This document shows positions 1-64,000 of a stretch of DNA of 64,000 nt, piece after piece (the stretch's first letter is position 1; each line of letters starts with the position of its first letter). The position numbers were made by a program, and so were the translations under genes. This DNA is from Eubacteriales bacterium (GTDB lineage Bacteria > Bacillota > Clostridia > Oscillospirales > CAG-272). The DNA lies in NCBI GenBank assembly GCA_045613985.1, contig JAZLCA010000072.1:747-64746 (forward strand), read 5' to 3'. The notes beneath the pieces were generated by a model. It was given only the letters and a program-made list of their open reading frames with translations, made no database searches and had not been told where the DNA came from.

Positions 1-99
1 GGCGACCTCTCGGTTCGTATTACCGGTTACAGCGCCATTTTCGTCGATATGTCACCTACCGCGCAGGAAGAATTCATCCGCCGCGATGAGTTGGGATGA
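1..99 (+). CDS. 3' end of a CDS entering from the left edge (partial, product not recognisable)
   Basis: Frame 1 is open from nt 1 to TGA at 97-99 (..GDLSVRITGYSAIFVDMSPTAQEEFIRRDELG*). An AT-rich spacer and a hairpin terminator at 260-293 follow. Only 32 aa are visible. Confidence 0.35.
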   Translation, partial: GDLSVRITGYSAIFVDMSPTAQEEFIRRDELG

Positions 100-259
100 T
101 ATTCTTTTCCATATTGAATGAAAGTTTATTTGATCCATTTTGAAGTTAACGAAGATGTTAATATGAAATTATTAGAATTGGCAGAGAAAATACACATGCA
201 AAATGTAACCGGATCGTTAAATTTCAATTTGTCGGTGAGAATAGAACAATAAACAGACA

Positions 260-293
260 GCCACGGTTCAAATCGAACCGTGGCCTCTTTTTA
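260..293 (+). terminator. Rho-independent terminator
   Basis: 10-bp stem GCCACGGTTC (260-269) / GAACCGTGGC (275-284), 5-nt loop, then CTCTTTTTA. Confidence 0.7.
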
Positions 294-414
294 TCAATCG
301 CGACACTTGCTAATTGTGTTTAGAAAATAAAAGATTGGGGTTTGTAAACTTTCACAAATTTCCCTTTTGAAAATTGACGCATCTTACAAAATTATAAAAC
401 ATGAAAAAACGTTA

Positions 415-443
415 TTGCAAGACTGCATTCTGTACTGTATAAT
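415..443 (+). promoter_or_regulatory. sigma-A type promoter for the GH31 gene
   Basis: TTGCAA (415-420), 17-nt spacer, TATAAT (438-443); about 47 nt upstream of ATG 491. Confidence 0.6.
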
Positions 444-490
444 GGTGGCAAGATTTTAAGGTATGTCCACTCATACCGAAAGGAGCACGT

Positions 491-3400
491 ATGAAATTCT
501 CACGTTACTGGAAGCAAGCGCTTTGCCTTCTTTTGAGCTTGACATCTTGCTTTGCCTTTTGTGCTTGCAGACCTGACCAACCGCCGGTCGGCCCCGAGGA
601 CCCGGCAGGCCCCCAAGATCCTGTAGATCCCGGAACCCCTGATGAGCCTAACCCAGAAAATCCTGATCAACCCGGAGATAAGGAGGATCCCCCTTTGTAT
701 ACTACACCGATTTCCGAAGTCATCGTCACGTCGGGCAGTGACCGTCTGGCAGTAAATTTCTGCCGTGAAGATCTGGTCCACTTCCGCTATGCCCCCGACG
801 GCGAAGAATTTGTGCCCGAGGGTTCCGTCCCCGAGTCCATCGCCAAGTTTGACGGCGATTATGCAGAAGTTTGCGGTGAGATCGAAGAGACGAGCGACAA
901 AATCATCATTCGCACCGAGATCCTGACCGTTACCGTTGACAAGGCCACGCTCGGCGTTGCCATCAGCGACCTTGAAGGCAACGACATTTTCAAGAGTGCC
1001 GCTGACGCTTTCTCGGCCGATGGCCAGGGAAAAACGGCCAACTTCACTCGCGACGTAGCAACGACGGAGCATTTCTTTGGTCTGGGTAACGCCAAGGGTG
1101 ACTCCTTTACCACCACCGATCACCGCAACACCGTTTACGATCTGTGGATGCATGACGACAACGTCCATGCGATCGTTCCTTTGTGGTACAGCACCTCCGG
1201 CTACGGTATTTACGTCAATAACTCTAACCGCGGAAGCATTTCCTTCAAGAACAACTATTCGCTGTCCTTGGAAGGCGGAGAGATGAGTTTCTACTTCCTG
1301 TACGGCCCTGATTTCAAAACCATCCTGACCAACTGGTCCGAGTTGGCCGGCCGTATGGCAATGCCTCCTCTTTATGCACTGGGTCTTACCTATCGCGGCT
1401 TCAGCAGCTGGACCGAGGATCAGCTGCGCGATGCGATCACCGCTCAGTTTGAGGCCGGTATTTCGATCGACATCGCAGGCGTTGAGCCCGGTTGGCAGAC
1501 AAAGACCTATCCCTGCAGCTATGCCTGGAACACCAAGTTTACCACTGATCCTGCAGCCTTTGTCAAGAGCATGCATGATCTGGGCTTGCACGTCAATCTT
1601 TGGGAGCATCCTTACGTGTCTCCCGAGTCGGCCATTTACAGTGACATTCTGAAGTACTCCCTGCCCGGCAGTATCATCGGTACCCGTGACTGGGAGGGCC
1701 GCGGCGGCAACTACGCCTTTGGCGGCATCGTTCCTGACCTGACCATCCAAGAGGCTCGCGATCTTTACTGGAGCATCCACAACCAGAACCAGGTCTCCAT
1801 TGGCATTGACGGCTTCAAGATCGACGAGACCGACTCCTGGGGCGCCAACAACAGCCTCGACCTCCTCTTCCCCGGTGGACTTTCCAACAACGCTTACCAC
1901 AATCTGCTCGGTACGCTGACCGTCAACCTGATGCATGAAAAGTACCGCGATGAGTACAATCTGCGCTCCTTTATGTACAGCCGCGGCAACTATTCCGGTA
2001 TGCAGCGTTTTGCCACCTCGGCTTATACCGACTACTACGGCTTTGACCAGTTTGTCATGTCTGTCATCGCTCAATCTTACTCCGGTACCTACTACACCCC
2101 TGAGATCCGCGACACCAGCACCAAGAGCGACATCTCCTATATGCGTCGCGCACAGCTGATGTTCCTGACGCCCTTTGCCATGTCCAACGAGTATGCAACC
2201 GAGGCGACCGTTCTGATCCGCAGCCAGGCCGTCATCGATTGCTACAAGAAATACAATCAGCTGCACTACGAGCTGATCCCCTACATGTACAGCCTGTTCT
2301 GGCAGCAGCACAACACGGGCGTGGGTGTTACCCGCTCGCTGTTGATGGAATTCCAGGACGATCCCAACGTTTACAAGATCGACAGTCAGTTCATGCTGGG
2401 TGAGTCTCTTATGGTTTGCCCTGTGAGCAGCACCGGTCGCATCGCTACGGTGAAGATCTATCTCCCCGCAGGCGAACTTTGGATGGACTTCAACACCGGT
2501 TATATCTATAATGGCGGTCAGACCATTGAGTACACCTGCTCTGCCAGCACGCTTCCTTTGTTCGTCCGCATGGGCGCTATCATTCCCCAGGGCCACTACG
2601 GCAACAACACGGCAGACGTGACCGATACCACCTTGACGTTGGATATTTATCCTTCTTCTCAGAAGACAAGCTTCCTGCTGTACGAGGATGACGGCGCAAC
2701 CTTCAATTATGAGAAGGGCGAATACGCCGAGACGCTCATCACCACGCAGTACAAGGATAACACCATTCAGTGCACCGTCGGCGCGCGCAACGGCAAGTAT
2801 ACCGTCGATACCCGCGCTTGTGTCCTGGAGATCCACTACCGTGCTCTGCCCTCCGCTGTGACGCTGGACGGCACGGCCATCTCCGCCGTTACCTCTCTGG
2901 AGGCCTTCAACAAGGCAACCACTCCCTGCTACTATTACGATGCTACCGCTGAAAACGACATCGACAAGATCATCTACGTCCGCCTGACCGATGACGGTAA
3001 GGAGCACAACGTACTTGTCACCGTCGGTGCACAAAGCGAACAGCAGCCTCCCGAAATCATAATCGAAGGCACGCTGTACGAGTGCGAGGCTCCCAACAAT
3101 ACTCTCATCGGTGCTAAGGCTTCCTTCAAGGAGGGCGCATCGGCCAAGTCCATCGTTTCTTCCTTGGGTAACAACGGTAAGAACTCCCTGACCATGAACA
3201 ATATCACGGTCGCCAAGAGTGGCACCTACGACGTTGAGATCGTATTCTACAATGGTCAAGAAGACACCCGTATGCTGTATATCAGCGCCAACGGCGGCGA
3301 GGCTATTCCCGTTTACTGCTTCGGCAATAAGAACTGGAACGAGCCCCTGTCCCTCACCATTCCCATGCAGCTGAACGAGGGTAACAACTCCATTTCCTTC

Positions 3401-4279
3401 GGCACCATCGAAGGTAAGGGCTGGGCTCCCGATATGGACTGCATCATCGTATACGACGATGAAACCACCAAGGCTACCCTTGGAGGAACCATCTTCTATC
3501 CCGATGATGCCGAAGTAGGTGGCTCCTTGAAGATCCATGACATCAGCACCGCCCTCGGCGGCAGTGTCGTCAGCGGCTTTGGCGCATCGAATGACGACGT
3601 CATCACCTACAAGGTAACCGCCGAGCGCGAAGGTCCCTATCAGATCAACATCAACTACGCCAACCCCTCCATCCGCGACCAGTTCCTTGACCTGACCGTC
3701 AATGGCGCTGCAACGCAGATCGCCTTCCCCACGACCAACAGTACTCACCTCTTTGCAACCATTAACCTGACAATTTACCTCAAGGCAGGTGAAAACGTCA
3801 TTTCGCTGGGCTGCAAGGGCGGTCCTGCTATCTATGAGTGTGAGGGCGGTGACGAATACGTCAACTGCACCAACAAGCTCGCTCCGCGTGATAACTACGA
3901 ACAGTCGGGCGGATTCGCCGTTGGTAACCTGAAGTCGGGTAACTCCAAGTTTACCATGGGCGGCTTGACCGTGCCCGAAGACGGCACCTATAAGGTCCTG
4001 ATCTACACGGCATCGGGCGACAAACGCACCTTCCGTTTGATGGTCAACGGTGAGGAGACCGACGAGTTGTACGCATTCCAGACCGGCCACTTCCACAACT
4101 TCAAGCCCTACGAGATCGAGCTGGAGCTTAAGGCGGGCGAAAATACCCTGACGTTCTTCGGTTACGACAAGGCCGAGGGCAAGGGCGATACCGAATGGAT
4201 GCCCAACTTTGACTACGTCATCATTTCCGACACGACCAAGAACATCGAGGTCAGCATCGGAGCAATTTCCATCGAATAA
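491..4279 (+). CDS. Secreted lipoprotein glycoside hydrolase family 31 (alpha-glucosidase/alpha-xylosidase type) with three C-terminal CBM6/35-like modules
   Basis: 1262-aa ORF with AGGAG at 481-485. Signal peptide with lipobox LTSC, then a Pro/Asp-rich linker. GH31 core with nucleophile-region motif GIDGFKIDETD. Three ~130-aa C-terminal modules each carry G(T/P)Y.V.I.Y... and L.L.AGEN.I(S/T)(F/L). Confidence 0.85.
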   Translation: MKFSRYWKQALCLLLSLTSCFAFCACRPDQPPVGPEDPAGPQDPVDPGTPDEPNPENPDQPGDKEDPPLYTTPISEVIVTSGSDRLAVNFCREDLVHFRYAPDGEEFVPEGSVPESIAKFDGDYAEVCGEIEETSDKIIIRTEILTVTVDKATLGVAISDLEGNDIFKSAADAFSADGQGKTANFTRDVATTEHFFGLGNAKGDSFTTTDHRNTVYDLWMHDDNVHAIVPLWYSTSGYGIYVNNSNRGSISFKNNYSLSLEGGEMSFYFLYGPDFKTILTNWSELAGRMAMPPLYALGLTYRGFSSWTEDQLRDAITAQFEAGISIDIAGVEPGWQTKTYPCSYAWNTKFTTDPAAFVKSMHDLGLHVNLWEHPYVSPESAIYSDILKYSLPGSIIGTRDWEGRGGNYAFGGIVPDLTIQEARDLYWSIHNQNQVSIGIDGFKIDETDSWGANNSLDLLFPGGLSNNAYHNLLGTLTVNLMHEKYRDEYNLRSFMYSRGNYSGMQRFATSAYTDYYGFDQFVMSVIAQSYSGTYYTPEIRDTSTKSDISYMRRAQLMFLTPFAMSNEYATEATVLIRSQAVIDCYKKYNQLHYELIPYMYSLFWQQHNTGVGVTRSLLMEFQDDPNVYKIDSQFMLGESLMVCPVSSTGRIATVKIYLPAGELWMDFNTGYIYNGGQTIEYTCSASTLPLFVRMGAIIPQGHYGNNTADVTDTTLTLDIYPSSQKTSFLLYEDDGATFNYEKGEYAETLITTQYKDNTIQCTVGARNGKYTVDTRACVLEIHYRALPSAVTLDGTAISAVTSLEAFNKATTPCYYYDATAENDIDKIIYVRLTDDGKEHNVLVTVGAQSEQQPPEIIIEGTLYECEAPNNTLIGAKASFKEGASAKSIVSSLGNNGKNSLTMNNITVAKSGTYDVEIVFYNGQEDTRMLYISANGGEAIPVYCFGNKNWNEPLSLTIPMQLNEGNNSISFGTIEGKGWAPDMDCIIVYDDETTKATLGGTIFYPDDAEVGGSLKIHDISTALGGSVVSGFGASNDDVITYKVTAEREGPYQININYANPSIRDQFLDLTVNGAATQIAFPTTNSTHLFATINLTIYLKAGENVISLGCKGGPAIYECEGGDEYVNCTNKLAPRDNYEQSGGFAVGNLKSGNSKFTMGGLTVPEDGTYKVLIYTASGDKRTFRLMVNGEETDELYAFQTGHFHNFKPYEIELELKAGENTLTFFGYDKAEGKGDTEWMPNFDYVIISDTTKNIEVSIGAISIE

Positions 4280-4286
4280 TGAAACC

Positions 4287-4325
4287 AAAAATGACCGTTG
4301 CCCTCGGGCAACGGTCATTTTTTTA
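4287..4325. terminator. Bidirectional Rho-independent terminator between convergent genes
   Basis: Stem ATGACCGTTGCC (4291-4302) / GGCAACGGTCAT (4307-4318), flanked by an A-run upstream and a T-run downstream. It overlaps the stop codon of the minus-strand gene. Confidence 0.8.
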
Positions 4326-6506
4326 TGTATGCGGAACGTTTGAGAAAATGTGCAACAGATACTGATATTTTTGGTCCATCTCCAGTCGGTATCGATACCG
4401 CCCGTCCGTCCAGACACGAATGAGCTTATCCGTGCCGTCCCAAGTGTATATGGTGTAGCAGAAGCGCCCGTTATAAACGCCCCGCTTGACAGACGCGCTG
4501 CTTGAAGTGTATTCCATCATATCGCCTCTCATAATGCTCTGCGTCAGCGTCGCTACCAGACGGCTATTCAAATAAAACTCCATTGTCACCGAAACGGTCG
4601 TGTGCCCTACCACCTCGACCTTACAGCCGCCAATCGAAGTATAATCCGGCACATAGATATCTTGCAAATGCTCCGGTAAGGGAAGGTCTTCGGGGAGCGG
4701 TTGTTCTTGCTCGTCGGGAACGACCGGTTTGACTTCGATCCCCATAAGCAAAAGCTCCTCCAAAGACAGCACATCACTTTCCAGCTCATAAGAATAGGTT
4801 TTATCCGTCCATATCAACATTATTTTTCCGGTATCGTACTGTAGCGCTACACCGTGATAGTCACCCACATAAATATCCTTGGCCGTACAGCCACCGTCGT
4901 AATCTCGGCCGCGGGCATTCATAACCAGTTGACGGAACAGTGCGATCTGCTTCCCATCTCTCATATACGAGTATTGTGCCATCATATCCGTGGTCTCTAT
5001 GGGGCGTTCTGTGATCGTTTTATCGTCAAGAGCGGGCTTTCTCAATTCCTCCAAGCGGACAGGCGGAGCGATGCTCAATGCCCACTCCAACAGTTCTTCT
5101 CTGGTCAGATGCTCGCTTTCCAAGCGATAGCGATAACTATCGTCATTCCATATCATGACTAATTTACCACTTTCGTATTTGCGAAAGATACCTTCCGCGT
5201 GATGGATGAGAATCGGCTGTTCGACATATCCTTTTCCCTTACTCGGTACACCGAGGGATAAGATCATTTGCGTGTAGGTGCAGATACATTCCCCGTCGCG
5301 ATAATAATCGATCTCCACTCTGCTACGGTTTTTTTCGAATACGCGCTCCTCGATATCGGACGAAAGTCCACGCGGTGAGAGAATTTGGGTGATACTTACA
5401 AAACGCTCGTCCACGCTTGTGGTCGTCTCACACCAGCGTATCATTTCCTTCAAGGTCATCTGACTGCTGATCATACGGTACTGATATTCATCATCCTCCC
5501 AGATCACCTGTATCAATCCCGAATAGATATATGCTACTCCCACTCGGCGGCCGATCACGACGTCTGCTACTCTTTGCGGACTGCCGTAACCACCCGAAAG
5601 TACGCCGCCATCATTTCTGTGCTCCGTGGTCTGAATGAATCGGCACACGTACTGACCTTCGCGATAGTAATCCGTCGAAATATAATCTGCGTTTTGCTTA
5701 ATGACCTGAGACGTGATCACCGGAGAATCAATGACGGGTCTGCGAATGTCGACCACGGGAGGGGGCATAATGTTATACGCAACTACCATATTCTGTGCCC
5801 AGGTAATCAGGTCATCCGCAAGAAAGGTGTCACTCTCCAGCTTGTAATGATATCTGCCGTCGTCCCATATAAGAATCAGATTTCCACCATTCTTTTCGTC
5901 ATACAGTTTTCCCCGATATTTTCCAACGTCTACCGCTGTAATATCGTAAAAGGTCTCATCCTTCGGTGCCAAAGACAGACGCCAGACGGCCTGCTGGTAT
6001 TTGCACACCTGCACCTGCACGTCGTCGTAGTAGCCGAGAACAAACGTCTCGTAATTCATATCGTCCAATCGCTCGCACTTGCGCTGATAGCCAACGATAT
6101 ACGGCTCGTACATTTCTTTGAGATAGGTGGGCGCCGAGGCGAGCATACCGTCCCCCGGCTTCTCTTCGATCTCGCCGAAGTGAATGGATATGTGATCGTC
6201 ATACCATGTGACAAGCGAGCTGATCAGCTCTCCTCGCACGGCGGTAATGGTGATCGCCAAGGTCAGGATCATCAAAGAAATCAAAGCGGCACAAACGATC
6301 GTCCGTCCGATCACACGCATCCCGCGAGCATGATCCCGCCCGCGCTTTCGTCGGCGGATCACACGATAGACCAACCGATCCAGGCGCACGCCCGTGCAGA
6401 CGTCTTCCGTATCGATCGCGTCGTAAGCGGCAGCCAATTCGCCACAGCTTTCGTAGACCGCTTGAGCAATATAAAGATCAACGCGCTTACTTGCTTCGCA
6501 GTTCAT
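4323..6506 (-). CDS. Membrane-anchored anti-sigma factor with five tandem DUF4367-like extracytoplasmic modules
   Basis: 727 aa. Its ATG overlaps the last 20 nt of the upstream sigma gene. Short cytoplasmic N-domain, one TM helix (aa ~66-90), then five ~115-aa modules each ending in (I/V)W.D..Y.Y.(L/M)E. Confidence 0.7.
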   Translation of the reverse strand: MNCEASKRVDLYIAQAVYESCGELAAAYDAIDTEDVCTGVRLDRLVYRVIRRRKRGRDHARGMRVIGRTIVCAALISLMILTLAITITAVRGELISSLVTWYDDHISIHFGEIEEKPGDGMLASAPTYLKEMYEPYIVGYQRKCERLDDMNYETFVLGYYDDVQVQVCKYQQAVWRLSLAPKDETFYDITAVDVGKYRGKLYDEKNGGNLILIWDDGRYHYKLESDTFLADDLITWAQNMVVAYNIMPPPVVDIRRPVIDSPVITSQVIKQNADYISTDYYREGQYVCRFIQTTEHRNDGGVLSGGYGSPQRVADVVIGRRVGVAYIYSGLIQVIWEDDEYQYRMISSQMTLKEMIRWCETTTSVDERFVSITQILSPRGLSSDIEERVFEKNRSRVEIDYYRDGECICTYTQMILSLGVPSKGKGYVEQPILIHHAEGIFRKYESGKLVMIWNDDSYRYRLESEHLTREELLEWALSIAPPVRLEELRKPALDDKTITERPIETTDMMAQYSYMRDGKQIALFRQLVMNARGRDYDGGCTAKDIYVGDYHGVALQYDTGKIMLIWTDKTYSYELESDVLSLEELLLMGIEVKPVVPDEQEQPLPEDLPLPEHLQDIYVPDYTSIGGCKVEVVGHTTVSVTMEFYLNSRLVATLTQSIMRGDMMEYTSSSASVKRGVYNGRFCYTIYTWDGTDKLIRVWTDGRYRYRLEMDQKYQYLLHIFSNVPHT
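4332..6134 (-). repeat. Five tandem protein-level repeats (DUF4367-like) inside the anti-sigma gene
   Basis: Signatures are LILIWDDGRYHYKLESD, IQVIWEDDEYQYRMISS, LVMIWNDDSYRYRLESE, IMLIWTDKTYSYELESD and LIRVWTDGRYRYRLEMD. They sit at aa ~214, 336, 453, 566 and 699 (spacing 113-133 aa). Confidence 0.75.
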
Positions 6507-7068
6507 ATAACTCCTCCTTCCATCGAGACAGCATCATACGTCGGGCTCGCGTCAGGCGCATCCGAACGTTGCCTTCGGAAATATGCAACATTCGCGAAAT
6601 CTGAGATGTGCTAAGCTGCATATAGTAGAAATAATACAATACGTCGCTGTAAATGTCATCCAGGGAGTTGACCATATCCATCAATCTTTGACGATTTTCC
6701 CGGCGGACAAACAATTCATCCACCCGCCCGTCATCATCGGCAATGTCCCAATGCTCCTCTGCTTCCGGGTAAACCTCCCGGTAGCGGCTTTTGGCAGTCT
6801 TTCGGTAATGATCGATGGCAATATTACGGCAGATACGAAACAGCATATTCTTTTGATGAATTTCGCTTGCCGCGCGAAAGGTATCCAGGTGATCGATCAG
6901 CGCGATCATCACATCCTGAACACAATCCTCCGCATCGTGATGATTTTTCACGATACCGTATGCAATCTTATACAGTTTTAGTTTGTTGTTCTCGTAGACT
7001 TGCGTAATGTAAGCACGGTCGCGCTCATCTTCGAGGCTATCTTCGATGGTCATCAGAAATAAAAGCAC
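6487..7068 (-). CDS. RNA polymerase sigma-70 family (ECF-type) sigma factor
   Basis: 193 aa. Region 2-like DAEDCVQDVMIALIDHL and region 4 HTH LSTSQISRMLHISEGNVRMRLTRAR. GTG start 5 nt after AAGGAG. Translationally coupled to the downstream anti-sigma gene. Confidence 0.85.
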   Translation of the reverse strand: MLLFLMTIEDSLEDERDRAYITQVYENNKLKLYKIAYGIVKNHHDAEDCVQDVMIALIDHLDTFRAASEIHQKNMLFRICRNIAIDHYRKTAKSRYREVYPEAEEHWDIADDDGRVDELFVRRENRQRLMDMVNSLDDIYSDVLYYFYYMQLSTSQISRMLHISEGNVRMRLTRARRMMLSRWKEELYELRSK

Positions 7069-7238
7069 AGTAACTCCTTTGATTTATCAGGGCGTATTGT
7101 CAAGCCAGCAGGGGCTTCACAGAGATATACGAACGACACGGGGAAAATGCAACAACTTTTTTATATTTTTTGTATCAAGCAAGGGGGACTGAAAACAGTC
7201 CCCCGCTCAAATTCATATCGTGATCAAATCATCTTCGA

Positions 7239-8687
7239 TCAGATTTCGTCCGACACATCGTCCAAAGTAACGATTTCATCCGCAACGTGGGCACATTCGG
7301 TCGGTGCTACCACAGCAGCCTTGCCACCGACAAAGCCGGCCAGCATGCTCATCAGGTCGATACCGGTGGTCTCTTTGACACCCTGAATGACCTGATCGGT
7401 GCTGTTCATAACGTCACGTACCAGCTTGGTCGAGTTACCGTCGCCGTACATAACGATCTTATCCGTCTTAGCCAAAGGCGTCGCGGCATTCTTGACAACC
7501 TCGGGCAGTGCGGTAAGATACATTTCGAGAACGGATGCCTCGCCCATCTTCTTTTGAGCCTCGGCCTTCTTTTCAATGGCCTCTGCCTCAGCCAAGCCCT
7601 TGGCTCGGATACCCTCTGCCTCCTGCTCCATGGCATAACGCAGCGCCTCTGCCTCAGCCTTTCTTGCCTCGGCCGCACGCATTGCCTCGTACTGACGGGC
7701 ATCTGCCTCTCTTTGACGGCGGATCAGATCTGCCTCGGCTTCCTTTTCGGTCTGATACTTCATAGCATCCGCCTGCTTTTTGATCTGGGCCTCCAGCTCA
7801 CGCTCCTTAATGGCGATTTCCTTTTCCTTCAGCTCTGCCTCTTTCTCACGACGAGCGATATCAGCGTTGGTCTTAGCGATCTCAATAATCTTACGCTGGT
7901 TCTCTTCCTGAATGGAGTATGCGGCATCTGCATCGGCGCGCTTGGTATCCGAGCGAACCTTCATGTCCGCCTGCTGAACGGCAAGCTCTGCATCCTGCTC
8001 TGCGATCTTCTTCTCTGCCTCGACCTTAACGGCGTTAGCCTCCTGCTGCGCGTTAGCGGTTGCAATGGCAATATCCCTTTGAGCGTTAGCCTTGGCGATC
8101 TGAGCATTCTTGCGGATTTGCTCGACGTTGTCAATACCCATATTTTCAATAGTGCCGGCAGCATCCTTGAAGTTCTGGATGTTGAAGTTTACGACCTCGA
8201 TACCCAGCTTTTCCATATCGGGCACGACATTTTCGGTGATCTTCTTGGCAACGCCCTGGCGGTCTTGTACCATTTCCTTCAAACCGACAGAACCGACGAT
8301 CTCACGCATATTACCTTCCAGCACCTGTGTTACCAATGCAACCAGCTCCTGGCGAGTCTTACCCAGCAGTGCCTCGGCGGCGCGCTTGAGCAGTTCGGGA
8401 TCGGACGAGACCTTAATATTGGCTACACCGTCGACCGATACGTTGATAAATTCGTTGGTGGGAACGGCCTCGCTCGTCTTGACGTCTACCTGCATAACGC
8501 TGAGCGACAGCTTGTCGACGCGTTCGAAGAAAGGCACGCGCCAACCGGCCTTACCGATCAAAATTCTCTTTTTGCCAAGACCGGAGATGATGAACGCGGT
8601 GTCGGGGGGCGCTTTGAGGTAGCCTGCGATAACGATCAGCAAGAAAAACGCAACTACACCCAATACGACAGCTAAAATAGGATCCAT
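7239..8687 (-). CDS. Flotillin-family SPFH protein (FloT-like)
   Basis: N-terminal TM helix (ILAVVLGVVAFFLLIVIAGYL), SPFH/band-7 domain, then a long Ala/Glu/Lys/Gln-rich coiled coil. Start set at ATG 8687 (AAGGAGG 6 nt upstream), not the longer ORF-track start at 8756. Confidence 0.85.
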   Translation of the reverse strand: MDPILAVVLGVVAFFLLIVIAGYLKAPPDTAFIISGLGKKRILIGKAGWRVPFFERVDKLSLSVMQVDVKTSEAVPTNEFINVSVDGVANIKVSSDPELLKRAAEALLGKTRQELVALVTQVLEGNMREIVGSVGLKEMVQDRQGVAKKITENVVPDMEKLGIEVVNFNIQNFKDAAGTIENMGIDNVEQIRKNAQIAKANAQRDIAIATANAQQEANAVKVEAEKKIAEQDAELAVQQADMKVRSDTKRADADAAYSIQEENQRKIIEIAKTNADIARREKEAELKEKEIAIKERELEAQIKKQADAMKYQTEKEAEADLIRRQREADARQYEAMRAAEARKAEAEALRYAMEQEAEGIRAKGLAEAEAIEKKAEAQKKMGEASVLEMYLTALPEVVKNAATPLAKTDKIVMYGDGNSTKLVRDVMNSTDQVIQGVKETTGIDLMSMLAGFVGGKAAVVAPTECAHVADEIVTLDDVSDEI

Positions 8688-8770
8688 AATATTCCTCCTT
8701 GGATATGTATTTTTTCGTTGACGGAAAGCAAGCTGTCGCGGCCGCCTCCCTGTCACGATTATATTTTATC

Positions 8771-8796
8771 ATCACTTGACCGCTTTGTCAAGTGAT
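8771..8796. promoter_or_regulatory. Perfect 10-bp inverted repeat upstream of the flotillin gene (possible operator or RNA hairpin)
   Basis: ATCACTTGAC (8771-8780) - CGCTTT - GTCAAGTGAT (8787-8796). No T-run on either strand, so it is not a classical terminator. Confidence 0.3.
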
Positions 8797-8981
8797 TGGA
8801 CTGAAATTTCTGGAATTTGTAGGTTTGCATAATTTCAGACAACAAATTTGTGCAAGACGAACAAAGCTCAAGAACGGGAGAACGGGCGCGGCCACAAGTC
8901 CACCTTCGTCTTACAGGTATACGAATAAAAGAGCAAAAAAGCAACACATTTTCCGATATTTATTTAAAGAAAAGAATATAG

Positions 8982-9008
8982 AAAAAAGAGGGCATCCGCC
9001 CTCTTTTT
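8982..9008 (-). terminator. Rho-independent terminator after the 143-aa lipoprotein gene
   Basis: Stem GAGGGC (8988-8993) / GCCCTC (8998-9003), loop ATCC, flanked by A6 and T5 runs. Confidence 0.6.
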
Positions 9009-9030
9009 CATTTTAATTTTTCGCAAGCCG

Positions 9031-9462
9031 TTACCGAAACTCCAGCTCGATGACCTTTGGCACCTCGTCCAGATTGGTAACGATCACCACACAGCCGCTT
9101 TGCGCGACCTTCCACACGCTTCCCTCCCAGCGAGATGCGGCGTAAAGCTCAGCGTATGCGCTTGCCTGCTCCTCGGTGGCAAAGGTAAAAATCTGACAGT
9201 TCTTGGAAGGATCTCCCTTTTGGATCAGCGAGGTATAGTTCGTCAGTTCAACGGTAAAGTCTCCCCCCATCATCGCGATCTCCGAATTGGCCAGTGCCGA
9301 TCCGTCCGCAAGCTCACGGTCCGTGGTATAGACCGTACTAAGCGTCAAGCCTTCCTCGACAAGCTTGTCAACCGCCTTGTCCGCATCGAATTTGGCGGCA
9401 CAAGAGAGGGTAGAAATTGCGAGCAAAATAAAGACAATCGCAAGGGATCGTAGTTTTTTCAT
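9031..9462 (-). CDS. Small putative lipoprotein, function unknown
   Basis: 143 aa. Signal peptide MKKLRSLAIVFILLAISTLSC with lipobox TLSC. Flanked by its own terminator. No recognisable family motif. Confidence 0.6.
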   Translation of the reverse strand: MKKLRSLAIVFILLAISTLSCAAKFDADKAVDKLVEEGLTLSTVYTTDRELADGSALANSEIAMMGGDFTVELTNYTSLIQKGDPSKNCQIFTFATEEQASAYAELYAASRWEGSVWKVAQSGCVVIVTNLDEVPKVIELEFR

Positions 9463-9485
9463 CGGTTTATTTTCCTTTCAACATT

Positions 9486-9537
9486 GGAATATAAAGAGCA
9501 GCAGAGGCGCGAAGTATCGACCAAGGCTCTGCTGCTC
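9486..9537 (-). terminator. Hairpin terminator after the HprK-like gene
   Basis: 11-bp stem GAGCAGCAGAG (9496-9506) / CTCTGCTGCTC (9527-9537). On the minus strand it is followed by TTTATATT. The loop is large (20 nt). Confidence 0.5.
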
Positions 9538-9567
9538 CCGTAATGATGTATAGGTTAGAAATTCAAA

Positions 9568-10278
9568 TTATTTCTCCAACGCCCGTTTGACCAAAGCCAC
9601 GGCATTCTCCGTGGGGGTACATTCGGCAGCAATGGCGGGCACGGTGCGGATTAGATCGCCTAACAGATGCGCCCCACGGATCATAGAAGGGGTATCGGTC
9701 GGGAAGACAACCTGACGGATAATACCGTTCACGTAGCCCTCGGCGGTTACGGGGCGAACCACGTCGCGCGCGCCGCGAGAAAGCAAGCAAATGCCTCGAA
9801 GCGGCACACTGGCATTCAAGCCAATCCCCTCTTTACCGCACCAAGGAGTGCCGTAAGCTAAATACGTACCGTCGCTCTGTCGGCGGAGAATGGGTTTGTC
9901 GCCGTTGATGATGGTCACGTCATCACCAAAGCACTTCTTCCACAAATTGGCATGCACCGTTTTGCCTACGCCGCGAGGCGCGACAATGGCGTAGCCCTGC
10001 CCCTTGTAAGAGAGCAACGCGGCATGCAGAACGAAGGCATCGTGATACACCAGCTTGAGCGCGAGATTTTCGTGCAGGCAGATGCACTCCGCCTGTTCCT
10101 CGGTCAGCGGGATGGGCATGGAAGCGATCTTTTTCTTGATCTGAGCGGGTGTGGCGTAGATGGAAATATCGGTAAAAGCGGAGTCGACAAGGTAGGGCTC
10201 ACAAATGCGGGCGGTCAATTCTCCGCGAGCGACAACGTCAATCAAGAGATCTGCGACTTTGATCTTAAAATGTGCCAT
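9568..10278 (-). CDS. HprK-related P-loop protein (HPr kinase C-terminal-domain-like), function unknown
   Basis: 236 aa from ATG 10278 (GGAGAA 7 nt upstream). Motif HAALLSYKGQGYAIVAPRGVGKTVHANLW resembles the HprK/ScmC-type 'HA..v...g.a....G.sG.GKS/T' nucleotide-binding loop. Confidence 0.5.
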   Translation of the reverse strand: MAHFKIKVADLLIDVVARGELTARICEPYLVDSAFTDISIYATPAQIKKKIASMPIPLTEEQAECICLHENLALKLVYHDAFVLHAALLSYKGQGYAIVAPRGVGKTVHANLWKKCFGDDVTIINGDKPILRRQSDGTYLAYGTPWCGKEGIGLNASVPLRGICLLSRGARDVVRPVTAEGYVNGIIRQVVFPTDTPSMIRGAHLLGDLIRTVPAIAAECTPTENAVALVKRALEK

Positions 10279-10484
10279 ATCTTGTTCTCCTTTCACAAAA
10301 ATATCCAAGATATATTGTATCACACTTATTTCCCATTTTCAATAGTTTTTTATAATTTTATGTGAAATACCTCAATAAAGTTGCCAAAATTTATTGACGG
10401 ATGAGGATATTTATGGTAGAATAACTGTGAATGGAGATCGCGCGGGCAAAGCGCGCTCCGATATGCCGAAAGGAGCACTTCGAT

Positions 10485-13037
10485 ATGAAAAAAACATTGC
10501 ATATCATCCCCCACTCTCACTGGGACAGAGAATGGTATCTTCCCTTTGAAAAACATCGTGTCCGCCTGATCGATCTGTTTGACAATCTCATTCAGGTCAT
10601 GGAGGAAAACGAGGATTATACCTACTACCACATGGACGGTCAGTACATCGTCATCGAGGACTATCTGGAGATCCGTCCTCAAATGCGCGACAGACTCATG
10701 AAGCTCATTCATGACGGTCGCATCCAGGTCGGTCCTTGGTATATCCTGCAGGACGAGTATCTGACCTCGGGTGAGGCTAATGTCCGTAACATGCTGTACG
10801 GCATCCGCTTCTGCCGCGAGATCGGCGCAAAGCCGGTTGAATCGGGTTACTTCCCCGATTCCTTCGGTAACGTTTCGCAGGCTCCCCAGATCGTACGCGG
10901 ATTTGGCTTTGACAACGCCATTTTCGGCCGCGGTGTTAACGACGTCGGCGCAGATAACGAGGTCGTTAAGCAAAACGGCGTGACCAAGAGTGAGATTTTG
11001 TGGCGTTCGCCCGACGGCTCTGAGGTCATCGGCGTCATGTTCGCCAACTGGTATCACAATGCTATGGAGCTTCCCACCGATCCCGATGCTTTGCGCGAGC
11101 GTCTGAAGCATATCGTTGCTTCTACCTCCCGCTTTGCTACTACCGATCACCTCTTGGGCATGAACGGCTGTGACCACCAGCCCATCCAAATGGATCTGCA
11201 CAAGGCAATCAAGCTGGCCAACGAGGTACAGGACGAGGTCATCGTCAAGCAGTCCAACTTTGGCGATTACGTTGCCGAGATCCGCAAGAACAAAGACAAC
11301 CTTACTGTATTTGAAGGCGAGATCAACGGTCAGCTGTCTGCCGGTGCTTGCCCTCTGATCAACACCGCTTCCGCACACGTAGACATCAAGCAAGACAACC
11401 ACGATGCACAGCACCTGCTCGAGCGCGTGGCAGAACCTACCTCTGTCATTGCTATGCTGAACGGCGGTAAGTACAAGCAGGATTTCTATACTTACGCTTG
11501 GAAGGTTCTGATGCAGAACCATCCTCACGACTCCATCTGCTCCTGCTCTTGTGACGAGATCTATGAGGAGATGAAGACTCGTTTTGCCAAGTCCATTGCT
11601 TGCGCTGAGCAACTGCGCGACGGCTCGTTGGATTATCTGGCGGCTTCGATCGACACCTCCGCAGCAGACGGTGAAAAGGCCATCGTCGTACTGGCTCTTG
11701 AGCCTAATGCGAGCGTTGTGACTGTTAAGGCCAACGTTGACTTCGATCTGAACGACGATATCTCCGAAATCGCTATCTTTGACGAGAACGGCAACGAGGT
11801 TCCCGCCACCATCAAGCTGATCAAGAATCAGTTTACTTATACCCTGCCCGACGACCGTTTCCGTCAGCCTAAGTATGTCAATCGCTTTGAGGTTGAGATG
11901 CTGGTCAAGACGAACGGTATCGGCTACCGCGTATTCAGCGTCAAGCGTCAGGCTGCTACCGTCAAGACGGCAGTTACTTACACCGACCGCGCTATGGAGA
12001 ACGAGTTCCTTGCCGTTAAGTTCAACGACAACGGTACCGTTGACGTAACCGACAAGAGAACGGGTCGCGTATATGCCGGTCAGAACCTGTTTGAGGACAC
12101 CCAGGACCGCGGTAACCTGTATAACTACATACAGGCAGAGGGCGACGTTGCCATTACCACCAAGGATTCCGTGGCTGACGTTTCGCTGTACGAGGTCACT
12201 CCCTACTCCGTCACCTTCAAGGCGGTCGTTCCCATGGCGATCGACGCCGACATCACCACCTACGTCACGCTGTCCGACGGCATCGCCCGCGTAGACTTCA
12301 AGACTGAAATCACCAACCGCGCCGAGGATCATAGAATCCGCGCGCTGTTTGAGTCCAACATCGACACCAAGACGGTACTGGCCGAAGGTCAGTTCGACCT
12401 GGTTCGCCGCGACATTCAGCCCGCCTTCACTTGGAAGAATCCCTGTAACGCACAGCGCGATCAGGCGTTCGTAACGCTGGAATCCGAAAACGGCGTTGAC
12501 GCTTTGATGGTTGCCAACCGCGGTCTTTGCGAGTACGAGGTCCTGCGTGACGGTCGCAACACGTTGGCTATTACCCTGTTGCGTAGCATCGGTCAGATTG
12601 GCGACTGGGGCGTATTCCCCACACCTCTCGGCCAGAAGAAGGGTACCTGGACGCTGGAGTACTCCATGATCCCCTATCAGACCACCGACAAGGCTACGGC
12701 TTACGGTCTGGGCTACGTCTTTGCCGGTCCCGCCACTCTGGCAATCGGTACCGAAAAGCACGAGGGTAAGTTGCCCGCCGCTGCTGATTACGTTCGTTTT
12801 GACAACGAGTATATCCGCATGTCCGCCTTCAAGAAGGCTGAGTACAATGACAATGTCATCCTGCGTCTGTTCAACACGAGCGAGGAGGCCGTCGTCCTGA
12901 CGATTGACGCCCCCGCCTTCACCGCCGCTGCCCTGACCAATCTGGGCGAAGAAAAGATCTCTGATTTGGAGATCAAGGACGGCAAGATCACGCTGGACGT
13001 TGCCGCGAAGAAGATCGTAACGATCGAATTGATCTAA
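10485..13037 (+). CDS. Glycoside hydrolase family 38 alpha-mannosidase (MngB-like, cytoplasmic)
   Basis: 850 aa from ATG 10485 (AGGAG 10471-10475). N-terminal GH38 signature KTLHIIPHSHWDREWYLPFE and HDSICSCSCDE. No signal peptide. Confidence 0.9.
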   Translation: MKKTLHIIPHSHWDREWYLPFEKHRVRLIDLFDNLIQVMEENEDYTYYHMDGQYIVIEDYLEIRPQMRDRLMKLIHDGRIQVGPWYILQDEYLTSGEANVRNMLYGIRFCREIGAKPVESGYFPDSFGNVSQAPQIVRGFGFDNAIFGRGVNDVGADNEVVKQNGVTKSEILWRSPDGSEVIGVMFANWYHNAMELPTDPDALRERLKHIVASTSRFATTDHLLGMNGCDHQPIQMDLHKAIKLANEVQDEVIVKQSNFGDYVAEIRKNKDNLTVFEGEINGQLSAGACPLINTASAHVDIKQDNHDAQHLLERVAEPTSVIAMLNGGKYKQDFYTYAWKVLMQNHPHDSICSCSCDEIYEEMKTRFAKSIACAEQLRDGSLDYLAASIDTSAADGEKAIVVLALEPNASVVTVKANVDFDLNDDISEIAIFDENGNEVPATIKLIKNQFTYTLPDDRFRQPKYVNRFEVEMLVKTNGIGYRVFSVKRQAATVKTAVTYTDRAMENEFLAVKFNDNGTVDVTDKRTGRVYAGQNLFEDTQDRGNLYNYIQAEGDVAITTKDSVADVSLYEVTPYSVTFKAVVPMAIDADITTYVTLSDGIARVDFKTEITNRAEDHRIRALFESNIDTKTVLAEGQFDLVRRDIQPAFTWKNPCNAQRDQAFVTLESENGVDALMVANRGLCEYEVLRDGRNTLAITLLRSIGQIGDWGVFPTPLGQKKGTWTLEYSMIPYQTTDKATAYGLGYVFAGPATLAIGTEKHEGKLPAAADYVRFDNEYIRMSAFKKAEYNDNVILRLFNTSEEAVVLTIDAPAFTAAALTNLGEEKISDLEIKDGKITLDVAAKKIVTIELI

Positions 13038-13050
13038 TTGAATTTTATAC

Positions 13051-13088
13051 GGGAGAGGGGACACTTTTTCAAAAGTGTCCCCTCTCCC
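13051..13088 (+). terminator. Long perfect hairpin after the GH38 gene
   Basis: 18-bp stem GGGAGAGGGGACACTTTT (13051-13068) / AAAAGTGTCCCCTCTCCC (13071-13088); followed by GTGCCCTTTTCC. Confidence 0.65.
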
Positions 13089-13115
13089 GTGCCCTTTTCC
13101 CCACAAAACTTTTAT

Positions 13116-13156
13116 AAAAAATGGCAATTACGCTCGCCGCGCAGTTGCCATTTTTT
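13116..13156. terminator. Second hairpin in the convergent intergenic region (bidirectional A/T-flanked)
   Basis: AAAAAATGGCAA (13116-13127) / TTGCCATTTTTT (13145-13156) with a 17-nt loop. Confidence 0.4.
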
Positions 13157-13171
13157 AGATTTTCGAAAAGG

Positions 13172-13203
13172 GGGGAGAAACCTTTGGAAAAAGGCTTCTC
13201 CCC
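13172..13203 (-). terminator. Hairpin terminator after the nfeD-stomatin operon
   Basis: GGGGAGAAACC (13172-13182) / GGCTTCTCCCC (13193-13203), one mismatch. On the minus strand it is followed by CCTTTTCGAAAA. Confidence 0.5.
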
Positions 13204-13222
13204 TGCACCGTATTTATCTCTA

Positions 13223-14212
13223 TTATTCGTCCTTCTTGGCCAATTCAGCCGCGCTGGTCACCAGACCCGCAAGGCTCTGGATCTCGGAAGGAATGATGAT
13301 CTTGGTTGCCTTACCGTCGGCAGCCTTGGCAAATGCCTCCAGGCTCTTGATGGCGATAACGCCCTCACCGGGTGCGGCCTCGTTGATCATGCGGATACCG
13401 GCAGCAGTTGCTTCCTGCACCTGACGGATAGCTTCAGCTTCACCCTCTGCCTCACGAATCGCAGCTTCCTTGAGTGCCTCTGCCTTCAAAATAGCGGCCT
13501 GCTTTTCGGCCTCTGCCTTCAGAATAGCGGCTTCCTTCTGACCTTCGGCCACAAGGACGGCAGACTTCTTTTCACCTTCCGCACGCAGAATGGACTCGCG
13601 GCGCTCGCGCTCTGCCTTCATCTGCTTTTCCATAGCATCCTGAATTTCCTTGGGAGGAATGATATTCTTAAGCTCGACACGGTTGACCTTGATACCCCAA
13701 GGGTCGGTTGCTTCGTCCAGAATGGCACGCATCTGGGTGTTGATCACGTCACGGCTGGTCAACGTGCTGTCCAGTTCCAAGTCACCGATGATGTTACGCA
13801 GCGTCGTAGCAGTCAGGTTTTCGATAGCGGCCATAGGGGTGGTGTGACCGTAGGCAAACAGCTTACAGTCGGTGATCTGATAGAACACGACGGTGTCGAT
13901 CTGCATACGGACGTTATCCTTGGTAATAACAGGCTGAGGCGGGAAATCGGCTACCTGCTCCATCAAGTTGACGCGCTTTGCAATGCGATCAAAGAAGGGC
14001 AGCTTGACGTGAAGTCCGGTCGACCAGGTCGCGTGGTAGGCGCCAAGACGCTCGACGACAAATGCCTGCGCCTGGGGAACAATATGGATGTTGGAAATGA
14101 GCAAAACGAATAACAAAACAACGATAGCACCGATGATGACGAAAAGAGCCGTATAATCGGGAGCTTGGGTGGCAGCATCTGCAGCAGCCGTCAAAAGATT
14201 GATGAAAGACAT
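13223..14212 (-). CDS. SPFH/band-7 stomatin-prohibitin homologue (QmcA/YbbK-like)
   Basis: 329 aa. N-terminal TM helix, then IHIVPQAQAFVVERLGAYHATWSTGLHVKLPFFDRI and a coiled-coil EA/KA-rich C-terminal region. Lies downstream of an NfeD gene. Confidence 0.9.
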   Translation of the reverse strand: MSFINLLTAAADAATQAPDYTALFVIIGAIVVLLFVLLISNIHIVPQAQAFVVERLGAYHATWSTGLHVKLPFFDRIAKRVNLMEQVADFPPQPVITKDNVRMQIDTVVFYQITDCKLFAYGHTTPMAAIENLTATTLRNIIGDLELDSTLTSRDVINTQMRAILDEATDPWGIKVNRVELKNIIPPKEIQDAMEKQMKAERERRESILRAEGEKKSAVLVAEGQKEAAILKAEAEKQAAILKAEALKEAAIREAEGEAEAIRQVQEATAAGIRMINEAAPGEGVIAIKSLEAFAKAADGKATKIIIPSEIQSLAGLVTSAAELAKKDE

Positions 14213-14242
14213 AACTTTTCCTCCTTAAAATTGATTTATTTT

Positions 14243-14656
14243 TTATTTTTTACGACAAATCAGCTTTACGCCCTCAACAGCCAGAACGATCACCTGATCG
14301 CCCGGTACAAGCGTTTCCTTTTCATTCTTGGCCCGTGCGGTCCAAACCTGACCCCCCAGCTTGGCAGCTCCTCTGCCCTCAATGTTGTTGACCTCTTCGA
14401 TGATCAGAGCCGTTTTGCCAATCACGGAATCAACGTTGGTCTTGGTTTTCTTACGCTTGATGGTAAGTCCCAAAAACAGCGTCACCACCGATGTGACCGC
14501 AAAGGCAACGATCTGCCAGTGCAACTCCAAATTCAACAGAGACAGCGTCAGGGCAAGCAATGCTCCCGGCACAAACCAAATACTGATCAGGCTCATGGTA
14601 GCCGCCTCCAGAAGCAGTGCTACGACGACCACGGCCATCCATACATAGGATAACAT
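14243..14656 (-). CDS. NfeD-family membrane protein (stomatin partner)
   Basis: 137 aa. Three hydrophobic helices plus a C-terminal OB-like domain (GKTALIIEEV..GRGAAKLGGQVWTARA...GDQVIVLAVEGVKL). Confidence 0.85.
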   Translation of the reverse strand: MLSYVWMAVVVVALLLEAATMSLISIWFVPGALLALTLSLLNLELHWQIVAFAVTSVVTLFLGLTIKRKKTKTNVDSVIGKTALIIEEVNNIEGRGAAKLGGQVWTARAKNEKETLVPGDQVIVLAVEGVKLICRKK

Positions 14657-14710
14657 ATTCGTGACTCCTCCTTTATGTTTTTTTAATTTCGTTTTGGTTG
14701 CTGTATATAC

Positions 14711-14739
14711 ATTGTAACACGCAGTCGCGTGATTGTCAA
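14711..14739 (-). promoter_or_regulatory. Consensus sigma-A promoter for nfeD-stomatin
   Basis: Minus strand reads TTGACA (14739-14734), 17-nt spacer, TACAAT (14716-14711). Confidence 0.6.
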
Positions 14740-14771
14740 TAGTCTGTCATAAACTTTTTTTGTTTTTTTAC

Positions 14772-15467
14772 TCAATGGCGGGTAAAACGGGAGATATGCT
14801 CGATCAGGAAACTGTCTCCTTCGGGACGCAACACAAACATCAAGTCACAACCTACATCCACACCGCGAATCTCACCGATATCCTCACGGAACGTACCATT
14901 ATTACGGGAAATTTTATAGAACACCTTGTAGACCTCTTTGTTCTCATCCTCGCTGTGATACGGCTCAACATAGATGTCATATACCATCTGCTCGGTAAAA
15001 TCCTCGGGAATTTCATATGTGCCGTCATAGTCCTGCGCAAAAAAATCGGCATACGTTTCGGCATCGCCCAACATAATGGATTCAAAATAATAGTAGAAGA
15101 AGCGTATCTCCGGAGCAGAAGTAGCAAGATCTTCCTCTTCCAACGAATAGGTGGCACCCGAATCAACGTCATAATAATGCACGCGATGATCCATTTGCGC
15201 GTAATACTCATCTCTCATGATATCCGACTCCCAATCGGGCGGATAAAGCTTGATGTTTTCATCGATAGGAATGGGGGGCATTTCCTTTTGAAACCACGTT
15301 TCGGGCGCCAAAAGCACGAACAAGCCATATAAAACAACAATCGCAACGCCTACAATGAGGATCGTCTTCACGATCTTCTTTCGCTTTTCCATGTTTTTTG
15401 CATCAGCGGACGGCTGCGGCACCATCGCTTCTTCCCGTTCTTCTATTGGAACGTTTTTTTCATTCAC
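14772..15467 (-). CDS. Membrane-anchored hypothetical protein
   Basis: 231 aa. Charged N-terminus, one TM helix (ILIVGVAIVVLYGLFVLLA), then an acidic Tyr/Asp/Glu-rich ectodomain. No family recognised. Confidence 0.6.
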   Translation of the reverse strand: MNEKNVPIEEREEAMVPQPSADAKNMEKRKKIVKTILIVGVAIVVLYGLFVLLAPETWFQKEMPPIPIDENIKLYPPDWESDIMRDEYYAQMDHRVHYYDVDSGATYSLEEEDLATSAPEIRFFYYYFESIMLGDAETYADFFAQDYDGTYEIPEDFTEQMVYDIYVEPYHSEDENKEVYKVFYKISRNNGTFREDIGEIRGVDVGCDLMFVLRPEGDSFLIEHISRFTRH

Positions 15468-15586
15468 AGATATTATTTCCTTTCTATCCTATTACTTTAT
15501 TCTTATTTTATCACATTGTCACAAGTTTTGCAACGGGTCGGACAAAGTATTTTGTGTTTTTTTCAAAAATAAAGTTGTCAAAAATA

Positions 15587-15615
15587 TTGTATCTTTTCTA
15601 CAAATATGATATAAT
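15587..15615 (+). promoter_or_regulatory. Promoter for the lepB-rbgA-rnhB block (extended -10)
   Basis: TTGTAT (15587-15592), 17 nt, TGa-TATAAT (15607-15615). Confidence 0.5.
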
Positions 15616-15674
15616 GTAGACTGTATAGATTTATCCGTCCGTCACCTTGGGTGCGGATGAAAAAGGAGTTTCGC

Positions 15675-16430
15675 ATGTCCGACTGGAATGAGTTGGATCA
15701 AGAGGCGACCGAGTTCCCTCAAGATCCGGAGACACAAAATATTACAGATGATCCTGCCGCTCCGCCCCGGGATGACGAAGATGCGTCTTTGACCGAGGAT
15801 AACGGTGGCGAGGAAAAAAAGAAATTTTCCCTTGGCACTTTGCTGCTCGAATACGTCGAGCTGTTTGTCACCTGCCTTGGTGTCGTTTTGATCATTTTTT
15901 CCATGATCTTCCGCATATGTACCGTATCGGGAGATTCCATGCTCCCTACCTTGAGGGACGGTGAGCTTTTGCTCATAAGCAATCTGTTCTACGAGCCGGA
16001 GTCGGGAGATATCATCATCTTCCACCAAACCAGCGAAACGCATGAACGCTTTAACGAGCCTATCGTCAAACGCGTCATCGCCACCGAGGGACAGCGAGTT
16101 TACATTGATTTTACGCTCGGCACCATCGAGGTTGACGGCATCGTCCTGCAAGAAGATTATATTCAGTTGGTCAATTCTCTGGGCTATCAAACGGGAGAGT
16201 ACACTTTGTTTGCCGAACACAATTTCCAAATGGTTCCTTCTCCGCAAGGCACGACTCACCGCATTTTTGAAGCCACCGTTCCCAAGGGTTGTCTGTTCGT
16301 CATGGGCGACAACCGCAACAATTCCGCCGACAGCCGCACCAAAGTCATCAGCTTCGTAGACGAACGCCGTGTGCTGGGACAGGTCTTGTTCCGCGTTGGC
16401 GAAGACGGCGATTTCAAGCCGGTCAATTAA
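15675..16430 (+). CDS. lepB: Signal peptidase I (bacterial Ser-Lys type, S26A)
   Basis: SGDSMLPTLRDGELLLI (Ser box), KRVIATEGQ (Lys box), VMGDNRNNSADSR. Start set at ATG 15675, 6 nt after AAGGAG (15663-15668). Confidence 0.9.
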   Translation: MSDWNELDQEATEFPQDPETQNITDDPAAPPRDDEDASLTEDNGGEEKKKFSLGTLLLEYVELFVTCLGVVLIIFSMIFRICTVSGDSMLPTLRDGELLLISNLFYEPESGDIIIFHQTSETHERFNEPIVKRVIATEGQRVYIDFTLGTIEVDGIVLQEDYIQLVNSLGYQTGEYTLFAEHNFQMVPSPQGTTHRIFEATVPKGCLFVMGDNRNNSADSRTKVISFVDERRVLGQVLFRVGEDGDFKPVN

Positions 16431-16455
16431 CAAATAACAATAAGGAAGGTCCTCT

Positions 16456-17364
16456 ATGCCATCGACACAAATTCAATGGTTTCCGGGACACATGGCCAAA
16501 ACGCGCCGTCTGATCACCGAAAACCTGAAAAACGTAGACCTGATCATTGAGGTCTTGGATGCACGCATTCCATACAGCTCACGCAACCCCGAGCTGCCCC
16601 GCCTGATCGGCAACAAACCCGCGCTGATTCTCTTGAACAAGTCCGCGCTTGCCGATCCCGAAAAGACCAAGCGTTTTGCAGAATTGTACCGCAGTGAAAC
16701 GGTGCGCTGTCTTGCCATTGACTGTTTGACGGGCGAAGGCATCAACCGTATTCTGCCCACCGTACAGGAAATTCTCAAGGACAAAACAGAAAAATACGAA
16801 AGCCGCGGCATGGCGGGCCGACGTCTGCGCGCCATGATCTTAGGTATTCCCAACGTTGGAAAGTCTACCCTGATCAACAAGCTGGTCGGCAACAAAAAGG
16901 CCAAGGTGGAAAGCCGCCCCGGTGTTACTGTGGACAAGGCATGGTACTCTACCTCGATCGGCATCGATCTGATGGATATGCCTGGACTTCTCTGGCCCAA
17001 ATTTGAGGATCACATTGTAGGCGAGAATTTAGCCATGACGGGTGCCATCAAGGACGCCATTCTCGATATCGAGACCATCGCCATGCGACTGTGCGGTCGC
17101 TTGCGTGATCAGTATCCTGCTCTCCTGCTGTCTCGTTATCCTATCGCAAAAGCCGTGGAAGAACTCAGCGAATACGACGATTTCGATCTGATGGAGGCCA
17201 TCGGCCGCCGCCGCGGAATGCTCATTTCGGGTGGCGAAGTCAATATCGAGCGCACTGCCAATATGCTCATCGATGAATTCCGCTCGGCCAAGATCGGACG
17301 CATCACGCTGGATCGTCTGCCCCAAAAGAACAAAAACGAAGAAGGTGACGGCCATGAACAATGA
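16456..17364 (+). CDS. rbgA: Ribosome biogenesis GTPase A (YlqF/RbgA)
   Basis: [40 protein letters not shown], circularly permuted GTPase motifs (LLNKSAL ... [14 protein letters not shown]). Confidence 0.9.
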
Positions 17365-18115
17365 CGTTGCCGAGTTAACGTATTTCAAGCAAGCCGGATT
17401 CACTCTCATCTGCGGCACAGACGAAGCGGGGCGCGGTCCTTTGTGCGGTCCTGTGGTCGCCGCGGCCTGTATCCTGCCCGAAGGCGTGACCATAGCCGGA
17501 CTCAACGACTCCAAAAAGCTGACCGCTAAAAAGCGGGATAAGCTGTTCGACGAGATCAAAGAAAAAGCACTGACCTATTGCATCGCCCAATCGAGCGTCG
17601 AGGAGATCAATCGCTACAATATTCTTGAAGCGTCCCTCCTTGCCATGCGACGGGCCATCGCTGGCCTGTATCCCCTCCCCGAGGCTGCTTTGATCGACGG
17701 AAACGTTGAACGTGATTTCCCCCTGCCCGCCCGCGCCGTCATTCACGGCGATGCCCTCGTTCCCGATATTGCCGCGGCTTCGATTCTTGCCAAGGTCACC
17801 CGTGATCGCGGCTGTATTGAATTGGATGCACAATATCCCCAATACGGCATTGCGGGCCACAAGGGCTACGGCACCAAAGCGCATATGAATGCTTTGCGGG
17901 AGCACGGTCCTTCTCCCATTCACCGTGCGAGATTTATTCGTTTTTTACATCCTGACGCACCGGATGATACCGAGGCGCGCCCCGAGGATATTGCCCTGGC
18001 CAAAAGCCCCGCATCTTACGCTTTCCCAACCAACTGCCGCAAGTGTTCGTACAATGACGTCCGCGACCTTTTGCCCGAATGGATCCTCGATTTCAAGCAC
18101 GGAGAGACGGTATGA
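17354..18115 (+). CDS. rnhB: Ribonuclease HII
   Basis: [52 protein letters not shown] 17354 overlaps the rbgA 3' end; the longer ORF-track start is rejected. Confidence 0.9.
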
Positions 18116-18513
18116 GCAATCAAAAAGCAACCGTGGGGCTGACGGGTGAGGACGTCGCCGCCCGATTTTTAGAGCAAAACGGTTTTACCATCGTGGAGCG
18201 CAATTATCGCAGCGGTCATCAGGAGATCGATATTATTGCCCGCAACGAAGAATTTCTGATCTTCGTGGAGGTCAAGACACGCTCCTGCCATTTACCCGAG
18301 GACTTGAAATACGGTCGCCCCTCCCAAGCAGTGGGAGCCGCTAAGCAGCGACATATCGTCACGGCGGCCAAAAATTATTTGAGAGGACATCCCGAGAACA
18401 CGTTGCAGCCACGCCTGGACGTCATCGAGGTTTATCTCAAAAAAACGGTCGAGGGTGCCCCGCCTCATCTGTTGAATATCCATCACATACGTAATGCATT
18501 CCTCGCCAAATGA
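18112..18513 (+). CDS. yraN: YraN-family (UPF0102) endonuclease-like protein
   Basis: [50 protein letters not shown] overlap with the rnhB stop. Confidence 0.85.
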
Positions 18514-18533
18514 GGAGAAAAGGAGTCTTCATT

Positions 18534-19481
18534 ATGAATCTCGATTACATCGATCTGCACTGTGATACGGCCCTTGAGCTGTATCGCAAGAATCAGCAAT
18601 TGCAAACCAACCATCTGGCCATCTCGCTCGACAATGCTGCCGCCTACCATCGCTACGCCCAGTTCTTTGCTATCTGGGGCAGCTACAAGCGGACCGATGA
18701 GCAGATCTACGATGATTTTATCACAGTTTCGGACCATTTTGACCGTCTGATTGCCGAAAACGACAGTATCTGCCGCGTGCGCACTGCAAACGATCTTGCC
18801 ACTGCCTGGCACAACGAAAAGGTCGCCGCGTTTCTTGCCGTAGAGGACGCACGTCTTCTGGCAGGCAACCTTGAGCGTCTGGACGAGCTGGCCGCTCGCG
18901 GCGTCAAGTATCTTACGCTGATGTGGGCGGGCGAGAGCTGCATCGGCGGCGCCCACAATACCGAGACGGGATTGACCGATTTCGGCAAAGAGGTCGTGCG
19001 GGGCTGTTTTGAACGAGGGATTATTCCCGATATTTCGCACGCATCGGCTAAGAGTGCCGACGATATTCTTACGTTGGCAGAACAAGCGGGACGTCCCGTC
19101 ATTGCCACCCACTCCAACGCCTATGCCGTGTGGGGTCATTCCCGCAATCTCAGGGATGAGCATTTCAAGCGTTTGATCGCTCTGGGCGGTATCGTCGGAC
19201 TTAACCTTTGCGCGCATCACGTCAAGGATTGTGACAACCAAGGCTATGCGCGCCCCGAGGATATGCTTCCCCATATTGAGCATTTTATCTCCCTTGGCGG
19301 CGAAGACCATATCGCCATCGGTGGAGACCTGGACGGCGCGTCGTTGCCCGAGGGCATTTCCACCGTTGACAACGTAACTCTTCTTGCCGAAGCTATGGCG
19401 CAACGAGGATACTCCGAGACACTCATCCGCAAAATCTTCGGCGGCAACGCTCTTCGTTTTATTGAACGTCACATTGGCTAA
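18534..19481 (+). CDS. Membrane dipeptidase family (peptidase M19)
   Basis: IDLHCDTA, ISHASAKS, IATHSNAYAV, AIGGDLDG metal-ligand motifs. ATG 18534 follows AAGGAG. Confidence 0.85.
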   Translation: MNLDYIDLHCDTALELYRKNQQLQTNHLAISLDNAAAYHRYAQFFAIWGSYKRTDEQIYDDFITVSDHFDRLIAENDSICRVRTANDLATAWHNEKVAAFLAVEDARLLAGNLERLDELAARGVKYLTLMWAGESCIGGAHNTETGLTDFGKEVVRGCFERGIIPDISHASAKSADDILTLAEQAGRPVIATHSNAYAVWGHSRNLRDEHFKRLIALGGIVGLNLCAHHVKDCDNQGYARPEDMLPHIEHFISLGGEDHIAIGGDLDGASLPEGISTVDNVTLLAEAMAQRGYSETLIRKIFGGNALRFIERHIG

Positions 19482-19553
19482 ATCTGCCGATAACAGATAC
19501 CCGCTAACCCCAAATACATTTTTCAAGTTACACCGAAAGGATCACCAAAAGCC

Positions 19554-21044
19554 ATGAATTACTACAGCACCCGAGACCAAAAGAAGGAATTTCCCGTCAG
19601 CGCCGCCCAGGCCATCAAGCAGGGCCTTGCAAGCGACGGCGGTCTGTTTGTTCCTGAAACGTTGCCTACGCTGACCGAAGAATTTTTGAATGATTTGTGC
19701 GCGGCCGACTACGCCATCCGCGCCGCGAAGATCATGAAACTGTTTTTGGACGACTATACTTATGAAGAATTGCTCTTTGACTGCCAAGCCGCTTACGCGC
19801 CCGACTCTTTCCGCGGTGGCGCAGCTCCCCTGGTTGCCGTAGGAGAAGACGGATTGTATTCTCTGGAACTGTGGCACGGCCCTACCGCCGCTTTTAAGGA
19901 TATGGCACTTCAGATCATGCCCCGCCTTCTCTCTCGCGCCTTGAAAAAGACGGGAGAAGATCGCACGGCACTGATTCTCGTTGCCACCTCGGGCGACACG
20001 GGCAAGGCCGCTTTGGAGGGTTACCGCGATATCGATCAGACCAAAATGATCGTCTTCTATCCCGTGGACGGTGTCAGCCGCGTGCAAAAGCTGCAAATGG
20101 CAACTCAGTTGGGAGAGAACGTTAGAGTTTTGGCCATCCGCGGCAATTTTGACGACGCTCAGACCGGTGTCAAGCGCATTTTCGGTAACACTACCGTGGC
20201 TGACCGCTTGAACGAAGGCGGATATCTCTTGTCCAGCGCCAACTCCATCAACTGGGGCAGACTTCTTCCCCAGATCGTTTATTACGTATCCGCTTGGTGT
20301 GATTTGATCAACGCCGGCAAGCTGGCGCAAGGCGAAACCTTCAACGTCTGTGTTCCCACGGGTAACTTCGGTAATATTTTCGCCGCTTACCTGGCTCGCC
20401 GTATGGGTCTGCCGATCAACAAGCTGATCTGTGCTTCCAACAAAAACCACGTTTTGACCGACTTTTTGCGCACCGGCACCTATGACCGCAACCGTGCTTT
20501 CCACCTGACCATGTCCCCCTCGATGGATATTCTCATTTCGAGCAATCTGGAGCGTCTGCTCTACTTCACCGCAGGCTCCGCCGTCACCGCCGACTGTATG
20601 GCTCAGCTGAACGCCAACGGCTGCTACACCGTTACTCCTGAAGTCAAAGAGGAGATCGGCCGCGTTTTCGTCGGCTATTATGCGGACGAAGAAGAAACAG
20701 CCGCCGCAATTTCCCAGGTTTGGAATAAAAACGGCTACCTTTCCGATACCCATACCGCTGTTGCGCTTTCCTGTGCCGAAAAGTACCGTGCCGATTCCAA
20801 AGATGCAGCGCCCATGGTCGTGGCTTCCACCGCAAGCCCCTACAAATTCGCCAACAACGTCTACCGCGCCGTCAGCCAAAAGGATCCGACGGACGATTTG
20901 GCGGCGTTGGATGAGCTGTCCGCTTTGACGAACACCGAAATTCCTTATCCCCTGGCAGGTCTGGCCGAGCGCACCGTGCGCTTCAAGGACGTCATTGACG
21001 CTTCCGATATGACCGCCTCGGTATACGAAACCCTCGGTCTGTAA
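19554..21044 (+). CDS. thrC: Threonine synthase (long form)
   Basis: MNYYSTRD...GLASDGGLFVPE, HGPTAAFKDMALQ (PLP lysine), ATSGDTGKAA. Confidence 0.9.
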   Translation: MNYYSTRDQKKEFPVSAAQAIKQGLASDGGLFVPETLPTLTEEFLNDLCAADYAIRAAKIMKLFLDDYTYEELLFDCQAAYAPDSFRGGAAPLVAVGEDGLYSLELWHGPTAAFKDMALQIMPRLLSRALKKTGEDRTALILVATSGDTGKAALEGYRDIDQTKMIVFYPVDGVSRVQKLQMATQLGENVRVLAIRGNFDDAQTGVKRIFGNTTVADRLNEGGYLLSSANSINWGRLLPQIVYYVSAWCDLINAGKLAQGETFNVCVPTGNFGNIFAAYLARRMGLPINKLICASNKNHVLTDFLRTGTYDRNRAFHLTMSPSMDILISSNLERLLYFTAGSAVTADCMAQLNANGCYTVTPEVKEEIGRVFVGYYADEEETAAAISQVWNKNGYLSDTHTAVALSCAEKYRADSKDAAPMVVASTASPYKFANNVYRAVSQKDPTDDLAALDELSALTNTEIPYPLAGLAERTVRFKDVIDASDMTASVYETLGL

Positions 21045-21056
21045 ACCAATAAAGAA

Positions 21057-21079
21057 ACGGCTGCCGAATCGGCAGCCGT
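21057..21079. terminator. Shared hairpin between convergent thrC and the DUF1540 gene
   Basis: ACGGCTGCC (21057-21065) / GGCAGCCGT (21071-21079). T-rich on the minus-strand side (TTCTTTATTGG). Confidence 0.6.
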
Positions 21080-21085
21080 CCAAAA

Positions 21086-21286
21086 TCAAATGTCCTTTTT
21101 TTGCTTGAAGGTAGCGCAAACGGTATCCTGCGAGCTGGTCGCATAGCTGGGGCCAACCGAGATCTCCTTAGCCGTGCAGTGGGTGTCGCAATCGTGATAC
21201 ACGCAGTTGGTCACGTTGCAAACGATGCCGCCGATGTGGTCCTTGCCAAAGCAAGTGCGCTTGTTTTGATCATCCATCATGTTCAA
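21086..21286 (-). CDS. DUF1540 domain protein
   Basis: 66 aa, Cys/His-rich CNVTNCVYHDCDTHCTAKEISVG ... DTVCATF pattern typical of DUF1540. Confidence 0.75.
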   Translation of the reverse strand: MNMMDDQNKRTCFGKDHIGGIVCNVTNCVYHDCDTHCTAKEISVGPSYATSSQDTVCATFKQKKDI

Positions 21287-21396
21287 AATCTCCTATCCAT
21301 CATGGTAGTTGCCGCCGCGGTTCGACGGACATTGCTATCTTCCCCAAAAGTCAGGGCGTTTATTCTTGATCACGAAAATTAACGAAAGGAGTCGTC

Positions 21397-22158
21397 ATGG
21401 CGCTGTTTGTACTATCCGATCCCCATTTGGCCATTCGTCACGCTGACAAATCCATGGAAGCGTTCGGCAGCCGTTGGCAGGATTACGTTAACCGCATAGA
21501 GAAAAACTGGCGTGCCGTTGTCAGCGACAACGATACCGTCGTCCTGCCGGGAGATATCTCTTGGGCTATTACGTTGGAAGGTGCGCGCGACGATCTCGCC
21601 TTTCTTCATTCTCTGCCCGGTCAAAAGCTGCTGGGCAAAGGCAATCATGACTTTTTCTGGTCCACCGCCTCTAAAATGAACGCTTTTTTCAGCGAGTGCG
21701 GTTTTGATTCTCTGCATATTCTGTATAACAACGCTTATTTGATCGAAGATATGATCCTCTGCGGCACACGTGGGTGGTTCTACGACGAGAAGCTGCAGAA
21801 TACCGTTGGAGAGGTGGATTATACCAAAATCATCAACCGAGAATTGGGACGGCTGCGCCTGAGTCTGGAAGCCGCCCGCGCTCTGCAACAAGAACAGCCA
21901 AAAGCCGATGGCACTCCCTGCGAAATCATTCCCTTTTTGCATTTTCCGCCATTGTTTGGAGATTTTCGTTGCCATGAGTTTATGAATCTTTTGGCAGAAT
22001 ACGGAGTGCGCCGTTGTTACTTCGGCCACATCCACAGCGATCTGCCCGAAGGGCATCCGAGTGTCGTCGACGGTATTCATTACATTTTGTGCTCGGCAGA
22101 CCATCTTCGCTTTACTCCTTTGCCCGTTTTCCCGACAGAACGCTTCAATTTCTCTTGA
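21397..22158 (+). CDS. Calcineurin-like metallophosphoesterase
   Basis: LSDPHL, LPGDISW, GKGNHDFFW, FGHIH metal-binding motifs. Confidence 0.8.
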   Translation: MALFVLSDPHLAIRHADKSMEAFGSRWQDYVNRIEKNWRAVVSDNDTVVLPGDISWAITLEGARDDLAFLHSLPGQKLLGKGNHDFFWSTASKMNAFFSECGFDSLHILYNNAYLIEDMILCGTRGWFYDEKLQNTVGEVDYTKIINRELGRLRLSLEAARALQQEQPKADGTPCEIIPFLHFPPLFGDFRCHEFMNLLAEYGVRRCYFGHIHSDLPEGHPSVVDGIHYILCSADHLRFTPLPVFPTERFNFS

Positions 22159-22184
22159 TTTTCAAAGAAAAATAGGAAAAAGGC

Positions 22185-22213
22185 TTGACATTTTATCCGA
22201 TTTTCGGTAAAAT
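22185..22213 (+). promoter_or_regulatory. Consensus sigma-A promoter for tig
   Basis: TTGACA (22185-22190), 17 nt, TAAAAT (22208-22213). Confidence 0.6.
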
Positions 22214-22264
22214 ATAGGATGTATGTAAATTTTTAGCCAAATGCTATATTTTGGAGGAACAAAA

Positions 22265-23563
22265 ATGACACTGACAAAGAATGAAAAGAACGAACAGGGC
22301 CAGGTAGTCCTGGAGTTCAAGGTAGAAAAAGACGTTTTCGACGCAGCCGTCGAAAAGGAATACCGCAAGGAAGTTAAGAACATCACCGTCCCCGGTTTCC
22401 GCAAGGGTAAGGCCCCCCGCTCCGTCATCGAAAGAATGTACGGTAAGGGCGCATTCTACGAGGGCGCATTCAACGCAATCCTGCCCGGCGCTTTTGATGA
22501 GGCTGTTAAGGAAGCAGCAATCGAGGTCGTCGGCCAGCCCGAGTTTGACGTTGTATCCTGCGACGACAACGGCGTTGTATTCTCTGCCGTTGTTTACGTA
22601 AAGCCTGACGTTGAGATCAAGGATTACTTCGGCATCGAGGTTTCCAAGGAGATCGCTCCCGTAACCGAAGAAGAGATTGACAACGAAATCTTCGGCGTTC
22701 GCAACCGCAACTCTCGCGAGAGCGACGTTACTGACCGTGCCGCTGAAAACGGCGATACCGCTACCATCGACTTCGAGGGCTTCGTTGACGAGGTTCCCTT
22801 CGAGGGCGGCAAGGGTACCGATTACGCTCTGGAGCTGGGTTCGAACACCTTTATCCCCGGCTTTGAGGATCAGATCGTCGGTCACAACGTCGGCGATGCT
22901 TTTGACGTAAACGTCACCTTCCCCGAAGAATATCACGCTGCTGACCTTGCCGGCAAGCCCGCCGTATTCAAGGTAACGCTGAACAAGCTGCAGAAGATCG
23001 AGCTGCCCGAGCTTGACGACGAGTTCGTTAAGGATGTTTCCGAATTTGACACGGTAGATGAATACCGCGCAGATTGGAAGGCAAAACTGGAGAAGCAGCA
23101 CGAGGACAGCGCCAACGCCGCTTTCGAGAACGATCTGATGAAGGCGCTCATGGATAAGCTGGTTGCCGATATTCCCGAGCCCATGTTCGTTGAGGAGACC
23201 GAGAACTTCGTTCGCGATTACGATAACAGACTGCGTATGCAGGGTCTGGATCTGAACACCTACTTCAAGTACACCGGCCTGACGCTGGAGAAGCTGCGCG
23301 AGCAGATGCGTCCTCAGGCGGAGAGCCAGGTCAAGTGCCGTCTGGCGCTCGAAAAGATCGCCGCTCTGGAGAACATCCTGCCGACCGACGAAGAGGTTGC
23401 TGAGGAATACGCTAACATCGCTAAGGCGTATAATATGGACGTAGAGAAGGTTCAGTCCATGATCGCTTCCGATGCCATCATTGCCGACATGAAGGTCAAG
23501 AAGGCAATGGATTTGGTCAAGGAAAAGGCAGTTATCGTCGCCAAGACCGCTGACGCTGAATAA
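22265..23563 (+). CDS. tig: Trigger factor
   Basis: [21 protein letters not shown] signature, FKBP-type PPIase middle domain ([15 protein letters not shown]...[12 protein letters not shown]). ATG 22265 follows GGAGG. Confidence 0.95.
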
Positions 23564-23590
23564 TCCGTTCGCATCATCGAACACAACGAT

Positions 23591-23627
23591 TGCCCGGCAT
23601 TGCGCTTCGCTGCCGGGCAGTCTTTTC
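23591..23627 (+). terminator. Rho-independent terminator/attenuator after tig
   Basis: TGCCCGGCA (23591-23599) / TGCCGGGCA (23611-23619), then GTCTTTTCC. Confidence 0.65.
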
Positions 23628-23660
23628 CCAATTACAAAGAACAAAACGGAGGTATTTCCC

Positions 23661-24269
23661 ATGCAAGATTTCTATTCTCCCCGTGCGGCTCTCGTCCCCA
23701 CCGTTGTAGAGCAAACCGGTAAGGGCGAGCGCGCGTATGATATCTACTCCCGCCTGCTTAACGACCGCATCATTTTCCTGTCCGATGAGGTCAACGACGT
23801 GACTGCATCGCTGGTCGTAGCGCAAATGCTGTTTTTGGAGGCAGAGGATCCCGATAAGGATATCAGCCTGTACATCAACAGCCCCGGCGGCTCGGTTACG
23901 GCAGGCATGGCTATCTACGACACTATGAATTTCATCAAGTGTGACGTTTCCACCATCTGCATCGGTATGGCTGCCAGCATGGGTGCCTTTTTGCTTGCCG
24001 CAGGTGCCAAGGGTAAGAGAATCGCTCTTCCCAACAGCGAAATCATGATCCATCAGCCTCTGGGCGGCGCGAAGGGCCAGGCCACTGACATCAAGATCCA
24101 GGCCGATCTCATTCTGCGTACCCGTGACAACCTCAACCGTATCCTTGCCGAGAATACGGGCAAGTCGATCGAGGAGATCGCCCGCGACACCGAGCGCGAC
24201 AATTTCATGACCAGTGCTCAGGCACTCGAGTACGGTCTGATCGATAAGATCCTGACCAAGCGCGACTGA
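23661..24269 (+). CDS. clpP: ATP-dependent Clp protease proteolytic subunit
   Basis: [56 protein letters not shown]. Confidence 0.95.
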
Positions 24270-24292
24270 TTCTGATCAAACGAGGAAACAGC

Positions 24293-25627
24293 ATGGACAA
24301 CAATAATAACAATTCGGGAAAGAACAAGCAAGATTTGCGCCGTTGCGCCTTTTGCGGACGTAACGAGCATCAGGTCAACTTTCTCATTCCCTCCCCCACC
24401 GGCATCTATATCTGCGACTTTTGCGTAGATGCCTGCGACGATTTGATCAACCAGACGCTGGAGGATGAGGAATACGCTCGCGGCGATGCAGGTATGTCGC
24501 TGACCCTGGAGACGCTTCCCAAACCCGCCGAGATCAAAGCGGGATTGGACGAATACGTCATCGGGCAGGATGAAGCGAAAATCACCTTGTCGGTCGCGGT
24601 GTACAACCACTATAAGCGAATTCTTTCCAAGCAACAGAAAAAGAGCAAAAGCAATCCTTCGCCCCTGGAGGACGTAGAGCTGCAAAAGAGCAACGTTCTT
24701 TTGCTTGGTCCTACCGGTGTGGGCAAAACCTATCTTGCCCAGACGCTCGCTAAAATGATGCAAGTTCCCTTCGCAATTGCCGACGCTACCACGCTAACCG
24801 AAGCCGGTTACGTTGGTGAGGACGTTGAGAATATTCTGCTTCGCCTGATTCAGGCGGCCGATTACAACGTCGAGTTGGCCGAGCGTGGTATCATCTATAT
24901 CGACGAAATCGACAAAATCTCCCGCAAGAGCGAAAATCGCTCCATCACCCGTGACGTATCGGGCGAGGGCGTACAGCAGGCGTTGCTCAAGATTTTGGAG
25001 GGTACCGTCTCTAACGTACCTCCCCAGGGCGGCCGCAAGCACCCTAACCAGGAGTTCATTCAGGTCAATACCGAGAACATTCTGTTCATTTGCGGCGGTG
25101 CCTTTGACGGTCTGGAAAAGATCATCGAAAAGCGCAAGGGCAACCAATCCATTGGCTTTGAAAGCAAGATTCAGAAAAAAGAGGAACGCCGCGAAAACGG
25201 CATTTTCCACGATGCTACCGCCCACGACATCGTCAAATTCGGCTTGATCCCTGAGTTGGTCGGCCGTTTGCCCGTCATGGTTTCTTTGACCGATCTTGAC
25301 CGTGAGGCACTGGTGCGCATCATCCGCGAGCCCAAAAATTCGCTCATCAAGCAGTATATGAAGCTGTTTGATATGGACGGAGTCAAGCTGACCTTTACCG
25401 ACGAAGCACTCAACGAGGTAGCCGCACTTGCCTTGGAGCGCAACACGGGCGCCCGCGGACTTCGCTCCATCTTGGAGAAAATGATGACCCGCATGATGTT
25501 CGACATTCCTTCTCGCAAGGATATCGAGGAAGTGCAGATCACGCCCGCCTTTGTGCGCGGCGAGGGAGAAGCAACTTATCTTCTCAAGCAACCCGAGGCT
25601 CCGGCTTTGCCTCAAGCAACCGAATAA
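24293..25627 (+). CDS. clpX: ATP-dependent Clp protease ATP-binding subunit ClpX
   Basis: N-terminal zinc-binding CAFCGR...ICDFCVDAC, Walker [23 protein letters not shown]. Confidence 0.95.
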
Positions 25628-25631
25628 ACAC

Positions 25632-25672
25632 ACGGAGATATCAAGATCCATTCTCGATATCTCCGTTTTTTT
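25632..25672 (+). terminator. Rho-independent terminator after clpX
   Basis: ACGGAGATATC (25632-25642) / GATATCTCCGT (25656-25666), then a T7 run. Confidence 0.8.
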
Positions 25673-25762
25673 ACGATTGACATCTCAAGGATTTTTGTGA
25701 TATAATACACTAGACATTGATATATCGCAATTTAAGCAATTTTTGTTATTAGGAGCAACGTT

Positions 25763-27256
25763 TTGAATAACTGTGAAAAAAATTTTGGGTTCACCCATAA
25801 AAGCGGCATTCTGATGGCCGTCAGCAGCCTGCCGTCTCCTTACGGTATCGGGACCTTTGGCAAGGCTGCGTTTCGTTTCATTGACTTTTTGGATGAGTGC
25901 CACCAGACGTGCTGGCAAGTCCTTCCCCTTAATCCCACCTCTTACGGAGACAGCCCCTACCAATCCCCGGCCTCCATCGCAGGCAATCCCTACTTCATCG
26001 ATCCGGATCTGCTTTGCCAACAAGGACTTTTGACCAAGGATGAGCTGAAAGTCCTAAAGACGTCCGGTAAGGCCATCGACTACGGTCACCTGTTCCATAC
26101 GCGCTATCCCCTGCTTCGCCGTGCTTATGCAAGATTTGTACCCAATGAAGACTACACCACTTTCTGTAAAGCACAAGCCTCCTGGTTGGAGGATTACGCT
26201 CTGTTTATGGCGTTGAAGGTTCATTACGACTACCGCCAGTGGACGCTGTGGGAGCAGGAGCACCGAGACGTCCATTCTGCTCGCACTCACACGTCCGAAT
26301 TTGAGACTGAGATGGGTTTTTGGAAGTGGGTTCAGTATGAATTTATGAAGCAATGGCGTGCCGTGTGTGATTACGCACACTCCAAAAACATTTCCATCAT
26401 TGGCGATATGCCCATCTACGTTGCCCACGACAGCATGGACGTGTGGCGTGCTCCCGATCAATTCCTTCTGGACGAACAATACAATCCCACCGTGGTGGCA
26501 GGGTGCCCTCCCGACGCCTATGCCGAAGACGGCCAGTTGTGGGGCAATCCCATCTACCGCTGGGATCTGATGAAAGAACAGGGCTTTGCCTGGTGGATCG
26601 ACCGCGTAGAAAAGAACTTTGCCTTGTACGATCTATTGCGTATCGACCACTTCCGCGGATTTGCCGGGTACTATACCATCCCCTTCGGCCAAACCACCGC
26701 AAAAAACGGCTGGTGGAACCAAGGCCCCGGTATTGAACTCTTCCGCGCCATCCGTGCCGTATTTCCTGACGCTAAAATCATCGCGGAAGATCTGGGCTTT
26801 ATCACGGATGATGTGCGCGCACTGTTAACCGATACGGATTTTCCCGGCATGAAGGTATTGCAGTTCGCATTTTATGACAACGACAGCGAATATCTGCCAA
26901 GAACCTATCCAACGGACAACTGCATCGTCTACGTCAGCACACACGACTCGGATTGTACCCGCTCTTGGTTCCTTGCCCTTCCCGATCATGCCAAAAAACG
27001 CTTCCGGCGGGAATGCCCTCGCAAAAAGGGCCAAAGCGCAACCTTGGCAGCCATCGAACTGGCAATGAGCTCCCGCGCCAATTTGGCGATCATCGCCATG
27101 CAGGATTATCTGGAATTGACCAACGAACAGGGACGTATGAACGTGCCCTCTCGTGCCGAGGGCAACTGGTCTTTTCGTGTCAGCAACCGATATGCAACTG
27201 CTTCGCTCAAACAGCGCATACGCGATATCACCGATACTGCCGGACGCACAAAATAA
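25763..27256 (+). CDS. malQ: 4-alpha-glucanotransferase (amylomaltase, GH77)
   Basis: GILMAVSSLPSPYGIGTFG, LRIDHFRGF, IIAEDLG. TTG start at 25763, 7 nt after AGGAG (25751-25755). Confidence 0.9.
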   Translation: MNNCEKNFGFTHKSGILMAVSSLPSPYGIGTFGKAAFRFIDFLDECHQTCWQVLPLNPTSYGDSPYQSPASIAGNPYFIDPDLLCQQGLLTKDELKVLKTSGKAIDYGHLFHTRYPLLRRAYARFVPNEDYTTFCKAQASWLEDYALFMALKVHYDYRQWTLWEQEHRDVHSARTHTSEFETEMGFWKWVQYEFMKQWRAVCDYAHSKNISIIGDMPIYVAHDSMDVWRAPDQFLLDEQYNPTVVAGCPPDAYAEDGQLWGNPIYRWDLMKEQGFAWWIDRVEKNFALYDLLRIDHFRGFAGYYTIPFGQTTAKNGWWNQGPGIELFRAIRAVFPDAKIIAEDLGFITDDVRALLTDTDFPGMKVLQFAFYDNDSEYLPRTYPTDNCIVYVSTHDSDCTRSWFLALPDHAKKRFRRECPRKKGQSATLAAIELAMSSRANLAIIAMQDYLELTNEQGRMNVPSRAEGNWSFRVSNRYATASLKQRIRDITDTAGRTK

Positions 27257-27280
27257 TCCTTCGAGCATCAAAAGCAAAAA

Positions 27281-27307
27281 ATCTCCCATGCTCATGGGAG
27301 ATTTTTT
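27281..27307 (+). terminator. Rho-independent terminator after malQ
   Basis: ATCTCCCA (27281-27288) / TGGGAGAT (27295-27302), then a T6 run. Confidence 0.75.
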
Positions 27308-27373
27308 GCTTGCTTTTTGAGGGGAATTATGGTATACTATACGTAGCAAACAACACATGGAAAGGAGAGAGCC

Positions 27374-29653
27374 ATGGTACTCATCATCGCCGAAAAACCG
27401 AGTCTTGCCCGCAACATTGCCGCCGGCATTGAGCACGCCGTGGCACAATCCGGACAGAACAGCAAAATGTCCCGCCGCGACGGCTACCTGGAGGGTTGTG
27501 GCTATTTGGTCTCTTGGGCCTTCGGACATTTGTTTTCCCTGTGCGACATTGAAAGCTATCTACCCGCCGAAAAGCGAGCCGACCGCTGGACGATGGATAA
27601 TCTTCCCTGTTTCCCGGAGCAATTCCGTTTTGAACTACGCCGTGAGGGAAAAGGCGGCAAGGTCGATGCAGGCGTGCAAAAGCAGTTTGCTATTTTGCAG
27701 TCGCTGTGCAATCGCCCCGACGTCACCGCCATTGCCAACGCAGGAGACGCTGACCGCGAGGGAGAGATCATCGTTCGTCTTTGCATACAGCACGCCCTGC
27801 GTCCCGAAAACAAGCAAAACCGCCGTCTCGTCCGTCTGTGGTTGCCCGATCAAACGCCCCAGACCGTTGCCCGCGCCTTGAGCGAAATGAAGGACGAGAG
27901 CGAATACGATAATCTCGCCAACGAGGGCTTTGCCCGCACCTATATCGACTGGCTGTACGGTGTCAATCTGACTCGCTATGCCACTCTTCGTATGGGAACG
28001 CTATTGCGTGTCGGGCGCGTGATCATTCCCATCGTTCGCGCCATTTACGAGCGCGACATGGCCATCAAAAATTTTGTTCCGGGCAAATATTTCGCCGTGG
28101 TCAGCAAAGAAAAAACCAACGGCGAGGAGATCGAGTTGACCTCCAAGCATAAATTTGAAGGAGACAACCCAGTAGCTCAACGTGCTGCCGCCCAACAGCT
28201 GTGCGATACGTATAACGCTTTGCCCGCCGTTGTCACCGGAGTCAAAAACAAAAAAGACAAGCTCCCTGCGGGAAAACTGTATTCCCTTTCCAAACTGCAA
28301 AACGTGCTGGGTAAGAAATACAAAATGTCCATGGCAGATTCGCTTGAAATCGTCCAAAAGCTGTACGAGCAGGGCTATCTGACCTATCCTCGTACCAACT
28401 CGGAATATCTGGCAACCGCAGAAAAGGATAAGATCAAACAGATCCTTTCGGGCGTTGCAAAATTGGGATATCCCGTCCACTTTAAGGACTCTAAATCAAT
28501 CTTTGACGACAGCAAGATCGAATCCCATTCCGCGCTGACACCCACTTACAAAATCCCCAACAAGAGTCAGCTGTCCGAGCGCGAGATGCAGGTGTATTCT
28601 ACTGTTTTCCGCCGTTTCGTTGCCGTCTTTTGCGCCGAAGATTGCGTTGTCAGCCGTACCGAGATCACCATTTCGGTAGGAGACCTTGAAACGTTCACCC
28701 TCAAGGGCATGGTCATGCTGGAAAAGGGGTGGACCAAATACGACGATTACTCCCAAAAGGATAAAATTCTGCCTGCGCTGAAAAAAGGTGACGTCGTCGT
28801 CACTCATTTCAAGCCCGTGGAAAAGGAGACCTCCCCGCCCCGCCACTACACCATTGAAACGCTCAACAATTACCTGAAAAATCCCTTCAAGGAGGAACGA
28901 GCCGCCGGTGCGGATCTTTCTGCTCTGGCCGATCATATCGGCGAAGATGACGCGGAAGAATACCGCGCCATGCTGGAGGGTATTGAGTTGGGTACCGAAG
29001 CGACGCGAACGGGTATCATCGACAACGCCCGTAACAGCAACTACATTGCCCTGAAAAAGGACGTATATACCATCCAGCCCGACGGCATTTTTCTCATTGA
29101 GTCGCTCGATCGCCTGCATATCAGCATGGACAAATATAAAACGAGTGATATGGGCCGCGCCCTCAAACGGGTCTTCCACGGTGAAATGCAGGTGGATGAT
29201 AGCATCGCCATTGCGAAAAAAGAAATCGCGCAGGTGTTCGAGCAAAGCACCCAGGGACAAAACGATATCGGCTTTTTTGGCGACGTGATCGGACGCTGTC
29301 CTCTATGCGGCAATGACGTTCGCCGTTTCCGCAATTTTTACGGTTGCACCGGCTACAAAGAAAAAGGCTGTAAATTCAGTGTCAATCTGATCATCTGCTC
29401 CCATCCCATCACTACACTTCACGTCCGTGCCCTTTTGACCGACGGCAAAACGCCTGTAATCTCCGGCTTCAAATCCCCACGCACGGGAAAAAGCTTTGAT
29501 GCAGCTTTGAAACTGCAAGACGGTCGGGCGGTGTTTGATTTTGAACGGCCTCGCAATACAAAAACGTCTCCCTCTGCTTTGCCTGAGGGTTCCTTCCGCC
29601 GTCAGCCTCCCCCCGAAGAAAATCCCTTCCCGCCCGCCTTCTATGAGGGCTGA
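27374..29653 (+). CDS. topB: DNA topoisomerase III (type IA)
   Basis: Toprim N-terminus MVLIIAEKPSLARNIA, DADREGE, YLTYPRTNSEYL (catalytic Tyr region), C-terminal zinc ribbon CPLCGN...YGCTGYKEKGCKF. Confidence 0.9.
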   Translation: MVLIIAEKPSLARNIAAGIEHAVAQSGQNSKMSRRDGYLEGCGYLVSWAFGHLFSLCDIESYLPAEKRADRWTMDNLPCFPEQFRFELRREGKGGKVDAGVQKQFAILQSLCNRPDVTAIANAGDADREGEIIVRLCIQHALRPENKQNRRLVRLWLPDQTPQTVARALSEMKDESEYDNLANEGFARTYIDWLYGVNLTRYATLRMGTLLRVGRVIIPIVRAIYERDMAIKNFVPGKYFAVVSKEKTNGEEIELTSKHKFEGDNPVAQRAAAQQLCDTYNALPAVVTGVKNKKDKLPAGKLYSLSKLQNVLGKKYKMSMADSLEIVQKLYEQGYLTYPRTNSEYLATAEKDKIKQILSGVAKLGYPVHFKDSKSIFDDSKIESHSALTPTYKIPNKSQLSEREMQVYSTVFRRFVAVFCAEDCVVSRTEITISVGDLETFTLKGMVMLEKGWTKYDDYSQKDKILPALKKGDVVVTHFKPVEKETSPPRHYTIETLNNYLKNPFKEERAAGADLSALADHIGEDDAEEYRAMLEGIELGTEATRTGIIDNARNSNYIALKKDVYTIQPDGIFLIESLDRLHISMDKYKTSDMGRALKRVFHGEMQVDDSIAIAKKEIAQVFEQSTQGQNDIGFFGDVIGRCPLCGNDVRRFRNFYGCTGYKEKGCKFSVNLIICSHPITTLHVRALLTDGKTPVISGFKSPRTGKSFDAALKLQDGRAVFDFERPRNTKTSPSALPEGSFRRQPPPEENPFPPAFYEG

Positions 29654-29658
29654 CAAAC

Positions 29659-29697
29659 AAAAACTCCGCCGGTACCAATGGTACAAGCGGAGTTTTT
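29659..29697. terminator. Bidirectional terminator between topB and the DUF2974 gene
   Basis: AAAACTCCGC (29660-29669) / GCGGAGTTTT (29687-29696); A-run and T-run are part of the stem flanks. Confidence 0.75.
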
Positions 29698-29700
29698 CAT

Positions 29701-31128
29701 TTATTTTCCGTTTTTCCGTTCATGCGGATACTGCGACGGACGAATATTTCGCGGATCTATTTTAGACCGTTTTACTTTTACTGTCACTTTGACGGTGGGA
29801 CACTTGCCCTTGATCTTCACGGCTGCCGCTTTGACCGAACGACGAATGGTGCGGTGACAGCGAGCCATCACTGCCTTTGCCTCCGTCTTCGCCAAAGTTG
29901 GCGTACCTGCCGTTGGCTTTTTCTCCGCCTTGGTCTCAATCAAAGGACGGGAAGGTTTTTGTGCGGGAGGTTCCGTCGGCTTTTCCTCCTGCTTAGCAGC
30001 ATTGGCCTCGGGCGTTTTTTTCAATTTGGCAGGTAGCACGCTGTCAATCCAAACACGGCCTGCCTCTCCCGTCAGCTGGCGCAAACCCGCCAAGAGTGTT
30101 TTGCGGGATTCGGAAAGTTCGCTGTCCGTCATCAAACGCCACAGCCAGTTACGGTCGCGGGTCAGATCGGTCAACGTTTTTGCATTGGTTGCAGTCAGCA
30201 CCGAATACAACGAATCTACCAGCTTTTCCTGCTGTGTCTCGTCCATCTCGGCCACCCACTGCTTGATGGCTCGTTCGGTACGCTCGCTGTCTGCCGTCAA
30301 TTTTGGGGCGCTGACAAAAGTCGTTCCCACGACTTCCCAAGAAAATCCGTCGTGTTGCCACAATCCGGAGGCACTGCTCTGCACCACACGAAAATCATCG
30401 TTATGCTCCAGCAGGCGGCCTACCACGGAAGACTGCGGAATGATGCTGACGATGCGATCCTGCATCCCTTGGTAAGCCTCAGATTCGATCACCCCGCGGC
30501 GATATCCCGGACCGTCATTGCTATATACCCGGGCAATGCGCGGCTTGTACTGCTCTTCGCAATGGATCGAAGCATAGACGGACAAATTTCCCCCTTTGCT
30601 GTGGCCTCCCACCGTAATGGTTTCGTGCGGCATATGGGCAGCCACGCGATTCAAATATTCCACTGCATCCAGCTGAGCCGGGATGGCGTGCATAAAGCTC
30701 ATGTTGAAATTTTCCTTCCAGCCGACAAGCGTATCGTCCGTGCCGCGATAAGCGACGTATAACTCTTTGCCATCAATATCAAAGGTCAAAGCAGCAAACT
30801 GCTTTTGCATTTCCTCCTCGGTGCGATCGACGTAGCCACGCAAAACAACGTTGCCAAACCGGCTAGTCTCTGCCATTTTCTTCATGAGGACGGGAATGTC
30901 TGCAGGGACGATCAACCCCATGGATGTTTGTTCATCTTCGTGCATCCGACAGTACAGCTGACAAGCCAACGAAAGCGGAACACCCTGCTCTTCAATATCC
31001 GCAGGAACAATGTCTGTAAAATTGATAAAGCACAACTCGGAAAAGATCAAATTGTCGACTTCGTTAAGAGGAGAGACGGAAAACGGAACATCTCCCCGCC
31101 AATCCAAATAGTCCAGAATATTGGCCAT
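29701..31128 (-). CDS. DUF2974 (Mbeg1-like) alpha/beta-hydrolase with a long basic C-terminal tail
   Basis: N-terminus MANILDYLDWRGDVPFSVSPLNEVDNLIFSEL is typical of DUF2974. Nucleophile elbow GGHSKGGNL. The last ~110 aa are Lys/Pro/Ala-rich and very basic. Confidence 0.75.
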   Translation of the reverse strand: MANILDYLDWRGDVPFSVSPLNEVDNLIFSELCFINFTDIVPADIEEQGVPLSLACQLYCRMHEDEQTSMGLIVPADIPVLMKKMAETSRFGNVVLRGYVDRTEEEMQKQFAALTFDIDGKELYVAYRGTDDTLVGWKENFNMSFMHAIPAQLDAVEYLNRVAAHMPHETITVGGHSKGGNLSVYASIHCEEQYKPRIARVYSNDGPGYRRGVIESEAYQGMQDRIVSIIPQSSVVGRLLEHNDDFRVVQSSASGLWQHDGFSWEVVGTTFVSAPKLTADSERTERAIKQWVAEMDETQQEKLVDSLYSVLTATNAKTLTDLTRDRNWLWRLMTDSELSESRKTLLAGLRQLTGEAGRVWIDSVLPAKLKKTPEANAAKQEEKPTEPPAQKPSRPLIETKAEKKPTAGTPTLAKTEAKAVMARCHRTIRRSVKAAAVKIKGKCPTVKVTVKVKRSKIDPRNIRPSQYPHERKNGK

Positions 31129-31140
31129 AATTTATACCTT

Positions 31141-33228
31141 TCACTGCAAATAAACGGTGGTTTTCGCAAAAGAAGCGTAGCGCACCTCGCCCTCCCGGCG
31201 CAGATAACTTCCGGCAACCATAAAAATGCTCTGCCGCTCCGCCTTTTGCTCTGTCATGAGCAGATAAGCATCGCTATCCCATCCGCCGAGCGTGTTGTTG
31301 GAGTTGATATGCATCCGACGACCGTCCGCACGCAAATTGTACCACACTTCGCGAACGGTTTCACCATCATTTAAGCGTACGCCAATGCACTCCCGTCCCG
31401 CTAAAGGCTCCACGACAAGTCCATCCGCCGCTTCGTTCACTGCGATCACGTGCAGCATGGCCTGCGCTCTTTGCGCCTGAGCGGTAGACAAGGATAAATA
31501 TTCCTGCTCTCTTTGCCCCTGCCCTGTGACCGTTCCGTAGTTGCCCGTCAGATAGCCGGTGCAGGAGCTTGCCTGCACGTCGCTTGGATAAACCGTATAC
31601 AAATGCGCACGGCTCACATCGTTGGCAATCAAGTGGGAGCCATCCTCAAGCGTTGTTCTCTGCCCATTGTAATGCAACAAAAATTGCATCGTACGGTCCT
31701 CGTGAGACAGCACGTCATCCACGATGACGAGAATTCTATCATCCAACCACAAAAAATTACGGTACATTCGGCTGCACAGGTGAGCTAACGGCCCCGTTGC
31801 ATCGGCTTGCACGTAAAACAAACCTTGCCTTTCAAACGAATCGGTGATTCCGCCCGAGAATTTATTGCCGCGGATCTGCTCCTCGTAGCGTTGTCCCATG
31901 CCGTCCAACAAAAGCACGTTGTGCGAAATATCATTGCAAAAATAACTACGGTACAGGCGGTCGCCGTAGGGACAGCTGCCGCTGTCGATCAAAAGCGGTG
32001 CGCCTCGGTCGTACAGAACAAAGCTACCCGCATCCGCATGGGCGTGATTCCATGTGTATCCGCTTTTCACCGCCAGCAAGGTGGCATTGCTTTGCCAGGA
32101 GGAGCGTGTAATCGCGTACCCCGTCTTGGGATAGACCACTGTTTTGGCAAGCTGATTCCATGCCTCAGAATTGGGAGATCGCGTCGCCTCCTGTAAGGAC
32201 AATAAATCCTCCTCCGAGGAAACGGTCGCCGCATATGCCGCCAACACCGGAGAATCGTATCCCGTGAGCCTGAGCCAGCGCACCATCGGCATAATATTTG
32301 CCGTGTATGCGCTGTCACCGTAATTCAAAAATCCGATCTCACTCTTGCCTTGTTTCTCATAAGGGTAAGCAAAACTCAAAATGGCTTCCCCCAGATGCGC
32401 GGGCAAAGCAGCGCGAAGACGTTCACGGCGGCCAAGATAACGCTCGGCGTGCCACAAATAACGAAGCAATTCCCCTGTACCGTAGCAGAAATATCCGACG
32501 CTTTCATAGAAAAGACTATATTCATCGTAATTGGGAACCTTGTTGAACAAGGTACAGCCGGGATAGTTCAAAAATCCAATCAGCGCCTCTTCGATTTGGC
32601 AGATCAAATAAGCGAATTTGTCCTGTTCCAGATAATCGGACACCGGCAACATAGCCGCACCGGCCAAACCAATACACACCGACCACCAGTTGTGTCCCAT
32701 CGAATCCAATGCATGAATACGGGTTTCGGGCAGTATCCAGTCCTCCAACAAGGGCATCACGCCTTTATCCAGAATAGCGCGGGCGATTGTATCGCGTTCG
32801 GTCGGAGTGAGCATATCATAGATCAAGTCATAGCCCGTAGCCAGCTCCATGGCGATGCGGGTCGTGCTCAAATCGGAGCGCCACGGCACGTCTCGATCCT
32901 TGTTTTGAGGTCCGGTCCATACCTCAAACGCCGCCACGTGGAGCATGGCATCCCGCAATCTTTCCCCCGCTTCCTTGTCGTCCTCCAAAACGTACAATGC
33001 ACCAAGAAGTGTGACCAGGCGGTGCAACTGCGCGCCAATATCGTAATAGTTTCCATGCTGAGAATATACGCTGTTGGCGTATTCCTCGGTCAGAAATTCC
33101 TCGGCAAGGCAGGCCGGTCTGCGTCCTTTCAGCGTGGCATAACGTGCCGAACGCTCCTTATCATGTACCAAACAATCGCGAAGATGCGCGATTTGTTGTT
33201 TGCTGATCAAAAAATTCGGATGATTCAT
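31141..33228 (-). CDS. Heparinase II/III-like protein (alpha/alpha toroid + beta-sandwich), no signal peptide
   Basis: 695 aa. C-terminal-domain signature [35 protein letters not shown]. The stop lies 12 nt before the DUF2974 start, so they form one operon. Confidence 0.75.
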
Positions 33229-33408
33229 ATTGTCCTCCTTATTATCAAATCGGCAGTATGTGATATTAGTATATCACGGCAGGACTCATTTTTCAAGTTT
33301 TGTCATGAATTTTATCAAATCTTAATTTTAACACGCCAGAATATTGATTTGACCAATTTATCGTCACATTTCACAAATATTTTGGCAAAAAAAATTTATA
33401 ATTTTGAG

Positions 33409-33437
33409 TTGAAAAATGGAAGAAATAGTGATATAAT
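33409..33437 (+). promoter_or_regulatory. Consensus sigma-A promoter for purC
   Basis: TTGAAA (33409-33414), 17 nt, TATAAT (33432-33437). Confidence 0.6.
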
Positions 33438-33513
33438 ATACCTTGTTAGGATATCGGCGCCTGTCGGTGCATCCGACACGATAAAAAAATCGGGATATCA
33501 AAGGAGAATTGAT

Positions 33514-34212
33514 ATGGAAAAGATTTACCAGGGAAAAACCAAACACGTTTACAGCCTTGAAAACGGCAACGTGTTGCTCAAGTTCAAGGACGATTGCACC
33601 GGCAAGGACGGCGTGTTCGATCCCGGTGAAAACAGTGTCGGTCTGACCATCGAAGGCATCGGCAAAGCAAATCTGCAGACCTCCGTGTACTACTTCGAGC
33701 TGTGCAAGAAGGCCGGCATCAAGACCCACTACGTCAGCGCAGACATTGAAAATGCAACCATGGAAGTACTGGATGCCGAGTGTCTGGGTAAGGCACAGGG
33801 CGGCGGTGGTTTGGAAGTCATCTGCCGTTTGGTTGCCACGGGTAGCTTTATCCGCAGATACGGTGAGTACATCAAGGACGGTACCGTCATCGAGGGCGGC
33901 TATGTCGAGTGCACCTTTAAGAACGACGCCAAGGGCGACCCGCTGGTTACCGGCGAAGGCTTGGCCGTGCTGGGCGTTATGACTCCCGCCATGTTTGAGG
34001 ACATGAAGGCTCAGACGCTCAAGATCACCAAGATCGTTGCTGACGACCTCAAGACCATCGGTCTTGATCTGTGGGATATCAAGTTTGAGTTCGGCTACCA
34101 CAACGGCGAGGTCGTTCTCATCGACGAGATCGCATCGGGCAATATGCGCGTCTACAAGGACGGCACCATCGTTCCCCCCGTTGAACTGACCAAGCTCATT
34201 CTCAACAGATAA
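33514..34212 (+). CDS. purC: Phosphoribosylaminoimidazole-succinocarboxamide (SAICAR) synthase
   Basis: [18 protein letters not shown]...[12 protein letters not shown]; ATG 33514 follows AAGGAG. The 5' 1.1 kb of the ORF-track frame is antisense to the heparinase-like gene and is rejected. Confidence 0.9.
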
Positions 34213-34219
34213 AAATATC

Positions 34220-34250
34220 GTGGCCGCACCATGCGTGCGGCCACTTTTTT
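34220..34250 (+). terminator. Rho-independent terminator after purC
   Basis: GTGGCCGCAC (34220-34229) / GTGCGGCCAC (34235-34244), then T6. Confidence 0.8.
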
Positions 34251-34318
34251 ACGGATTTTCTTAATTTTCGCCTGCTTTTGTGATATCATAAGAGCAGTCC
34301 CCCAAAAAGGAGCTTCAC

Positions 34319-34714
34319 ATGAAGATAAAATCTTTTCTGCATGCCTTGCTTTGCTCGGCGTTACTTCCCTGCCTGTTGCTTTGCGGCTGCAGACAGTCCC
34401 CCATCTCTTACGTCTGCATTACGGCGCAGCAGGCCAAAGAGCTGATGGACAGCCAACCCGATTGCATCATTCTCGACGTTCGAACCCAGCAGGAATACGA
34501 TCTGGGACATATCCCCGGGGCCCTTCTTATTCCCAACGAGGTAATTTCAGAAGAAGCGGAAAAAATACTGAAAGAAAAAGACCAACTCATACTGGTCTAT
34601 TGCCGCAGCGGCCGACGCAGTAAAGAAGCCGCCCAAAAGCTGTGCGATCTGGGCTACACCAACGTCAAGGAGTTCGGCGGCATCATCGATTGGCCCTATC
34701 AAATGACACGCTAA
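34319..34714 (+). CDS. Rhodanese-domain lipoprotein (sulfurtransferase-like)
   Basis: Lipobox LCGC. ILDVRTQQEYDLGHIPGALLIP and active-site loop VYCRSGRRSKEAA. Confidence 0.85.
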   Translation: MKIKSFLHALLCSALLPCLLLCGCRQSPISYVCITAQQAKELMDSQPDCIILDVRTQQEYDLGHIPGALLIPNEVISEEAEKILKEKDQLILVYCRSGRRSKEAAQKLCDLGYTNVKEFGGIIDWPYQMTR

Positions 34715-34776
34715 CCGCTCCTCGGGAGCCTGGACGAGTAAAACAAAAAAATTCCAAAGAAAAACGAAAAAACATC

Positions 34777-34805
34777 TTGCAATTTTCCCGCACCTGTGAT
34801 ATAAT
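34777..34805 (+). promoter_or_regulatory. Consensus sigma-A promoter for tRNA-Ser
   Basis: TTGCAA (34777-34782), 17 nt, TATAAT (34800-34805); the tRNA starts about 28 nt downstream. Confidence 0.65.
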
Positions 34806-34832
34806 ACCCAAGGTGCGAAGATTGCACTGCTT

Positions 34833-34921
34833 GGAGAGATATCGAAGTGGTCATAACGGGGCTGACTCGAAATCAGTTTGCGAGCAATCGCACGGGGGTT
34901 CGAATCCCCCTCTCTCCGCCA
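34833..34921 (+). tRNA. tRNA-Ser (anticodon CGA)
   Basis: 89 nt. Acceptor stem GGAGAGA/TCTCTCC, anticodon loop CU-CGA-AA on a 5-bp stem, long class-II variable arm. T-arm GGGGG-TTCGAAT-CCCCC, discriminator G, encoded CCA. Confidence 0.9.
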
Positions 34922-34922
34922 T

Positions 34923-34950
34923 AGCCTTGAGTTTATTCTCAAGGCTTTTT
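34923..34950 (+). terminator. Rho-independent terminator after tRNA-Ser
   Basis: AGCCTTGAG (34923-34931) / CTCAAGGCT (34938-34946), then TTTTTCTTTT. Confidence 0.75.
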
Positions 34951-35073
34951 CTTTTACCCTTCTCCTCGCTTGACAAGCTCAGACGCTTATGGTAGAATAA
35001 AATCGGAGGTTACTCAAACCGGACACTTTTCCGTTAAATCTCAACTTTATTTTATACTACGGGAGGAATGAAC

Positions 35074-36417
35074 ATGAAAAAACTCGTCAGCTTCACCGCG
35101 CTTACCTTTTTGTTTCTATTTCTTTTGACCTCTTGCAGCAGTACAAAATATAACAAGGCTCTTAGAATGATCGACCGCGGAAAATATGAGGCGGCGTATG
35201 AGCTGTTGGAGGAGCTGGGCGATGATAAAGACGCCGCGCAGTTGAGAGAACGATTCCGTTGGGTGCCTACAAGCACCAAATCGTCAAGCAACTCTCGGCA
35301 AATAATCTATAACGATGACAACCTTCCCATTCAAGTGATCGACATCGACCCCTACGGAAAAGTAACTCGTGAGTACACCTATGATACCAACGGCAACGTA
35401 ACAAAAGAGGCCTATACCTACCATAACGACCCGACAACTGTCAGCGAATATACGTACGATGCCAATGGCAACTTGATCAAAGAGGTCTTTCCCACCCGAT
35501 TCGGCTACGTGGCAACCTACGAATACGCCTATGACACGAACGGAAACAAGATCAAGAAAATCTATACCAACACCGAAACGAAGGAACAAACCATCCACGA
35601 ATATACCTATGACGCCAAAGGCAATATGATCCGAGACGTCCAAACCTCCCAAAAGAGGAGAACCGTTGTTGAATATACCTTTGATGCGAGGGGCAACCTC
35701 ATCAAAGAAATCAGCACCAACGAAGACGGAAGCTCATATGGCAATGAATATACCTATGACGTTAACGGGCATTTGGTCAAACACATCACGACTCACTCCG
35801 ACGGAAGACAAGATACGCACGATTTCGCCTATGACGCCGACGGTAACCTGATTCAAGAAGTTTGCGCATACCGCGACGGCAGAACCTATACGTATACTGC
35901 CGACATTACCTACGACACCAACGGTAACAAGATCACAAAAATGACTCACAACTCAAACGGAGAAACATCTGTTGTTGAGCATACTCATGACAAAAACGGA
36001 AAGCTGATCAAACAATTCGAGACGCGCGTCAATGGCGAACAATACGTCTTTGAATTTACTTACGATGTCCACGGCAACATCATCCGACAGGTCTATGGAA
36101 ATGTAGAGGGCAGTGGCAAAAATGTTCTTGAATATGTTTACAATATCAACGGAAATGTGATCGAGGAAGTCCGCATCACCTCCGACGGCAAAAAAAGAAC
36201 GTCAAACTGGGTATATGATTCCAACGGTAATCTTATAAAGCAAACCCAAACCAATGAAAAAGGCGAAACGAGCGAGACGGTATACGAATACAAATTGGTC
36301 TACATTCCCTACGACATAAACGAACAGTCCGATGTGACCAAGTCCGTGCTTTCTCAGCACCTTGACATTTATATTAAAAGTCCGAATGACCAACTGATCA
36401 ACGGCTACAAAAACTAA
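35074..36417 (+). CDS. YD/RHS-repeat lipoprotein (no toxin or RHS-core domain)
   Basis: Lipobox LTSC. About 12 repeats of (E)Y(T/A)YD.NGN(L/V/I)(I/T)K. ATG 35074 lies 7 nt after GGGAGG. Confidence 0.8.
   Translation: MKKLVSFTALTFLFLFLLTSCSSTKYNKALRMIDRGKYEAAYELLEELGDDKDAAQLRERFRWVPTSTKSSSNSRQIIYNDDNLPIQVIDIDPYGKVTREYTYDTNGNVTKEAYTYHNDPTTVSEYTYDANGNLIKEVFPTRFGYVATYEYAYDTNGNKIKKIYTNTETKEQTIHEYTYDAKGNMIRDVQTSQKRRTVVEYTFDARGNLIKEISTNEDGSSYGNEYTYDVNGHLVKHITTHSDGRQDTHDFAYDADGNLIQEVCAYRDGRTYTYTADITYDTNGNKITKMTHNSNGETSVVEHTHDKNGKLIKQFETRVNGEQYVFEFTYDVHGNIIRQVYGNVEGSGKNVLEYVYNINGNVIEEVRITSDGKKRTSNWVYDSNGNLIKQTQTNEKGETSETVYEYKLVYIPYDINEQSDVTKSVLSQHLDIYIKSPNDQLINGYKN
35302..36297 (+). repeat. Twelve tandem YD repeats (period ~24-26 aa)
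   Basis: YTYDTNGN, YTYDANGN, YAYDTNGN, YTYDAKGN, YTFDARGN, YTYDVNGH, YAYDADGN, TYDTNGN, HTHDKNGK, TYDVHGN, YVYNINGN, WVYDSNGN. Confidence 0.8.
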
Positions 36418-36464
36418 AAAATCATAACCACCCGTGAAAACCAAGCGGGTGGTTATGATTTTTA
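36416..36464. terminator. Bidirectional terminator between the YD-repeat gene and the AcnX operon
   Basis: 14-bp stem ATCATAACCACCCG (36421-36434) / CGGGTGGTTATGAT (36446-36459), flanked by A5 and T5 runs. Confidence 0.8.
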
Positions 36465-36482
36465 ATAGATAAGTTTGATCGG

Positions 36483-36926
36483 TTACTCAACCTCAACGAC
36501 GCCGTCCGCCTTAACGGTAATCTTCATTCCGTCCTTGACGTAAGCGAGGAATTCATCTCCCAGCGAGTCGATGACGGGCATGGTAACACCGTCAACCCAA
36601 ACCTCCGCAAGAACTGCACCTGCCGCAGCAAGCGAGTCGATGTGGTTGGCAAACAGCATGCACGCCGGATTTTTCTCCATCGAGCAAGCGCAGTAAAGCA
36701 CCAGGCCGCCGGTAGTAGAGCCAATGGTCTGCGGCAGGCAAAGCGCCTTTCCGAGAAGAGATTTACCGTAAAGTTGTTGGTTGCTCTGGTCGCCGCATTT
36801 TACTTCCTTATCGCCAAACTGCAATGCCATCTGAAGAGATGCCAGCGTATTAAAGCCCTCGGTGGTAACGACAGCCTCTGCCGTTACTTCACCGGGTGTT
36901 ATAACTCTTCCTTTGAACTGTTTCAT
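36483..36926 (-). CDS. Aconitase X swivel-domain small subunit (DUF126)
   Basis: 147 aa. GKALCLPQTIGSTTGGLVL...PACMLFANHIDSLAAAGAVLA matches the DUF126 'GK.L..P...GST.G' pattern. 4-nt overlap with the upstream DUF521 gene. Confidence 0.75.
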   Translation of the reverse strand: MKQFKGRVITPGEVTAEAVVTTEGFNTLASLQMALQFGDKEVKCGDQSNQQLYGKSLLGKALCLPQTIGSTTGGLVLYCACSMEKNPACMLFANHIDSLAAAGAVLAEVWVDGVTMPVIDSLGDEFLAYVKDGMKITVKADGVVEVE

Positions 36927-38200
36927 GCCTTTTTACCTCCAGTAATCGTCGTAAGGATCTCCGCATCGGTGTAATATCTTGCGCTCGTATAGGTACGGAG
37001 CTTATTCGAGGACGTAATGACAGGCATCTTCTTGCACAGCGGATTATTCATATACATCAGAGGACAGATATACGAGGTAATAACACCCGTTGCCTTGAGT
37101 CTTGCGGCATACTCGGTCTTTTCGAATGCTTCAAGCACCGCAGGCGCGGCGGTAAATACGGTCGGAAGAGTAATCTTCTTTTTGCCGTTGTTTTTCAGTT
37201 CGGCTTCAATCTTTTCCGTCCAGGATTTCAGCTGCTCGAGCGAGAGGTGAGGACATCCGACAAAGCAAAGCTTAGGCTTTGCATCAGGATTCTTCCAGAT
37301 CACAGGATAATTGTTCTTGACTCTTTCAAGCTCGGCGTCATCGATGATGTATTCCTGTGCCCCTTCGGCGATCAGGCTCTCACCAAGTTCGACTGCCTCG
37401 GGAGTGAGGTTTGCAATATGGTAAAGACCGACCGCACCATTGGATGCGGTTGCCGCTCCGAAATCCTTCAAATATGCGCAGGCTGCGTCATTCAGCTCGT
37501 TCCCGATCCACTTGTCAAGACCAACAACGTAAGGAACGTCCTCCATGACCTTCATGCCAATGGCAGAGCCGAGAAGCTGTGCCTCAGGCTTCTTTGTCGT
37601 CTGAACTTTTACCACCCAAGTTGCTTTTCTTCCCTCGTCGGTAAGAAGACCGAAGTAAGGAACGTAGCCGACGATCGAACCCATGATATCGATAATTCCC
37701 GAGTTTCGATTACATCTTGCGCCCAGTACCGAATTCGCGTAAACAACCGCACTCGACTCTGCCCAAGAAAGCACGTCACCCTTCTTCGGCTTGTTGCCTA
37801 CCTCGTCCATATAGCAAGTACAAGAGAAGGCGTTTTTATCCATCAAACCAAGCTTCTCAAGCTGCTGCTCATAAAAGTCCTGCTTGGTGTACATGAACTT
37901 GTTAAAGACGAGATTCTGAAGGAAATTGGCGGGAACGTTTTTGTCGATCGGGCGGGGATCGACCGAGAATTTCTGCTCCGAGCAAACGCCTGCATCAAGA
38001 AGCTGTTGCATCAGATCGTAAACGGGAGACATGACCTTGAGTCCAAAGGACGTAACAAGGTGATTATACTTTGATGTAATAGGCACAAGCTTTTCTGCTT
38101 CAAATGCGTCGCCGTACATCACAAGCGTTTTCATTACCTTGGCAAGCGTCTCACCCTTCTCGCCGTCAAGAATCGCCTGTTGTTCTTTTGTTAATACCAT
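36923..38200 (-). CDS. Aconitase X catalytic large subunit (DUF521)
   Basis: 425 aa. N-terminus LTKEQQAILDGEKGETLAKVMKTLVMYGDAFEAEKLVPITS and SWAESSAVVYANSVLGARCNRNSG are typical of DUF521/AcnX. Confidence 0.8.
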   Translation of the reverse strand: MVLTKEQQAILDGEKGETLAKVMKTLVMYGDAFEAEKLVPITSKYNHLVTSFGLKVMSPVYDLMQQLLDAGVCSEQKFSVDPRPIDKNVPANFLQNLVFNKFMYTKQDFYEQQLEKLGLMDKNAFSCTCYMDEVGNKPKKGDVLSWAESSAVVYANSVLGARCNRNSGIIDIMGSIVGYVPYFGLLTDEGRKATWVVKVQTTKKPEAQLLGSAIGMKVMEDVPYVVGLDKWIGNELNDAACAYLKDFGAATASNGAVGLYHIANLTPEAVELGESLIAEGAQEYIIDDAELERVKNNYPVIWKNPDAKPKLCFVGCPHLSLEQLKSWTEKIEAELKNNGKKKITLPTVFTAAPAVLEAFEKTEYAARLKATGVITSYICPLMYMNNPLCKKMPVITSSNKLRTYTSARYYTDAEILTTITGGKKA

Positions 38201-38213
38201 TTTATTTTCTCCT

Positions 38214-40283
38214 TTACAGCTTCATTGCTACATCCCAAGCACCCCAAATGACGGTACGGAGGTTACCTACCTTGTCAGCGTCGCCAATCACGTGAATATG
38301 GCGTCCTTTAGATACGATAGGAGCGGGATTGTAGCCAACAGAGAGAATGACCGAATCTGCGTTGACGGTGAACATCTTTCCGTCTTTATCCTTCAGAGTT
38401 ACGTTGCCGTCACCAATTTCGGAAAGAGCGGTTTCAAGATATACCGGCACTTGATTGGTCTTGAAGAAATCACGCAGATAGCTTGTATTTGCAAGGCAGA
38501 TGCCGGGCGTTGTCACAAGGTCGTCCTGCATCTCCACGATGGTAGGCTTTTTGCCGTTCAGATAGAGCTCATATGCAATTTCGCATCCCGTAAGACCGCC
38601 GCCAATGACAACAACGTTTTCGCCGACCGTCTTGTTACCAAGCAGATAATCCACGGCTTCCACAGCGGTTTCCGCGCCCTTAACGGGGATTTTCTTGGCA
38701 ACCGCACCTGTTGCGACGATGATCTCGTCGGCATCCAGAGCCTTTACGTCCTTGATCTCGGTGTTCATCTTAACGGTGATCGGATATTTGGAAAGCTCGC
38801 GGATATACCAAGCAATAAGCGCTCTGTCCTTTTCCTTGAAGGAGGGAGCGGCAGCTGCGATGAACACGCCGCCGAGCTTGTCAGTCTTCTCGTAAAGAGT
38901 TACCTCGTGTCCGCGCTTGGCGAGAACGATAGCCGCTTCCATACCACCGATACCGCCACCGATGACAGCGATCTTCTTTTGCTTCTTGGCAGGCTCGATA
39001 TGATACTTCTTCGACTGCATGGTTTCGGGATTGAGTGCGCAACGTGCAAGGCCCATGGTATCCGTAAGATCCTGCGTATTCGCGTGTCCCTTGGAAGAAG
39101 AGAAATTAAAACAACCGCTGTGACAGCAGATGCACGGCTTGATATCCTCAAGTCTATTCTCGATGAGCTTTGTGATCCATTCGGAATCGACGAGGAATTG
39201 GCGGGCGATACCCACTGCATCAATTCTTCCCTCTGCAACTGCCTTTGCGCCAACCTCGGCATCCATTCTTCCCGCACAGACGACAGGGATATCTACAAAT
39301 TTCTTGATGTGCGCTACATCGTCAAGATTGCAGTTCTCGGGCATATACATTGGCGGATGCGCCCAGTACCAGGAGTCATAGGTGCCATTGTCGGCATTCA
39401 GCATATCGTAACCTGCATCCTGCAAGTATTTCGCTGCTCTTTCGGATTCTTCCATGTTACGTCCGACCTCGGTGTATTCCTCGCCGGGCATTGCACCCTC
39501 GCAGAAGCCCTTCATCTTGGATTCGACGGAATAGCGGAGAGATACGGGATAATCCTCACCGCACGCCTCCTTGATCGCCTTGACGACCTCTGCAGCAAAG
39601 CGGTAGCGATTTTCAAAGCTTCCGCCGTACTCGTCGGTACGCTTATTGAAAAATTCGATCGCAAATTGGTCAAGCAGGTATCCTTCGTGAACGGCGTGAA
39701 CCTCCACACCGTCAACACCCGCGTCACGGCAGAGCTTTGCCGTCTTTGCAAACGCTTCGATGATCTCGTGAATCTGCTCTACGGTCATTTCGGGACACTC
39801 GATATCAGGTGCCCAACGCGCAGGCTGAGGAGAGGGACAAGCAAGCTCATGAGAGGTGTCAATGATCGGCTTTACCAAAGCACGGGTAAACTTGTTTTTG
39901 TGCAAGGGGGCTACAAGCTCCGTGATCGCCCAAGAGCGTCCCATACCGGCCGTCAACTGAATAAAGAGCTTGGCACCTGTCTTATGAATCTCATCCATGA
40001 AAACCTTGAGATCCTTGAACATTTTTTCATTCTGCCAAAGCCATTTTCCCCAAAAGGTGTCGCGCAGAGGCGCAATTCCGGGAATGATAAGACCCACGTT
40101 GTTGTTTGCGCGCTCAAGGAAAAGCTTTGCAGCTTCCTTGTCAAAATGACAGCCCGTAAGCTCAAACCAACCGAAGAGCGACGTGCCTCCCATCGGGCAC
40201 ATGACGATACGGTTTTTGATCTCTACGTTGCCGATTTTCCAAGGTGTAAATAACGCTTGGTATTTTTCGTCCGTTCTGTTCAT
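38214..40283 (-). CDS. Enoate-reductase / 2,4-dienoyl-CoA-reductase family flavoenzyme (OYE TIM barrel + Fe-S motif + FAD/NAD(P) domain)
   Basis: 689 aa. OYE-like N-terminus (LFTPWKIGNVEIKNRIVMCPMG; GVEVHAVHEGYLLDQF), Cys cluster CICCHSGC...C, dinucleotide fold KKIAVIGGGIGGMEAA and VVVIGGGLTGCE. Confidence 0.85.
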   Translation of the reverse strand: MNRTDEKYQALFTPWKIGNVEIKNRIVMCPMGGTSLFGWFELTGCHFDKEAAKLFLERANNNVGLIIPGIAPLRDTFWGKWLWQNEKMFKDLKVFMDEIHKTGAKLFIQLTAGMGRSWAITELVAPLHKNKFTRALVKPIIDTSHELACPSPQPARWAPDIECPEMTVEQIHEIIEAFAKTAKLCRDAGVDGVEVHAVHEGYLLDQFAIEFFNKRTDEYGGSFENRYRFAAEVVKAIKEACGEDYPVSLRYSVESKMKGFCEGAMPGEEYTEVGRNMEESERAAKYLQDAGYDMLNADNGTYDSWYWAHPPMYMPENCNLDDVAHIKKFVDIPVVCAGRMDAEVGAKAVAEGRIDAVGIARQFLVDSEWITKLIENRLEDIKPCICCHSGCFNFSSSKGHANTQDLTDTMGLARCALNPETMQSKKYHIEPAKKQKKIAVIGGGIGGMEAAIVLAKRGHEVTLYEKTDKLGGVFIAAAAPSFKEKDRALIAWYIRELSKYPITVKMNTEIKDVKALDADEIIVATGAVAKKIPVKGAETAVEAVDYLLGNKTVGENVVVIGGGLTGCEIAYELYLNGKKPTIVEMQDDLVTTPGICLANTSYLRDFFKTNQVPVYLETALSEIGDGNVTLKDKDGKMFTVNADSVILSVGYNPAPIVSKGRHIHVIGDADKVGNLRTVIWGAWDVAMKL

Positions 40284-40334
40284 AACATCGTTCCTTTCAA
40301 GAGAAGATTTGTCTTATAAAAAAGCACCGTACAT

Positions 40335-40363
40335 ATTATAACATAAATTTCCTTTTTCTGCAA
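40335..40363 (-). promoter_or_regulatory. Consensus sigma-A promoter for the enoate-reductase/AcnX operon
   Basis: Minus strand reads TTGCAG (40363-40358), 17 nt, TATAAT (40340-40335). Confidence 0.6.
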
Positions 40364-40380
40364 GTATAATATAGCAACTT

Positions 40381-40430
40381 AAAAAATATTCCCCAACGCT
40401 GCCGATTCGCTCGCGTCGGGGAATATTTTT
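40381..40430 (-). terminator. Rho-independent terminator after the GH2 gene
   Basis: AAAAATATTCCCC (40382-40394) / GGGGAATATTTTT (40418-40430). It overlaps the stop codon and has a T-run on the minus strand. Confidence 0.65.
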
Positions 40431-42879
40431 ACTTCATCAAAACATACTTTACTTTTCCGCTCTGTTTGCCCAATCGAACGCGGTAAGGCACGCCGGGGTA
40501 CAGATCGAAGAAGTTGTCGGACAGGTCGGCATCGTCACCGTCAAGATCCAGGCAGACACCCAAGGCGAAGCTATCGCACAGGTAAGTCGCCAGGCCGTCG
40601 GCAATATCAACCTTGATTTCAGGTTTGAGCAGGCCGAGCGTGTGGTAAGGCTTCTCCACAAAACGCCGGCGAGCAATAACCTCGCCCTGTTCATCCATCA
40701 GCATCGCGCAAGGAATATATCCTTCGGGAATGGAGGGTAACGTTGCGATCACCGTCGATGCATTGGCGGGCAATTCGACGGAAATTTCCTGCCATTGTCC
40801 CTGTGTGCCGTCGGGCGAGAAAGCACCGTAACGCAAGGTAACCTTTTGTTCGGTCAAGTATTCGTTGATACCGTAAATATCGAATCCATCTTCCCTTTTG
40901 ACGATATCCACCACCACAGGGGCAAAGGATCGCTTGACCGGATGGAAAGAGGGTGTGCGATTGCGAAGATAGTCCACGATGGTCCAGGAGCGAGTAGCAG
41001 GCCAACAATCCTCATACATCCAGAAAATAGCCGCGTCGGTGGTCTCACTCATGCGGCGGCGGAAGTTGAGAATGTATTCCGTGAGCGCCTCGCCCTGCAA
41101 AAATCCGCCATAATAGACGTAGTCGGGAATGCTCATACCATAGCGGTCGATATCCATTCCCAATTTCTCCATCAGAGCCCTCTCGGGCGCACAGCCATCC
41201 TGGTCGGCGATGGAGTTGTCATGCACCTTGAAGTCAAACGAGTGCATATAATCCTGCCCCTCGCCCAGCGCGGCCATCATGTTGGGAAGGCTCGTTGGAC
41301 CGAGGAAACCGCCCTCGTTGGGAAAGCGGCAATCCATCTGGCGATAAGCGAAATAATCGCGGTTGCCAAAGCCGATCTGCCAGGGATGCTGATCGCCGAT
41401 CTTATTGCCGTTGGCATCCGAGCCGTCGGGCGAATAAGGGCTGGAGGGCTGATAATAGTGATTGTCCCCCTCCGCATGCATGATCTTGGGAACGAGCGAA
41501 TAATACAGGCCGGCGCAGGTATAGGTAGCAACCAAGTGGGGCGCTTGCATTTGCCAGTCGATCTCATTGTTACCGCAGTACATCACCGCTGAGGCAAAAG
41601 TTGACATACGGCGGATATTGTAGGTAATCTCGGCGCGATAGCTTTCAAGAAATTCGCGATCGGTTGCAGGATAGTTGGCGCAGGCACCGATGAAATCCTG
41701 CCATACAACAATGCCGTTTTGGTCGCACAGATCGTAAAAATCGTCCGTTTCGTACACACCGCCGCCCCAAACGCGCAGGGCGTTGAAGTTGGCCTCAACC
41801 GCACGCGAGATGACAGTTTCGTAGGCATCGCGAGTCAAACGGGAAAACAGAATATCCAAGGGAATCATATTGCCGCCCTTGGCAAACACCTGTTGGCCGT
41901 TGATCTTGAGGCGGAACAAGCGGCCGCCGTCGGGCGTGGGCGACTGGTCGATCTCCACACGGCGCATACCAACCTTTTTATCGGTCACAGACACAACGTC
42001 TCCCGTCCCCTCATCCACCACGGTCAAGCGTAAGGTATAGCGGTAAGGCTCGCCATGATTGCGAGGCTGCCACAATTTGGGGTTGGCAATACACAGCGTT
42101 AAGGGAGCATAAACGTCGCCCTGCACTTGTCCCGTCCATTCGGCACTCTCCCCACTCTCCACAACCGTTGCCGTCACCTTGACACCGCGGTGGTCAGGCA
42201 TACTCAAAAACTGACGGATGCGCAGCGTCGCACAGGAGTAATCGTCATTCAAATCGTGGAAGACGGACACCTCGTTGACAAATACGCGTCCGATCTCCAA
42301 ATAGCAGGGGCGGAAAATACCCACGTTGAGAAGTCTGGGCGACCAGTCCCATTCAAAGGCCGATTGGGGACGGCGGCAATAATTGCGGCGCATCGCCTGC
42401 TCTCTTTGATAGCCGTGCCCGCCGCCCGCCGGCTTGAACGCATTGGCCAAAAGACCGCTTTCCAGCTTGACGTCGATTCTGTTTTCACCCACGCGGACGA
42501 AGCTTGTCACGTCAAGACGGCAAGGAACGAAAAAATTGCCGTGACGGCCGACCGGACGGCCATTGACAAAAATCAACGCATACAGATCCAATCCTTCAAA
42601 AACAAGGCGCACCCGCTTGTCGTCGGCAAGATCCTCTTCGCTCAAGTAAAACGTGCGAGAGATGAGCCAGGTTTCCTCCTCGATCCAGCGGGCGTTCAGC
42701 ACGTTGTGACCGTAATGAACGTCACCCGTCAGATGCTCAAGTGCCTCCTGTACCGTTCCGGGAATTTTTATATCATAATCGGGCATCCAACGCTGGCGTC
42801 GGGGCCAATCCCCTTCTCCACCGCGATAACCGCTCGCGCTCTTACACTTCCAAATACCGTCAAGACTGATCTTTTTCAT
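40429..42879 (-). CDS. Glycoside hydrolase family 2 beta-mannosidase (cytoplasmic)
   Basis: 816 aa from ATG 42879 (GGAG 7 nt upstream). MKKISLDGIWKCK.., NALRVWGGGVYE, VWQDF, YCGNNEIDW are typical of GH2 beta-mannosidases. No signal peptide. Confidence 0.85.
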   Translation of the reverse strand: MKKISLDGIWKCKSASGYRGGEGDWPRRQRWMPDYDIKIPGTVQEALEHLTGDVHYGHNVLNARWIEEETWLISRTFYLSEEDLADDKRVRLVFEGLDLYALIFVNGRPVGRHGNFFVPCRLDVTSFVRVGENRIDVKLESGLLANAFKPAGGGHGYQREQAMRRNYCRRPQSAFEWDWSPRLLNVGIFRPCYLEIGRVFVNEVSVFHDLNDDYSCATLRIRQFLSMPDHRGVKVTATVVESGESAEWTGQVQGDVYAPLTLCIANPKLWQPRNHGEPYRYTLRLTVVDEGTGDVVSVTDKKVGMRRVEIDQSPTPDGGRLFRLKINGQQVFAKGGNMIPLDILFSRLTRDAYETVISRAVEANFNALRVWGGGVYETDDFYDLCDQNGIVVWQDFIGACANYPATDREFLESYRAEITYNIRRMSTFASAVMYCGNNEIDWQMQAPHLVATYTCAGLYYSLVPKIMHAEGDNHYYQPSSPYSPDGSDANGNKIGDQHPWQIGFGNRDYFAYRQMDCRFPNEGGFLGPTSLPNMMAALGEGQDYMHSFDFKVHDNSIADQDGCAPERALMEKLGMDIDRYGMSIPDYVYYGGFLQGEALTEYILNFRRRMSETTDAAIFWMYEDCWPATRSWTIVDYLRNRTPSFHPVKRSFAPVVVDIVKREDGFDIYGINEYLTEQKVTLRYGAFSPDGTQGQWQEISVELPANASTVIATLPSIPEGYIPCAMLMDEQGEVIARRRFVEKPYHTLGLLKPEIKVDIADGLATYLCDSFALGVCLDLDGDDADLSDNFFDLYPGVPYRVRLGKQSGKVKYVLMK

Positions 42880-42951
42880 ATCCGGTCTCCTTCCCCAAAA
42901 GGTTATTGTCTTCATTATAGCAAAAAAATTTCCGCGCGTCAATATCCCGCC

Positions 42952-42980
42952 TTGACATTTGAAGTCTTGCGTGCTACAAT
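42952..42980 (+). promoter_or_regulatory. Consensus sigma-A promoter for the transporter/GH36-like pair
   Basis: TTGACA (42952-42957), 17 nt, TACAAT (42975-42980). Confidence 0.6.
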
Positions 42981-43007
42981 ACAAATATCAAATACAAGGA
43001 GAACCTT

Positions 43008-43928
43008 ATGCAATACTATTTGATCGTTCTTTTGGCCGTCATCGGTCTGGCAGGCAATTTTTGCCTGACCAAGCTATATCAGAACCGTACCGGCACAGGA
43101 TTCCGCATCAGCGTCCTGTTCAACATTATCACCGGTGCCTTCACGGCGACACTGTTTTTCTTCATCAACGGTTTTATGAACGGCTTTTCCTTGCATCTGA
43201 CGCCCTTTTCCTGGCTGATGGCCGCTCTTCTCATTCTGTTTTGCGGCGCGTACGCACTGATCGGCTTTAAAATCATTGCCATCGGAAACATTGCGATTTA
43301 CACCATGTTCTTGATGTTGGGCGGCATGACGCTTCCCTACTTTTTTGGTCTGATCTATCTGGAAGAAACTTTCTCCTTTTTGAGATTGGCCGGTCTTTTG
43401 CTCATGATCGCCGCCATTGCATTATCCAACGTTCAAGGTGGAAAAGAGCAAAAGCGCAAAGGAACTCTCCTCTTTTTCCTTTTGTGCATGATCGTTTTTT
43501 GTCTCAACGGCGGTGGAAGCATCGTGTCCAAGATCCATCAATTGCCCTCCAATACCCATAAGGCTGTTTCCGATCCCGCTTTCGTCATGATGGCCGGCGT
43601 CATCCGAGTGATCGTGTTTTCTCTGATCTATCTTGGCATTCTCATCAAGGATCGCCGAGCACCGAAGGAACTGCGTCCCGAGCCCATCAAGCTGCCCTGG
43701 TCGGTGATCGGCATTATGTTGGCAAGCTCCGCTGTTGACGGCGCATCCTACCTGTGCCAGCTGATCGGAGCTTCGCATCTTCCTGCCACGGTGCTCTACC
43801 CTATGATCACCGGCGGCAGCGTTGTTCTGACGGCTTTGGCAGGTCGCATCTTTTTCAAGCAAAAACTGTCTGTTCCCGCCACCGTTGGTATTGCTCTTTG
43901 TTTTAGCGCCACCCTGTTTTTTCTCTGA
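43008..43928 (+). CDS. Polytopic membrane protein, DMT/EamA-like transporter
   Basis: 306 aa with about 10 hydrophobic helices in two 5-helix halves. AAGGAG RBS. The family call rests on topology only. Confidence 0.55.
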   Translation: MQYYLIVLLAVIGLAGNFCLTKLYQNRTGTGFRISVLFNIITGAFTATLFFFINGFMNGFSLHLTPFSWLMAALLILFCGAYALIGFKIIAIGNIAIYTMFLMLGGMTLPYFFGLIYLEETFSFLRLAGLLLMIAAIALSNVQGGKEQKRKGTLLFFLLCMIVFCLNGGGSIVSKIHQLPSNTHKAVSDPAFVMMAGVIRVIVFSLIYLGILIKDRRAPKELRPEPIKLPWSVIGIMLASSAVDGASYLCQLIGASHLPATVLYPMITGGSVVLTALAGRIFFKQKLSVPATVGIALCFSATLFFL

Positions 43929-43964
43929 TCCTCCATCAAAACACAACTGAAAGGACGGTAACGT

Positions 43965-45944
43965 ATGAATTCTTCTTATCGTACAACGGCAGCCGATATG
44001 GCTCTGCTCCCCCGCATCTTGAAGTTCACTTCTCCCGACCGTATCCCTTTGCGTTTTTCGCTTGGTGACCGCGTCATCCAAGGTATTCCCGCGGAATTTC
44101 ATCCCACCGTCACCCATCGTCTGATCGATTGCAACATGGTGCAATATTTGATTGAGGGACAAAACGAAGACGGCCTTTTCATCCGCGCCGAATACATCGA
44201 ATACCGCGACTTTCCCGTGACCGAGTGGGTGGTAACGCTGACCAACCGTGGAACCGTTGATACTCCCGTTGTGTCCGATATCCGTCTGGGCGGACATATT
44301 CCCTGCACCAAGGCCGTATTGGAATTCGGCAACGGCGATACCTGCACGCCCGACGGCTATCACTTTTTCAAAACTCTCGTAGACAGGGCCATGAGCCTGA
44401 CGCCGAACGACGGCACCTCCTGCAACGGTGCCTTTCCTTACATGACGTTACATACCGAAGATTGTGAGATCCGAGCTGCCATCGGCTGGCCCACCAAGTG
44501 GGTAGCGGATATTGCTCCCACGGAGGGTGGCATCACCTATTTGTGCGGTCAGGATCGTTGTCATACGATATTGCATCCCGGCGAATCCTTCCGTACGCCC
44601 CGACTCAACCTCATGGCCTATACCAACGAAGATGCCCCTTTCCGCGGCATCAATCTGTGGCGTGCATGGTATCTGAAGCATATTCTGCCCCGCGAAAACG
44701 GTCAGGGCATTCCGCCCAAGCTGTGCCTGCACAACTTTATGGCAGACGGCAAGCCCGAATTTACGGGCGCTAACGAGCAAAATCAAATTGGTGCTTTGGA
44801 GGAGTACATTCGCCGCGGCATGAAACCAGACATCTGGTGGTTTGACGCCGGCTGGTATCCTTGTGATTACGATTGGCCCCGCACCGGCACCTGGCATCCC
44901 GATCCCGCCCGCTTCCCTCGCGGTCTTGCGCCCTTAGGCGAAGCTTGTGAGAACAACGGCGTTCAACTGCTTTTGTGGTTTGAGCCCGAGCGCGTGCGCG
45001 GTGGTGAGGAATTGGAGCGCGAGCATTCCAACTGGCTTTTGTATCAACGCGATGAAAACGGCAACCCCGTTGGGGATCGCCTGCTTGATCTGGGCAATGA
45101 CGAGGCAAGAAGCTGGCTAATCGGACACGTGAATGGCCTCATTAAGCAGTCACACATTGCCATCTACCGTCAGGACTTTAATTTTAATCCCGCCCCCATC
45201 TGGGCGCAGAACGAGGCGGAGGATCGTATCGGCATACTGGAAAACCGTCACGCGCTGGGTTATCTCGCTTATTGGGATGCTCTGATTTTAGAAAATCCCG
45301 GATTGTGGATCGATTCCTGTGCCTCAGGCGGTCGCCGCAATGATCTTGAAACCATGCGCCGCGCCGTTCCACTCCACTACACCGACGTCGGCTACGGACA
45401 CCACCCCATCAAGCAAAAGCAGCACCGCGAAATGTTTGAGTGGATTCCCTATTTCCGCGCCCATAACATGAACTGGGACAACGCTGAAACAGGTGCATAT
45501 GAAAACGGCGGCCGTCCTACCGACACCTTCGCATTCCACTGCGCTCTCGCCCCTTCTCTGACTTCCATGTTCACCTACAACGATACCGAGGAAAATTTCC
45601 AGATCGGTCTTCGCATGGACGACATTTGGAGAGAGGCTGCCGAGATCGAGCTTTCGGGCGACTATTATCCCATGACCGAATGTCGATTGGATCCCCACGA
45701 CTTTTACGCCATGCAGTTTGATGATCCCACCTCGCGCCGCGGCTTCATCCAAGTCATCCGCAACACGCAGGTTGAGAGCGACACCTACCTCGTCGTCCCT
45801 CCCTGCATCCACGAGAATGCCGTTTATACGCTGATTGACCGCGAGACCGACCAAGTACTCACCCTGAGTGCAAATGAGCTCAGAGAGGGCTTTACGGCCG
45901 CCATGAAGCCTCGTTCCGGTGTGGTGTATTTCTACACGTATTAA
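43965..45944 (+). CDS. Clan GH-D (GH36-like) glycoside hydrolase, alpha-galactosidase-type
   Basis: Motif order matches GH36: IWWFDAGWY, LLLWFEPERV, IYRQDFNFN (nucleophile region), WIDSCASGGRRNDLE, HYTDVG. No signal peptide. Confidence 0.65.
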   Translation: MNSSYRTTAADMALLPRILKFTSPDRIPLRFSLGDRVIQGIPAEFHPTVTHRLIDCNMVQYLIEGQNEDGLFIRAEYIEYRDFPVTEWVVTLTNRGTVDTPVVSDIRLGGHIPCTKAVLEFGNGDTCTPDGYHFFKTLVDRAMSLTPNDGTSCNGAFPYMTLHTEDCEIRAAIGWPTKWVADIAPTEGGITYLCGQDRCHTILHPGESFRTPRLNLMAYTNEDAPFRGINLWRAWYLKHILPRENGQGIPPKLCLHNFMADGKPEFTGANEQNQIGALEEYIRRGMKPDIWWFDAGWYPCDYDWPRTGTWHPDPARFPRGLAPLGEACENNGVQLLLWFEPERVRGGEELEREHSNWLLYQRDENGNPVGDRLLDLGNDEARSWLIGHVNGLIKQSHIAIYRQDFNFNPAPIWAQNEAEDRIGILENRHALGYLAYWDALILENPGLWIDSCASGGRRNDLETMRRAVPLHYTDVGYGHHPIKQKQHREMFEWIPYFRAHNMNWDNAETGAYENGGRPTDTFAFHCALAPSLTSMFTYNDTEENFQIGLRMDDIWREAAEIELSGDYYPMTECRLDPHDFYAMQFDDPTSRRGFIQVIRNTQVESDTYLVVPPCIHENAVYTLIDRETDQVLTLSANELREGFTAAMKPRSGVVYFYTY

Positions 45945-45957
45945 TTTAATAGCATAA

Positions 45958-45998
45958 CAAAAGGACAGACGATCCAAGATCGTCTGTCCTCGTTTTTT
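45958..45998. terminator. Bidirectional terminator between the GH36-like gene and the giant adhesin gene
   Basis: 13-bp stem AGGACAGACGATC (45962-45974) / GATCGTCTGTCCT (45978-45990), then CGTTTTTT; ACAAAA lies upstream. Confidence 0.8.
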
Positions 45999-46006
45999 AA
46001 GGATAT

Positions 46007-49000
46007 TTAGTTTTGCGTGCTGTAAGCGTTGTCGGTGATGTAATAAGAATTCGTCTCTTCAGTTGTTCCCGCAACGTCAGGGCCGGGGATTGAATAACTG
46101 AAATTCATGATTTCAGTTCCATCGAAGGTGAATTCCCAAACAAAACTCTCATCCACAACCTTGTTGAGCGTCTGTGCGGGGCTTTCCAAAGCCACCGAAG
46201 AAACATCATCGGTGTATCTCCACGACCAAGCACTCTCGAGCGTAACAGTATAATCGCCAACAGGAAGGCCAAGAATAGTCTGACCATCGCCGCCCCAGCT
46301 GACCACAGCTACACGAACGTCCACGCCTACCGTAGCAGAGCTCGAAACACCTTGAATACGATAAATAAAACCTTGATCCCAAATATCCAATGCAGGGTTC
46401 GGGTTTATTCCGCCAGTGTTCAGCTGATTCTTTATCGTCAAGCTGGTGGGGACGAATTTGGCGTAGAAGGTGACCTCCTTGGTAGCCCAGGCCGTCAAGG
46501 CCTTCGGCTGAATATAGCCATCACTAACATCGGCTTGGCTGCTATCGACCTTTTTGTAAGTGGATGTTGTACTGTCGTACATATACCAACCTTCGAAAAT
46601 ATACCCCTTCGCCGGAGTAGGTGTAGATCCTTTAGCCGTACTGCCTAAATTAACATCCTCGTTATATCGATCCAAAGTACCCGTTCCTATATCCATAACC
46701 TGATACTTGAAATAGATCGTCTGGTAAGCATAATAGAAGTAGAACGTATAATCATCACTTACAATAGACTTCGTTTGCGATTCGCCGCTGATGGTAGTGT
46801 ATACGTCTTTATCGATTTTTACGGTATTAGTTGCATTCTCGTTCTCACCATAAGCATTTACCTTTTTCGTTTCGCCATATTTAACCTGATTAAACATCTC
46901 CGTTTCGGTAGTACCATTCGGTAGAATGTGCTCTACTTTGTAGGAGACATATTTTCTCGGATAATACGCCGACAAGACGAGGCCTTGAGACAATACTCCT
47001 GTAGCCGATGCCGGCACCGTACCACTAAAAGCACCACCATTTGTAGTTGTAGTGGTTTGAACAGTAGTAACATCCACAGAATAACCGTAAGACAGCTTGG
47101 ACAGCAGGTAATCTCCGGCGCTGAAGAATTGGCCAACCGTGCCCATGAGGGTAGTAATCGAATATCTCGTATACGATCCATCCAGGTTCTCGGTATAGTG
47201 GATAATATATACGTTAGCGGTCGATCCACGGTCTTCCCAGTTGAATTCGATCACGTTAGCCGCAGCATTCGTCGTCAGAATAACGTCCTTTTGGTAAGCA
47301 TCGGGAGAAAGCTTGGTGACAATTTCCCAAACCTTTCCCGCATCAGCCGTACTTGCGCCCAAGGCTTTTGCCGCTGCCACAATATTTGCCTTAGTAACAG
47401 AATCGTCAAACCGCACGGTGATTTCAGCGGAACCTTCTTTTGAAGCATAAACCTCATAGAAATACGTAAACGTGGTTGCGCCGTTCAGATAATCTGCGAA
47501 TTCCTCATTATGGAAAACGTGATTAACCGTATAAGGAATTTCCGCATTAGAGGTATCATAATGGAACGTATAGACGTTACTCTCCCCCGCGTTCATGGAA
47601 AGCTTATGCGAGCGCACCGTGGGGAAATAGCCCTTTTGATACGTAGTATCCAAATCGGGACCAACCTTGGCAAAGAACTCTTTGCTGACGCCCGCCAAGG
47701 ATTTACCCTTCATGGGAGGCGCGACGTCTTTGGTATAGTCACCGTTTGCATCCTTGGTTTTGTAGTATACCGTAAATTCAACGGGAACGTGCGACGTCCA
47801 CTTGGCATAGATCACGTAGTCCTGCTTGATGGGCATGGTGTTGAAATCAAAACGCTTCTCCTCACCATTTTCCTTGTAATACCATCCGGCAAAAATGTAT
47901 TCAGTAATAGGAGGTACCGGGTCTTTCGGTTCCTGGCCAAACAACGATGCGCCGAACAGAACTTTGTTTGCACCCGTAAGATCAAGATATTTCGTTGCGC
48001 CGGGATACTGATCGGGATCCTGCTGATAAACCTCAACGCTGAACTTATTCGTAATCCATTTAGCGTAAAGTTTTATGTTTTTGGCAGGCATCGTGATGTC
48101 AAAACTGAACGCATTTTGGCACGCCTCATCAATGTACCAGCCGCCAAACGTAGCTTCGTTTGCTTCAAATACATTGGGATAATTCGTGTTCCCAAAGTCT
48201 GCTTTTTTGTAGGCACCCGTGTTCAGCGAAGTACCGTAGGAGACACCTCTATTACCCTCATCATCTTCAAAAGAAATTTGTTTACCATTGTTATCGTCGT
48301 AGACGAGATTGTATTTCTGTCGCGTATAGAAATAATTCATAACGACTGCGGCTTTATACGTCTTTCCCGTGCCGACCATATTAGAAATGGCAGTTGCTTC
48401 GGCAGTAGTTACTCCTAAATTATTAGTAGTACTATCTGCTTCAGTATCATTGTATGATCCTGCAACATGATAGGAAAACGATGCACTTTCATTTTTATCA
48501 TATCCCACAATTGCTGGATGTGTTTGCTTGCCAGCGGTTGAGTCATCACATGTGTCATAGCAATCTGCTAAATAATAATCAATCTTGTTGTCGTTATTGG
48601 TATCAAGAACTGCAGTATAAGTGAAGCCATTGATCGTCTTCGTCGTGGGATATGTTACTCCGTCTAAAACAGGCAACCAAATTTTATATCGGTATAGTTC
48701 AGGTATACTCCAATCGATATTTGCACCGCCCTCCCAAAAGCAAGCATATGTTACCGTTGTATCTGTGACGGATGTATCATTCCAAAGCAAGTTCTCATCC
48801 AGCTCTGTATAATTACCTTTGATAGTTTGGTTTCCTTTGTTTACAGTGGTATCCGAAGTATATTTAACGCGAGATTCTCCGTTCCAAGCGCTCACCAACG
48901 CTTTACCACCGGACCAATACTGATTGGTAAAATTAATGTCAGCCGCATTAAACACTCCGCACGGCCACAAGTTACTGATATCGGCTCCATATCTTGCATT

Positions 49001-51199
49001 AAAAGATATATAATGATACCGATAGTTACCATCCGGATCATAACCTGTATTATACGAACGTGATTGCCCTACGGCATTCAATGTTGGCAATGCTTTGACC
49101 GTACCTGTTCGACCTGCCCAATCACCGCTAGCATATTGCCGCATTAGCAATATTTCATCATTTCGATATTCCCAAGATGCATCAGTTCCAAACCCATACG
49201 TAGAACCACCAATTATATGGTACGTTGATGCTTGCGTGTTTTGGATTGCATAATAGAATTTCAACGTGTATTGCTTTCTCGAATAATACACATTAATAAC
49301 CGTAGTACCATCACCCGCAACTATTTTGGTCGCAGTATCTGACAAAGCAGACATATACGTGAGGTACGGATACAGAGAGTTAACGTCCGTTACTTCACCC
49401 GTAGTAAAGCCATTTGTCGTTGTAATAAATCTTTTTACACTATCCGTACTTGCATTTGCATCTGTAGCATCGCCTGTCTGCGCAGACTTATTAACGGTGT
49501 ACCATATATCGTAATTGGTCTTATTGGAGGAATCCGCACTGTCTGTGTTCTCCAGCCAATACGCAATGGTATAGGAGGTCGAAGCCTTCTCCCAATTTGC
49601 CTTATACTTCAGATTGTGATGCACGCGGACGGATTCGCCCGCCTGATCAAAAGACGCGTATTCGTTCCACGTGGTAGTCGTGTTAGAAATCTGAGTCTTG
49701 TTCTCATCGGTCACATCCTGCAATGACCAGCCGGTAAATTTATAACCCGGGGCCGTCGGTATTCCCTGCATAACCGTCGTATCGTAGCGTACGTATGCGG
49801 GCATGATACCGTAACCATCAACACCAAGCATCGTATCCTGCAGATCGTACTCGACAAGATAATATAAACGGTCGTAATACAGCTCAACCTCGGTGATTTC
49901 ACCGCCGCTGATCAAGGTCTTGGGGTCATAATACAGCGCTTCAAAGCCTGTTCTTCCGAGCGCCAAATTTTCGCCAACCATAGCCTCGGTATATCCCGGC
50001 ACACTTCGGGTATCTACCAAGGTGTAGCCGTCATCCAATAGATTTTGCTCGTAGATCAGTACAAGGAAGTACACCTGCTGTGGGATATAGTATACTGTGA
50101 CCTCTGTGTTAGTTGTTACACCGCTGAACGACACCGTATTGGCAGGGGAATACATCTTTCCGTCATACTTAATTGCACCATTCACACCCTCTGTAGCGGA
50201 GGGATCCTCCTGATACGGCAAATAACCGGGAACGGGGGGAGAAGTAATAGTACCGGTAAAGGACTGGCCGGCAGATGTATCTAGCGTAGCAGTAAACGAA
50301 CCGGCAGCAGTAGAACCGTCGACAGTTGCGTTATCTGCATGACGGAAAACGTAGTTAACAACGACATGAAACGCATCGGAAACAGCTCGAGACGTAGACC
50401 CACTCCTCGCATACTTCCCTGCGGGAATGCTTTCAGTTGTCTCCTCCGTCGGTTGTATGACCACAGGCGGCTCATCAGGAGCTACACTCGTATCCACGTT
50501 CAATGTCATCTCGCCGCTGACGTAACCGATTCCGTCCTTGGTGGCGACGCAGCGGATGGTGGCCGTGCCCGTTTCGTCGCACGCGTTGGCGATCAAAGCC
50601 TCGGAAATAGCCGCGTAGGGATAGTAATAATCGAGAATGTTAGCCCAGCGGTTATTCTCTTTGTCAATGAGCATTTGCCACTGATATCTTGCCGCGTCGC
50701 CAACCGCGCTGCCAAGCTCGGTAAAGACATAGGTCTTCTCGCCCGGCTCGATGACCAGCTCGCTGACAGTTTCGCCGTCCATAACAAGGCCGACCTGGCC
50801 CTCGATATAGCCTTCCTCGTTCTCGGGAGGCGCTGGCGGCGCAACGATCTCTACGTTGTAATTTTCTGTCCAGCAGTGCGTATTCAATACCGCATGCGAT
50901 GAGCCGTCAACAGTACCAAGCTTATAATAAACTTTGGTTGTCGAACCCCATGCCTTTGTTTCTACATCCAGAATCACAAGTATTTCAGGAAGCTGTGTCT
51001 TCTCACATCCCATAGCATACGATCCGGCTTCTCGATACATATAAATCATATCGTTGACAATTCGAACCGTTGAGCCGATAACACTCTCGGCATCATCCTC
51101 TGCCACGACATATATATTGACAGGAATAATGGTAAAAATCATTACAAGCGCCATGATCAGCGTCACTGCCCTTTTTCCCATTCCATTCATTTTTCTCAT
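46007..51199 (-). CDS. Giant secreted repeat protein (~1,730 aa): MucBP-like and Listeria-Bacteroides (Flg_new) repeats, C-terminal Cna-B/prealbumin-like module, no recognisable anchor
   Basis: AGGAGG 7 nt upstream of ATG 51199. Sec signal KRAVTLIMALVMIFTIIPVNIYVVA. Repeats FTGWSL.., FGGWYIDEAC..IKLYAKW, FAGWYYKENG..VIYAKW, FEGWYMYDST..TFYAKF. C-terminal LTIKNQ...GLPVGDYTVTLESAWSWRY. No LPXTG, TM, SLH or choline-binding repeats. Confidence 0.8.
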   Translation of the reverse strand: MRKMNGMGKRAVTLIMALVMIFTIIPVNIYVVAEDDAESVIGSTVRIVNDMIYMYREAGSYAMGCEKTQLPEILVILDVETKAWGSTTKVYYKLGTVDGSSHAVLNTHCWTENYNVEIVAPPAPPENEEGYIEGQVGLVMDGETVSELVIEPGEKTYVFTELGSAVGDAARYQWQMLIDKENNRWANILDYYYPYAAISEALIANACDETGTATIRCVATKDGIGYVSGEMTLNVDTSVAPDEPPVVIQPTEETTESIPAGKYARSGSTSRAVSDAFHVVVNYVFRHADNATVDGSTAAGSFTATLDTSAGQSFTGTITSPPVPGYLPYQEDPSATEGVNGAIKYDGKMYSPANTVSFSGVTTNTEVTVYYIPQQVYFLVLIYEQNLLDDGYTLVDTRSVPGYTEAMVGENLALGRTGFEALYYDPKTLISGGEITEVELYYDRLYYLVEYDLQDTMLGVDGYGIMPAYVRYDTTVMQGIPTAPGYKFTGWSLQDVTDENKTQISNTTTTWNEYASFDQAGESVRVHHNLKYKANWEKASTSYTIAYWLENTDSADSSNKTNYDIWYTVNKSAQTGDATDANASTDSVKRFITTTNGFTTGEVTDVNSLYPYLTYMSALSDTATKIVAGDGTTVINVYYSRKQYTLKFYYAIQNTQASTYHIIGGSTYGFGTDASWEYRNDEILLMRQYASGDWAGRTGTVKALPTLNAVGQSRSYNTGYDPDGNYRYHYISFNARYGADISNLWPCGVFNAADINFTNQYWSGGKALVSAWNGESRVKYTSDTTVNKGNQTIKGNYTELDENLLWNDTSVTDTTVTYACFWEGGANIDWSIPELYRYKIWLPVLDGVTYPTTKTINGFTYTAVLDTNNDNKIDYYLADCYDTCDDSTAGKQTHPAIVGYDKNESASFSYHVAGSYNDTEADSTTNNLGVTTAEATAISNMVGTGKTYKAAVVMNYFYTRQKYNLVYDDNNGKQISFEDDEGNRGVSYGTSLNTGAYKKADFGNTNYPNVFEANEATFGGWYIDEACQNAFSFDITMPAKNIKLYAKWITNKFSVEVYQQDPDQYPGATKYLDLTGANKVLFGASLFGQEPKDPVPPITEYIFAGWYYKENGEEKRFDFNTMPIKQDYVIYAKWTSHVPVEFTVYYKTKDANGDYTKDVAPPMKGKSLAGVSKEFFAKVGPDLDTTYQKGYFPTVRSHKLSMNAGESNVYTFHYDTSNAEIPYTVNHVFHNEEFADYLNGATTFTYFYEVYASKEGSAEITVRFDDSVTKANIVAAAKALGASTADAGKVWEIVTKLSPDAYQKDVILTTNAAANVIEFNWEDRGSTANVYIIHYTENLDGSYTRYSITTLMGTVGQFFSAGDYLLSKLSYGYSVDVTTVQTTTTTNGGAFSGTVPASATGVLSQGLVLSAYYPRKYVSYKVEHILPNGTTETEMFNQVKYGETKKVNAYGENENATNTVKIDKDVYTTISGESQTKSIVSDDYTFYFYYAYQTIYFKYQVMDIGTGTLDRYNEDVNLGSTAKGSTPTPAKGYIFEGWYMYDSTTSTYKKVDSSQADVSDGYIQPKALTAWATKEVTFYAKFVPTSLTIKNQLNTGGINPNPALDIWDQGFIYRIQGVSSSATVGVDVRVAVVSWGGDGQTILGLPVGDYTVTLESAWSWRYTDDVSSVALESPAQTLNKVVDESFVWEFTFDGTEIMNFSYSIPGPDVAGTTEETNSYYITDNAYSTQN

Positions 51200-51312
51200 T
51201 TGCAGTCCTCCTATACTCGACATTGAAGCGAAACTGCCTTATTTTAGCAAGCACAACTCGGAAATTGCGCTAAAATATCAATGCTTAAGAATTTACAGTT
51301 TAAAAAACATCT

Positions 51313-51334
51313 GGGAAATTCGTAGGAATTTCCC
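51313..51334 (-). terminator. Weak hairpin/attenuator between minor-subunit genes and the giant gene
   Basis: GGGAAATT (51313-51320) / AATTTCCC (51327-51334). On the minus strand it is followed by AGATGTTTTTT. Confidence 0.35.
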
Positions 51335-51356
51335 GGATATTTTATTTACTTCATAG

Positions 51357-51923
51357 TTAGGGTAACTTCTTCCAGTTACCATCTTTAAACGCGGCGCCCC
51401 AAGCGGTTTCAACCGCATCTTCAGGCACGCATTGAATTGCCTCAGCAAGAATCTGAACATTCAGTTCATATTCTTCGCTGGGAGGGGTAGATCCTGTCGT
51501 TACCATAATACCGCTAAGTACGGTTCCAACGGCAATTTGAGCACTACCATCTTTAACACCGTAGTAGTAACCGTCGCTCAACTGCGTTGCATTTGGTACA
51601 TTATACGACACGGCACTCGGATTGATATACCAAAGAGTTCCATCCGTTTTATGCTTCCAATTCACAACGATCGCGAAGCGAATATACGCGGGGATTCTGC
51701 TCTCGGCGGTGTGCCGTATGGAGTACGTACCGTCATGATTATCAACGACCTCAATACTAATTTGGCCCTCACCGGAAATATCCATCGAAACGTCTGTGTC
51801 AATATCCTTGACGTATTTGGCGTATACCGCACTGGCAACCGCACAAGAGATCACGCAAACAAGCAACAGAAGCAGCGGCAGTCTATCTTTGATATACATC
51901 AGAAGGCGTTTTCTTTTCGTCAT
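51357..51923 (-). CDS. SipW-cognate-signal exported protein, TasA/camelysin-like (minor subunit candidate B)
   Basis: 188 aa. N-terminal TM ending ..ASAVYAKYVKDID; IPAYIRFAIVVNW; terminal strand YELNVQILAEAIQ. The RBS AAGGAGG overlaps the stop of the upstream gene. Confidence 0.7.
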   Translation of the reverse strand: MTKRKRLLMYIKDRLPLLLLLVCVISCAVASAVYAKYVKDIDTDVSMDISGEGQISIEVVDNHDGTYSIRHTAESRIPAYIRFAIVVNWKHKTDGTLWYINPSAVSYNVPNATQLSDGYYYGVKDGSAQIAVGTVLSGIMVTTGSTPPSEEYELNVQILAEAIQCVPEDAVETAWGAAFKDGNWKKLP

Positions 51924-51934
51924 GTTGTGCCTCC

Positions 51935-52477
51935 TTAATCAATCTGCTCAACGTGGATGCGAAGTGTGGCCGGCTCGGTGATCTGTATGATCTCGCCGGG
52001 CATGGCACCCGAGGTTATTGTGAATGTAAGCGTATGCTCATCTTCCCTCGTACCGGTAGCACCAAAAGCACCTCCGTCGAAGGTAATCGTTTTTGTATCG
52101 GTATTTATGTCCTTCGGTAGACTATCTCCCAGTTTAATAGTCATCAGATCGTCCTTTACCCACTGCGTCATCTTTCCGGGAAGCACAAGAATAACATCAT
52201 ACTTCACCGCGACCTCGCTTGTGGAGACTACGACGAATTGGATCGAGTCCTGGCGCTTACCCGGATCAAAGAAATCCAATTCAATCTTCATTGGAACCGC
52301 GTCGACCTGCTGATAAGCCACGTCGAACTTTGCAACTCTGGCATCATCCGAGCCTTCGGCTCTGGAGATGAAGCGAGCGTACAGACCGCCTGTCATATGG
52401 GTACTGAACAGGACCAGCACAAGCATCACCAGACCGACGTAAAAGATAGGCGGTGTTCTTTTATTCGATTTTGCCAT
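51935..52477 (-). CDS. SipW-cognate-signal exported protein, TasA/camelysin-like (minor subunit candidate A)
   Basis: 180 aa. Signal ..HMTGGLYARFISRAEGSDDARVAKFDV (compare ARVAKWGF in the 205-aa protein), VKYDVILVL, terminal strand ATLRIHVEQID. Confidence 0.7.
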   Translation of the reverse strand: MAKSNKRTPPIFYVGLVMLVLVLFSTHMTGGLYARFISRAEGSDDARVAKFDVAYQQVDAVPMKIELDFFDPGKRQDSIQFVVVSTSEVAVKYDVILVLPGKMTQWVKDDLMTIKLGDSLPKDINTDTKTITFDGGAFGATGTREDEHTLTFTITSGAMPGEIIQITEPATLRIHVEQID

Positions 52478-52500
52478 AAAAGAACACCACCTTTCATATT

Positions 52501-53070
52501 TTATTCGTTCGTGTCGTTGTTCTTGGTTTGTTGCTTTAGTTTTTCAATTTCCCGCCGGATTTCTTCCAGTTGATCGTTATCCTTTTGCTTTTCCTTGTGG
52601 AAAGAACGCTCAAGCAGCCAGATGGCCGCCGCAAGAATAACAATAGTTCCGATGGGGGTTTTAATCAGATTGACAAGATAGCCTACCAGCGGAATATCGA
52701 ACACCAGCGCACCCTTGATCTGATCAAGGCTGATCGGGTCGTCGGGCGTGTTATTCGCATCGCCTTGTGTGACGATGCCCTCCTCGTCCATCGCAATGAT
52801 ACGGTGAACGACAGCGGTACGTCCGTCCTGAAAAACGACGATATCTCCCACGCCGTAGCTGTCGCGCTCGGCGATAAAGAGAAGATCTCCCGTGGATAGG
52901 CGAGGTTCCATACTACCCGACAGCACCACCGTCGCTCCCACGCCAAAAGGCATGGGAACGGCGTTGCCTGCCAAGCGTGATGCATTGATCGAATAGACGT
53001 TAATTCCGACGATCAAGGAAACGATCACGAGCAGAGTGATGCGTACAATCGTTTTAATTCTTTTTTTCAA
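52501..53070 (-). CDS. sipW: ER/archaeal-type signal peptidase I (S26B, SipW-like)
   Basis: 189 aa. N-terminal TM, SGSMEPRLSTGDLLFI (Ser), TAVVHRIIAMDEEG (His; no LepB Lys box), C-terminal TM plus a ~35-aa charged tail. TTG start at 53070, with GGAG 9 nt upstream. Confidence 0.8.
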   Translation of the reverse strand: MKKRIKTIVRITLLVIVSLIVGINVYSINASRLAGNAVPMPFGVGATVVLSGSMEPRLSTGDLLFIAERDSYGVGDIVVFQDGRTAVVHRIIAMDEEGIVTQGDANNTPDDPISLDQIKGALVFDIPLVGYLVNLIKTPIGTIVILAAAIWLLERSFHKEKQKDNDQLEEIRREIEKLKQQTKNNDTNE

Positions 53071-53086
53071 GGTTTACACTCCAGCA

Positions 53087-54361
53087 TCAGCCTTTGGTAA
53101 TGATGACCTTACCGCCGGCCGCGATAATATACTTTCTTGCCTCGGCGGAAACACCCTGCGTTTCGATGATGAACTTCTTGTTCACGTTCGCGGCATTTCT
53201 TGCCAGGATCTTCATTTGCTTGGTTTCGGGTTCCATCAGGCCCTTCTGCTTCAGAATAGCCAAAGTGATCTTGTCGCCGTCCTCGAAATGCTCGGCCAAC
53301 GTGTCGATGTTGATGTAAGCCATCTTACCGACAAAGCCTTCCTTCTTGGGAGGCGCCTTAGGCTTGGGCTTAGGCTTGGGTGCAGGAGGAGGAACCACAA
53401 CTACGGGTTCAGGCTCGGGCTCGGGTACGGGAGCAGGAATCACGACTACGGGTTCAGGTTCAGGTTCAGGCTCGGGCTCGGGAGCAGGAATCGGATCCTG
53501 GATCACAGGCGGGATGACCATAGGAATCTCGGTAGGATCGGGATCAGGCAGGAGCTCAGGTGCGGGATCGGGACGATCGCCTCTATCCTTGAGCAGCGAG
53601 AAGATCAAAAGAATGATGGCTGCGAGCAAGAGAATGATGAAGATGATCCAGGGCAGATTTCTGCCGCAGGAGGTTCTCCAGAAGTCGACGGATGCATCGG
53701 GATCGGTTTCGGCGATCACGTGGAGAGAGATTTTAATGCCGACGTCCTCGCCCTCGATATTGCCAAGGAAGGTATCGTACTCGTCATCTCCCGTTTCAAA
53801 GGGCCAATTCCAGTGGAGCTTATAGTCCTTCGACTCATCAACGCCGATCGAAGCACTGTCAGATACGCCGTTGAGCTCTGCTCTGTCAGCCCATTCGGAG
53901 CCTTTGCCGGTGCCAACGATATTCTCGCTGTCGGGGCCAAGCAGCCAAAACTTCATGGGAAGCTCGTACTGGCCGATCAGCTCAGCCTTGATCGTCAGAG
54001 TATAGCGCAGAGGAAATTTCTCCTTGTTGCGCAAGCAGATGGTAAAATCGTCGGCGGTGCCGGGGGCAACCACACGGGTGCCGTCCGAGCTTTCGACGGT
54101 AATATCACCGGCTTTGTTTTTATATATAAGTGAAAACAGCTCGGTCTCTTCGTTCAGATTCGACTTCAGCATGACCTCGCGGTTGTCCTCTTTGGCGTAG
54201 CGCCCAAGGCGAATACCCAAAAGGATGATACTCAAAATGAGCAGGATTACCAAAATGACCATGGCAACCCAGAAGGTGCCGCCGACACCGAATATGGATT
54301 TTTTTTCTTTTTTCTTTTCTTTTTCAGTATCTTTTATTTCAGTATCTTTTACGTCAGACAA
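53087..54361 (-). CDS. Two-TM protein: TasA-like ectodomain + Pro-Glu/Pro-Lys linker + cytoplasmic uL15 C-terminal-domain homologue
   Basis: 424 aa, TTG start at 54361 (GGAGG 8 nt upstream). TM1 ends RLGRYAKED. The ectodomain shares VVAPGT.., HWNWPFETGDDEYDTFLGN and LHVIAETDP with the 205-aa protein. Then TM2 and a PEPEPE/PKPKPK linker. C-terminus INIDTLAEHFEDGDKITL...MKILA...GVSAEARKYIIAAGGKV. Confidence 0.75.
   Translation of the reverse strand: MSDVKDTEIKDTEKEKKKEKKSIFGVGGTFWVAMVILVILLILSIILLGIRLGRYAKEDNREVMLKSNLNEETELFSLIYKNKAGDITVESSDGTRVVAPGTADDFTICLRNKEKFPLRYTLTIKAELIGQYELPMKFWLLGPDSENIVGTGKGSEWADRAELNGVSDSASIGVDESKDYKLHWNWPFETGDDEYDTFLGNIEGEDVGIKISLHVIAETDPDASVDFWRTSCGRNLPWIIFIILLLAAIILLIFSLLKDRGDRPDPAPELLPDPDPTEIPMVIPPVIQDPIPAPEPEPEPEPEPVVVIPAPVPEPEPEPVVVVPPPAPKPKPKPKAPPKKEGFVGKMAYINIDTLAEHFEDGDKITLAILKQKGLMEPETKQMKILARNAANVNKKFIIETQGVSAEARKYIIAAGGKVIITKG
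53345..53495 (-). repeat. Imperfect tandem nucleotide repeats encoding the PE/PK linker
   Basis: Units CACAACTACGGGTTCAGGCTCGGGCTCGGGTACGGGAGCAGGAAT (53396-53440) and CACGACTACGGGTTCAGGTTCAGGTTCAGGCTCGGGCTCGGGAGCAGGAAT (53441-53491), plus GGCTTRGGCTT repeats at 53358-53380. Confidence 0.7.
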
Positions 54362-54534
54362 GAGAATTTCCTCCGTTGATGTGATGTTTCGTTTGAGCGT
54401 GTATCGTACTCATGCCTTCTCCTGTGGGAGAAGGCTCGGTAAGGCGAGTGAGAACAAGCAATTTTTCGCTTTTGGCGGCGTTTGACGCGGGTCAAACACC
54501 CTCAAAGGGGAAAAATTCGGGTAACCAATATTCA

Positions 54535-54565
54535 ACCGCCGCCCCGGCCACGACGGGACGGCGGT
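54535..54565 (-). terminator. GC-rich hairpin 48-78 nt downstream of the 205-aa subunit gene (partial terminator or stabiliser candidate)
   Basis: ACCGCCGCCCC (54535-54545) / GGGACGGCGGT (54555-54565), 10 of 11 bp. On the minus strand it is followed by TGAATATTGGTT, with no clean T-run. Confidence 0.4.
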
Positions 54566-54612
54566 GAAAAATGGCTTAAAGTACTATGTACTTAATATAA
54601 CTAATTCGTGGA

Positions 54613-55230
54613 TTAGTTGTCAAGCTGGGTAGCAACAAAGGTAAACTCAACCTGAACCTTCAGTTCGCCGTTGTTACCAAGCTCAGTATCGATAACATCC
54701 GAGCCATCCTCGAAAGCCCAACGCCAAGAAACAACGAGAGTCTTATTCTCTGCGGCAGGAAGAGTATTGGCACCGTAGGTCTTGTCGTACATGCCGTTAA
54801 TAGCTGCCTGAAGTGCAGCGAAATCACCCCAAGATGCGGGATCAGTACCGTCGCCAAGTGCCCACTCAATCTGTGCAAACAGCGTATCATTAGTATTAGC
54901 AGCAACGATGTTAACATCAGCATTGAAGGAATACTTAACTTCGGGAGCTGTCTGAGCGCTAGGAATCAATTCAATTTCATAAGTATTGGTAGTACCGGGA
55001 GCAATAACCATGTCGGTATTGTTGGAATCTACTGCACCGCCATCATACAGATCCTTAAACAGCTCAACGGTAAGCGAAGTGGTTTCGAAGCCCCACTTAG
55101 CAACACGAGCCTGGTCAGTACCGTAAGCCTCGGTAACGTACTTAGCGAACGTACCGGAGATAGCGCAGGTGGTCAGGAGAACTGCAACCAGAAGAGCGGA
55201 AGCAAGTCTCATCATTTTGTTCTTTCTCAT
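54613..55230 (-). CDS. SipW-cognate-signal exported protein, TasA/camelysin-like (major subunit candidate)
   Basis: 205 aa. Signal MRKNKMMRLASALLVAVLLTTCAISGTFA|KYVTE (compare TasA GGGTWA|AFND). ARVAKWGF, VIAPGTTNTYEIEL, SWRWAFEDGSDVIDTELGN, FTFVATQLDN. AAGGAG RBS, its own 355-nt leader and a downstream hairpin. Confidence 0.75.
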   Translation of the reverse strand: MRKNKMMRLASALLVAVLLTTCAISGTFAKYVTEAYGTDQARVAKWGFETTSLTVELFKDLYDGGAVDSNNTDMVIAPGTTNTYEIELIPSAQTAPEVKYSFNADVNIVAANTNDTLFAQIEWALGDGTDPASWGDFAALQAAINGMYDKTYGANTLPAAENKTLVVSWRWAFEDGSDVIDTELGNNGELKVQVEFTFVATQLDN

Positions 55231-55406
55231 AAGAAAAAACTCCTTTCAAATTTTTTTGCCTTGCGGCGGTTTCATTCTTCCCTGTAGTGTTATGCGGGGA
55301 GAGAATATTTGCCCGGCAATGCCGGATTTTTTTTGCGGCAACGCCGCGGCAATTTATATTCACCCCCGAAACGTGGCTTCCGAGGGAAGAATAACTGAGT
55401 TAGGGG

Positions 55407-55426
55407 ACTGTAGTAAACACTACAGT
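55407..55426. promoter_or_regulatory. Perfect 8-4-8 palindrome, candidate TetR operator upstream of the major subunit gene
   Basis: ACTGTAGT-AAAC-ACTACAGT. The 15-mer AGTAAACACTACAGT (55412-55426) recurs exactly at 57103-57117. A half-site CCTGTAGTGTTA lies at 55281-55292. Confidence 0.55.
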
Positions 55427-55476
55427 TTGGGTATAATAAAAAGCGGAGCGCTTTTTGAGAGACTGTCGAGGGAACA

Positions 55477-55507
55477 CTCGCTGTGGGAAAAAGATTCCCA
55501 CAGCGAG
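55477..55507 (-). promoter_or_regulatory. 12-bp perfect hairpin in the sipW2-to-subunit intergenic leader
   Basis: CTCGCTGTGGGA (55477-55488) / TCCCACAGCGAG (55496-55507), 7-nt loop. Confidence 0.35.
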
Positions 55508-55530
55508 AATATAATCAATAGAGGTTGATT

Positions 55531-55574
55531 GCATAAGAAAGCGCCTGCTTTCTTATGCAAATGGACGTCCATTT
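55531..55574 (-). promoter_or_regulatory. 12-bp perfect hairpin plus adjacent 16-nt palindrome just after the sipW2 stop
   Basis: GCATAAGAAAGC-GCCT-GCTTTCTTATGC (55531-55558), immediately followed by AAATGGACGTCCATTT (55559-55574). Confidence 0.35.
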
Positions 55575-55585
55575 GCGCGCTTTCC

Positions 55586-56440
55586 TTATGCCTCGGTCGT
55601 TTCCTCTGATGTCTCTTGAGTGGTTTCTTCGGGTGTTTCTTGCTTCGTTTCTTCGGGAGTCTCCTCTGCGGGAGCGGCCTGGGCTTGCTGTGCGGCTTTG
55701 AGGGCGGCCAGCTCTGCCATAAGCGCTGCGACGTCAACGTCTGCAGCAGGAGCGGGAGCAGCTGCGGCTGCTGCCTTCTCTTCCTCGGCCTTGGCTGCCT
55801 TAAGGGCTTCCAGCTCTTCCATCAGGTTCTGCATATCGTTACCCTTGCTCTTCTCGTACATTCTACGGCGCAAAATGTCATAGCCGACAAACAGCACGAT
55901 GGGAACGACAACGCAGACGATCAAGCCCGCCGTCGACTGCATGAACAGCGCGACGTGACCGGCACCGGGAATGCGGACGTCGATATACTTACCGACCAGC
56001 TTATCCATAGGAACCAGGACTCTATCTTCCGTATTGTTGTTAATACCTTTGGTGCGGAAGTACTTTTGTCCGTCCTCTTCCACGATCTCGATAACACGGT
56101 GCGTTACGATACTCGTACCGTTGCCTGCGGGGTCGAAGAAGGAGATATCGTCGCCAACGACGATCGTTTCGGGGTCGGTCTGCTGGCAGATGATGATATC
56201 GCCGCTCATAATTTCGGGCGCCATGGAGTCCGTCAGAACGATCAGAGGCATCACGCCGCCGATGCTGGGAACGTCATCTTTATTGATAAAGCTCTTGACG
56301 ATCAACGTGCAGTTGACTATCAAAATGGGAACCAGGATCACACACAACACAATGCCAATGACCGTCAGCGTCTTATGCAGTTTGGTGGCTGGTTCTTTGG
56401 ATGTGTCGGAATTGTTTTGGTTCATGATTTTTTCACTCAT
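55586..56440 (-). CDS. sipW: ER/archaeal-type signal peptidase I (SipW-like) with a ~95-aa Ala/Glu-rich C-terminal tail
   Basis: 284 aa from ATG 56440 (AAGGAG 7 nt upstream). TM1, LTDSMAPEIMSGDIIICQ (Ser), IVTHRVIEIVEEDG (His), TM2. The tail contains LMEELEALKAAKA / LMAELAALKAAQQ and an ETPEET(K/T)QET repeat. Confidence 0.8.
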   Translation of the reverse strand: MSEKIMNQNNSDTSKEPATKLHKTLTVIGIVLCVILVPILIVNCTLIVKSFINKDDVPSIGGVMPLIVLTDSMAPEIMSGDIIICQQTDPETIVVGDDISFFDPAGNGTSIVTHRVIEIVEEDGQKYFRTKGINNNTEDRVLVPMDKLVGKYIDVRIPGAGHVALFMQSTAGLIVCVVVPIVLFVGYDILRRRMYEKSKGNDMQNLMEELEALKAAKAEEEKAAAAAAPAPAADVDVAALMAELAALKAAQQAQAAPAEETPEETKQETPEETTQETSEETTEA

Positions 56441-56489
56441 GATTTTTCTCCTTGGCAATTTTAGAGGTGCTATCCGTCAGCACGGAAAT

Positions 56490-57083
56490 CTACTTGGTCC
56501 AGTCCAGATACGGCTGGAGCGCACGGTACAGCAAATCGAAAACTTTTTGCTCAAATTCAGGCGTATTTTCAATTTCCTTGCGGAGTATTTTGATCGACAT
56601 GGCAAGTATGATGTCCAAAATGTAGGTGAGCATTCGCCATACGTCTACTCCTCCCTTGAACACTCTGGAAAACCGCTCGACTACGGGGTCGTACAGGATT
56701 CTATGCTCCTGCATGGAATACTTGGTGAAATAGGGCGAGTAATAGAATTGCATATAGTACATACATCTATCCGCACCATCCAACAAGAAATGCCACACCG
56801 TATAAAACAGCTCGAAGCATCTCTCATCAATACCGCGGCTCTCGTCGCGCATGCCGTCAAGATTGCTCGCAATCAAGTATAACAATTCCCTATCCAACAT
56901 GGAAAATGTTTTTACTAACAGGTCTTCTTTGTTTTCAAACAGGCGGTAAATATATGCTTCGTTGACGTTAGCCCTTGTTGCCAATTCCTTTGTAGTCGCT
57001 TTGTCAAGACCGTAATTGGCGGTCACATACACCGCAGCGTTCTGCAACGTTAAACGCAGCTCATTCTTTTTTTGCTCTGTCAT
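56490..57083 (-). CDS. TetR/AcrR-family transcriptional regulator
   Basis: 197 aa. N-terminal HTH ..YGLDKATTKELATRANVNEAYIYRLFENKEDLL. It is the first gene of the co-oriented locus. Confidence 0.85.
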   Translation of the reverse strand: MTEQKKNELRLTLQNAAVYVTANYGLDKATTKELATRANVNEAYIYRLFENKEDLLVKTFSMLDRELLYLIASNLDGMRDESRGIDERCFELFYTVWHFLLDGADRCMYYMQFYYSPYFTKYSMQEHRILYDPVVERFSRVFKGGVDVWRMLTYILDIILAMSIKILRKEIENTPEFEQKVFDLLYRALQPYLDWTK

Positions 57084-57097
57084 AATCTCTTTCCTGC

Positions 57098-57117
57098 TTT
57101 GAAGTAAACACTACAGT
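57098..57117. promoter_or_regulatory. Imperfect copy of the palindromic operator in the TetR promoter/5'UTR
   Basis: TTTGAAGT-AAAC-ACTACAGT, 15-35 nt upstream of the TetR ATG (57083). A further degenerate copy AAGTAAACACT lies at 57132-57142. Confidence 0.5.
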
Positions 57118-57280
57118 CAAAACTTAAAATCAAGTAAACACTTTCGTGCTTACCTACCGTATTTCAGGCTGTAAAGCCAAGACTATGGCTATTTGATTGG
57201 GCTCTGAACGGGACAACAAAAGGACGTATTCGGTGAATACACACCCTATTTATATCACTTTTCCTTTGTTTTGTCAATAG

Positions 57281-57377
57281 TTTTTGCGCTTTTTAATGGA
57301 ATTTCAGGGATTTTCATTTGTTTTTCTTCATATTTTTCGATTTTTCTTTGCTTTTTGCCCTTTTTTTGGCATTTTTT
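57281..57377. other. Helically phased T-tract array (predicted intrinsically bent DNA)
   Basis: T-runs start at 57281, 57290, 57302, 57311, 57321, 57333, 57341, 57352, 57361 and 57372, with mean spacing 10.1 bp. The array ends about 31 bp upstream of the -35 at 57408. Confidence 0.6.
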
Positions 57378-57407
57378 GCAACTCGGCAAGCTGCATCTCC
57401 CATTTCC

Positions 57408-57436
57408 TTGACAAAACTTCCCCGTTGTGCTATCAT
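57408..57436 (+). promoter_or_regulatory. sigma-A promoter for the serine-hydrolase gene
   Basis: TTGACA (57408-57413), 17 nt, TATCAT (57431-57436). Confidence 0.55.
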
Positions 57437-57458
57437 AAGGTAGAAAGAAGGTGACACG

Positions 57459-58493
57459 ATGGATTTTGAAGCATGGCGCACACTTTTGCGCGAGAGTATT
57501 TCCCTTGGCACATCCCCCTGCCACGCAGCCGCAGTCGGATGCGGTGACCAGGTTTGGTTTGCCGACGTTTTCGGCAACCGCACCGAGCATCCCGAGTCTA
57601 TCCCCTTGGCGCGCGGCGATCTGTTTGATCTGGCCTCCATGACCAAGATGATGGCGACCGCTCCCGTGGCACTTCGGCTGTATGAGGAGGGACGCCTCGA
57701 CCTCGATGCCCCCTTATCCGCCTTTTTCGACACCCCCGCCGACAAGCAAGATATCCGTGTACGACAGTTAATGGCCCACGTGTCGGGGCTCCCCGCTCAT
57801 CTGCCTCTTTGGCGCATGGGGATCGAACCGAGCAGCGTAGCGGATGCCATTCTCCGCTCGCCCCTGGCCGCCCCCACGGGATCGCAGGTGATATACAGCT
57901 GTATGGGCTTTATTCTGCTCGGCAAAATCGTAGAGCAGATCGGCGGCGCACCGCTCGACGCTCTCGCTAAACAATATGTATTTCATCCGCTGGGTATGAC
58001 GCGTGCAACGTTTTGTCCCTCGCCCGCCACCATTTGCGTGACGACCGAAAAAAAAGAGGGGCGGACCGACTACATCACGGGCGAGGTCCACGACGAAAAC
58101 GCCCGCTTTATGGGAGGCATATCGGGCAACGCAGGGTTGTTTGCTCCTTTGGACGACGTCATCAGATACGCCTCGATGCTCTCAAAGCGAGGGGAGGGCT
58201 TGCTAAGGCGCGAAACCTTCGATCTTGCCGTACATGACGCGACGGGAATTTCGAGCGACCCGCGCGGGCTGGGCTTTCAGTTATTTGGCGGCGGCACCTA
58301 CCCGGGCGGATCGCGTATGTCGCTTGGTAGCTACGGACATACGGGCTACACGGGAACGTCGCTGTACGTCGACAACGATACGGGCGTGTGGGTGGTGCTG
58401 TTGACCAACCGCGTCCACTACGGCCGCGACCGCAATATTTTCTTTGTAAGACGGCGGCTGTTTCACGATACGATATTTGAAATGCTTAGATAA
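57459..58493 (+). CDS. Beta-lactamase-related serine hydrolase (class C / PBP4*-like esterase family)
   Basis: 344 aa. S-x-x-K motif LASMTKMMAT, YSCMGF (Tyr motif region), GHTGYTGTS (H/K-T-G box). No signal peptide. Confidence 0.8.
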   Translation: MDFEAWRTLLRESISLGTSPCHAAAVGCGDQVWFADVFGNRTEHPESIPLARGDLFDLASMTKMMATAPVALRLYEEGRLDLDAPLSAFFDTPADKQDIRVRQLMAHVSGLPAHLPLWRMGIEPSSVADAILRSPLAAPTGSQVIYSCMGFILLGKIVEQIGGAPLDALAKQYVFHPLGMTRATFCPSPATICVTTEKKEGRTDYITGEVHDENARFMGGISGNAGLFAPLDDVIRYASMLSKRGEGLLRRETFDLAVHDATGISSDPRGLGFQLFGGGTYPGGSRMSLGSYGHTGYTGTSLYVDNDTGVWVVLLTNRVHYGRDRNIFFVRRRLFHDTIFEMLR

Positions 58494-58531
58494 AAAAATC
58501 CCAAGAGGTTTTACGGCCTCTTGGGATTTTT
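58492..58531. terminator. Bidirectional terminator between the hydrolase gene and surE
   Basis: ATCCCAAGAGG (58498-58508) / CCTCTTGGGAT (58517-58527), flanked by A7 and T5 runs. Confidence 0.8.
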
Positions 58532-58532
58532 C

Positions 58533-59261
58533 TTATTCATTCAAGTTTTTCAGTTTATCATACGCATCCCGATCCACTCGCTGAATCGTCAGCGGCGTGA
58601 TGGAGATATAGCCATTCATAACGGCATCGCAGTCAAGGTCAAAATTCTTGGTATCTTTGAAAACCATCATGCCCTGCTGGCGCACCATATTCTCGCCTGT
58701 GGTAACGAACTCGTCCGAATAGTAGGCGCCGCCCTGGCGGGTGATGCGGATACTTTCGGTATAGTGGGCGGGAATATTAACGTTGTACAGATTGTGGCAT
58801 TCGAGCAGCTTATGCTCTTCGAAATAGGCCCAGATCTCGTCAAGATGAGGAACGGCACGCTCTAGCGAGGTAAACTCGGTCGACAGCGCAATGGCCGAAG
58901 GCACGCCGAAGCAGTTGGCCTCAAAAATAGCGGCAACGGTGCCCGAGTAGACGATATCCCGTCCGACGTTGACGCCGCGGTTGATGCCCGACAGCACCAA
59001 ATCAAACTGTTCGCCAAGGCCAACCAGGGCGTAGCGGACGCAATCGGCGGGGGTGGAATCCACAGAATAGGCTCTCACGCCCTCCATCAGCTCCACCGGC
59101 TTAGCCTCAAACTCGCCGATGATGTTGATGCCGTGGCTTTTTCCGCTCTGCTCGATTTTGGGGGCAACAACGGTCACCTCACCCAGCTTCTTGGCCCATT
59201 TGGCAAGTTCAAAAATACCGGGAGCGAAAATGCCGTCATCGTTTGTGATCAATATTTTCAT
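58533..59261 (-). CDS. surE: 5'/3'-nucleotidase SurE
   Basis: MKILITNDDGIFAPGI...VVAPKIEQSG, SGINRGVNVG, YSGTVAAI. Confidence 0.9.
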   Translation of the reverse strand: MKILITNDDGIFAPGIFELAKWAKKLGEVTVVAPKIEQSGKSHGINIIGEFEAKPVELMEGVRAYSVDSTPADCVRYALVGLGEQFDLVLSGINRGVNVGRDIVYSGTVAAIFEANCFGVPSAIALSTEFTSLERAVPHLDEIWAYFEEHKLLECHNLYNVNIPAHYTESIRITRQGGAYYSDEFVTTGENMVRQQGMMVFKDTKNFDLDCDAVMNGYISITPLTIQRVDRDAYDKLKNLNE

Positions 59262-60238
59262 AACCAGCCCTCGTTATTCGCTTTGAATTCTCCCAGCAGT
59301 GTGTCGGCATCCTTGACCAGCGACTTGAATTCTTTTTTATTGTGAACGGTCGCGCCACTTGCACAAGCGTGACCGCCGCCGCTGTACTTCTCTGCCAGCT
59401 CATTGATCGTGACAAAACGGGAGCGCAGACGGACGCGAACGGTTCCGTCATCGTTTTCGATAAAGGCCATCCAAATCAGACAATCCTTGATGGACTCCAT
59501 ATAAGATACGGAGGCACTTGCCTGTTCGCTCGTCAGATTGAACTTCTTTTGCATCGCCTTGTCAACGTACAGATAGACCACACCGTTGGGCGTCATTTTC
59601 ATTTTTTTGAAGACGTGCGCCTGGAACTTCAGCGTGTGATATTCCTTCATATACAGATGAGCGTACAGTGTATCGGTGTCGATGCCCTGATCCAGCAGCA
59701 TGGCTGCCGCGCGCAAGGTGTCCCCCGTGACGCTGCGGAAGCGGAAACGGCCCGAGTCGGTCACCATGCCGGCATAAATGCAGGTTGCCGCTTCACCATT
59801 GATCTTAAGCTCATCCGCAAAGGCCGCGTAAAAATCGGCAATCATCTCACAGGCCGAGGATTTTTCCTCCTCTACCCAGGAAATATCTCCGTAGGGGTTA
59901 CGATCGATGTGGTGATCGATCTTAACAAGCTCACGGCACAGTTCGCACTTGGGATTGGAGATGCGTTCTACCGTCGCCGTATCAATGACGATACCCAGTG
60001 CATCGGCGTAAAATTCGTCGGGACGCGCAGTGTCCTCTTCGCCCAGAAAACGGGTGTAGTCGGAGTAGTCGTTGTTGATGATATAAACCTCTTTTTCCGG
60101 ATAGGTCAGTCGCAAAATCTCAGCCAAGCCCTTGGTGGACCCAACTGCGTCGCCGTCGGGACGCTTGTGGCGGAAAATAATGATCTTTTGATATTGCTTG
60201 ATCTTATCAAGAATCGCTTGCATTTGCTCTTTATTCAT
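59258..60238 (-). CDS. nrnA: DHH/DHHA1 phosphoesterase (NrnA-like oligoribonuclease/pAp phosphatase), copy 1
   Basis: IIFRHKRPDGDAVGS, VIDTA, DHH (KIDHHID), GGGHACASG. ATGA overlaps at both ends (59258-59261 and 60235-60238). Confidence 0.8.
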   Translation of the reverse strand: MNKEQMQAILDKIKQYQKIIIFRHKRPDGDAVGSTKGLAEILRLTYPEKEVYIINNDYSDYTRFLGEEDTARPDEFYADALGIVIDTATVERISNPKCELCRELVKIDHHIDRNPYGDISWVEEEKSSACEMIADFYAAFADELKINGEAATCIYAGMVTDSGRFRFRSVTGDTLRAAAMLLDQGIDTDTLYAHLYMKEYHTLKFQAHVFKKMKMTPNGVVYLYVDKAMQKKFNLTSEQASASVSYMESIKDCLIWMAFIENDDGTVRVRLRSRFVTINELAEKYSGGGHACASGATVHNKKEFKSLVKDADTLLGEFKANNEGWL

Positions 60239-61176
60239 GCTTCTTCCTCCGTGAGCTGCAACAGATCCTGCAGCATATTCATGGCAGTTTCGCGGTCCTT
60301 GACCGTCGCACCGCTGGCCTTGGCGTGACCGCCGCCGCCGTATTTCTTGGCAATGGGATTGATGTTGTATTTATTGGAACGCAATTCGCACAAAACGCTC
60401 TCGTCGGTCTCGGTGAAATTCACCCAAATATCCACGCCTCGGATCTCGCCCATAACATTGACCATACCGCGGGACAGCGTAAAATGGTCCACGCCGTAAT
60501 TTTCAGCTTCTTCTTTGGTAGTGTAAATATAAGCCACGGGCTTATCGGTCAATTGAATCTTAAGTACAAATCTTGCCCGCAGTTGGATAAAGGAAAAATC
60601 GTCCGCGTACAGATTGCGATAGATATCGGCCGTTGAAAATTCGCGTTCCATCAGAAATGCGGCTAGGCGGAAAGTCTGGGCACTGGTCGAATCGTAGCGA
60701 AAACGTCCCGAGTCGGTGATCATACCGGTATACAGCGATTTGGCAGCCAAGGGAGAAACCGTCAGATTTCCCTCCATCGCCAGAGCGGTTACCAATCCGC
60801 AGCAGCTCTCGTAAGACGAATTTGTCACTTCGGTCTGCGCGATCTCTTCACAAAACAAGTGATGATCTATACGGGCGGTCGCTTCGGCCAGCGTGTAGCG
60901 ATCGTCGCTGATCAAGGCCTTGGCGGAGGTATCCAAAATTATGGCCAAGGCGCCCTTGTACACCTCATCCCCGATCTCGTCCATGCCGGAATCCTCCATA
61001 AAGCCGTATCGACGGGAGGCATCACCTACGACGTATACCGTCTTTTCGGGGAAAGAATCCTTGATGATATGCTTCAGGCCGATCTGGCTTCCCAGCGCGT
61101 CGCCGTCGGGGTTGGTATGGCGGTGAATGATGATCGTACTATATTTTTTGATCAATTGAATAATCGGTTCAAACAT
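60235..61176 (-). CDS. nrnA: DHH/DHHA1 phosphoesterase (NrnA-like), copy 2
   Basis: IIHRHTNPDGDALGS, ILDTS, RIDHHL, GGGHAKASG. Start set at ATG 61176 (GGAGAA 4 nt upstream), between the dGTPase-like stop and this gene. Confidence 0.8.
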   Translation of the reverse strand: MFEPIIQLIKKYSTIIIHRHTNPDGDALGSQIGLKHIIKDSFPEKTVYVVGDASRRYGFMEDSGMDEIGDEVYKGALAIILDTSAKALISDDRYTLAEATARIDHHLFCEEIAQTEVTNSSYESCCGLVTALAMEGNLTVSPLAAKSLYTGMITDSGRFRYDSTSAQTFRLAAFLMEREFSTADIYRNLYADDFSFIQLRARFVLKIQLTDKPVAYIYTTKEEAENYGVDHFTLSRGMVNVMGEIRGVDIWVNFTETDESVLCELRSNKYNINPIAKKYGGGGHAKASGATVKDRETAMNMLQDLLQLTEEEA

Positions 61177-61190
61177 ATTTTTCTCCGTTC

Positions 61191-62402
61191 TCAAATAATG
61201 CACTCATCAAAATAGCCTCTGTATTCTACCTTCAAAGGACTATTGGGGAACAAATGATGATGAAGCTCGATAAAGTAATTATCCGTCATACTGGCAATAT
61301 AGTCAACAACCAGCTGGTTGGGTTCCGTCTGCTCGTACGGAATGGCACGCTTGTAATGCACCGTATTGACGTAATCGATGTGGTGAGTGTAGATGGGCGA
61401 GTAGATGTTGTTGTTTTTCAAATCATCCAACAGCTGACCGTAGACCTCTGCCATCATGGGCTTGACCGTTTGATCCAGCTTGGAAAATGCAACCGTGTTG
61501 TTGTAGATCAAGGCATAGTTGTCCTTTTTGGAGCGTTGGAGTGCCTTGAAATGCTTGCCATCGAGCTTGATATACGGCTTGCCGTAGCTATTCTCAATGA
61601 TATTGACCACAAGGTTGTTGATCAATTCAGCGTTGATGGAGCCGATATCCTCGTTGACAAACATACTTTCCTCAACCAGCTTGGTACGCTGGGCATCCTG
61701 TCTGTCTTTGCCAAGATATGCAATAATATCGGCAAGGCGCACAACGCCAGCCTCCAACGTGGAGGGCATCAGCGCGCGAGCATACACGGGATCGTTGTAG
61801 CAACGCTCCACCATGCGATCAAATTCGGCAAAGCTGTACAGGGGCTCAGGATGAATCTCCTCCAATTCAATCTCACCGTTGTGAGTGAGTATACCATTGA
61901 GCGTTTGCAAGCTGATATTATAGGGATAAATGCCGTCCAGCACACGGACCGAATGGACGTTGTGGGCAAAGCGGCGGCCGGTGTGGGCGCGATACAGCTC
62001 GTCCAGATAATCCTCACCCGTATGTCCAAAGGGCGTGTGGCCGAGGTCGTGTCCCAGAGCGATCGCTTCGATCAGATCGAGATTCAGATGCAGCGCCGCA
62101 CCGATGGTGCGCGAAATGCGGGAAACCAATTGAACGTGCAGGCTTCGGCGAGTGATATCGTCATTCTTACACAGAGAAAACACCTGTGTTTTGTCGGTGT
62201 AGCGATTATAGAAAGGGCAATGCATGATTTTGTCGATATCGTGTACAAAGGTCGGACGCCAAACGCTTGCCGTGTCCTTTGACAGATTCTGACGGCGAAT
62301 GACCTTGCTGTCATCGAAAGCAACTCTTTCATATATTCCCGTTTGCTTTGCTTGCTGTATTTTTTCCGTTGTTTCTTTTGATAAAACTTCGTATTTAGGC
62401 AT
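61191..62402 (-). CDS. HD-domain dNTP triphosphohydrolase-like protein (Dgt family)
   Basis: RSLHVQLVSRISRTIG...DLIEAIALGHDLGHTPFGHTGED. ATG 62402 lies 8 nt after GGAG. Confidence 0.8.
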   Translation of the reverse strand: MPKYEVLSKETTEKIQQAKQTGIYERVAFDDSKVIRRQNLSKDTASVWRPTFVHDIDKIMHCPFYNRYTDKTQVFSLCKNDDITRRSLHVQLVSRISRTIGAALHLNLDLIEAIALGHDLGHTPFGHTGEDYLDELYRAHTGRRFAHNVHSVRVLDGIYPYNISLQTLNGILTHNGEIELEEIHPEPLYSFAEFDRMVERCYNDPVYARALMPSTLEAGVVRLADIIAYLGKDRQDAQRTKLVEESMFVNEDIGSINAELINNLVVNIIENSYGKPYIKLDGKHFKALQRSKKDNYALIYNNTVAFSKLDQTVKPMMAEVYGQLLDDLKNNNIYSPIYTHHIDYVNTVHYKRAIPYEQTEPNQLVVDYIASMTDNYFIELHHHLFPNSPLKVEYRGYFDECII

Positions 62403-62495
62403 GGATATTTCTCCTTTCCTCATTTGTTATGTGTCAATGGTATGTGCCAAGGCAGCAACCATATAAAATTTTGTTATCTTTCTTCGTAACATATC

Positions 62496-62524
62496 ATTAT
62501 ATCACACATTTTTCGTTTTTGCAA
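62496..62524 (-). promoter_or_regulatory. Consensus sigma-A promoter for the dGTPase-like/nrnA/nrnA/surE operon
   Basis: Minus strand reads TTGCAA (62524-62519), 17 nt, TATAAT (62501-62496). Confidence 0.6.
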
Positions 62525-62630
62525 ATGTTTTTCAAAAAAATATCTCTTTTTTTCAAAAAAAGAGCCCATGCCCTGTTTGTCCTTACGGACGTGCAGTGCA
62601 TGGGAATTTGCCGCCGATGCGGTTTTGGGA

Positions 62631-64000
62631 TCAATCGCCGTAGATGTATTTACCTTGACCGGACTGAAGAACCAGGTCAAAGAGAGTGTACATATCGACG
62701 TATTTGTAGGTATAGCCATCGTTCTTGGCATTGGCGTATGCAAGAAATTCTTCAATGGCATTGATAAGGCCGGGCGTGTACTGACGAATGGTACGGTAAG
62801 CGGCAAAGCTGGTTCCGCTTCGTTTGATCCAATTGTACATCGTGTCCAGCCAGCCCTCCGAGCCAGGATAGATGTCGCACATATTCATGTAGACCGTCTC
62901 TTCGTTGTATACCGTCAGGTACTTGCTACCGTCGTTATGGAAGGAGCCGTGGGGCGAGATCTTGGCATAAGCAGACATCTCGCGCAGGGTCAGAGGCTTC
63001 TGATTGATGATGAAGCCGACGATGTCCATATCAAACTTATCCAGATAAGGACGGTTATAATCCAGCCACAAATCCATATCCTTGAGCATGGTCGGCATGA
63101 CGTAGCCCGCGCCGCTGTCACCCGTGACGAAATAGTCAAGATCCGTCTTGTTCTCGTAGACGTAGTCAAAGATCATGGGAACACGGTCGGACAGGTTGGG
63201 GTTGAAGGCCCACATCAGCGGGATCTTGCCGCGCTCACCCTCGGTAAAGCAGTAAGGAACCATTTCCTTGAGCCATGCGGAGGAGTCGTAGTCACCGATA
63301 TAGACGGTGAAGTATCGAACCTTCTTGTTAAATTCCTCCGTCAGGGGCGCATCGTTGTTTTCATAGTTCTCAACCGTGGGCGTGTACTGACAGTAAACAG
63401 AGGCGTTGGTCATCCACGAAGGCTGAGCGGCATCTGCTTCTTTGATGAAGTTATACTCGGTGATCAGCGAAACGAAGGCCCATTCCAATGCAACGGGCTC
63501 GGTTTTGCCGTGACCAAGGTGGGTGGTATACTTCATGTACCAGGGCGGGAAGCCCATCAGCTTAGTCATTTTACCGTTGTTACGCTGTTCCACCGTAGAG
63601 AGGATGGTCTTCAACGTTTGAGCGTCGGTACCAAGCGGCTGGGTAGGATCGTCGCAAGGACGCTCATCTGCCACACAAGTGAGGTCAATAAAGAAACACT
63701 CGTTATAGATATAATAATCATGGCTGTAGAGCTGATTGTAGGCAGGAGACGTACTCTCCGCCTTCTTGTAGATATCATTAGACGCTACCTGAGACGCGCC
63801 ATCCAAAGCATAAGCCAGCATACCGGGATTGGTGCGGTCCATATACTTTTCCATGGCCCACAGATACGGGTCGCATTTAATACTTCCCGTAGAGGGGATA
63901 TCGGTATCGGCAATATTGGTTCCTAACTTGCCGGTGAACATATCGCACAGATTCATCTTGACATCGACACCGTTGTTATACAGCCATGTGTACAGGCTGT
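62631..64000 (-). CDS. GxGYxYP-domain putative glycoside hydrolase (5' end beyond the window)
   Basis: The frame stays open upstream of the track's first Met to nt 64000 (..SLYTWLYNNGVDVKMNLCD..). Diagnostic TGDSGAGYVMPT (GxGYxxP) motif. Stop at 62631. Confidence 0.7.
   Translation of the reverse strand, partial: SLYTWLYNNGVDVKMNLCDMFTGKLGTNIADTDIPSTGSIKCDPYLWAMEKYMDRTNPGMLAYALDGASQVASNDIYKKAESTSPAYNQLYSHDYYIYNECFFIDLTCVADERPCDDPTQPLGTDAQTLKTILSTVEQRNNGKMTKLMGFPPWYMKYTTHLGHGKTEPVALEWAFVSLITEYNFIKEADAAQPSWMTNASVYCQYTPTVENYENNDAPLTEEFNKKVRYFTVYIGDYDSSAWLKEMVPYCFTEGERGKIPLMWAFNPNLSDRVPMIFDYVYENKTDLDYFVTGDSGAGYVMPTMLKDMDLWLDYNRPYLDKFDMDIVGFIINQKPLTLREMSAYAKISPHGSFHNDGSKYLTVYNEETVYMNMCDIYPGSEGWLDTMYNWIKRSGTSFAAYRTIRQYTPGLINAIEEFLAYANAKNDGYTYKYVDMYTLFDLVLQSGQGKYIYGD

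Follow-up and report, generated by a model that had tools for sequence, protein, structure and literature searches.

A clostridial gene cassette with two ER/archaeal-type signal peptidases and paralogous beta-sandwich subunits, probably encoding a sortase-independent surface fibre

The window analysed here, a single stretch of 64,000 nt, contains a block of eight co-oriented genes which most likely builds a membrane-anchored surface fibre with a giant adhesin at its tip. The locus probably encodes a surface fibre of the TasA/Tafi type that depends on Sec and signal peptidases and not on a sortase, and the cassette is most likely a bacterial variant of the TasA/Tafi strand-swapped pili rather than a wholly new machine. 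It is widespread, and unstudied, in gut and rumen Clostridia. What is new here is an unnamed subunit family, a pair of conserved peptidases, a uL15-like cytoplasmic domain on the candidate anchor, and tip proteins that span 1,400-2,300 aa.

ORF reading of the window placed the eight genes at 46007-57083, all on the minus strand (Table 1), as a sequence-only reading of the same DNA had reported; each of the motifs quoted in that reading was also found in the sequence. The gaps between the genes, from the TetR gene to that of the giant protein, are 31, 355, 251, 16, 23, 11, and 133 nt. A TetR homologue is encoded immediately 5' of peptidase A in at least eight related loci among those listed (including L013, L016, L024, L033, L045, L046, and L072). 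The 355-nt leader matched no family in Rfam. The GC-rich hairpin past the major-subunit gene has a folding energy of -36.7 kcal/mol (z = -4.4 relative to shuffles) and is a possible attenuator setting subunit stoichiometry; because it has no U-tract, a terminator role can be suggested only tentatively. The hairpin at the end of the locus has stems of 13-14 bp with T-rich tails on either strand (hairpin scan). In HMM searches none of the eight genes matched a sortase family, in agreement with the earlier description of the locus as sortase-independent, and no prepilin peptidase, assembly ATPase, or platform protein was present among them. No twin-arginine motif was seen when the N-regions of the window proteins were read. 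The genes flanking the cassette within the window are housekeeping genes.

Table 1. Features of the locus, in order of transcription. A slash within a motif marks the predicted cut after Ala.
Feature	Coordinates	Strand	Description
TetR-family regulator	56490..57083	-	First in co-oriented block; PF00440 36.6 bits, above cut-off
Peptidase A, 290 aa	55586..56458	-	ER/archaeal-type signal peptidase I
Intergenic leader, 355 nt	55231..55585	-	Precedes major-subunit gene; several hairpins (hairpin scan)
Major subunit candidate, 205 aa	54613..55230	-	Signal segment and acidic beta-sandwich
Predicted mature N-terminus of 205-aa protein (aa 30-55)	55066..55143	-	KY...D.ARVAKWGF; putative donor strand
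GC-rich hairpin	54523..54576	-	About 40 nt past major-subunit stop codon
Two-TM paralogue, 424 aa, candidate membrane anchor	53087..54361	-	Ectodomain homologous to major subunit
Predicted cytoplasmic uL15-like domain of 424-aa protein (aa 350-420)	53102..53314	-	
Peptidase B, 189 aa	52501..53070	-	ER/archaeal-type signal peptidase I; SGSMEP, VHRI, GDANNTPDD
Minor subunit, 180 aa	51935..52477	-	TGGLYA/RF...DDARVAKFDV; last strand LRIHVEQID
Minor subunit or adapter candidate, 188 aa	51357..51923	-	SAVYA/KYVKDID; last strand VQILAEAIQ
Giant secreted protein, candidate tip adhesin	46007..51223	-	1,738 aa from first ATG
Bidirectional terminator-like hairpin	45961..45991	.	Between giant gene and convergent 659-aa gene; end of locus

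Both peptidases exceeded the TIGR02228 cut-off of 51.85 (91.7 bits for peptidase A and 89.2 bits for peptidase B), and both fell under the cut-off of 190 for the SipW equivalog NF046067 (93.2 and 75.8 bits, respectively). Peptidase A is composed of an N-terminal TM segment, the catalytic domain, a C-terminal TM segment, and an Ala/Glu/Lys-rich tail. The catalytic Ser and His are invariant in all 77 relatives of peptidase A and all 74 relatives of peptidase B. In peptidase A the invariant residues are Ser78 and His120, and the first Asp of its GDxNN box, present in 44 of 77 orthologues, is replaced here by Ile. In peptidase B the Ser, the His, and both Asp residues are kept in 70-74 of the 74 orthologues. 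The peptidase motifs of the sequence-only reading are present but had been exchanged between the two proteins: TDSMAP and THRV belong to the 290-aa protein, and SGSMEP and VHRI to the 189-aa protein. Its claim that neither enzyme is of the LepB type, for want of a Lys box, was borne out by the TIGR02228 scores and the invariant Ser/His; the LepB-type peptidase encoded elsewhere in the window (15651-16430, plus strand) has SGDSMLPT, the Lys box KRVIA with its KR pair, and GDNRNNSADSR. The two peptidases of the locus share 31% identity and belong to distinct orthologous groups, of which that of peptidase A was found in essentially every cassette. The gene for peptidase B always lies 3' of the two-TM gene, often overlapping it and here separated from it by 16 nt.

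The paralogy proposed earlier for the four small proteins, which are acidic beta-sandwich proteins, was confirmed by profile comparisons (95-99.7%) and HMM cross-matches. The 180-aa protein aligned with the family of the 205-aa protein (S205) at an hhalign probability of 99.7% (E 4e-26), and the 424-aa protein did so at 99.7% (E 1e-26) and was also matched by the S205 HMM (E 2e-17). The 188-aa protein aligned with the family of the 180-aa protein (S180) at 95.2% (E 3e-8) and was hit by the S180 HMM at 3.5e-4; it has no BLAST similarity to the other subunits and is linked to them by profiles only. In three of the four families a nearly invariant hydrophobic segment leads into A-[KR]-Y; this signal takes the form C-A-I-S-G-T-F-A-K-Y in 89 of 92 major subunits and G-L-Y-A-[RK]-Y in 53 of 59 members of the 180-aa family; A-K-Y also occurs in type-B adapters. 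A hydrophobic segment followed by [AGS][KR][YF] was found in 169 of 552 ORFs within cassettes versus 10 of 909 outside them, a 28-fold enrichment, and the motif in the cassettes is not due to chance. The sequence-only reading had assigned a shared signal motif to all four proteins. This holds for three families and not for the RLGRYAKED of the 424-aa protein, which is resembled in only 14 of 80 relatives. The subunit signal peptides are also compatible with the rules for ordinary SPase I (Ala at -1; Thr, Leu, or Val at -3), so that their dedicated cleavage by the peptidases of the locus is a proposal drawn from gene adjacency and the conserved A-[KR]-Y.

In the 205-aa protein the signal segment occupies aa 1-29 and ends in ISGTFA, and the last strand is FTFVATQLD. 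The mature protein is acidic, with a pI of 4.05 and an Asp+Glu content of 15%. Clustering at 90% identity divides its family into at least 4,747 clusters, and no Pfam domain or informative name was found among the 120 clusters listed. The AF2 model of the monomer has a pLDDT of 74.6 overall and 42-56 across residues 21-70; confidence is lowest where the mature protein is best conserved (aa 30-48). Foldseek comparison of this model with the PDB gave the TasA fibre 8aur as top match (E 2.7e-4, probability 0.96) with a TM score of only 0.33 and an rmsd of 16.7, followed at ranks 2-5 by the CS20, FimG, PapK, and FimF pilins.

In nearly all loci the gene for the 180-aa protein lies 3' of that for peptidase B. 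Clustered at 50% identity, the 188-aa family comprises 1,818 representatives. Its AF2 model (pLDDT 86.9) shows an N-terminal helix followed by a beta-sandwich and had no significant match in the PDB, where generic beta-sandwiches and no TasA were returned (E >= 0.03); rank 5 among these weak matches was an archaeal type IV pilin (E 0.09). Orthologues encoded directly 3' of the giant gene have a BsaA-like N-terminus and match TIGR04090 at E 1.5e-7 to 8e-6 (26-32 bits). This model is the sole recurrent NCBIfam match of the 188-aa family, in 5 of 10 representatives and always sub-threshold (17-32 bits, cut-off 60); the 188-aa protein of the window does not match this model. Elsewhere, S188-like domains form the N-terminal part of proteins of 690-1,150 aa, ahead of long unrelated cargo, and in other fusions such a domain stands behind another A-K-Y domain, with the strand motif 'F.PA.VS' as linker.

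The 424-aa protein consists of TM1 (aa 22-50), an ectodomain (aa 55-232), TM2 (aa 238-257), a Pro/Glu-rich linker, and the predicted uL15-like domain, which was recognised by PF00828 (46.4 bits, cut-off 21.5) and by L15 chains of the PDB (9e-8). Two hydrophobic segments are present in 59 of 79 relatives and the uL15-like domain in 22 of 79, and the ARVAKW segment is absent from most. DUF5305 (PF17231-type) had no match at E <= 10 among eight members of this family. The giant protein, which had been given as 1,730 aa from a start at 51199, begins with a signal peptide of the ordinary Sec type and has a conserved domain at its C-terminus (FYAKF...WSWRY). In line with the earlier claim that it has no anchor of its own, neither an LPXTG ([LIV]PxTG-like) motif nor a C-terminal hydrophobic segment was found. 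Its description as a repeat protein is weak: four Flg_new repeats were matched (PF09479, 52.6 bits), but BLAST detected no internal repeats. It had no sequence relative in the PDB, and its termini showed no homology to the subunit families.

The core order peptidase A, major subunit, two-TM paralogue, peptidase B, minor subunit was found in about 60 fetched loci, a strong conservation of the neighbourhood, which the sequence-only reading had put forward as a check. Both signal peptidase I genes are conserved in these loci, and in 44 of 47 loci the minor subunit is followed by a giant ORF. Relatives of the major subunit are encoded in at least 247 species-level genomes, all of them Clostridia. 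According to the record titles, most of 80 fetched loci come from Oscillospiraceae, Lachnospiraceae, Acutalibacteraceae, and relatives from human, ruminant, and other animal guts. The flanks of the cassette vary among genomes, and the conserved cassette contains no sporulation gene. One related locus lies near spo0A and spoVA genes.

Membership of the TasA/camelysin family, as suggested earlier, failed in HMM and profile-profile comparison. No window protein was hit by PF12389, TIGR04088, or TIGR04090 at E <= 0.1, none of 40 members of the major-subunit alignment matched PF12389, and a single subunit orthologue reached 14.5 bits with TIGR04088 (cut-off 19). Comparison of a TasA/CalY alignment with the subunit alignments using hhalign was not significant (A1 5.3%, A2 0.6%); in the non-significant alignment of the major subunit with TasA (5.3%), SGTFAKY falls on the GGTWA/AF cleavage site and APGT on KPGD, collinearly. 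A remote link to TasA is weakly suggested by the Foldseek top hit (TM 0.33), the sub-threshold TIGR04090 matches of orthologues, and these collinear motifs. The tapA-sipW-tasA locus of B. subtilis (8aur; PMC9674648) likewise has a dedicated ER-type peptidase, and the signal peptides end alike, with an aromatic residue at +2 (GTWA/AF in TasA, GTFA/KY in the major subunit); KPGD of TasA corresponds to a mid-protein APGT here, and FEATQ in its last strand to FVATQ. In contrast, profile-profile probability is 5%, PF12389 is unmatched, and TapA is absent here, and TasA fibres are TapA-nucleated matrix scaffolds with neither a tip adhesin nor a transmembrane paralogue (PMC9674648). The C. perfringens sipW-bsaA-bsaB-bsaC operon, also clostridial, places a SipW-type peptidase beside several TasA-like paralogues. 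The donor strand of BsaA (residues 28-38) is disordered in monomer models, which compares with the low-pLDDT N-terminus of the major subunit; BsaA fibres are membrane-associated without peptidoglycan linkage, and the operons of BsaA-like paralogues often also encode signal peptidases and surface proteins (bioRxiv 10.1101/2024.11.04.621531; PMC7395162). The S188 family resembles the BsaA model TIGR04090 below threshold, although no window protein reaches it, and the Bsa operon, unlike this locus, encodes a single peptidase and neither a two-TM paralogue nor a giant protein.

The earlier statement that no system of this composition had been characterised is outdated, as the Tafi pili and the AbpX loci share its logic. 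Compared by description and architecture, Tafi pili of haloarchaea (TafA-G) are made of the same set of parts and are proposed to work in the same way: TafC is the tip, TafE the adapter, TafA the strand-donating core, TafF the membrane anchor, TafD an S26 peptidase, and TafB the regulator (PMC11821415, PMC12337348). The gene content of the locus matches this set by architecture, with candidates for the major subunit, the adapter, the large tip protein, and the pilin-like anchor, together with S26 peptidases and a linked regulator. In Tafi the dedicated S26 peptidase is required for processing, and a membrane protein is proposed to take up the final donor strand with its pilin-like outer domain and so to hold the fibre. 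Tafi, however, is an archaeal system that depends on Tat, whereas the signals of this bacterial locus are of the Sec type; a single four-TM peptidase with an Ig-like second domain occurs in Tafi alongside a DUF5305 protein, whereas two two-TM peptidases and no DUF5305 match are found here, and the size of the candidate tip and the uL15-like domain that the anchor can carry also set the locus apart. The AbpX loci of archaea and Bacillota, again compared by description, encode acidic subunits (pI ~4, ~15% Asp+Glu) similar to the major subunit, an aromatic residue at donor-strand position 2, minor subunits, tip proteins, signal peptidase I, accessory membrane proteins, and anchors (bioRxiv 10.64898/2026.01.04.697558). 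The AbpX-linked peptidase has ten TM helices, compared with two TM segments in each peptidase here, and bacterial AbpX loci use SLH or LPXTG anchors with sortases in place of a two-TM paralogue. Chaperone-usher pili of Gram-negative bacteria (Fim, Pap, CS20) would share with this locus the fold class, strand complementation, and the arrangement of tip adhesin, adapters, and shaft. The locus lacks a chaperone, an usher, and an outer membrane, and the likeness concerns the working principle rather than membership.

The roles assigned in the sequence-only reading (major subunit, membrane-bound paralogue, minor subunits, giant adhesin) fit these data. In the proposed mechanism, the peptidases would cut after Ala (GTFA/KY) and release an N-terminal segment that has its aromatic residue at +2 and continues into the conserved ARVAKW. 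This segment would act as the donor strand that completes the beta-sandwich of the next subunit, and the 205-aa protein would therefore polymerise into the shaft. The two-TM paralogue, in most genomes without ARVAKW, would take up the final donor strand and hold the fibre in the membrane, as proposed for TafF, and the 180-aa and 188-aa proteins would be adapters between the shaft and a giant adhesin at its tip. Expression would be under the control of TetR, and the hairpin 3' of the major-subunit gene may raise the ratio of major subunit to other components. Counted in favour of the fibre were the peptidase type, the paralogy, the dedicated signal motif, the conserved gene order, the Tafi/AbpX precedent, and the acidic pI. 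The model-based observations, a low-confidence conserved N-terminus and best PDB matches that are all strand-complemented fibre subunits, would point the same way, as may the sub-threshold BsaA link, the candidate two-TM anchor homologous to the shaft, and the S188-like cargo fusions. Counted against it were the failure to place any subunit with PF12389, TIGR04088, or TIGR04090, the TM score of 0.33, a 188-aa model that returns generic beta-sandwiches only, signal peptides compatible with SPase I, and the lack of subunit homology at the giant termini.

The small subunits might instead form a released or loosely attached biofilm-matrix fibre (TasA/BsaA-like), with the two-TM protein as a DUF5305/TafG-like accessory of peptidase B and the giant protein as an independent, co-regulated adhesin, which is judged unlikely. 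An accessory role would suit the constant position of the two-TM gene directly 5' of peptidase B, often overlapping it, its architecture of an extracellular beta-sandwich, two TM segments, and an alpha/beta domain in the cytoplasm, which is exactly that given for DUF5305 accessory proteins (bioRxiv 10.64898/2026.01.04.697558), and the occurrence of tafD and tafG as duplicated pairs (PMC11821415, PMC12337348). DUF5305 was nevertheless unmatched in eight members of the two-TM family, and the ectodomain is clearly paralogous to the shaft subunit, as for the TafF anchor. An ordinary signal peptide and the lack of subunit homology in the giant protein agree with this reading, but the near-universal presence of the giant ORF and the fusion of S188-like domains to large cargo proteins argue against it. 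Distinctly less probable is that no polymer is formed and that the cassette is an export and maturation module for monomeric surface beta-sandwich proteins and the giant adhesin, with A-[KR]-Y as a sorting or cleavage signal only. Polymerisation is indeed a prediction of the fibre model, the 188-aa protein is modelled as a complete and confident beta-sandwich resembling carbohydrate-binding modules, and TasA-family HMMs match no window protein; yet the conserved, unmodelled N-terminal stretch and the pilin-type matches of the major subunit are hard to explain for a monomer, a membrane-bound paralogue exists, and the domain fusions and the Tafi/AbpX parallel point to assembly.

A sporulation-associated appendage or coat structure in place of a vegetative adhesin is very improbable. 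TasA was first described as spore coat-associated, homologues are named 'spore coat-associated protein N', the carriers are all Clostridia, of which many bear spore appendages, and the locus near spo0A and spoVA would agree; against this, the cassette lacks a sporulation gene, its flanks differ among genomes, and those in the window are housekeeping. A sortase-dependent or type IV pilus locus was rejected as hardly conceivable. The archaeal type IV pilin among the matches of the 188-aa model appears there because both have an N-terminal helix and a beta-sandwich, and the gene content contradicts such a pilus, with no sortase, LPXTG, prepilin peptidase, assembly ATPase, or platform protein and with peptidases of the S26 type. 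A bolder reading, considered improbable, is a separate, unrecognised class of Gram-positive pilus common in gut Clostridia, in which the two ER-type peptidases would be non-redundant, each serving its own substrate class, and the paralogue of the C-terminal domain of ribosomal protein uL15 on the cytoplasmic side of the anchor would be a docking site for ribosomes or rRNA, which would place translation and export of the subunits or of the 1,400-2,300-aa tip adhesin at the site of assembly.

The carrier groups are important in the degradation of fibre and for the health of the host. If the preferred reading of a TasA/Tafi-type fibre is true, the locus would encode a main adhesion organelle of these gut bacteria, made with neither sortase nor type IV machinery, and would extend the Tafi-style architecture of tip, adapter, shaft, and anchor from archaea to bacteria. 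It would also raise testable questions on the two dedicated peptidases, on the uL15 domain of the anchor, and on the attachment of a giant protein that has no pilin domain. The A-[KR]-Y signal provides a simple rule for finding all cargo of the system in metagenomes.

The minus strand carries eight co-oriented open reading frames, at the positions assigned to them in an earlier sequence-only reading, in the order TetR regulator, peptidase A (290 aa), 205-aa candidate major subunit, 424-aa two-TM protein, peptidase B (189 aa), 180-aa and 188-aa candidate minor subunits, and a giant protein of 1,738 aa. The intergenic gaps are, in the same order, 31, 355, 251, 16, 23, 11, and 133 nt, and the genes on both flanks are housekeeping genes unrelated to the locus. 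The most likely product of this block, with moderate confidence, is a strand-complemented fibre that is anchored in the membrane, depends on signal peptidases, and bears a candidate giant tip adhesin. The observation on which the earlier reading was built was confirmed, and its interpretation was supported in part.

Positions and properties of features in the window
Feature	Position	Strand	Properties
LepB-type signal peptidase I, housekeeping	15651-16430	+	Lys box present
Bidirectional hairpin	45961-45991	both	closes the eight-gene block
Eight-gene block	46007-57083	-	
188-aa protein gene	51357-51923	-	
uL15-like domain of 424-aa protein	53102-53314 (aa 350-420)	-	PF00828, 46 bits (cut-off 21.5); PDB L15 chains, E 9e-8
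45-nt tandem repeat	53373-53458		1.9 copies, 85% matches; encodes Pro/Glu/Val-rich linker of two-TM protein
GC-rich hairpin	54523-54576	-	about 40 nt past major-subunit stop codon; -36.7 kcal/mol, z -4.4; no U-tract
Peptidase A gene	55586-56458	-	
Imperfect inverted repeat	57131-57156	-	48-73 nt upstream of TetR start; TAGGTAAGCAC-GAAA-GTGTTTACTTG

On the TIGR02228 model of archaeal-type signal peptidase I, which has a cut-off of 51.85, peptidases A and B each reached about 90 bits; both fell below the cut-off of the Bacillus SipW equivalog. They share 31% identity and belong to two distinct orthologous groups, each found in practically every related cassette, in which the Ser and His residues were invariant (77/77 relatives for A and 74/74 for B). 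Since the LepB of the window has a Lys box, the contrast drawn earlier between ER-type peptidases and LepB was correct. All sequence motifs quoted in that reading were located, although the two peptidase motif pairs had been swapped between the proteins. At residue 139 of peptidase A, Ile replaces the first Asp of the GDxNNxxD box; this position is Asp in only 44 of the 77 peptidase A orthologues versus 70 of the 74 peptidase B orthologues, which suggests that the groups may differ in catalytic detail. In the LepB protein itself, the TM segment is preceded by an acidic N-terminal extension that is unusually long (about 60 aa).

The family of the 205-aa protein comprises at least 4,747 clusters, and no Pfam domain or informative name was found among the 120 listed. 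Its alignment has a nearly invariant N-terminus (MKKNxMMRxASALLVAVLLTTCAISGTFAKY, then D-x-ARVAKWGF) followed by APGT, W-x-W...DT-x-LGN, and a last strand T-A-T-Q-x-D. Family HMMs connected all four subunit-type proteins and detected no additional copy in the window. In profile comparisons, the major-subunit family matched the 180-aa family (99.7%, E 4e-26) and the two-TM family (99.7%, E 1e-26), and the 180-aa family matched those of the two-TM protein (97.8%) and the 188-aa protein (95.2%, E 3e-8). The proposed relatedness of the four proteins therefore holds at the profile level, but the 188-aa protein shares no BLAST-level similarity with the other three, and the motif quoted earlier for the 424-aa protein is not conserved across its family. 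A hydrophobic segment followed by A-[KR]-Y was present in 89 of 92 major subunits and 53 of 59 minor subunits, and the signal recurred in the 188-aa subclade of the window (SAVYAKY) and in another kind of adapter encoded by related loci. It is a system-wide signature, occurring in 169 of 552 ORFs within cassettes versus 10 of 909 outside. Lipoprotein processing of the major subunit was considered because of a conserved Cys in the signal segment and was rejected on reading the alignment, since the L-T-T ahead of this Cys forms no lipobox.

Most 188-aa orthologues carry G-T-V-[LY]-A-Y-[ML]-F...N.F.PA.VSC in place of A-K-Y, which we take to resemble a TasA/BsaA-type N-terminus. The protein of the window sits in a small subclade (59 clusters) in which an A-K-Y type N-terminus (SAVYAKYVKDID) replaces the BsaA-like VYAYMF..T...N.F.PA.VSC of related loci L001, L004, L058, and others, and in which the gene precedes the giant gene instead of following it as in those loci.

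Membership in the TasA/camelysin family, which the earlier reading had proposed, was not borne out by HMMs: no protein of the window was placed in PF12389, TIGR04088, or TIGR04090, and PF12389 was absent from all 40 members of the major-subunit alignment in a Pfam scan. Searches of PDB sequences with phmmer and a profile returned nothing, and hhalign against a single TasA sequence gave nothing significant. The TasA sequence was checked against PDB 8aur and used to build a 30-member TasA/CalY alignment, against which the major-subunit (5.3%) and 188-aa (0.6%) families were not significant; the non-significant alignment of the former puts SGTFAKY on GGTWAAF and APGT on KPGD. For the major subunit, the AF2 model (pLDDT 74.6) had the TasA fibre as its best PDB match (E 2.7e-4, probability 0.96, TM only 0.33), and next in rank were the CS20, FimG, PapK, and FimF pilins, all strand-complemented subunits. 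The 188-aa model (pLDDT 86.9) gave generic beta-sandwich matches only, none of them TasA-like. Orthologues of the 188-aa protein matched the BsaA model TIGR04090 (E 1.5e-7 to 8e-6) far under its cut-off, and this was the only recurrent NCBIfam match, likewise below cut-off, in the wider family. The TasA-fibre structural match, the sub-cut-off TIGR04090 matches, and the adjacent, dedicated ER-type peptidase point to a remote relationship to TasA/BsaA. Because HMM placement was lacking and the matches of the 188-aa model were generic, the proteins were not filed in the TasA family; they probably form a distinct family that works like it. TasA/BsaA-like proteins are widespread and very divergent, and several paralogues often occur in one operon with signal peptidases and surface proteins (bioRxiv 10.1101/2024.11.04.621531).

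Several features of the predicted mature proteins accord with strand donation. In the major subunit, conservation is highest over aa 30-48, exactly where confidence in the monomer model is lowest (pLDDT 42-56), matching the low model confidence reported for the BsaA donor strand (bioRxiv 10.1101/2024.11.04.621531). Position +2 of the predicted N-termini is aromatic (KY, RF, KY), as it is in TasA (AF) and, at position 2, in AbpX, and the acidity of the mature major subunit (pI 4.05, 15% Asp+Glu) resembles that of AbpX homologues (bioRxiv 10.64898/2026.01.04.697558).

The 424-aa protein, the candidate anchor, starts with a charged N-terminus. Two TM segments flank an ectodomain that is homologous to the shaft subunit, and a Pro/Glu-rich linker (PEPEPEP/KPKPKP) connects TM2 to a C-terminal domain whose sequence is clearly homologous to the C-terminal globular domain of ribosomal protein uL15. 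This domain is predicted to be cytoplasmic from the positive-inside rule. It was found in 22 of the 79 two-TM family members of related loci, and three further orthologues passed the Pfam threshold. The linker is encoded by a tandem repeat, and its length is probably variable. Most relatives are without the ARVAKW segment; in them TM1 is followed by either a short stretch that is conserved or a long linker of low complexity, which would fit a terminal subunit that accepts a strand and does not donate one. An alternative is that the protein is an accessory of the peptidase and not an anchor, in a role like that of the DUF5305 proteins of Tafi and AbpX loci, whose described outline of an outer beta-sandwich, two TM segments, and a cytoplasmic alpha/beta domain (bioRxiv 10.64898/2026.01.04.697558) equals its own. 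The constant coupling of its gene to that of peptidase B in related loci also favours this role, but no DUF5305 match was obtained, and identity as a DUF5305 protein was rejected at the sequence level.

The giant protein begins with an ordinary Sec-type signal peptide, and its C-terminal domain is conserved (FYAKF...WSWRY, followed in relatives by WLNGNS); neither an LPXTG motif nor a C-terminal hydrophobic segment was found in it, and the PDB held no sequence relative. Its earlier description as a repeat protein needs correction: it has four Flg_new matches, but BLAST detected no internal repeats. A test for homology between its termini and the subunit families was negative. Of the 47 related loci having enough sequence, 44 have a giant ORF of 900 aa or more downstream. 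In one pattern an 188-like gene follows it, with a start abutting or overlapping the giant stop; in the other, a 245-285-aa A-K-Y protein is encoded just upstream (e.g., 13058-13903 in L024). The latter adapter type (loci L022-L085) occurs in about half of related cassettes, has a conserved FYF.S..L motif, and matched no family in an NCBIfam search. When 1.84 billion representatives were searched with a profile of the 188-aa protein, 1,818 relatives were recovered, including five fusions (P0346, P0436, P0327, P0402, and P0451). Three bear the domain N-terminally on proteins of 690-1,150 aa with Cys-rich or otherwise unrelated C-terminal regions, and two bear it behind another A-K-Y domain with an 'F.PA.VS' strand motif as linker. 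Such architectures would fit an adapter joining cargo to the fibre. Another protein, P0418, looks like a chimera containing a recombinase fragment.

Judged by gene content, the logic of this locus is that of characterized systems. Tafi comprises the TafC tip, TafE adapter, TafA shaft, TafF membrane anchor, TafD S26 peptidase, and a regulator; TafD deletion blocks processing, and strand donation was seen in the cryo-EM structure (PMC11821415; PMC12337348). The TasA superfamily was defined in the AbpX preprint, with loci holding minor subunits, tips, anchors, signal peptidase I, and DUF5305 proteins (bioRxiv 10.64898/2026.01.04.697558). The earlier statement that no characterized system has this composition was therefore too strong. 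A literature search found no prior description of this clostridial cassette. Distinctive here are a large subunit family that has no name and carries its own A-[KR]-Y signal, the two conserved peptidases, the uL15-like, predicted cytoplasmic domain on the candidate anchor, and the very large candidate tip proteins.

The cassette is widespread among gut Clostridia. A scan of one genome per species identified 247 genomes with a major-subunit relative, and most of the 80 fetched loci came, by record title, from gut or rumen Clostridia (Oscillospiraceae, Lachnospiraceae, Acutalibacteraceae, Christensenella, Blautia, and others), one of them from an isolate (Blautia sp. MSJ-19). Other taxa appear in two of the titles: Phocaeicola dorei, and Eggerthellaceae for a MAG (L066) whose label is probably a binning error. 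The order peptidase A, major subunit, two-TM paralogue, peptidase B, minor subunit is fixed in about 60 loci, and the closest relative sharing the gene order is an Oscillospiraceae MAG (L075). Sequenced plasmids yielded no homologue. A few kb away from its main cassette, L066 also has a second 188-like gene and a third archaeal-type peptidase, both on the opposite strand (562-1185 (-) and 6354-7142 (-)); such systems may be present more than once in some genomes.

No Rfam element, riboswitches included, was detected across the locus, the 355-nt leader being covered. The GC-rich hairpin behind the major-subunit gene may act as an attenuator and so increase the major component relative to the minor ones. 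A TetR gene lies upstream of the cassette in eight of the listed related loci, and the inverted repeat upstream of TetR in the window may be its operator. A second copy of GTGTTTACTT lies 20 nt downstream of this repeat.
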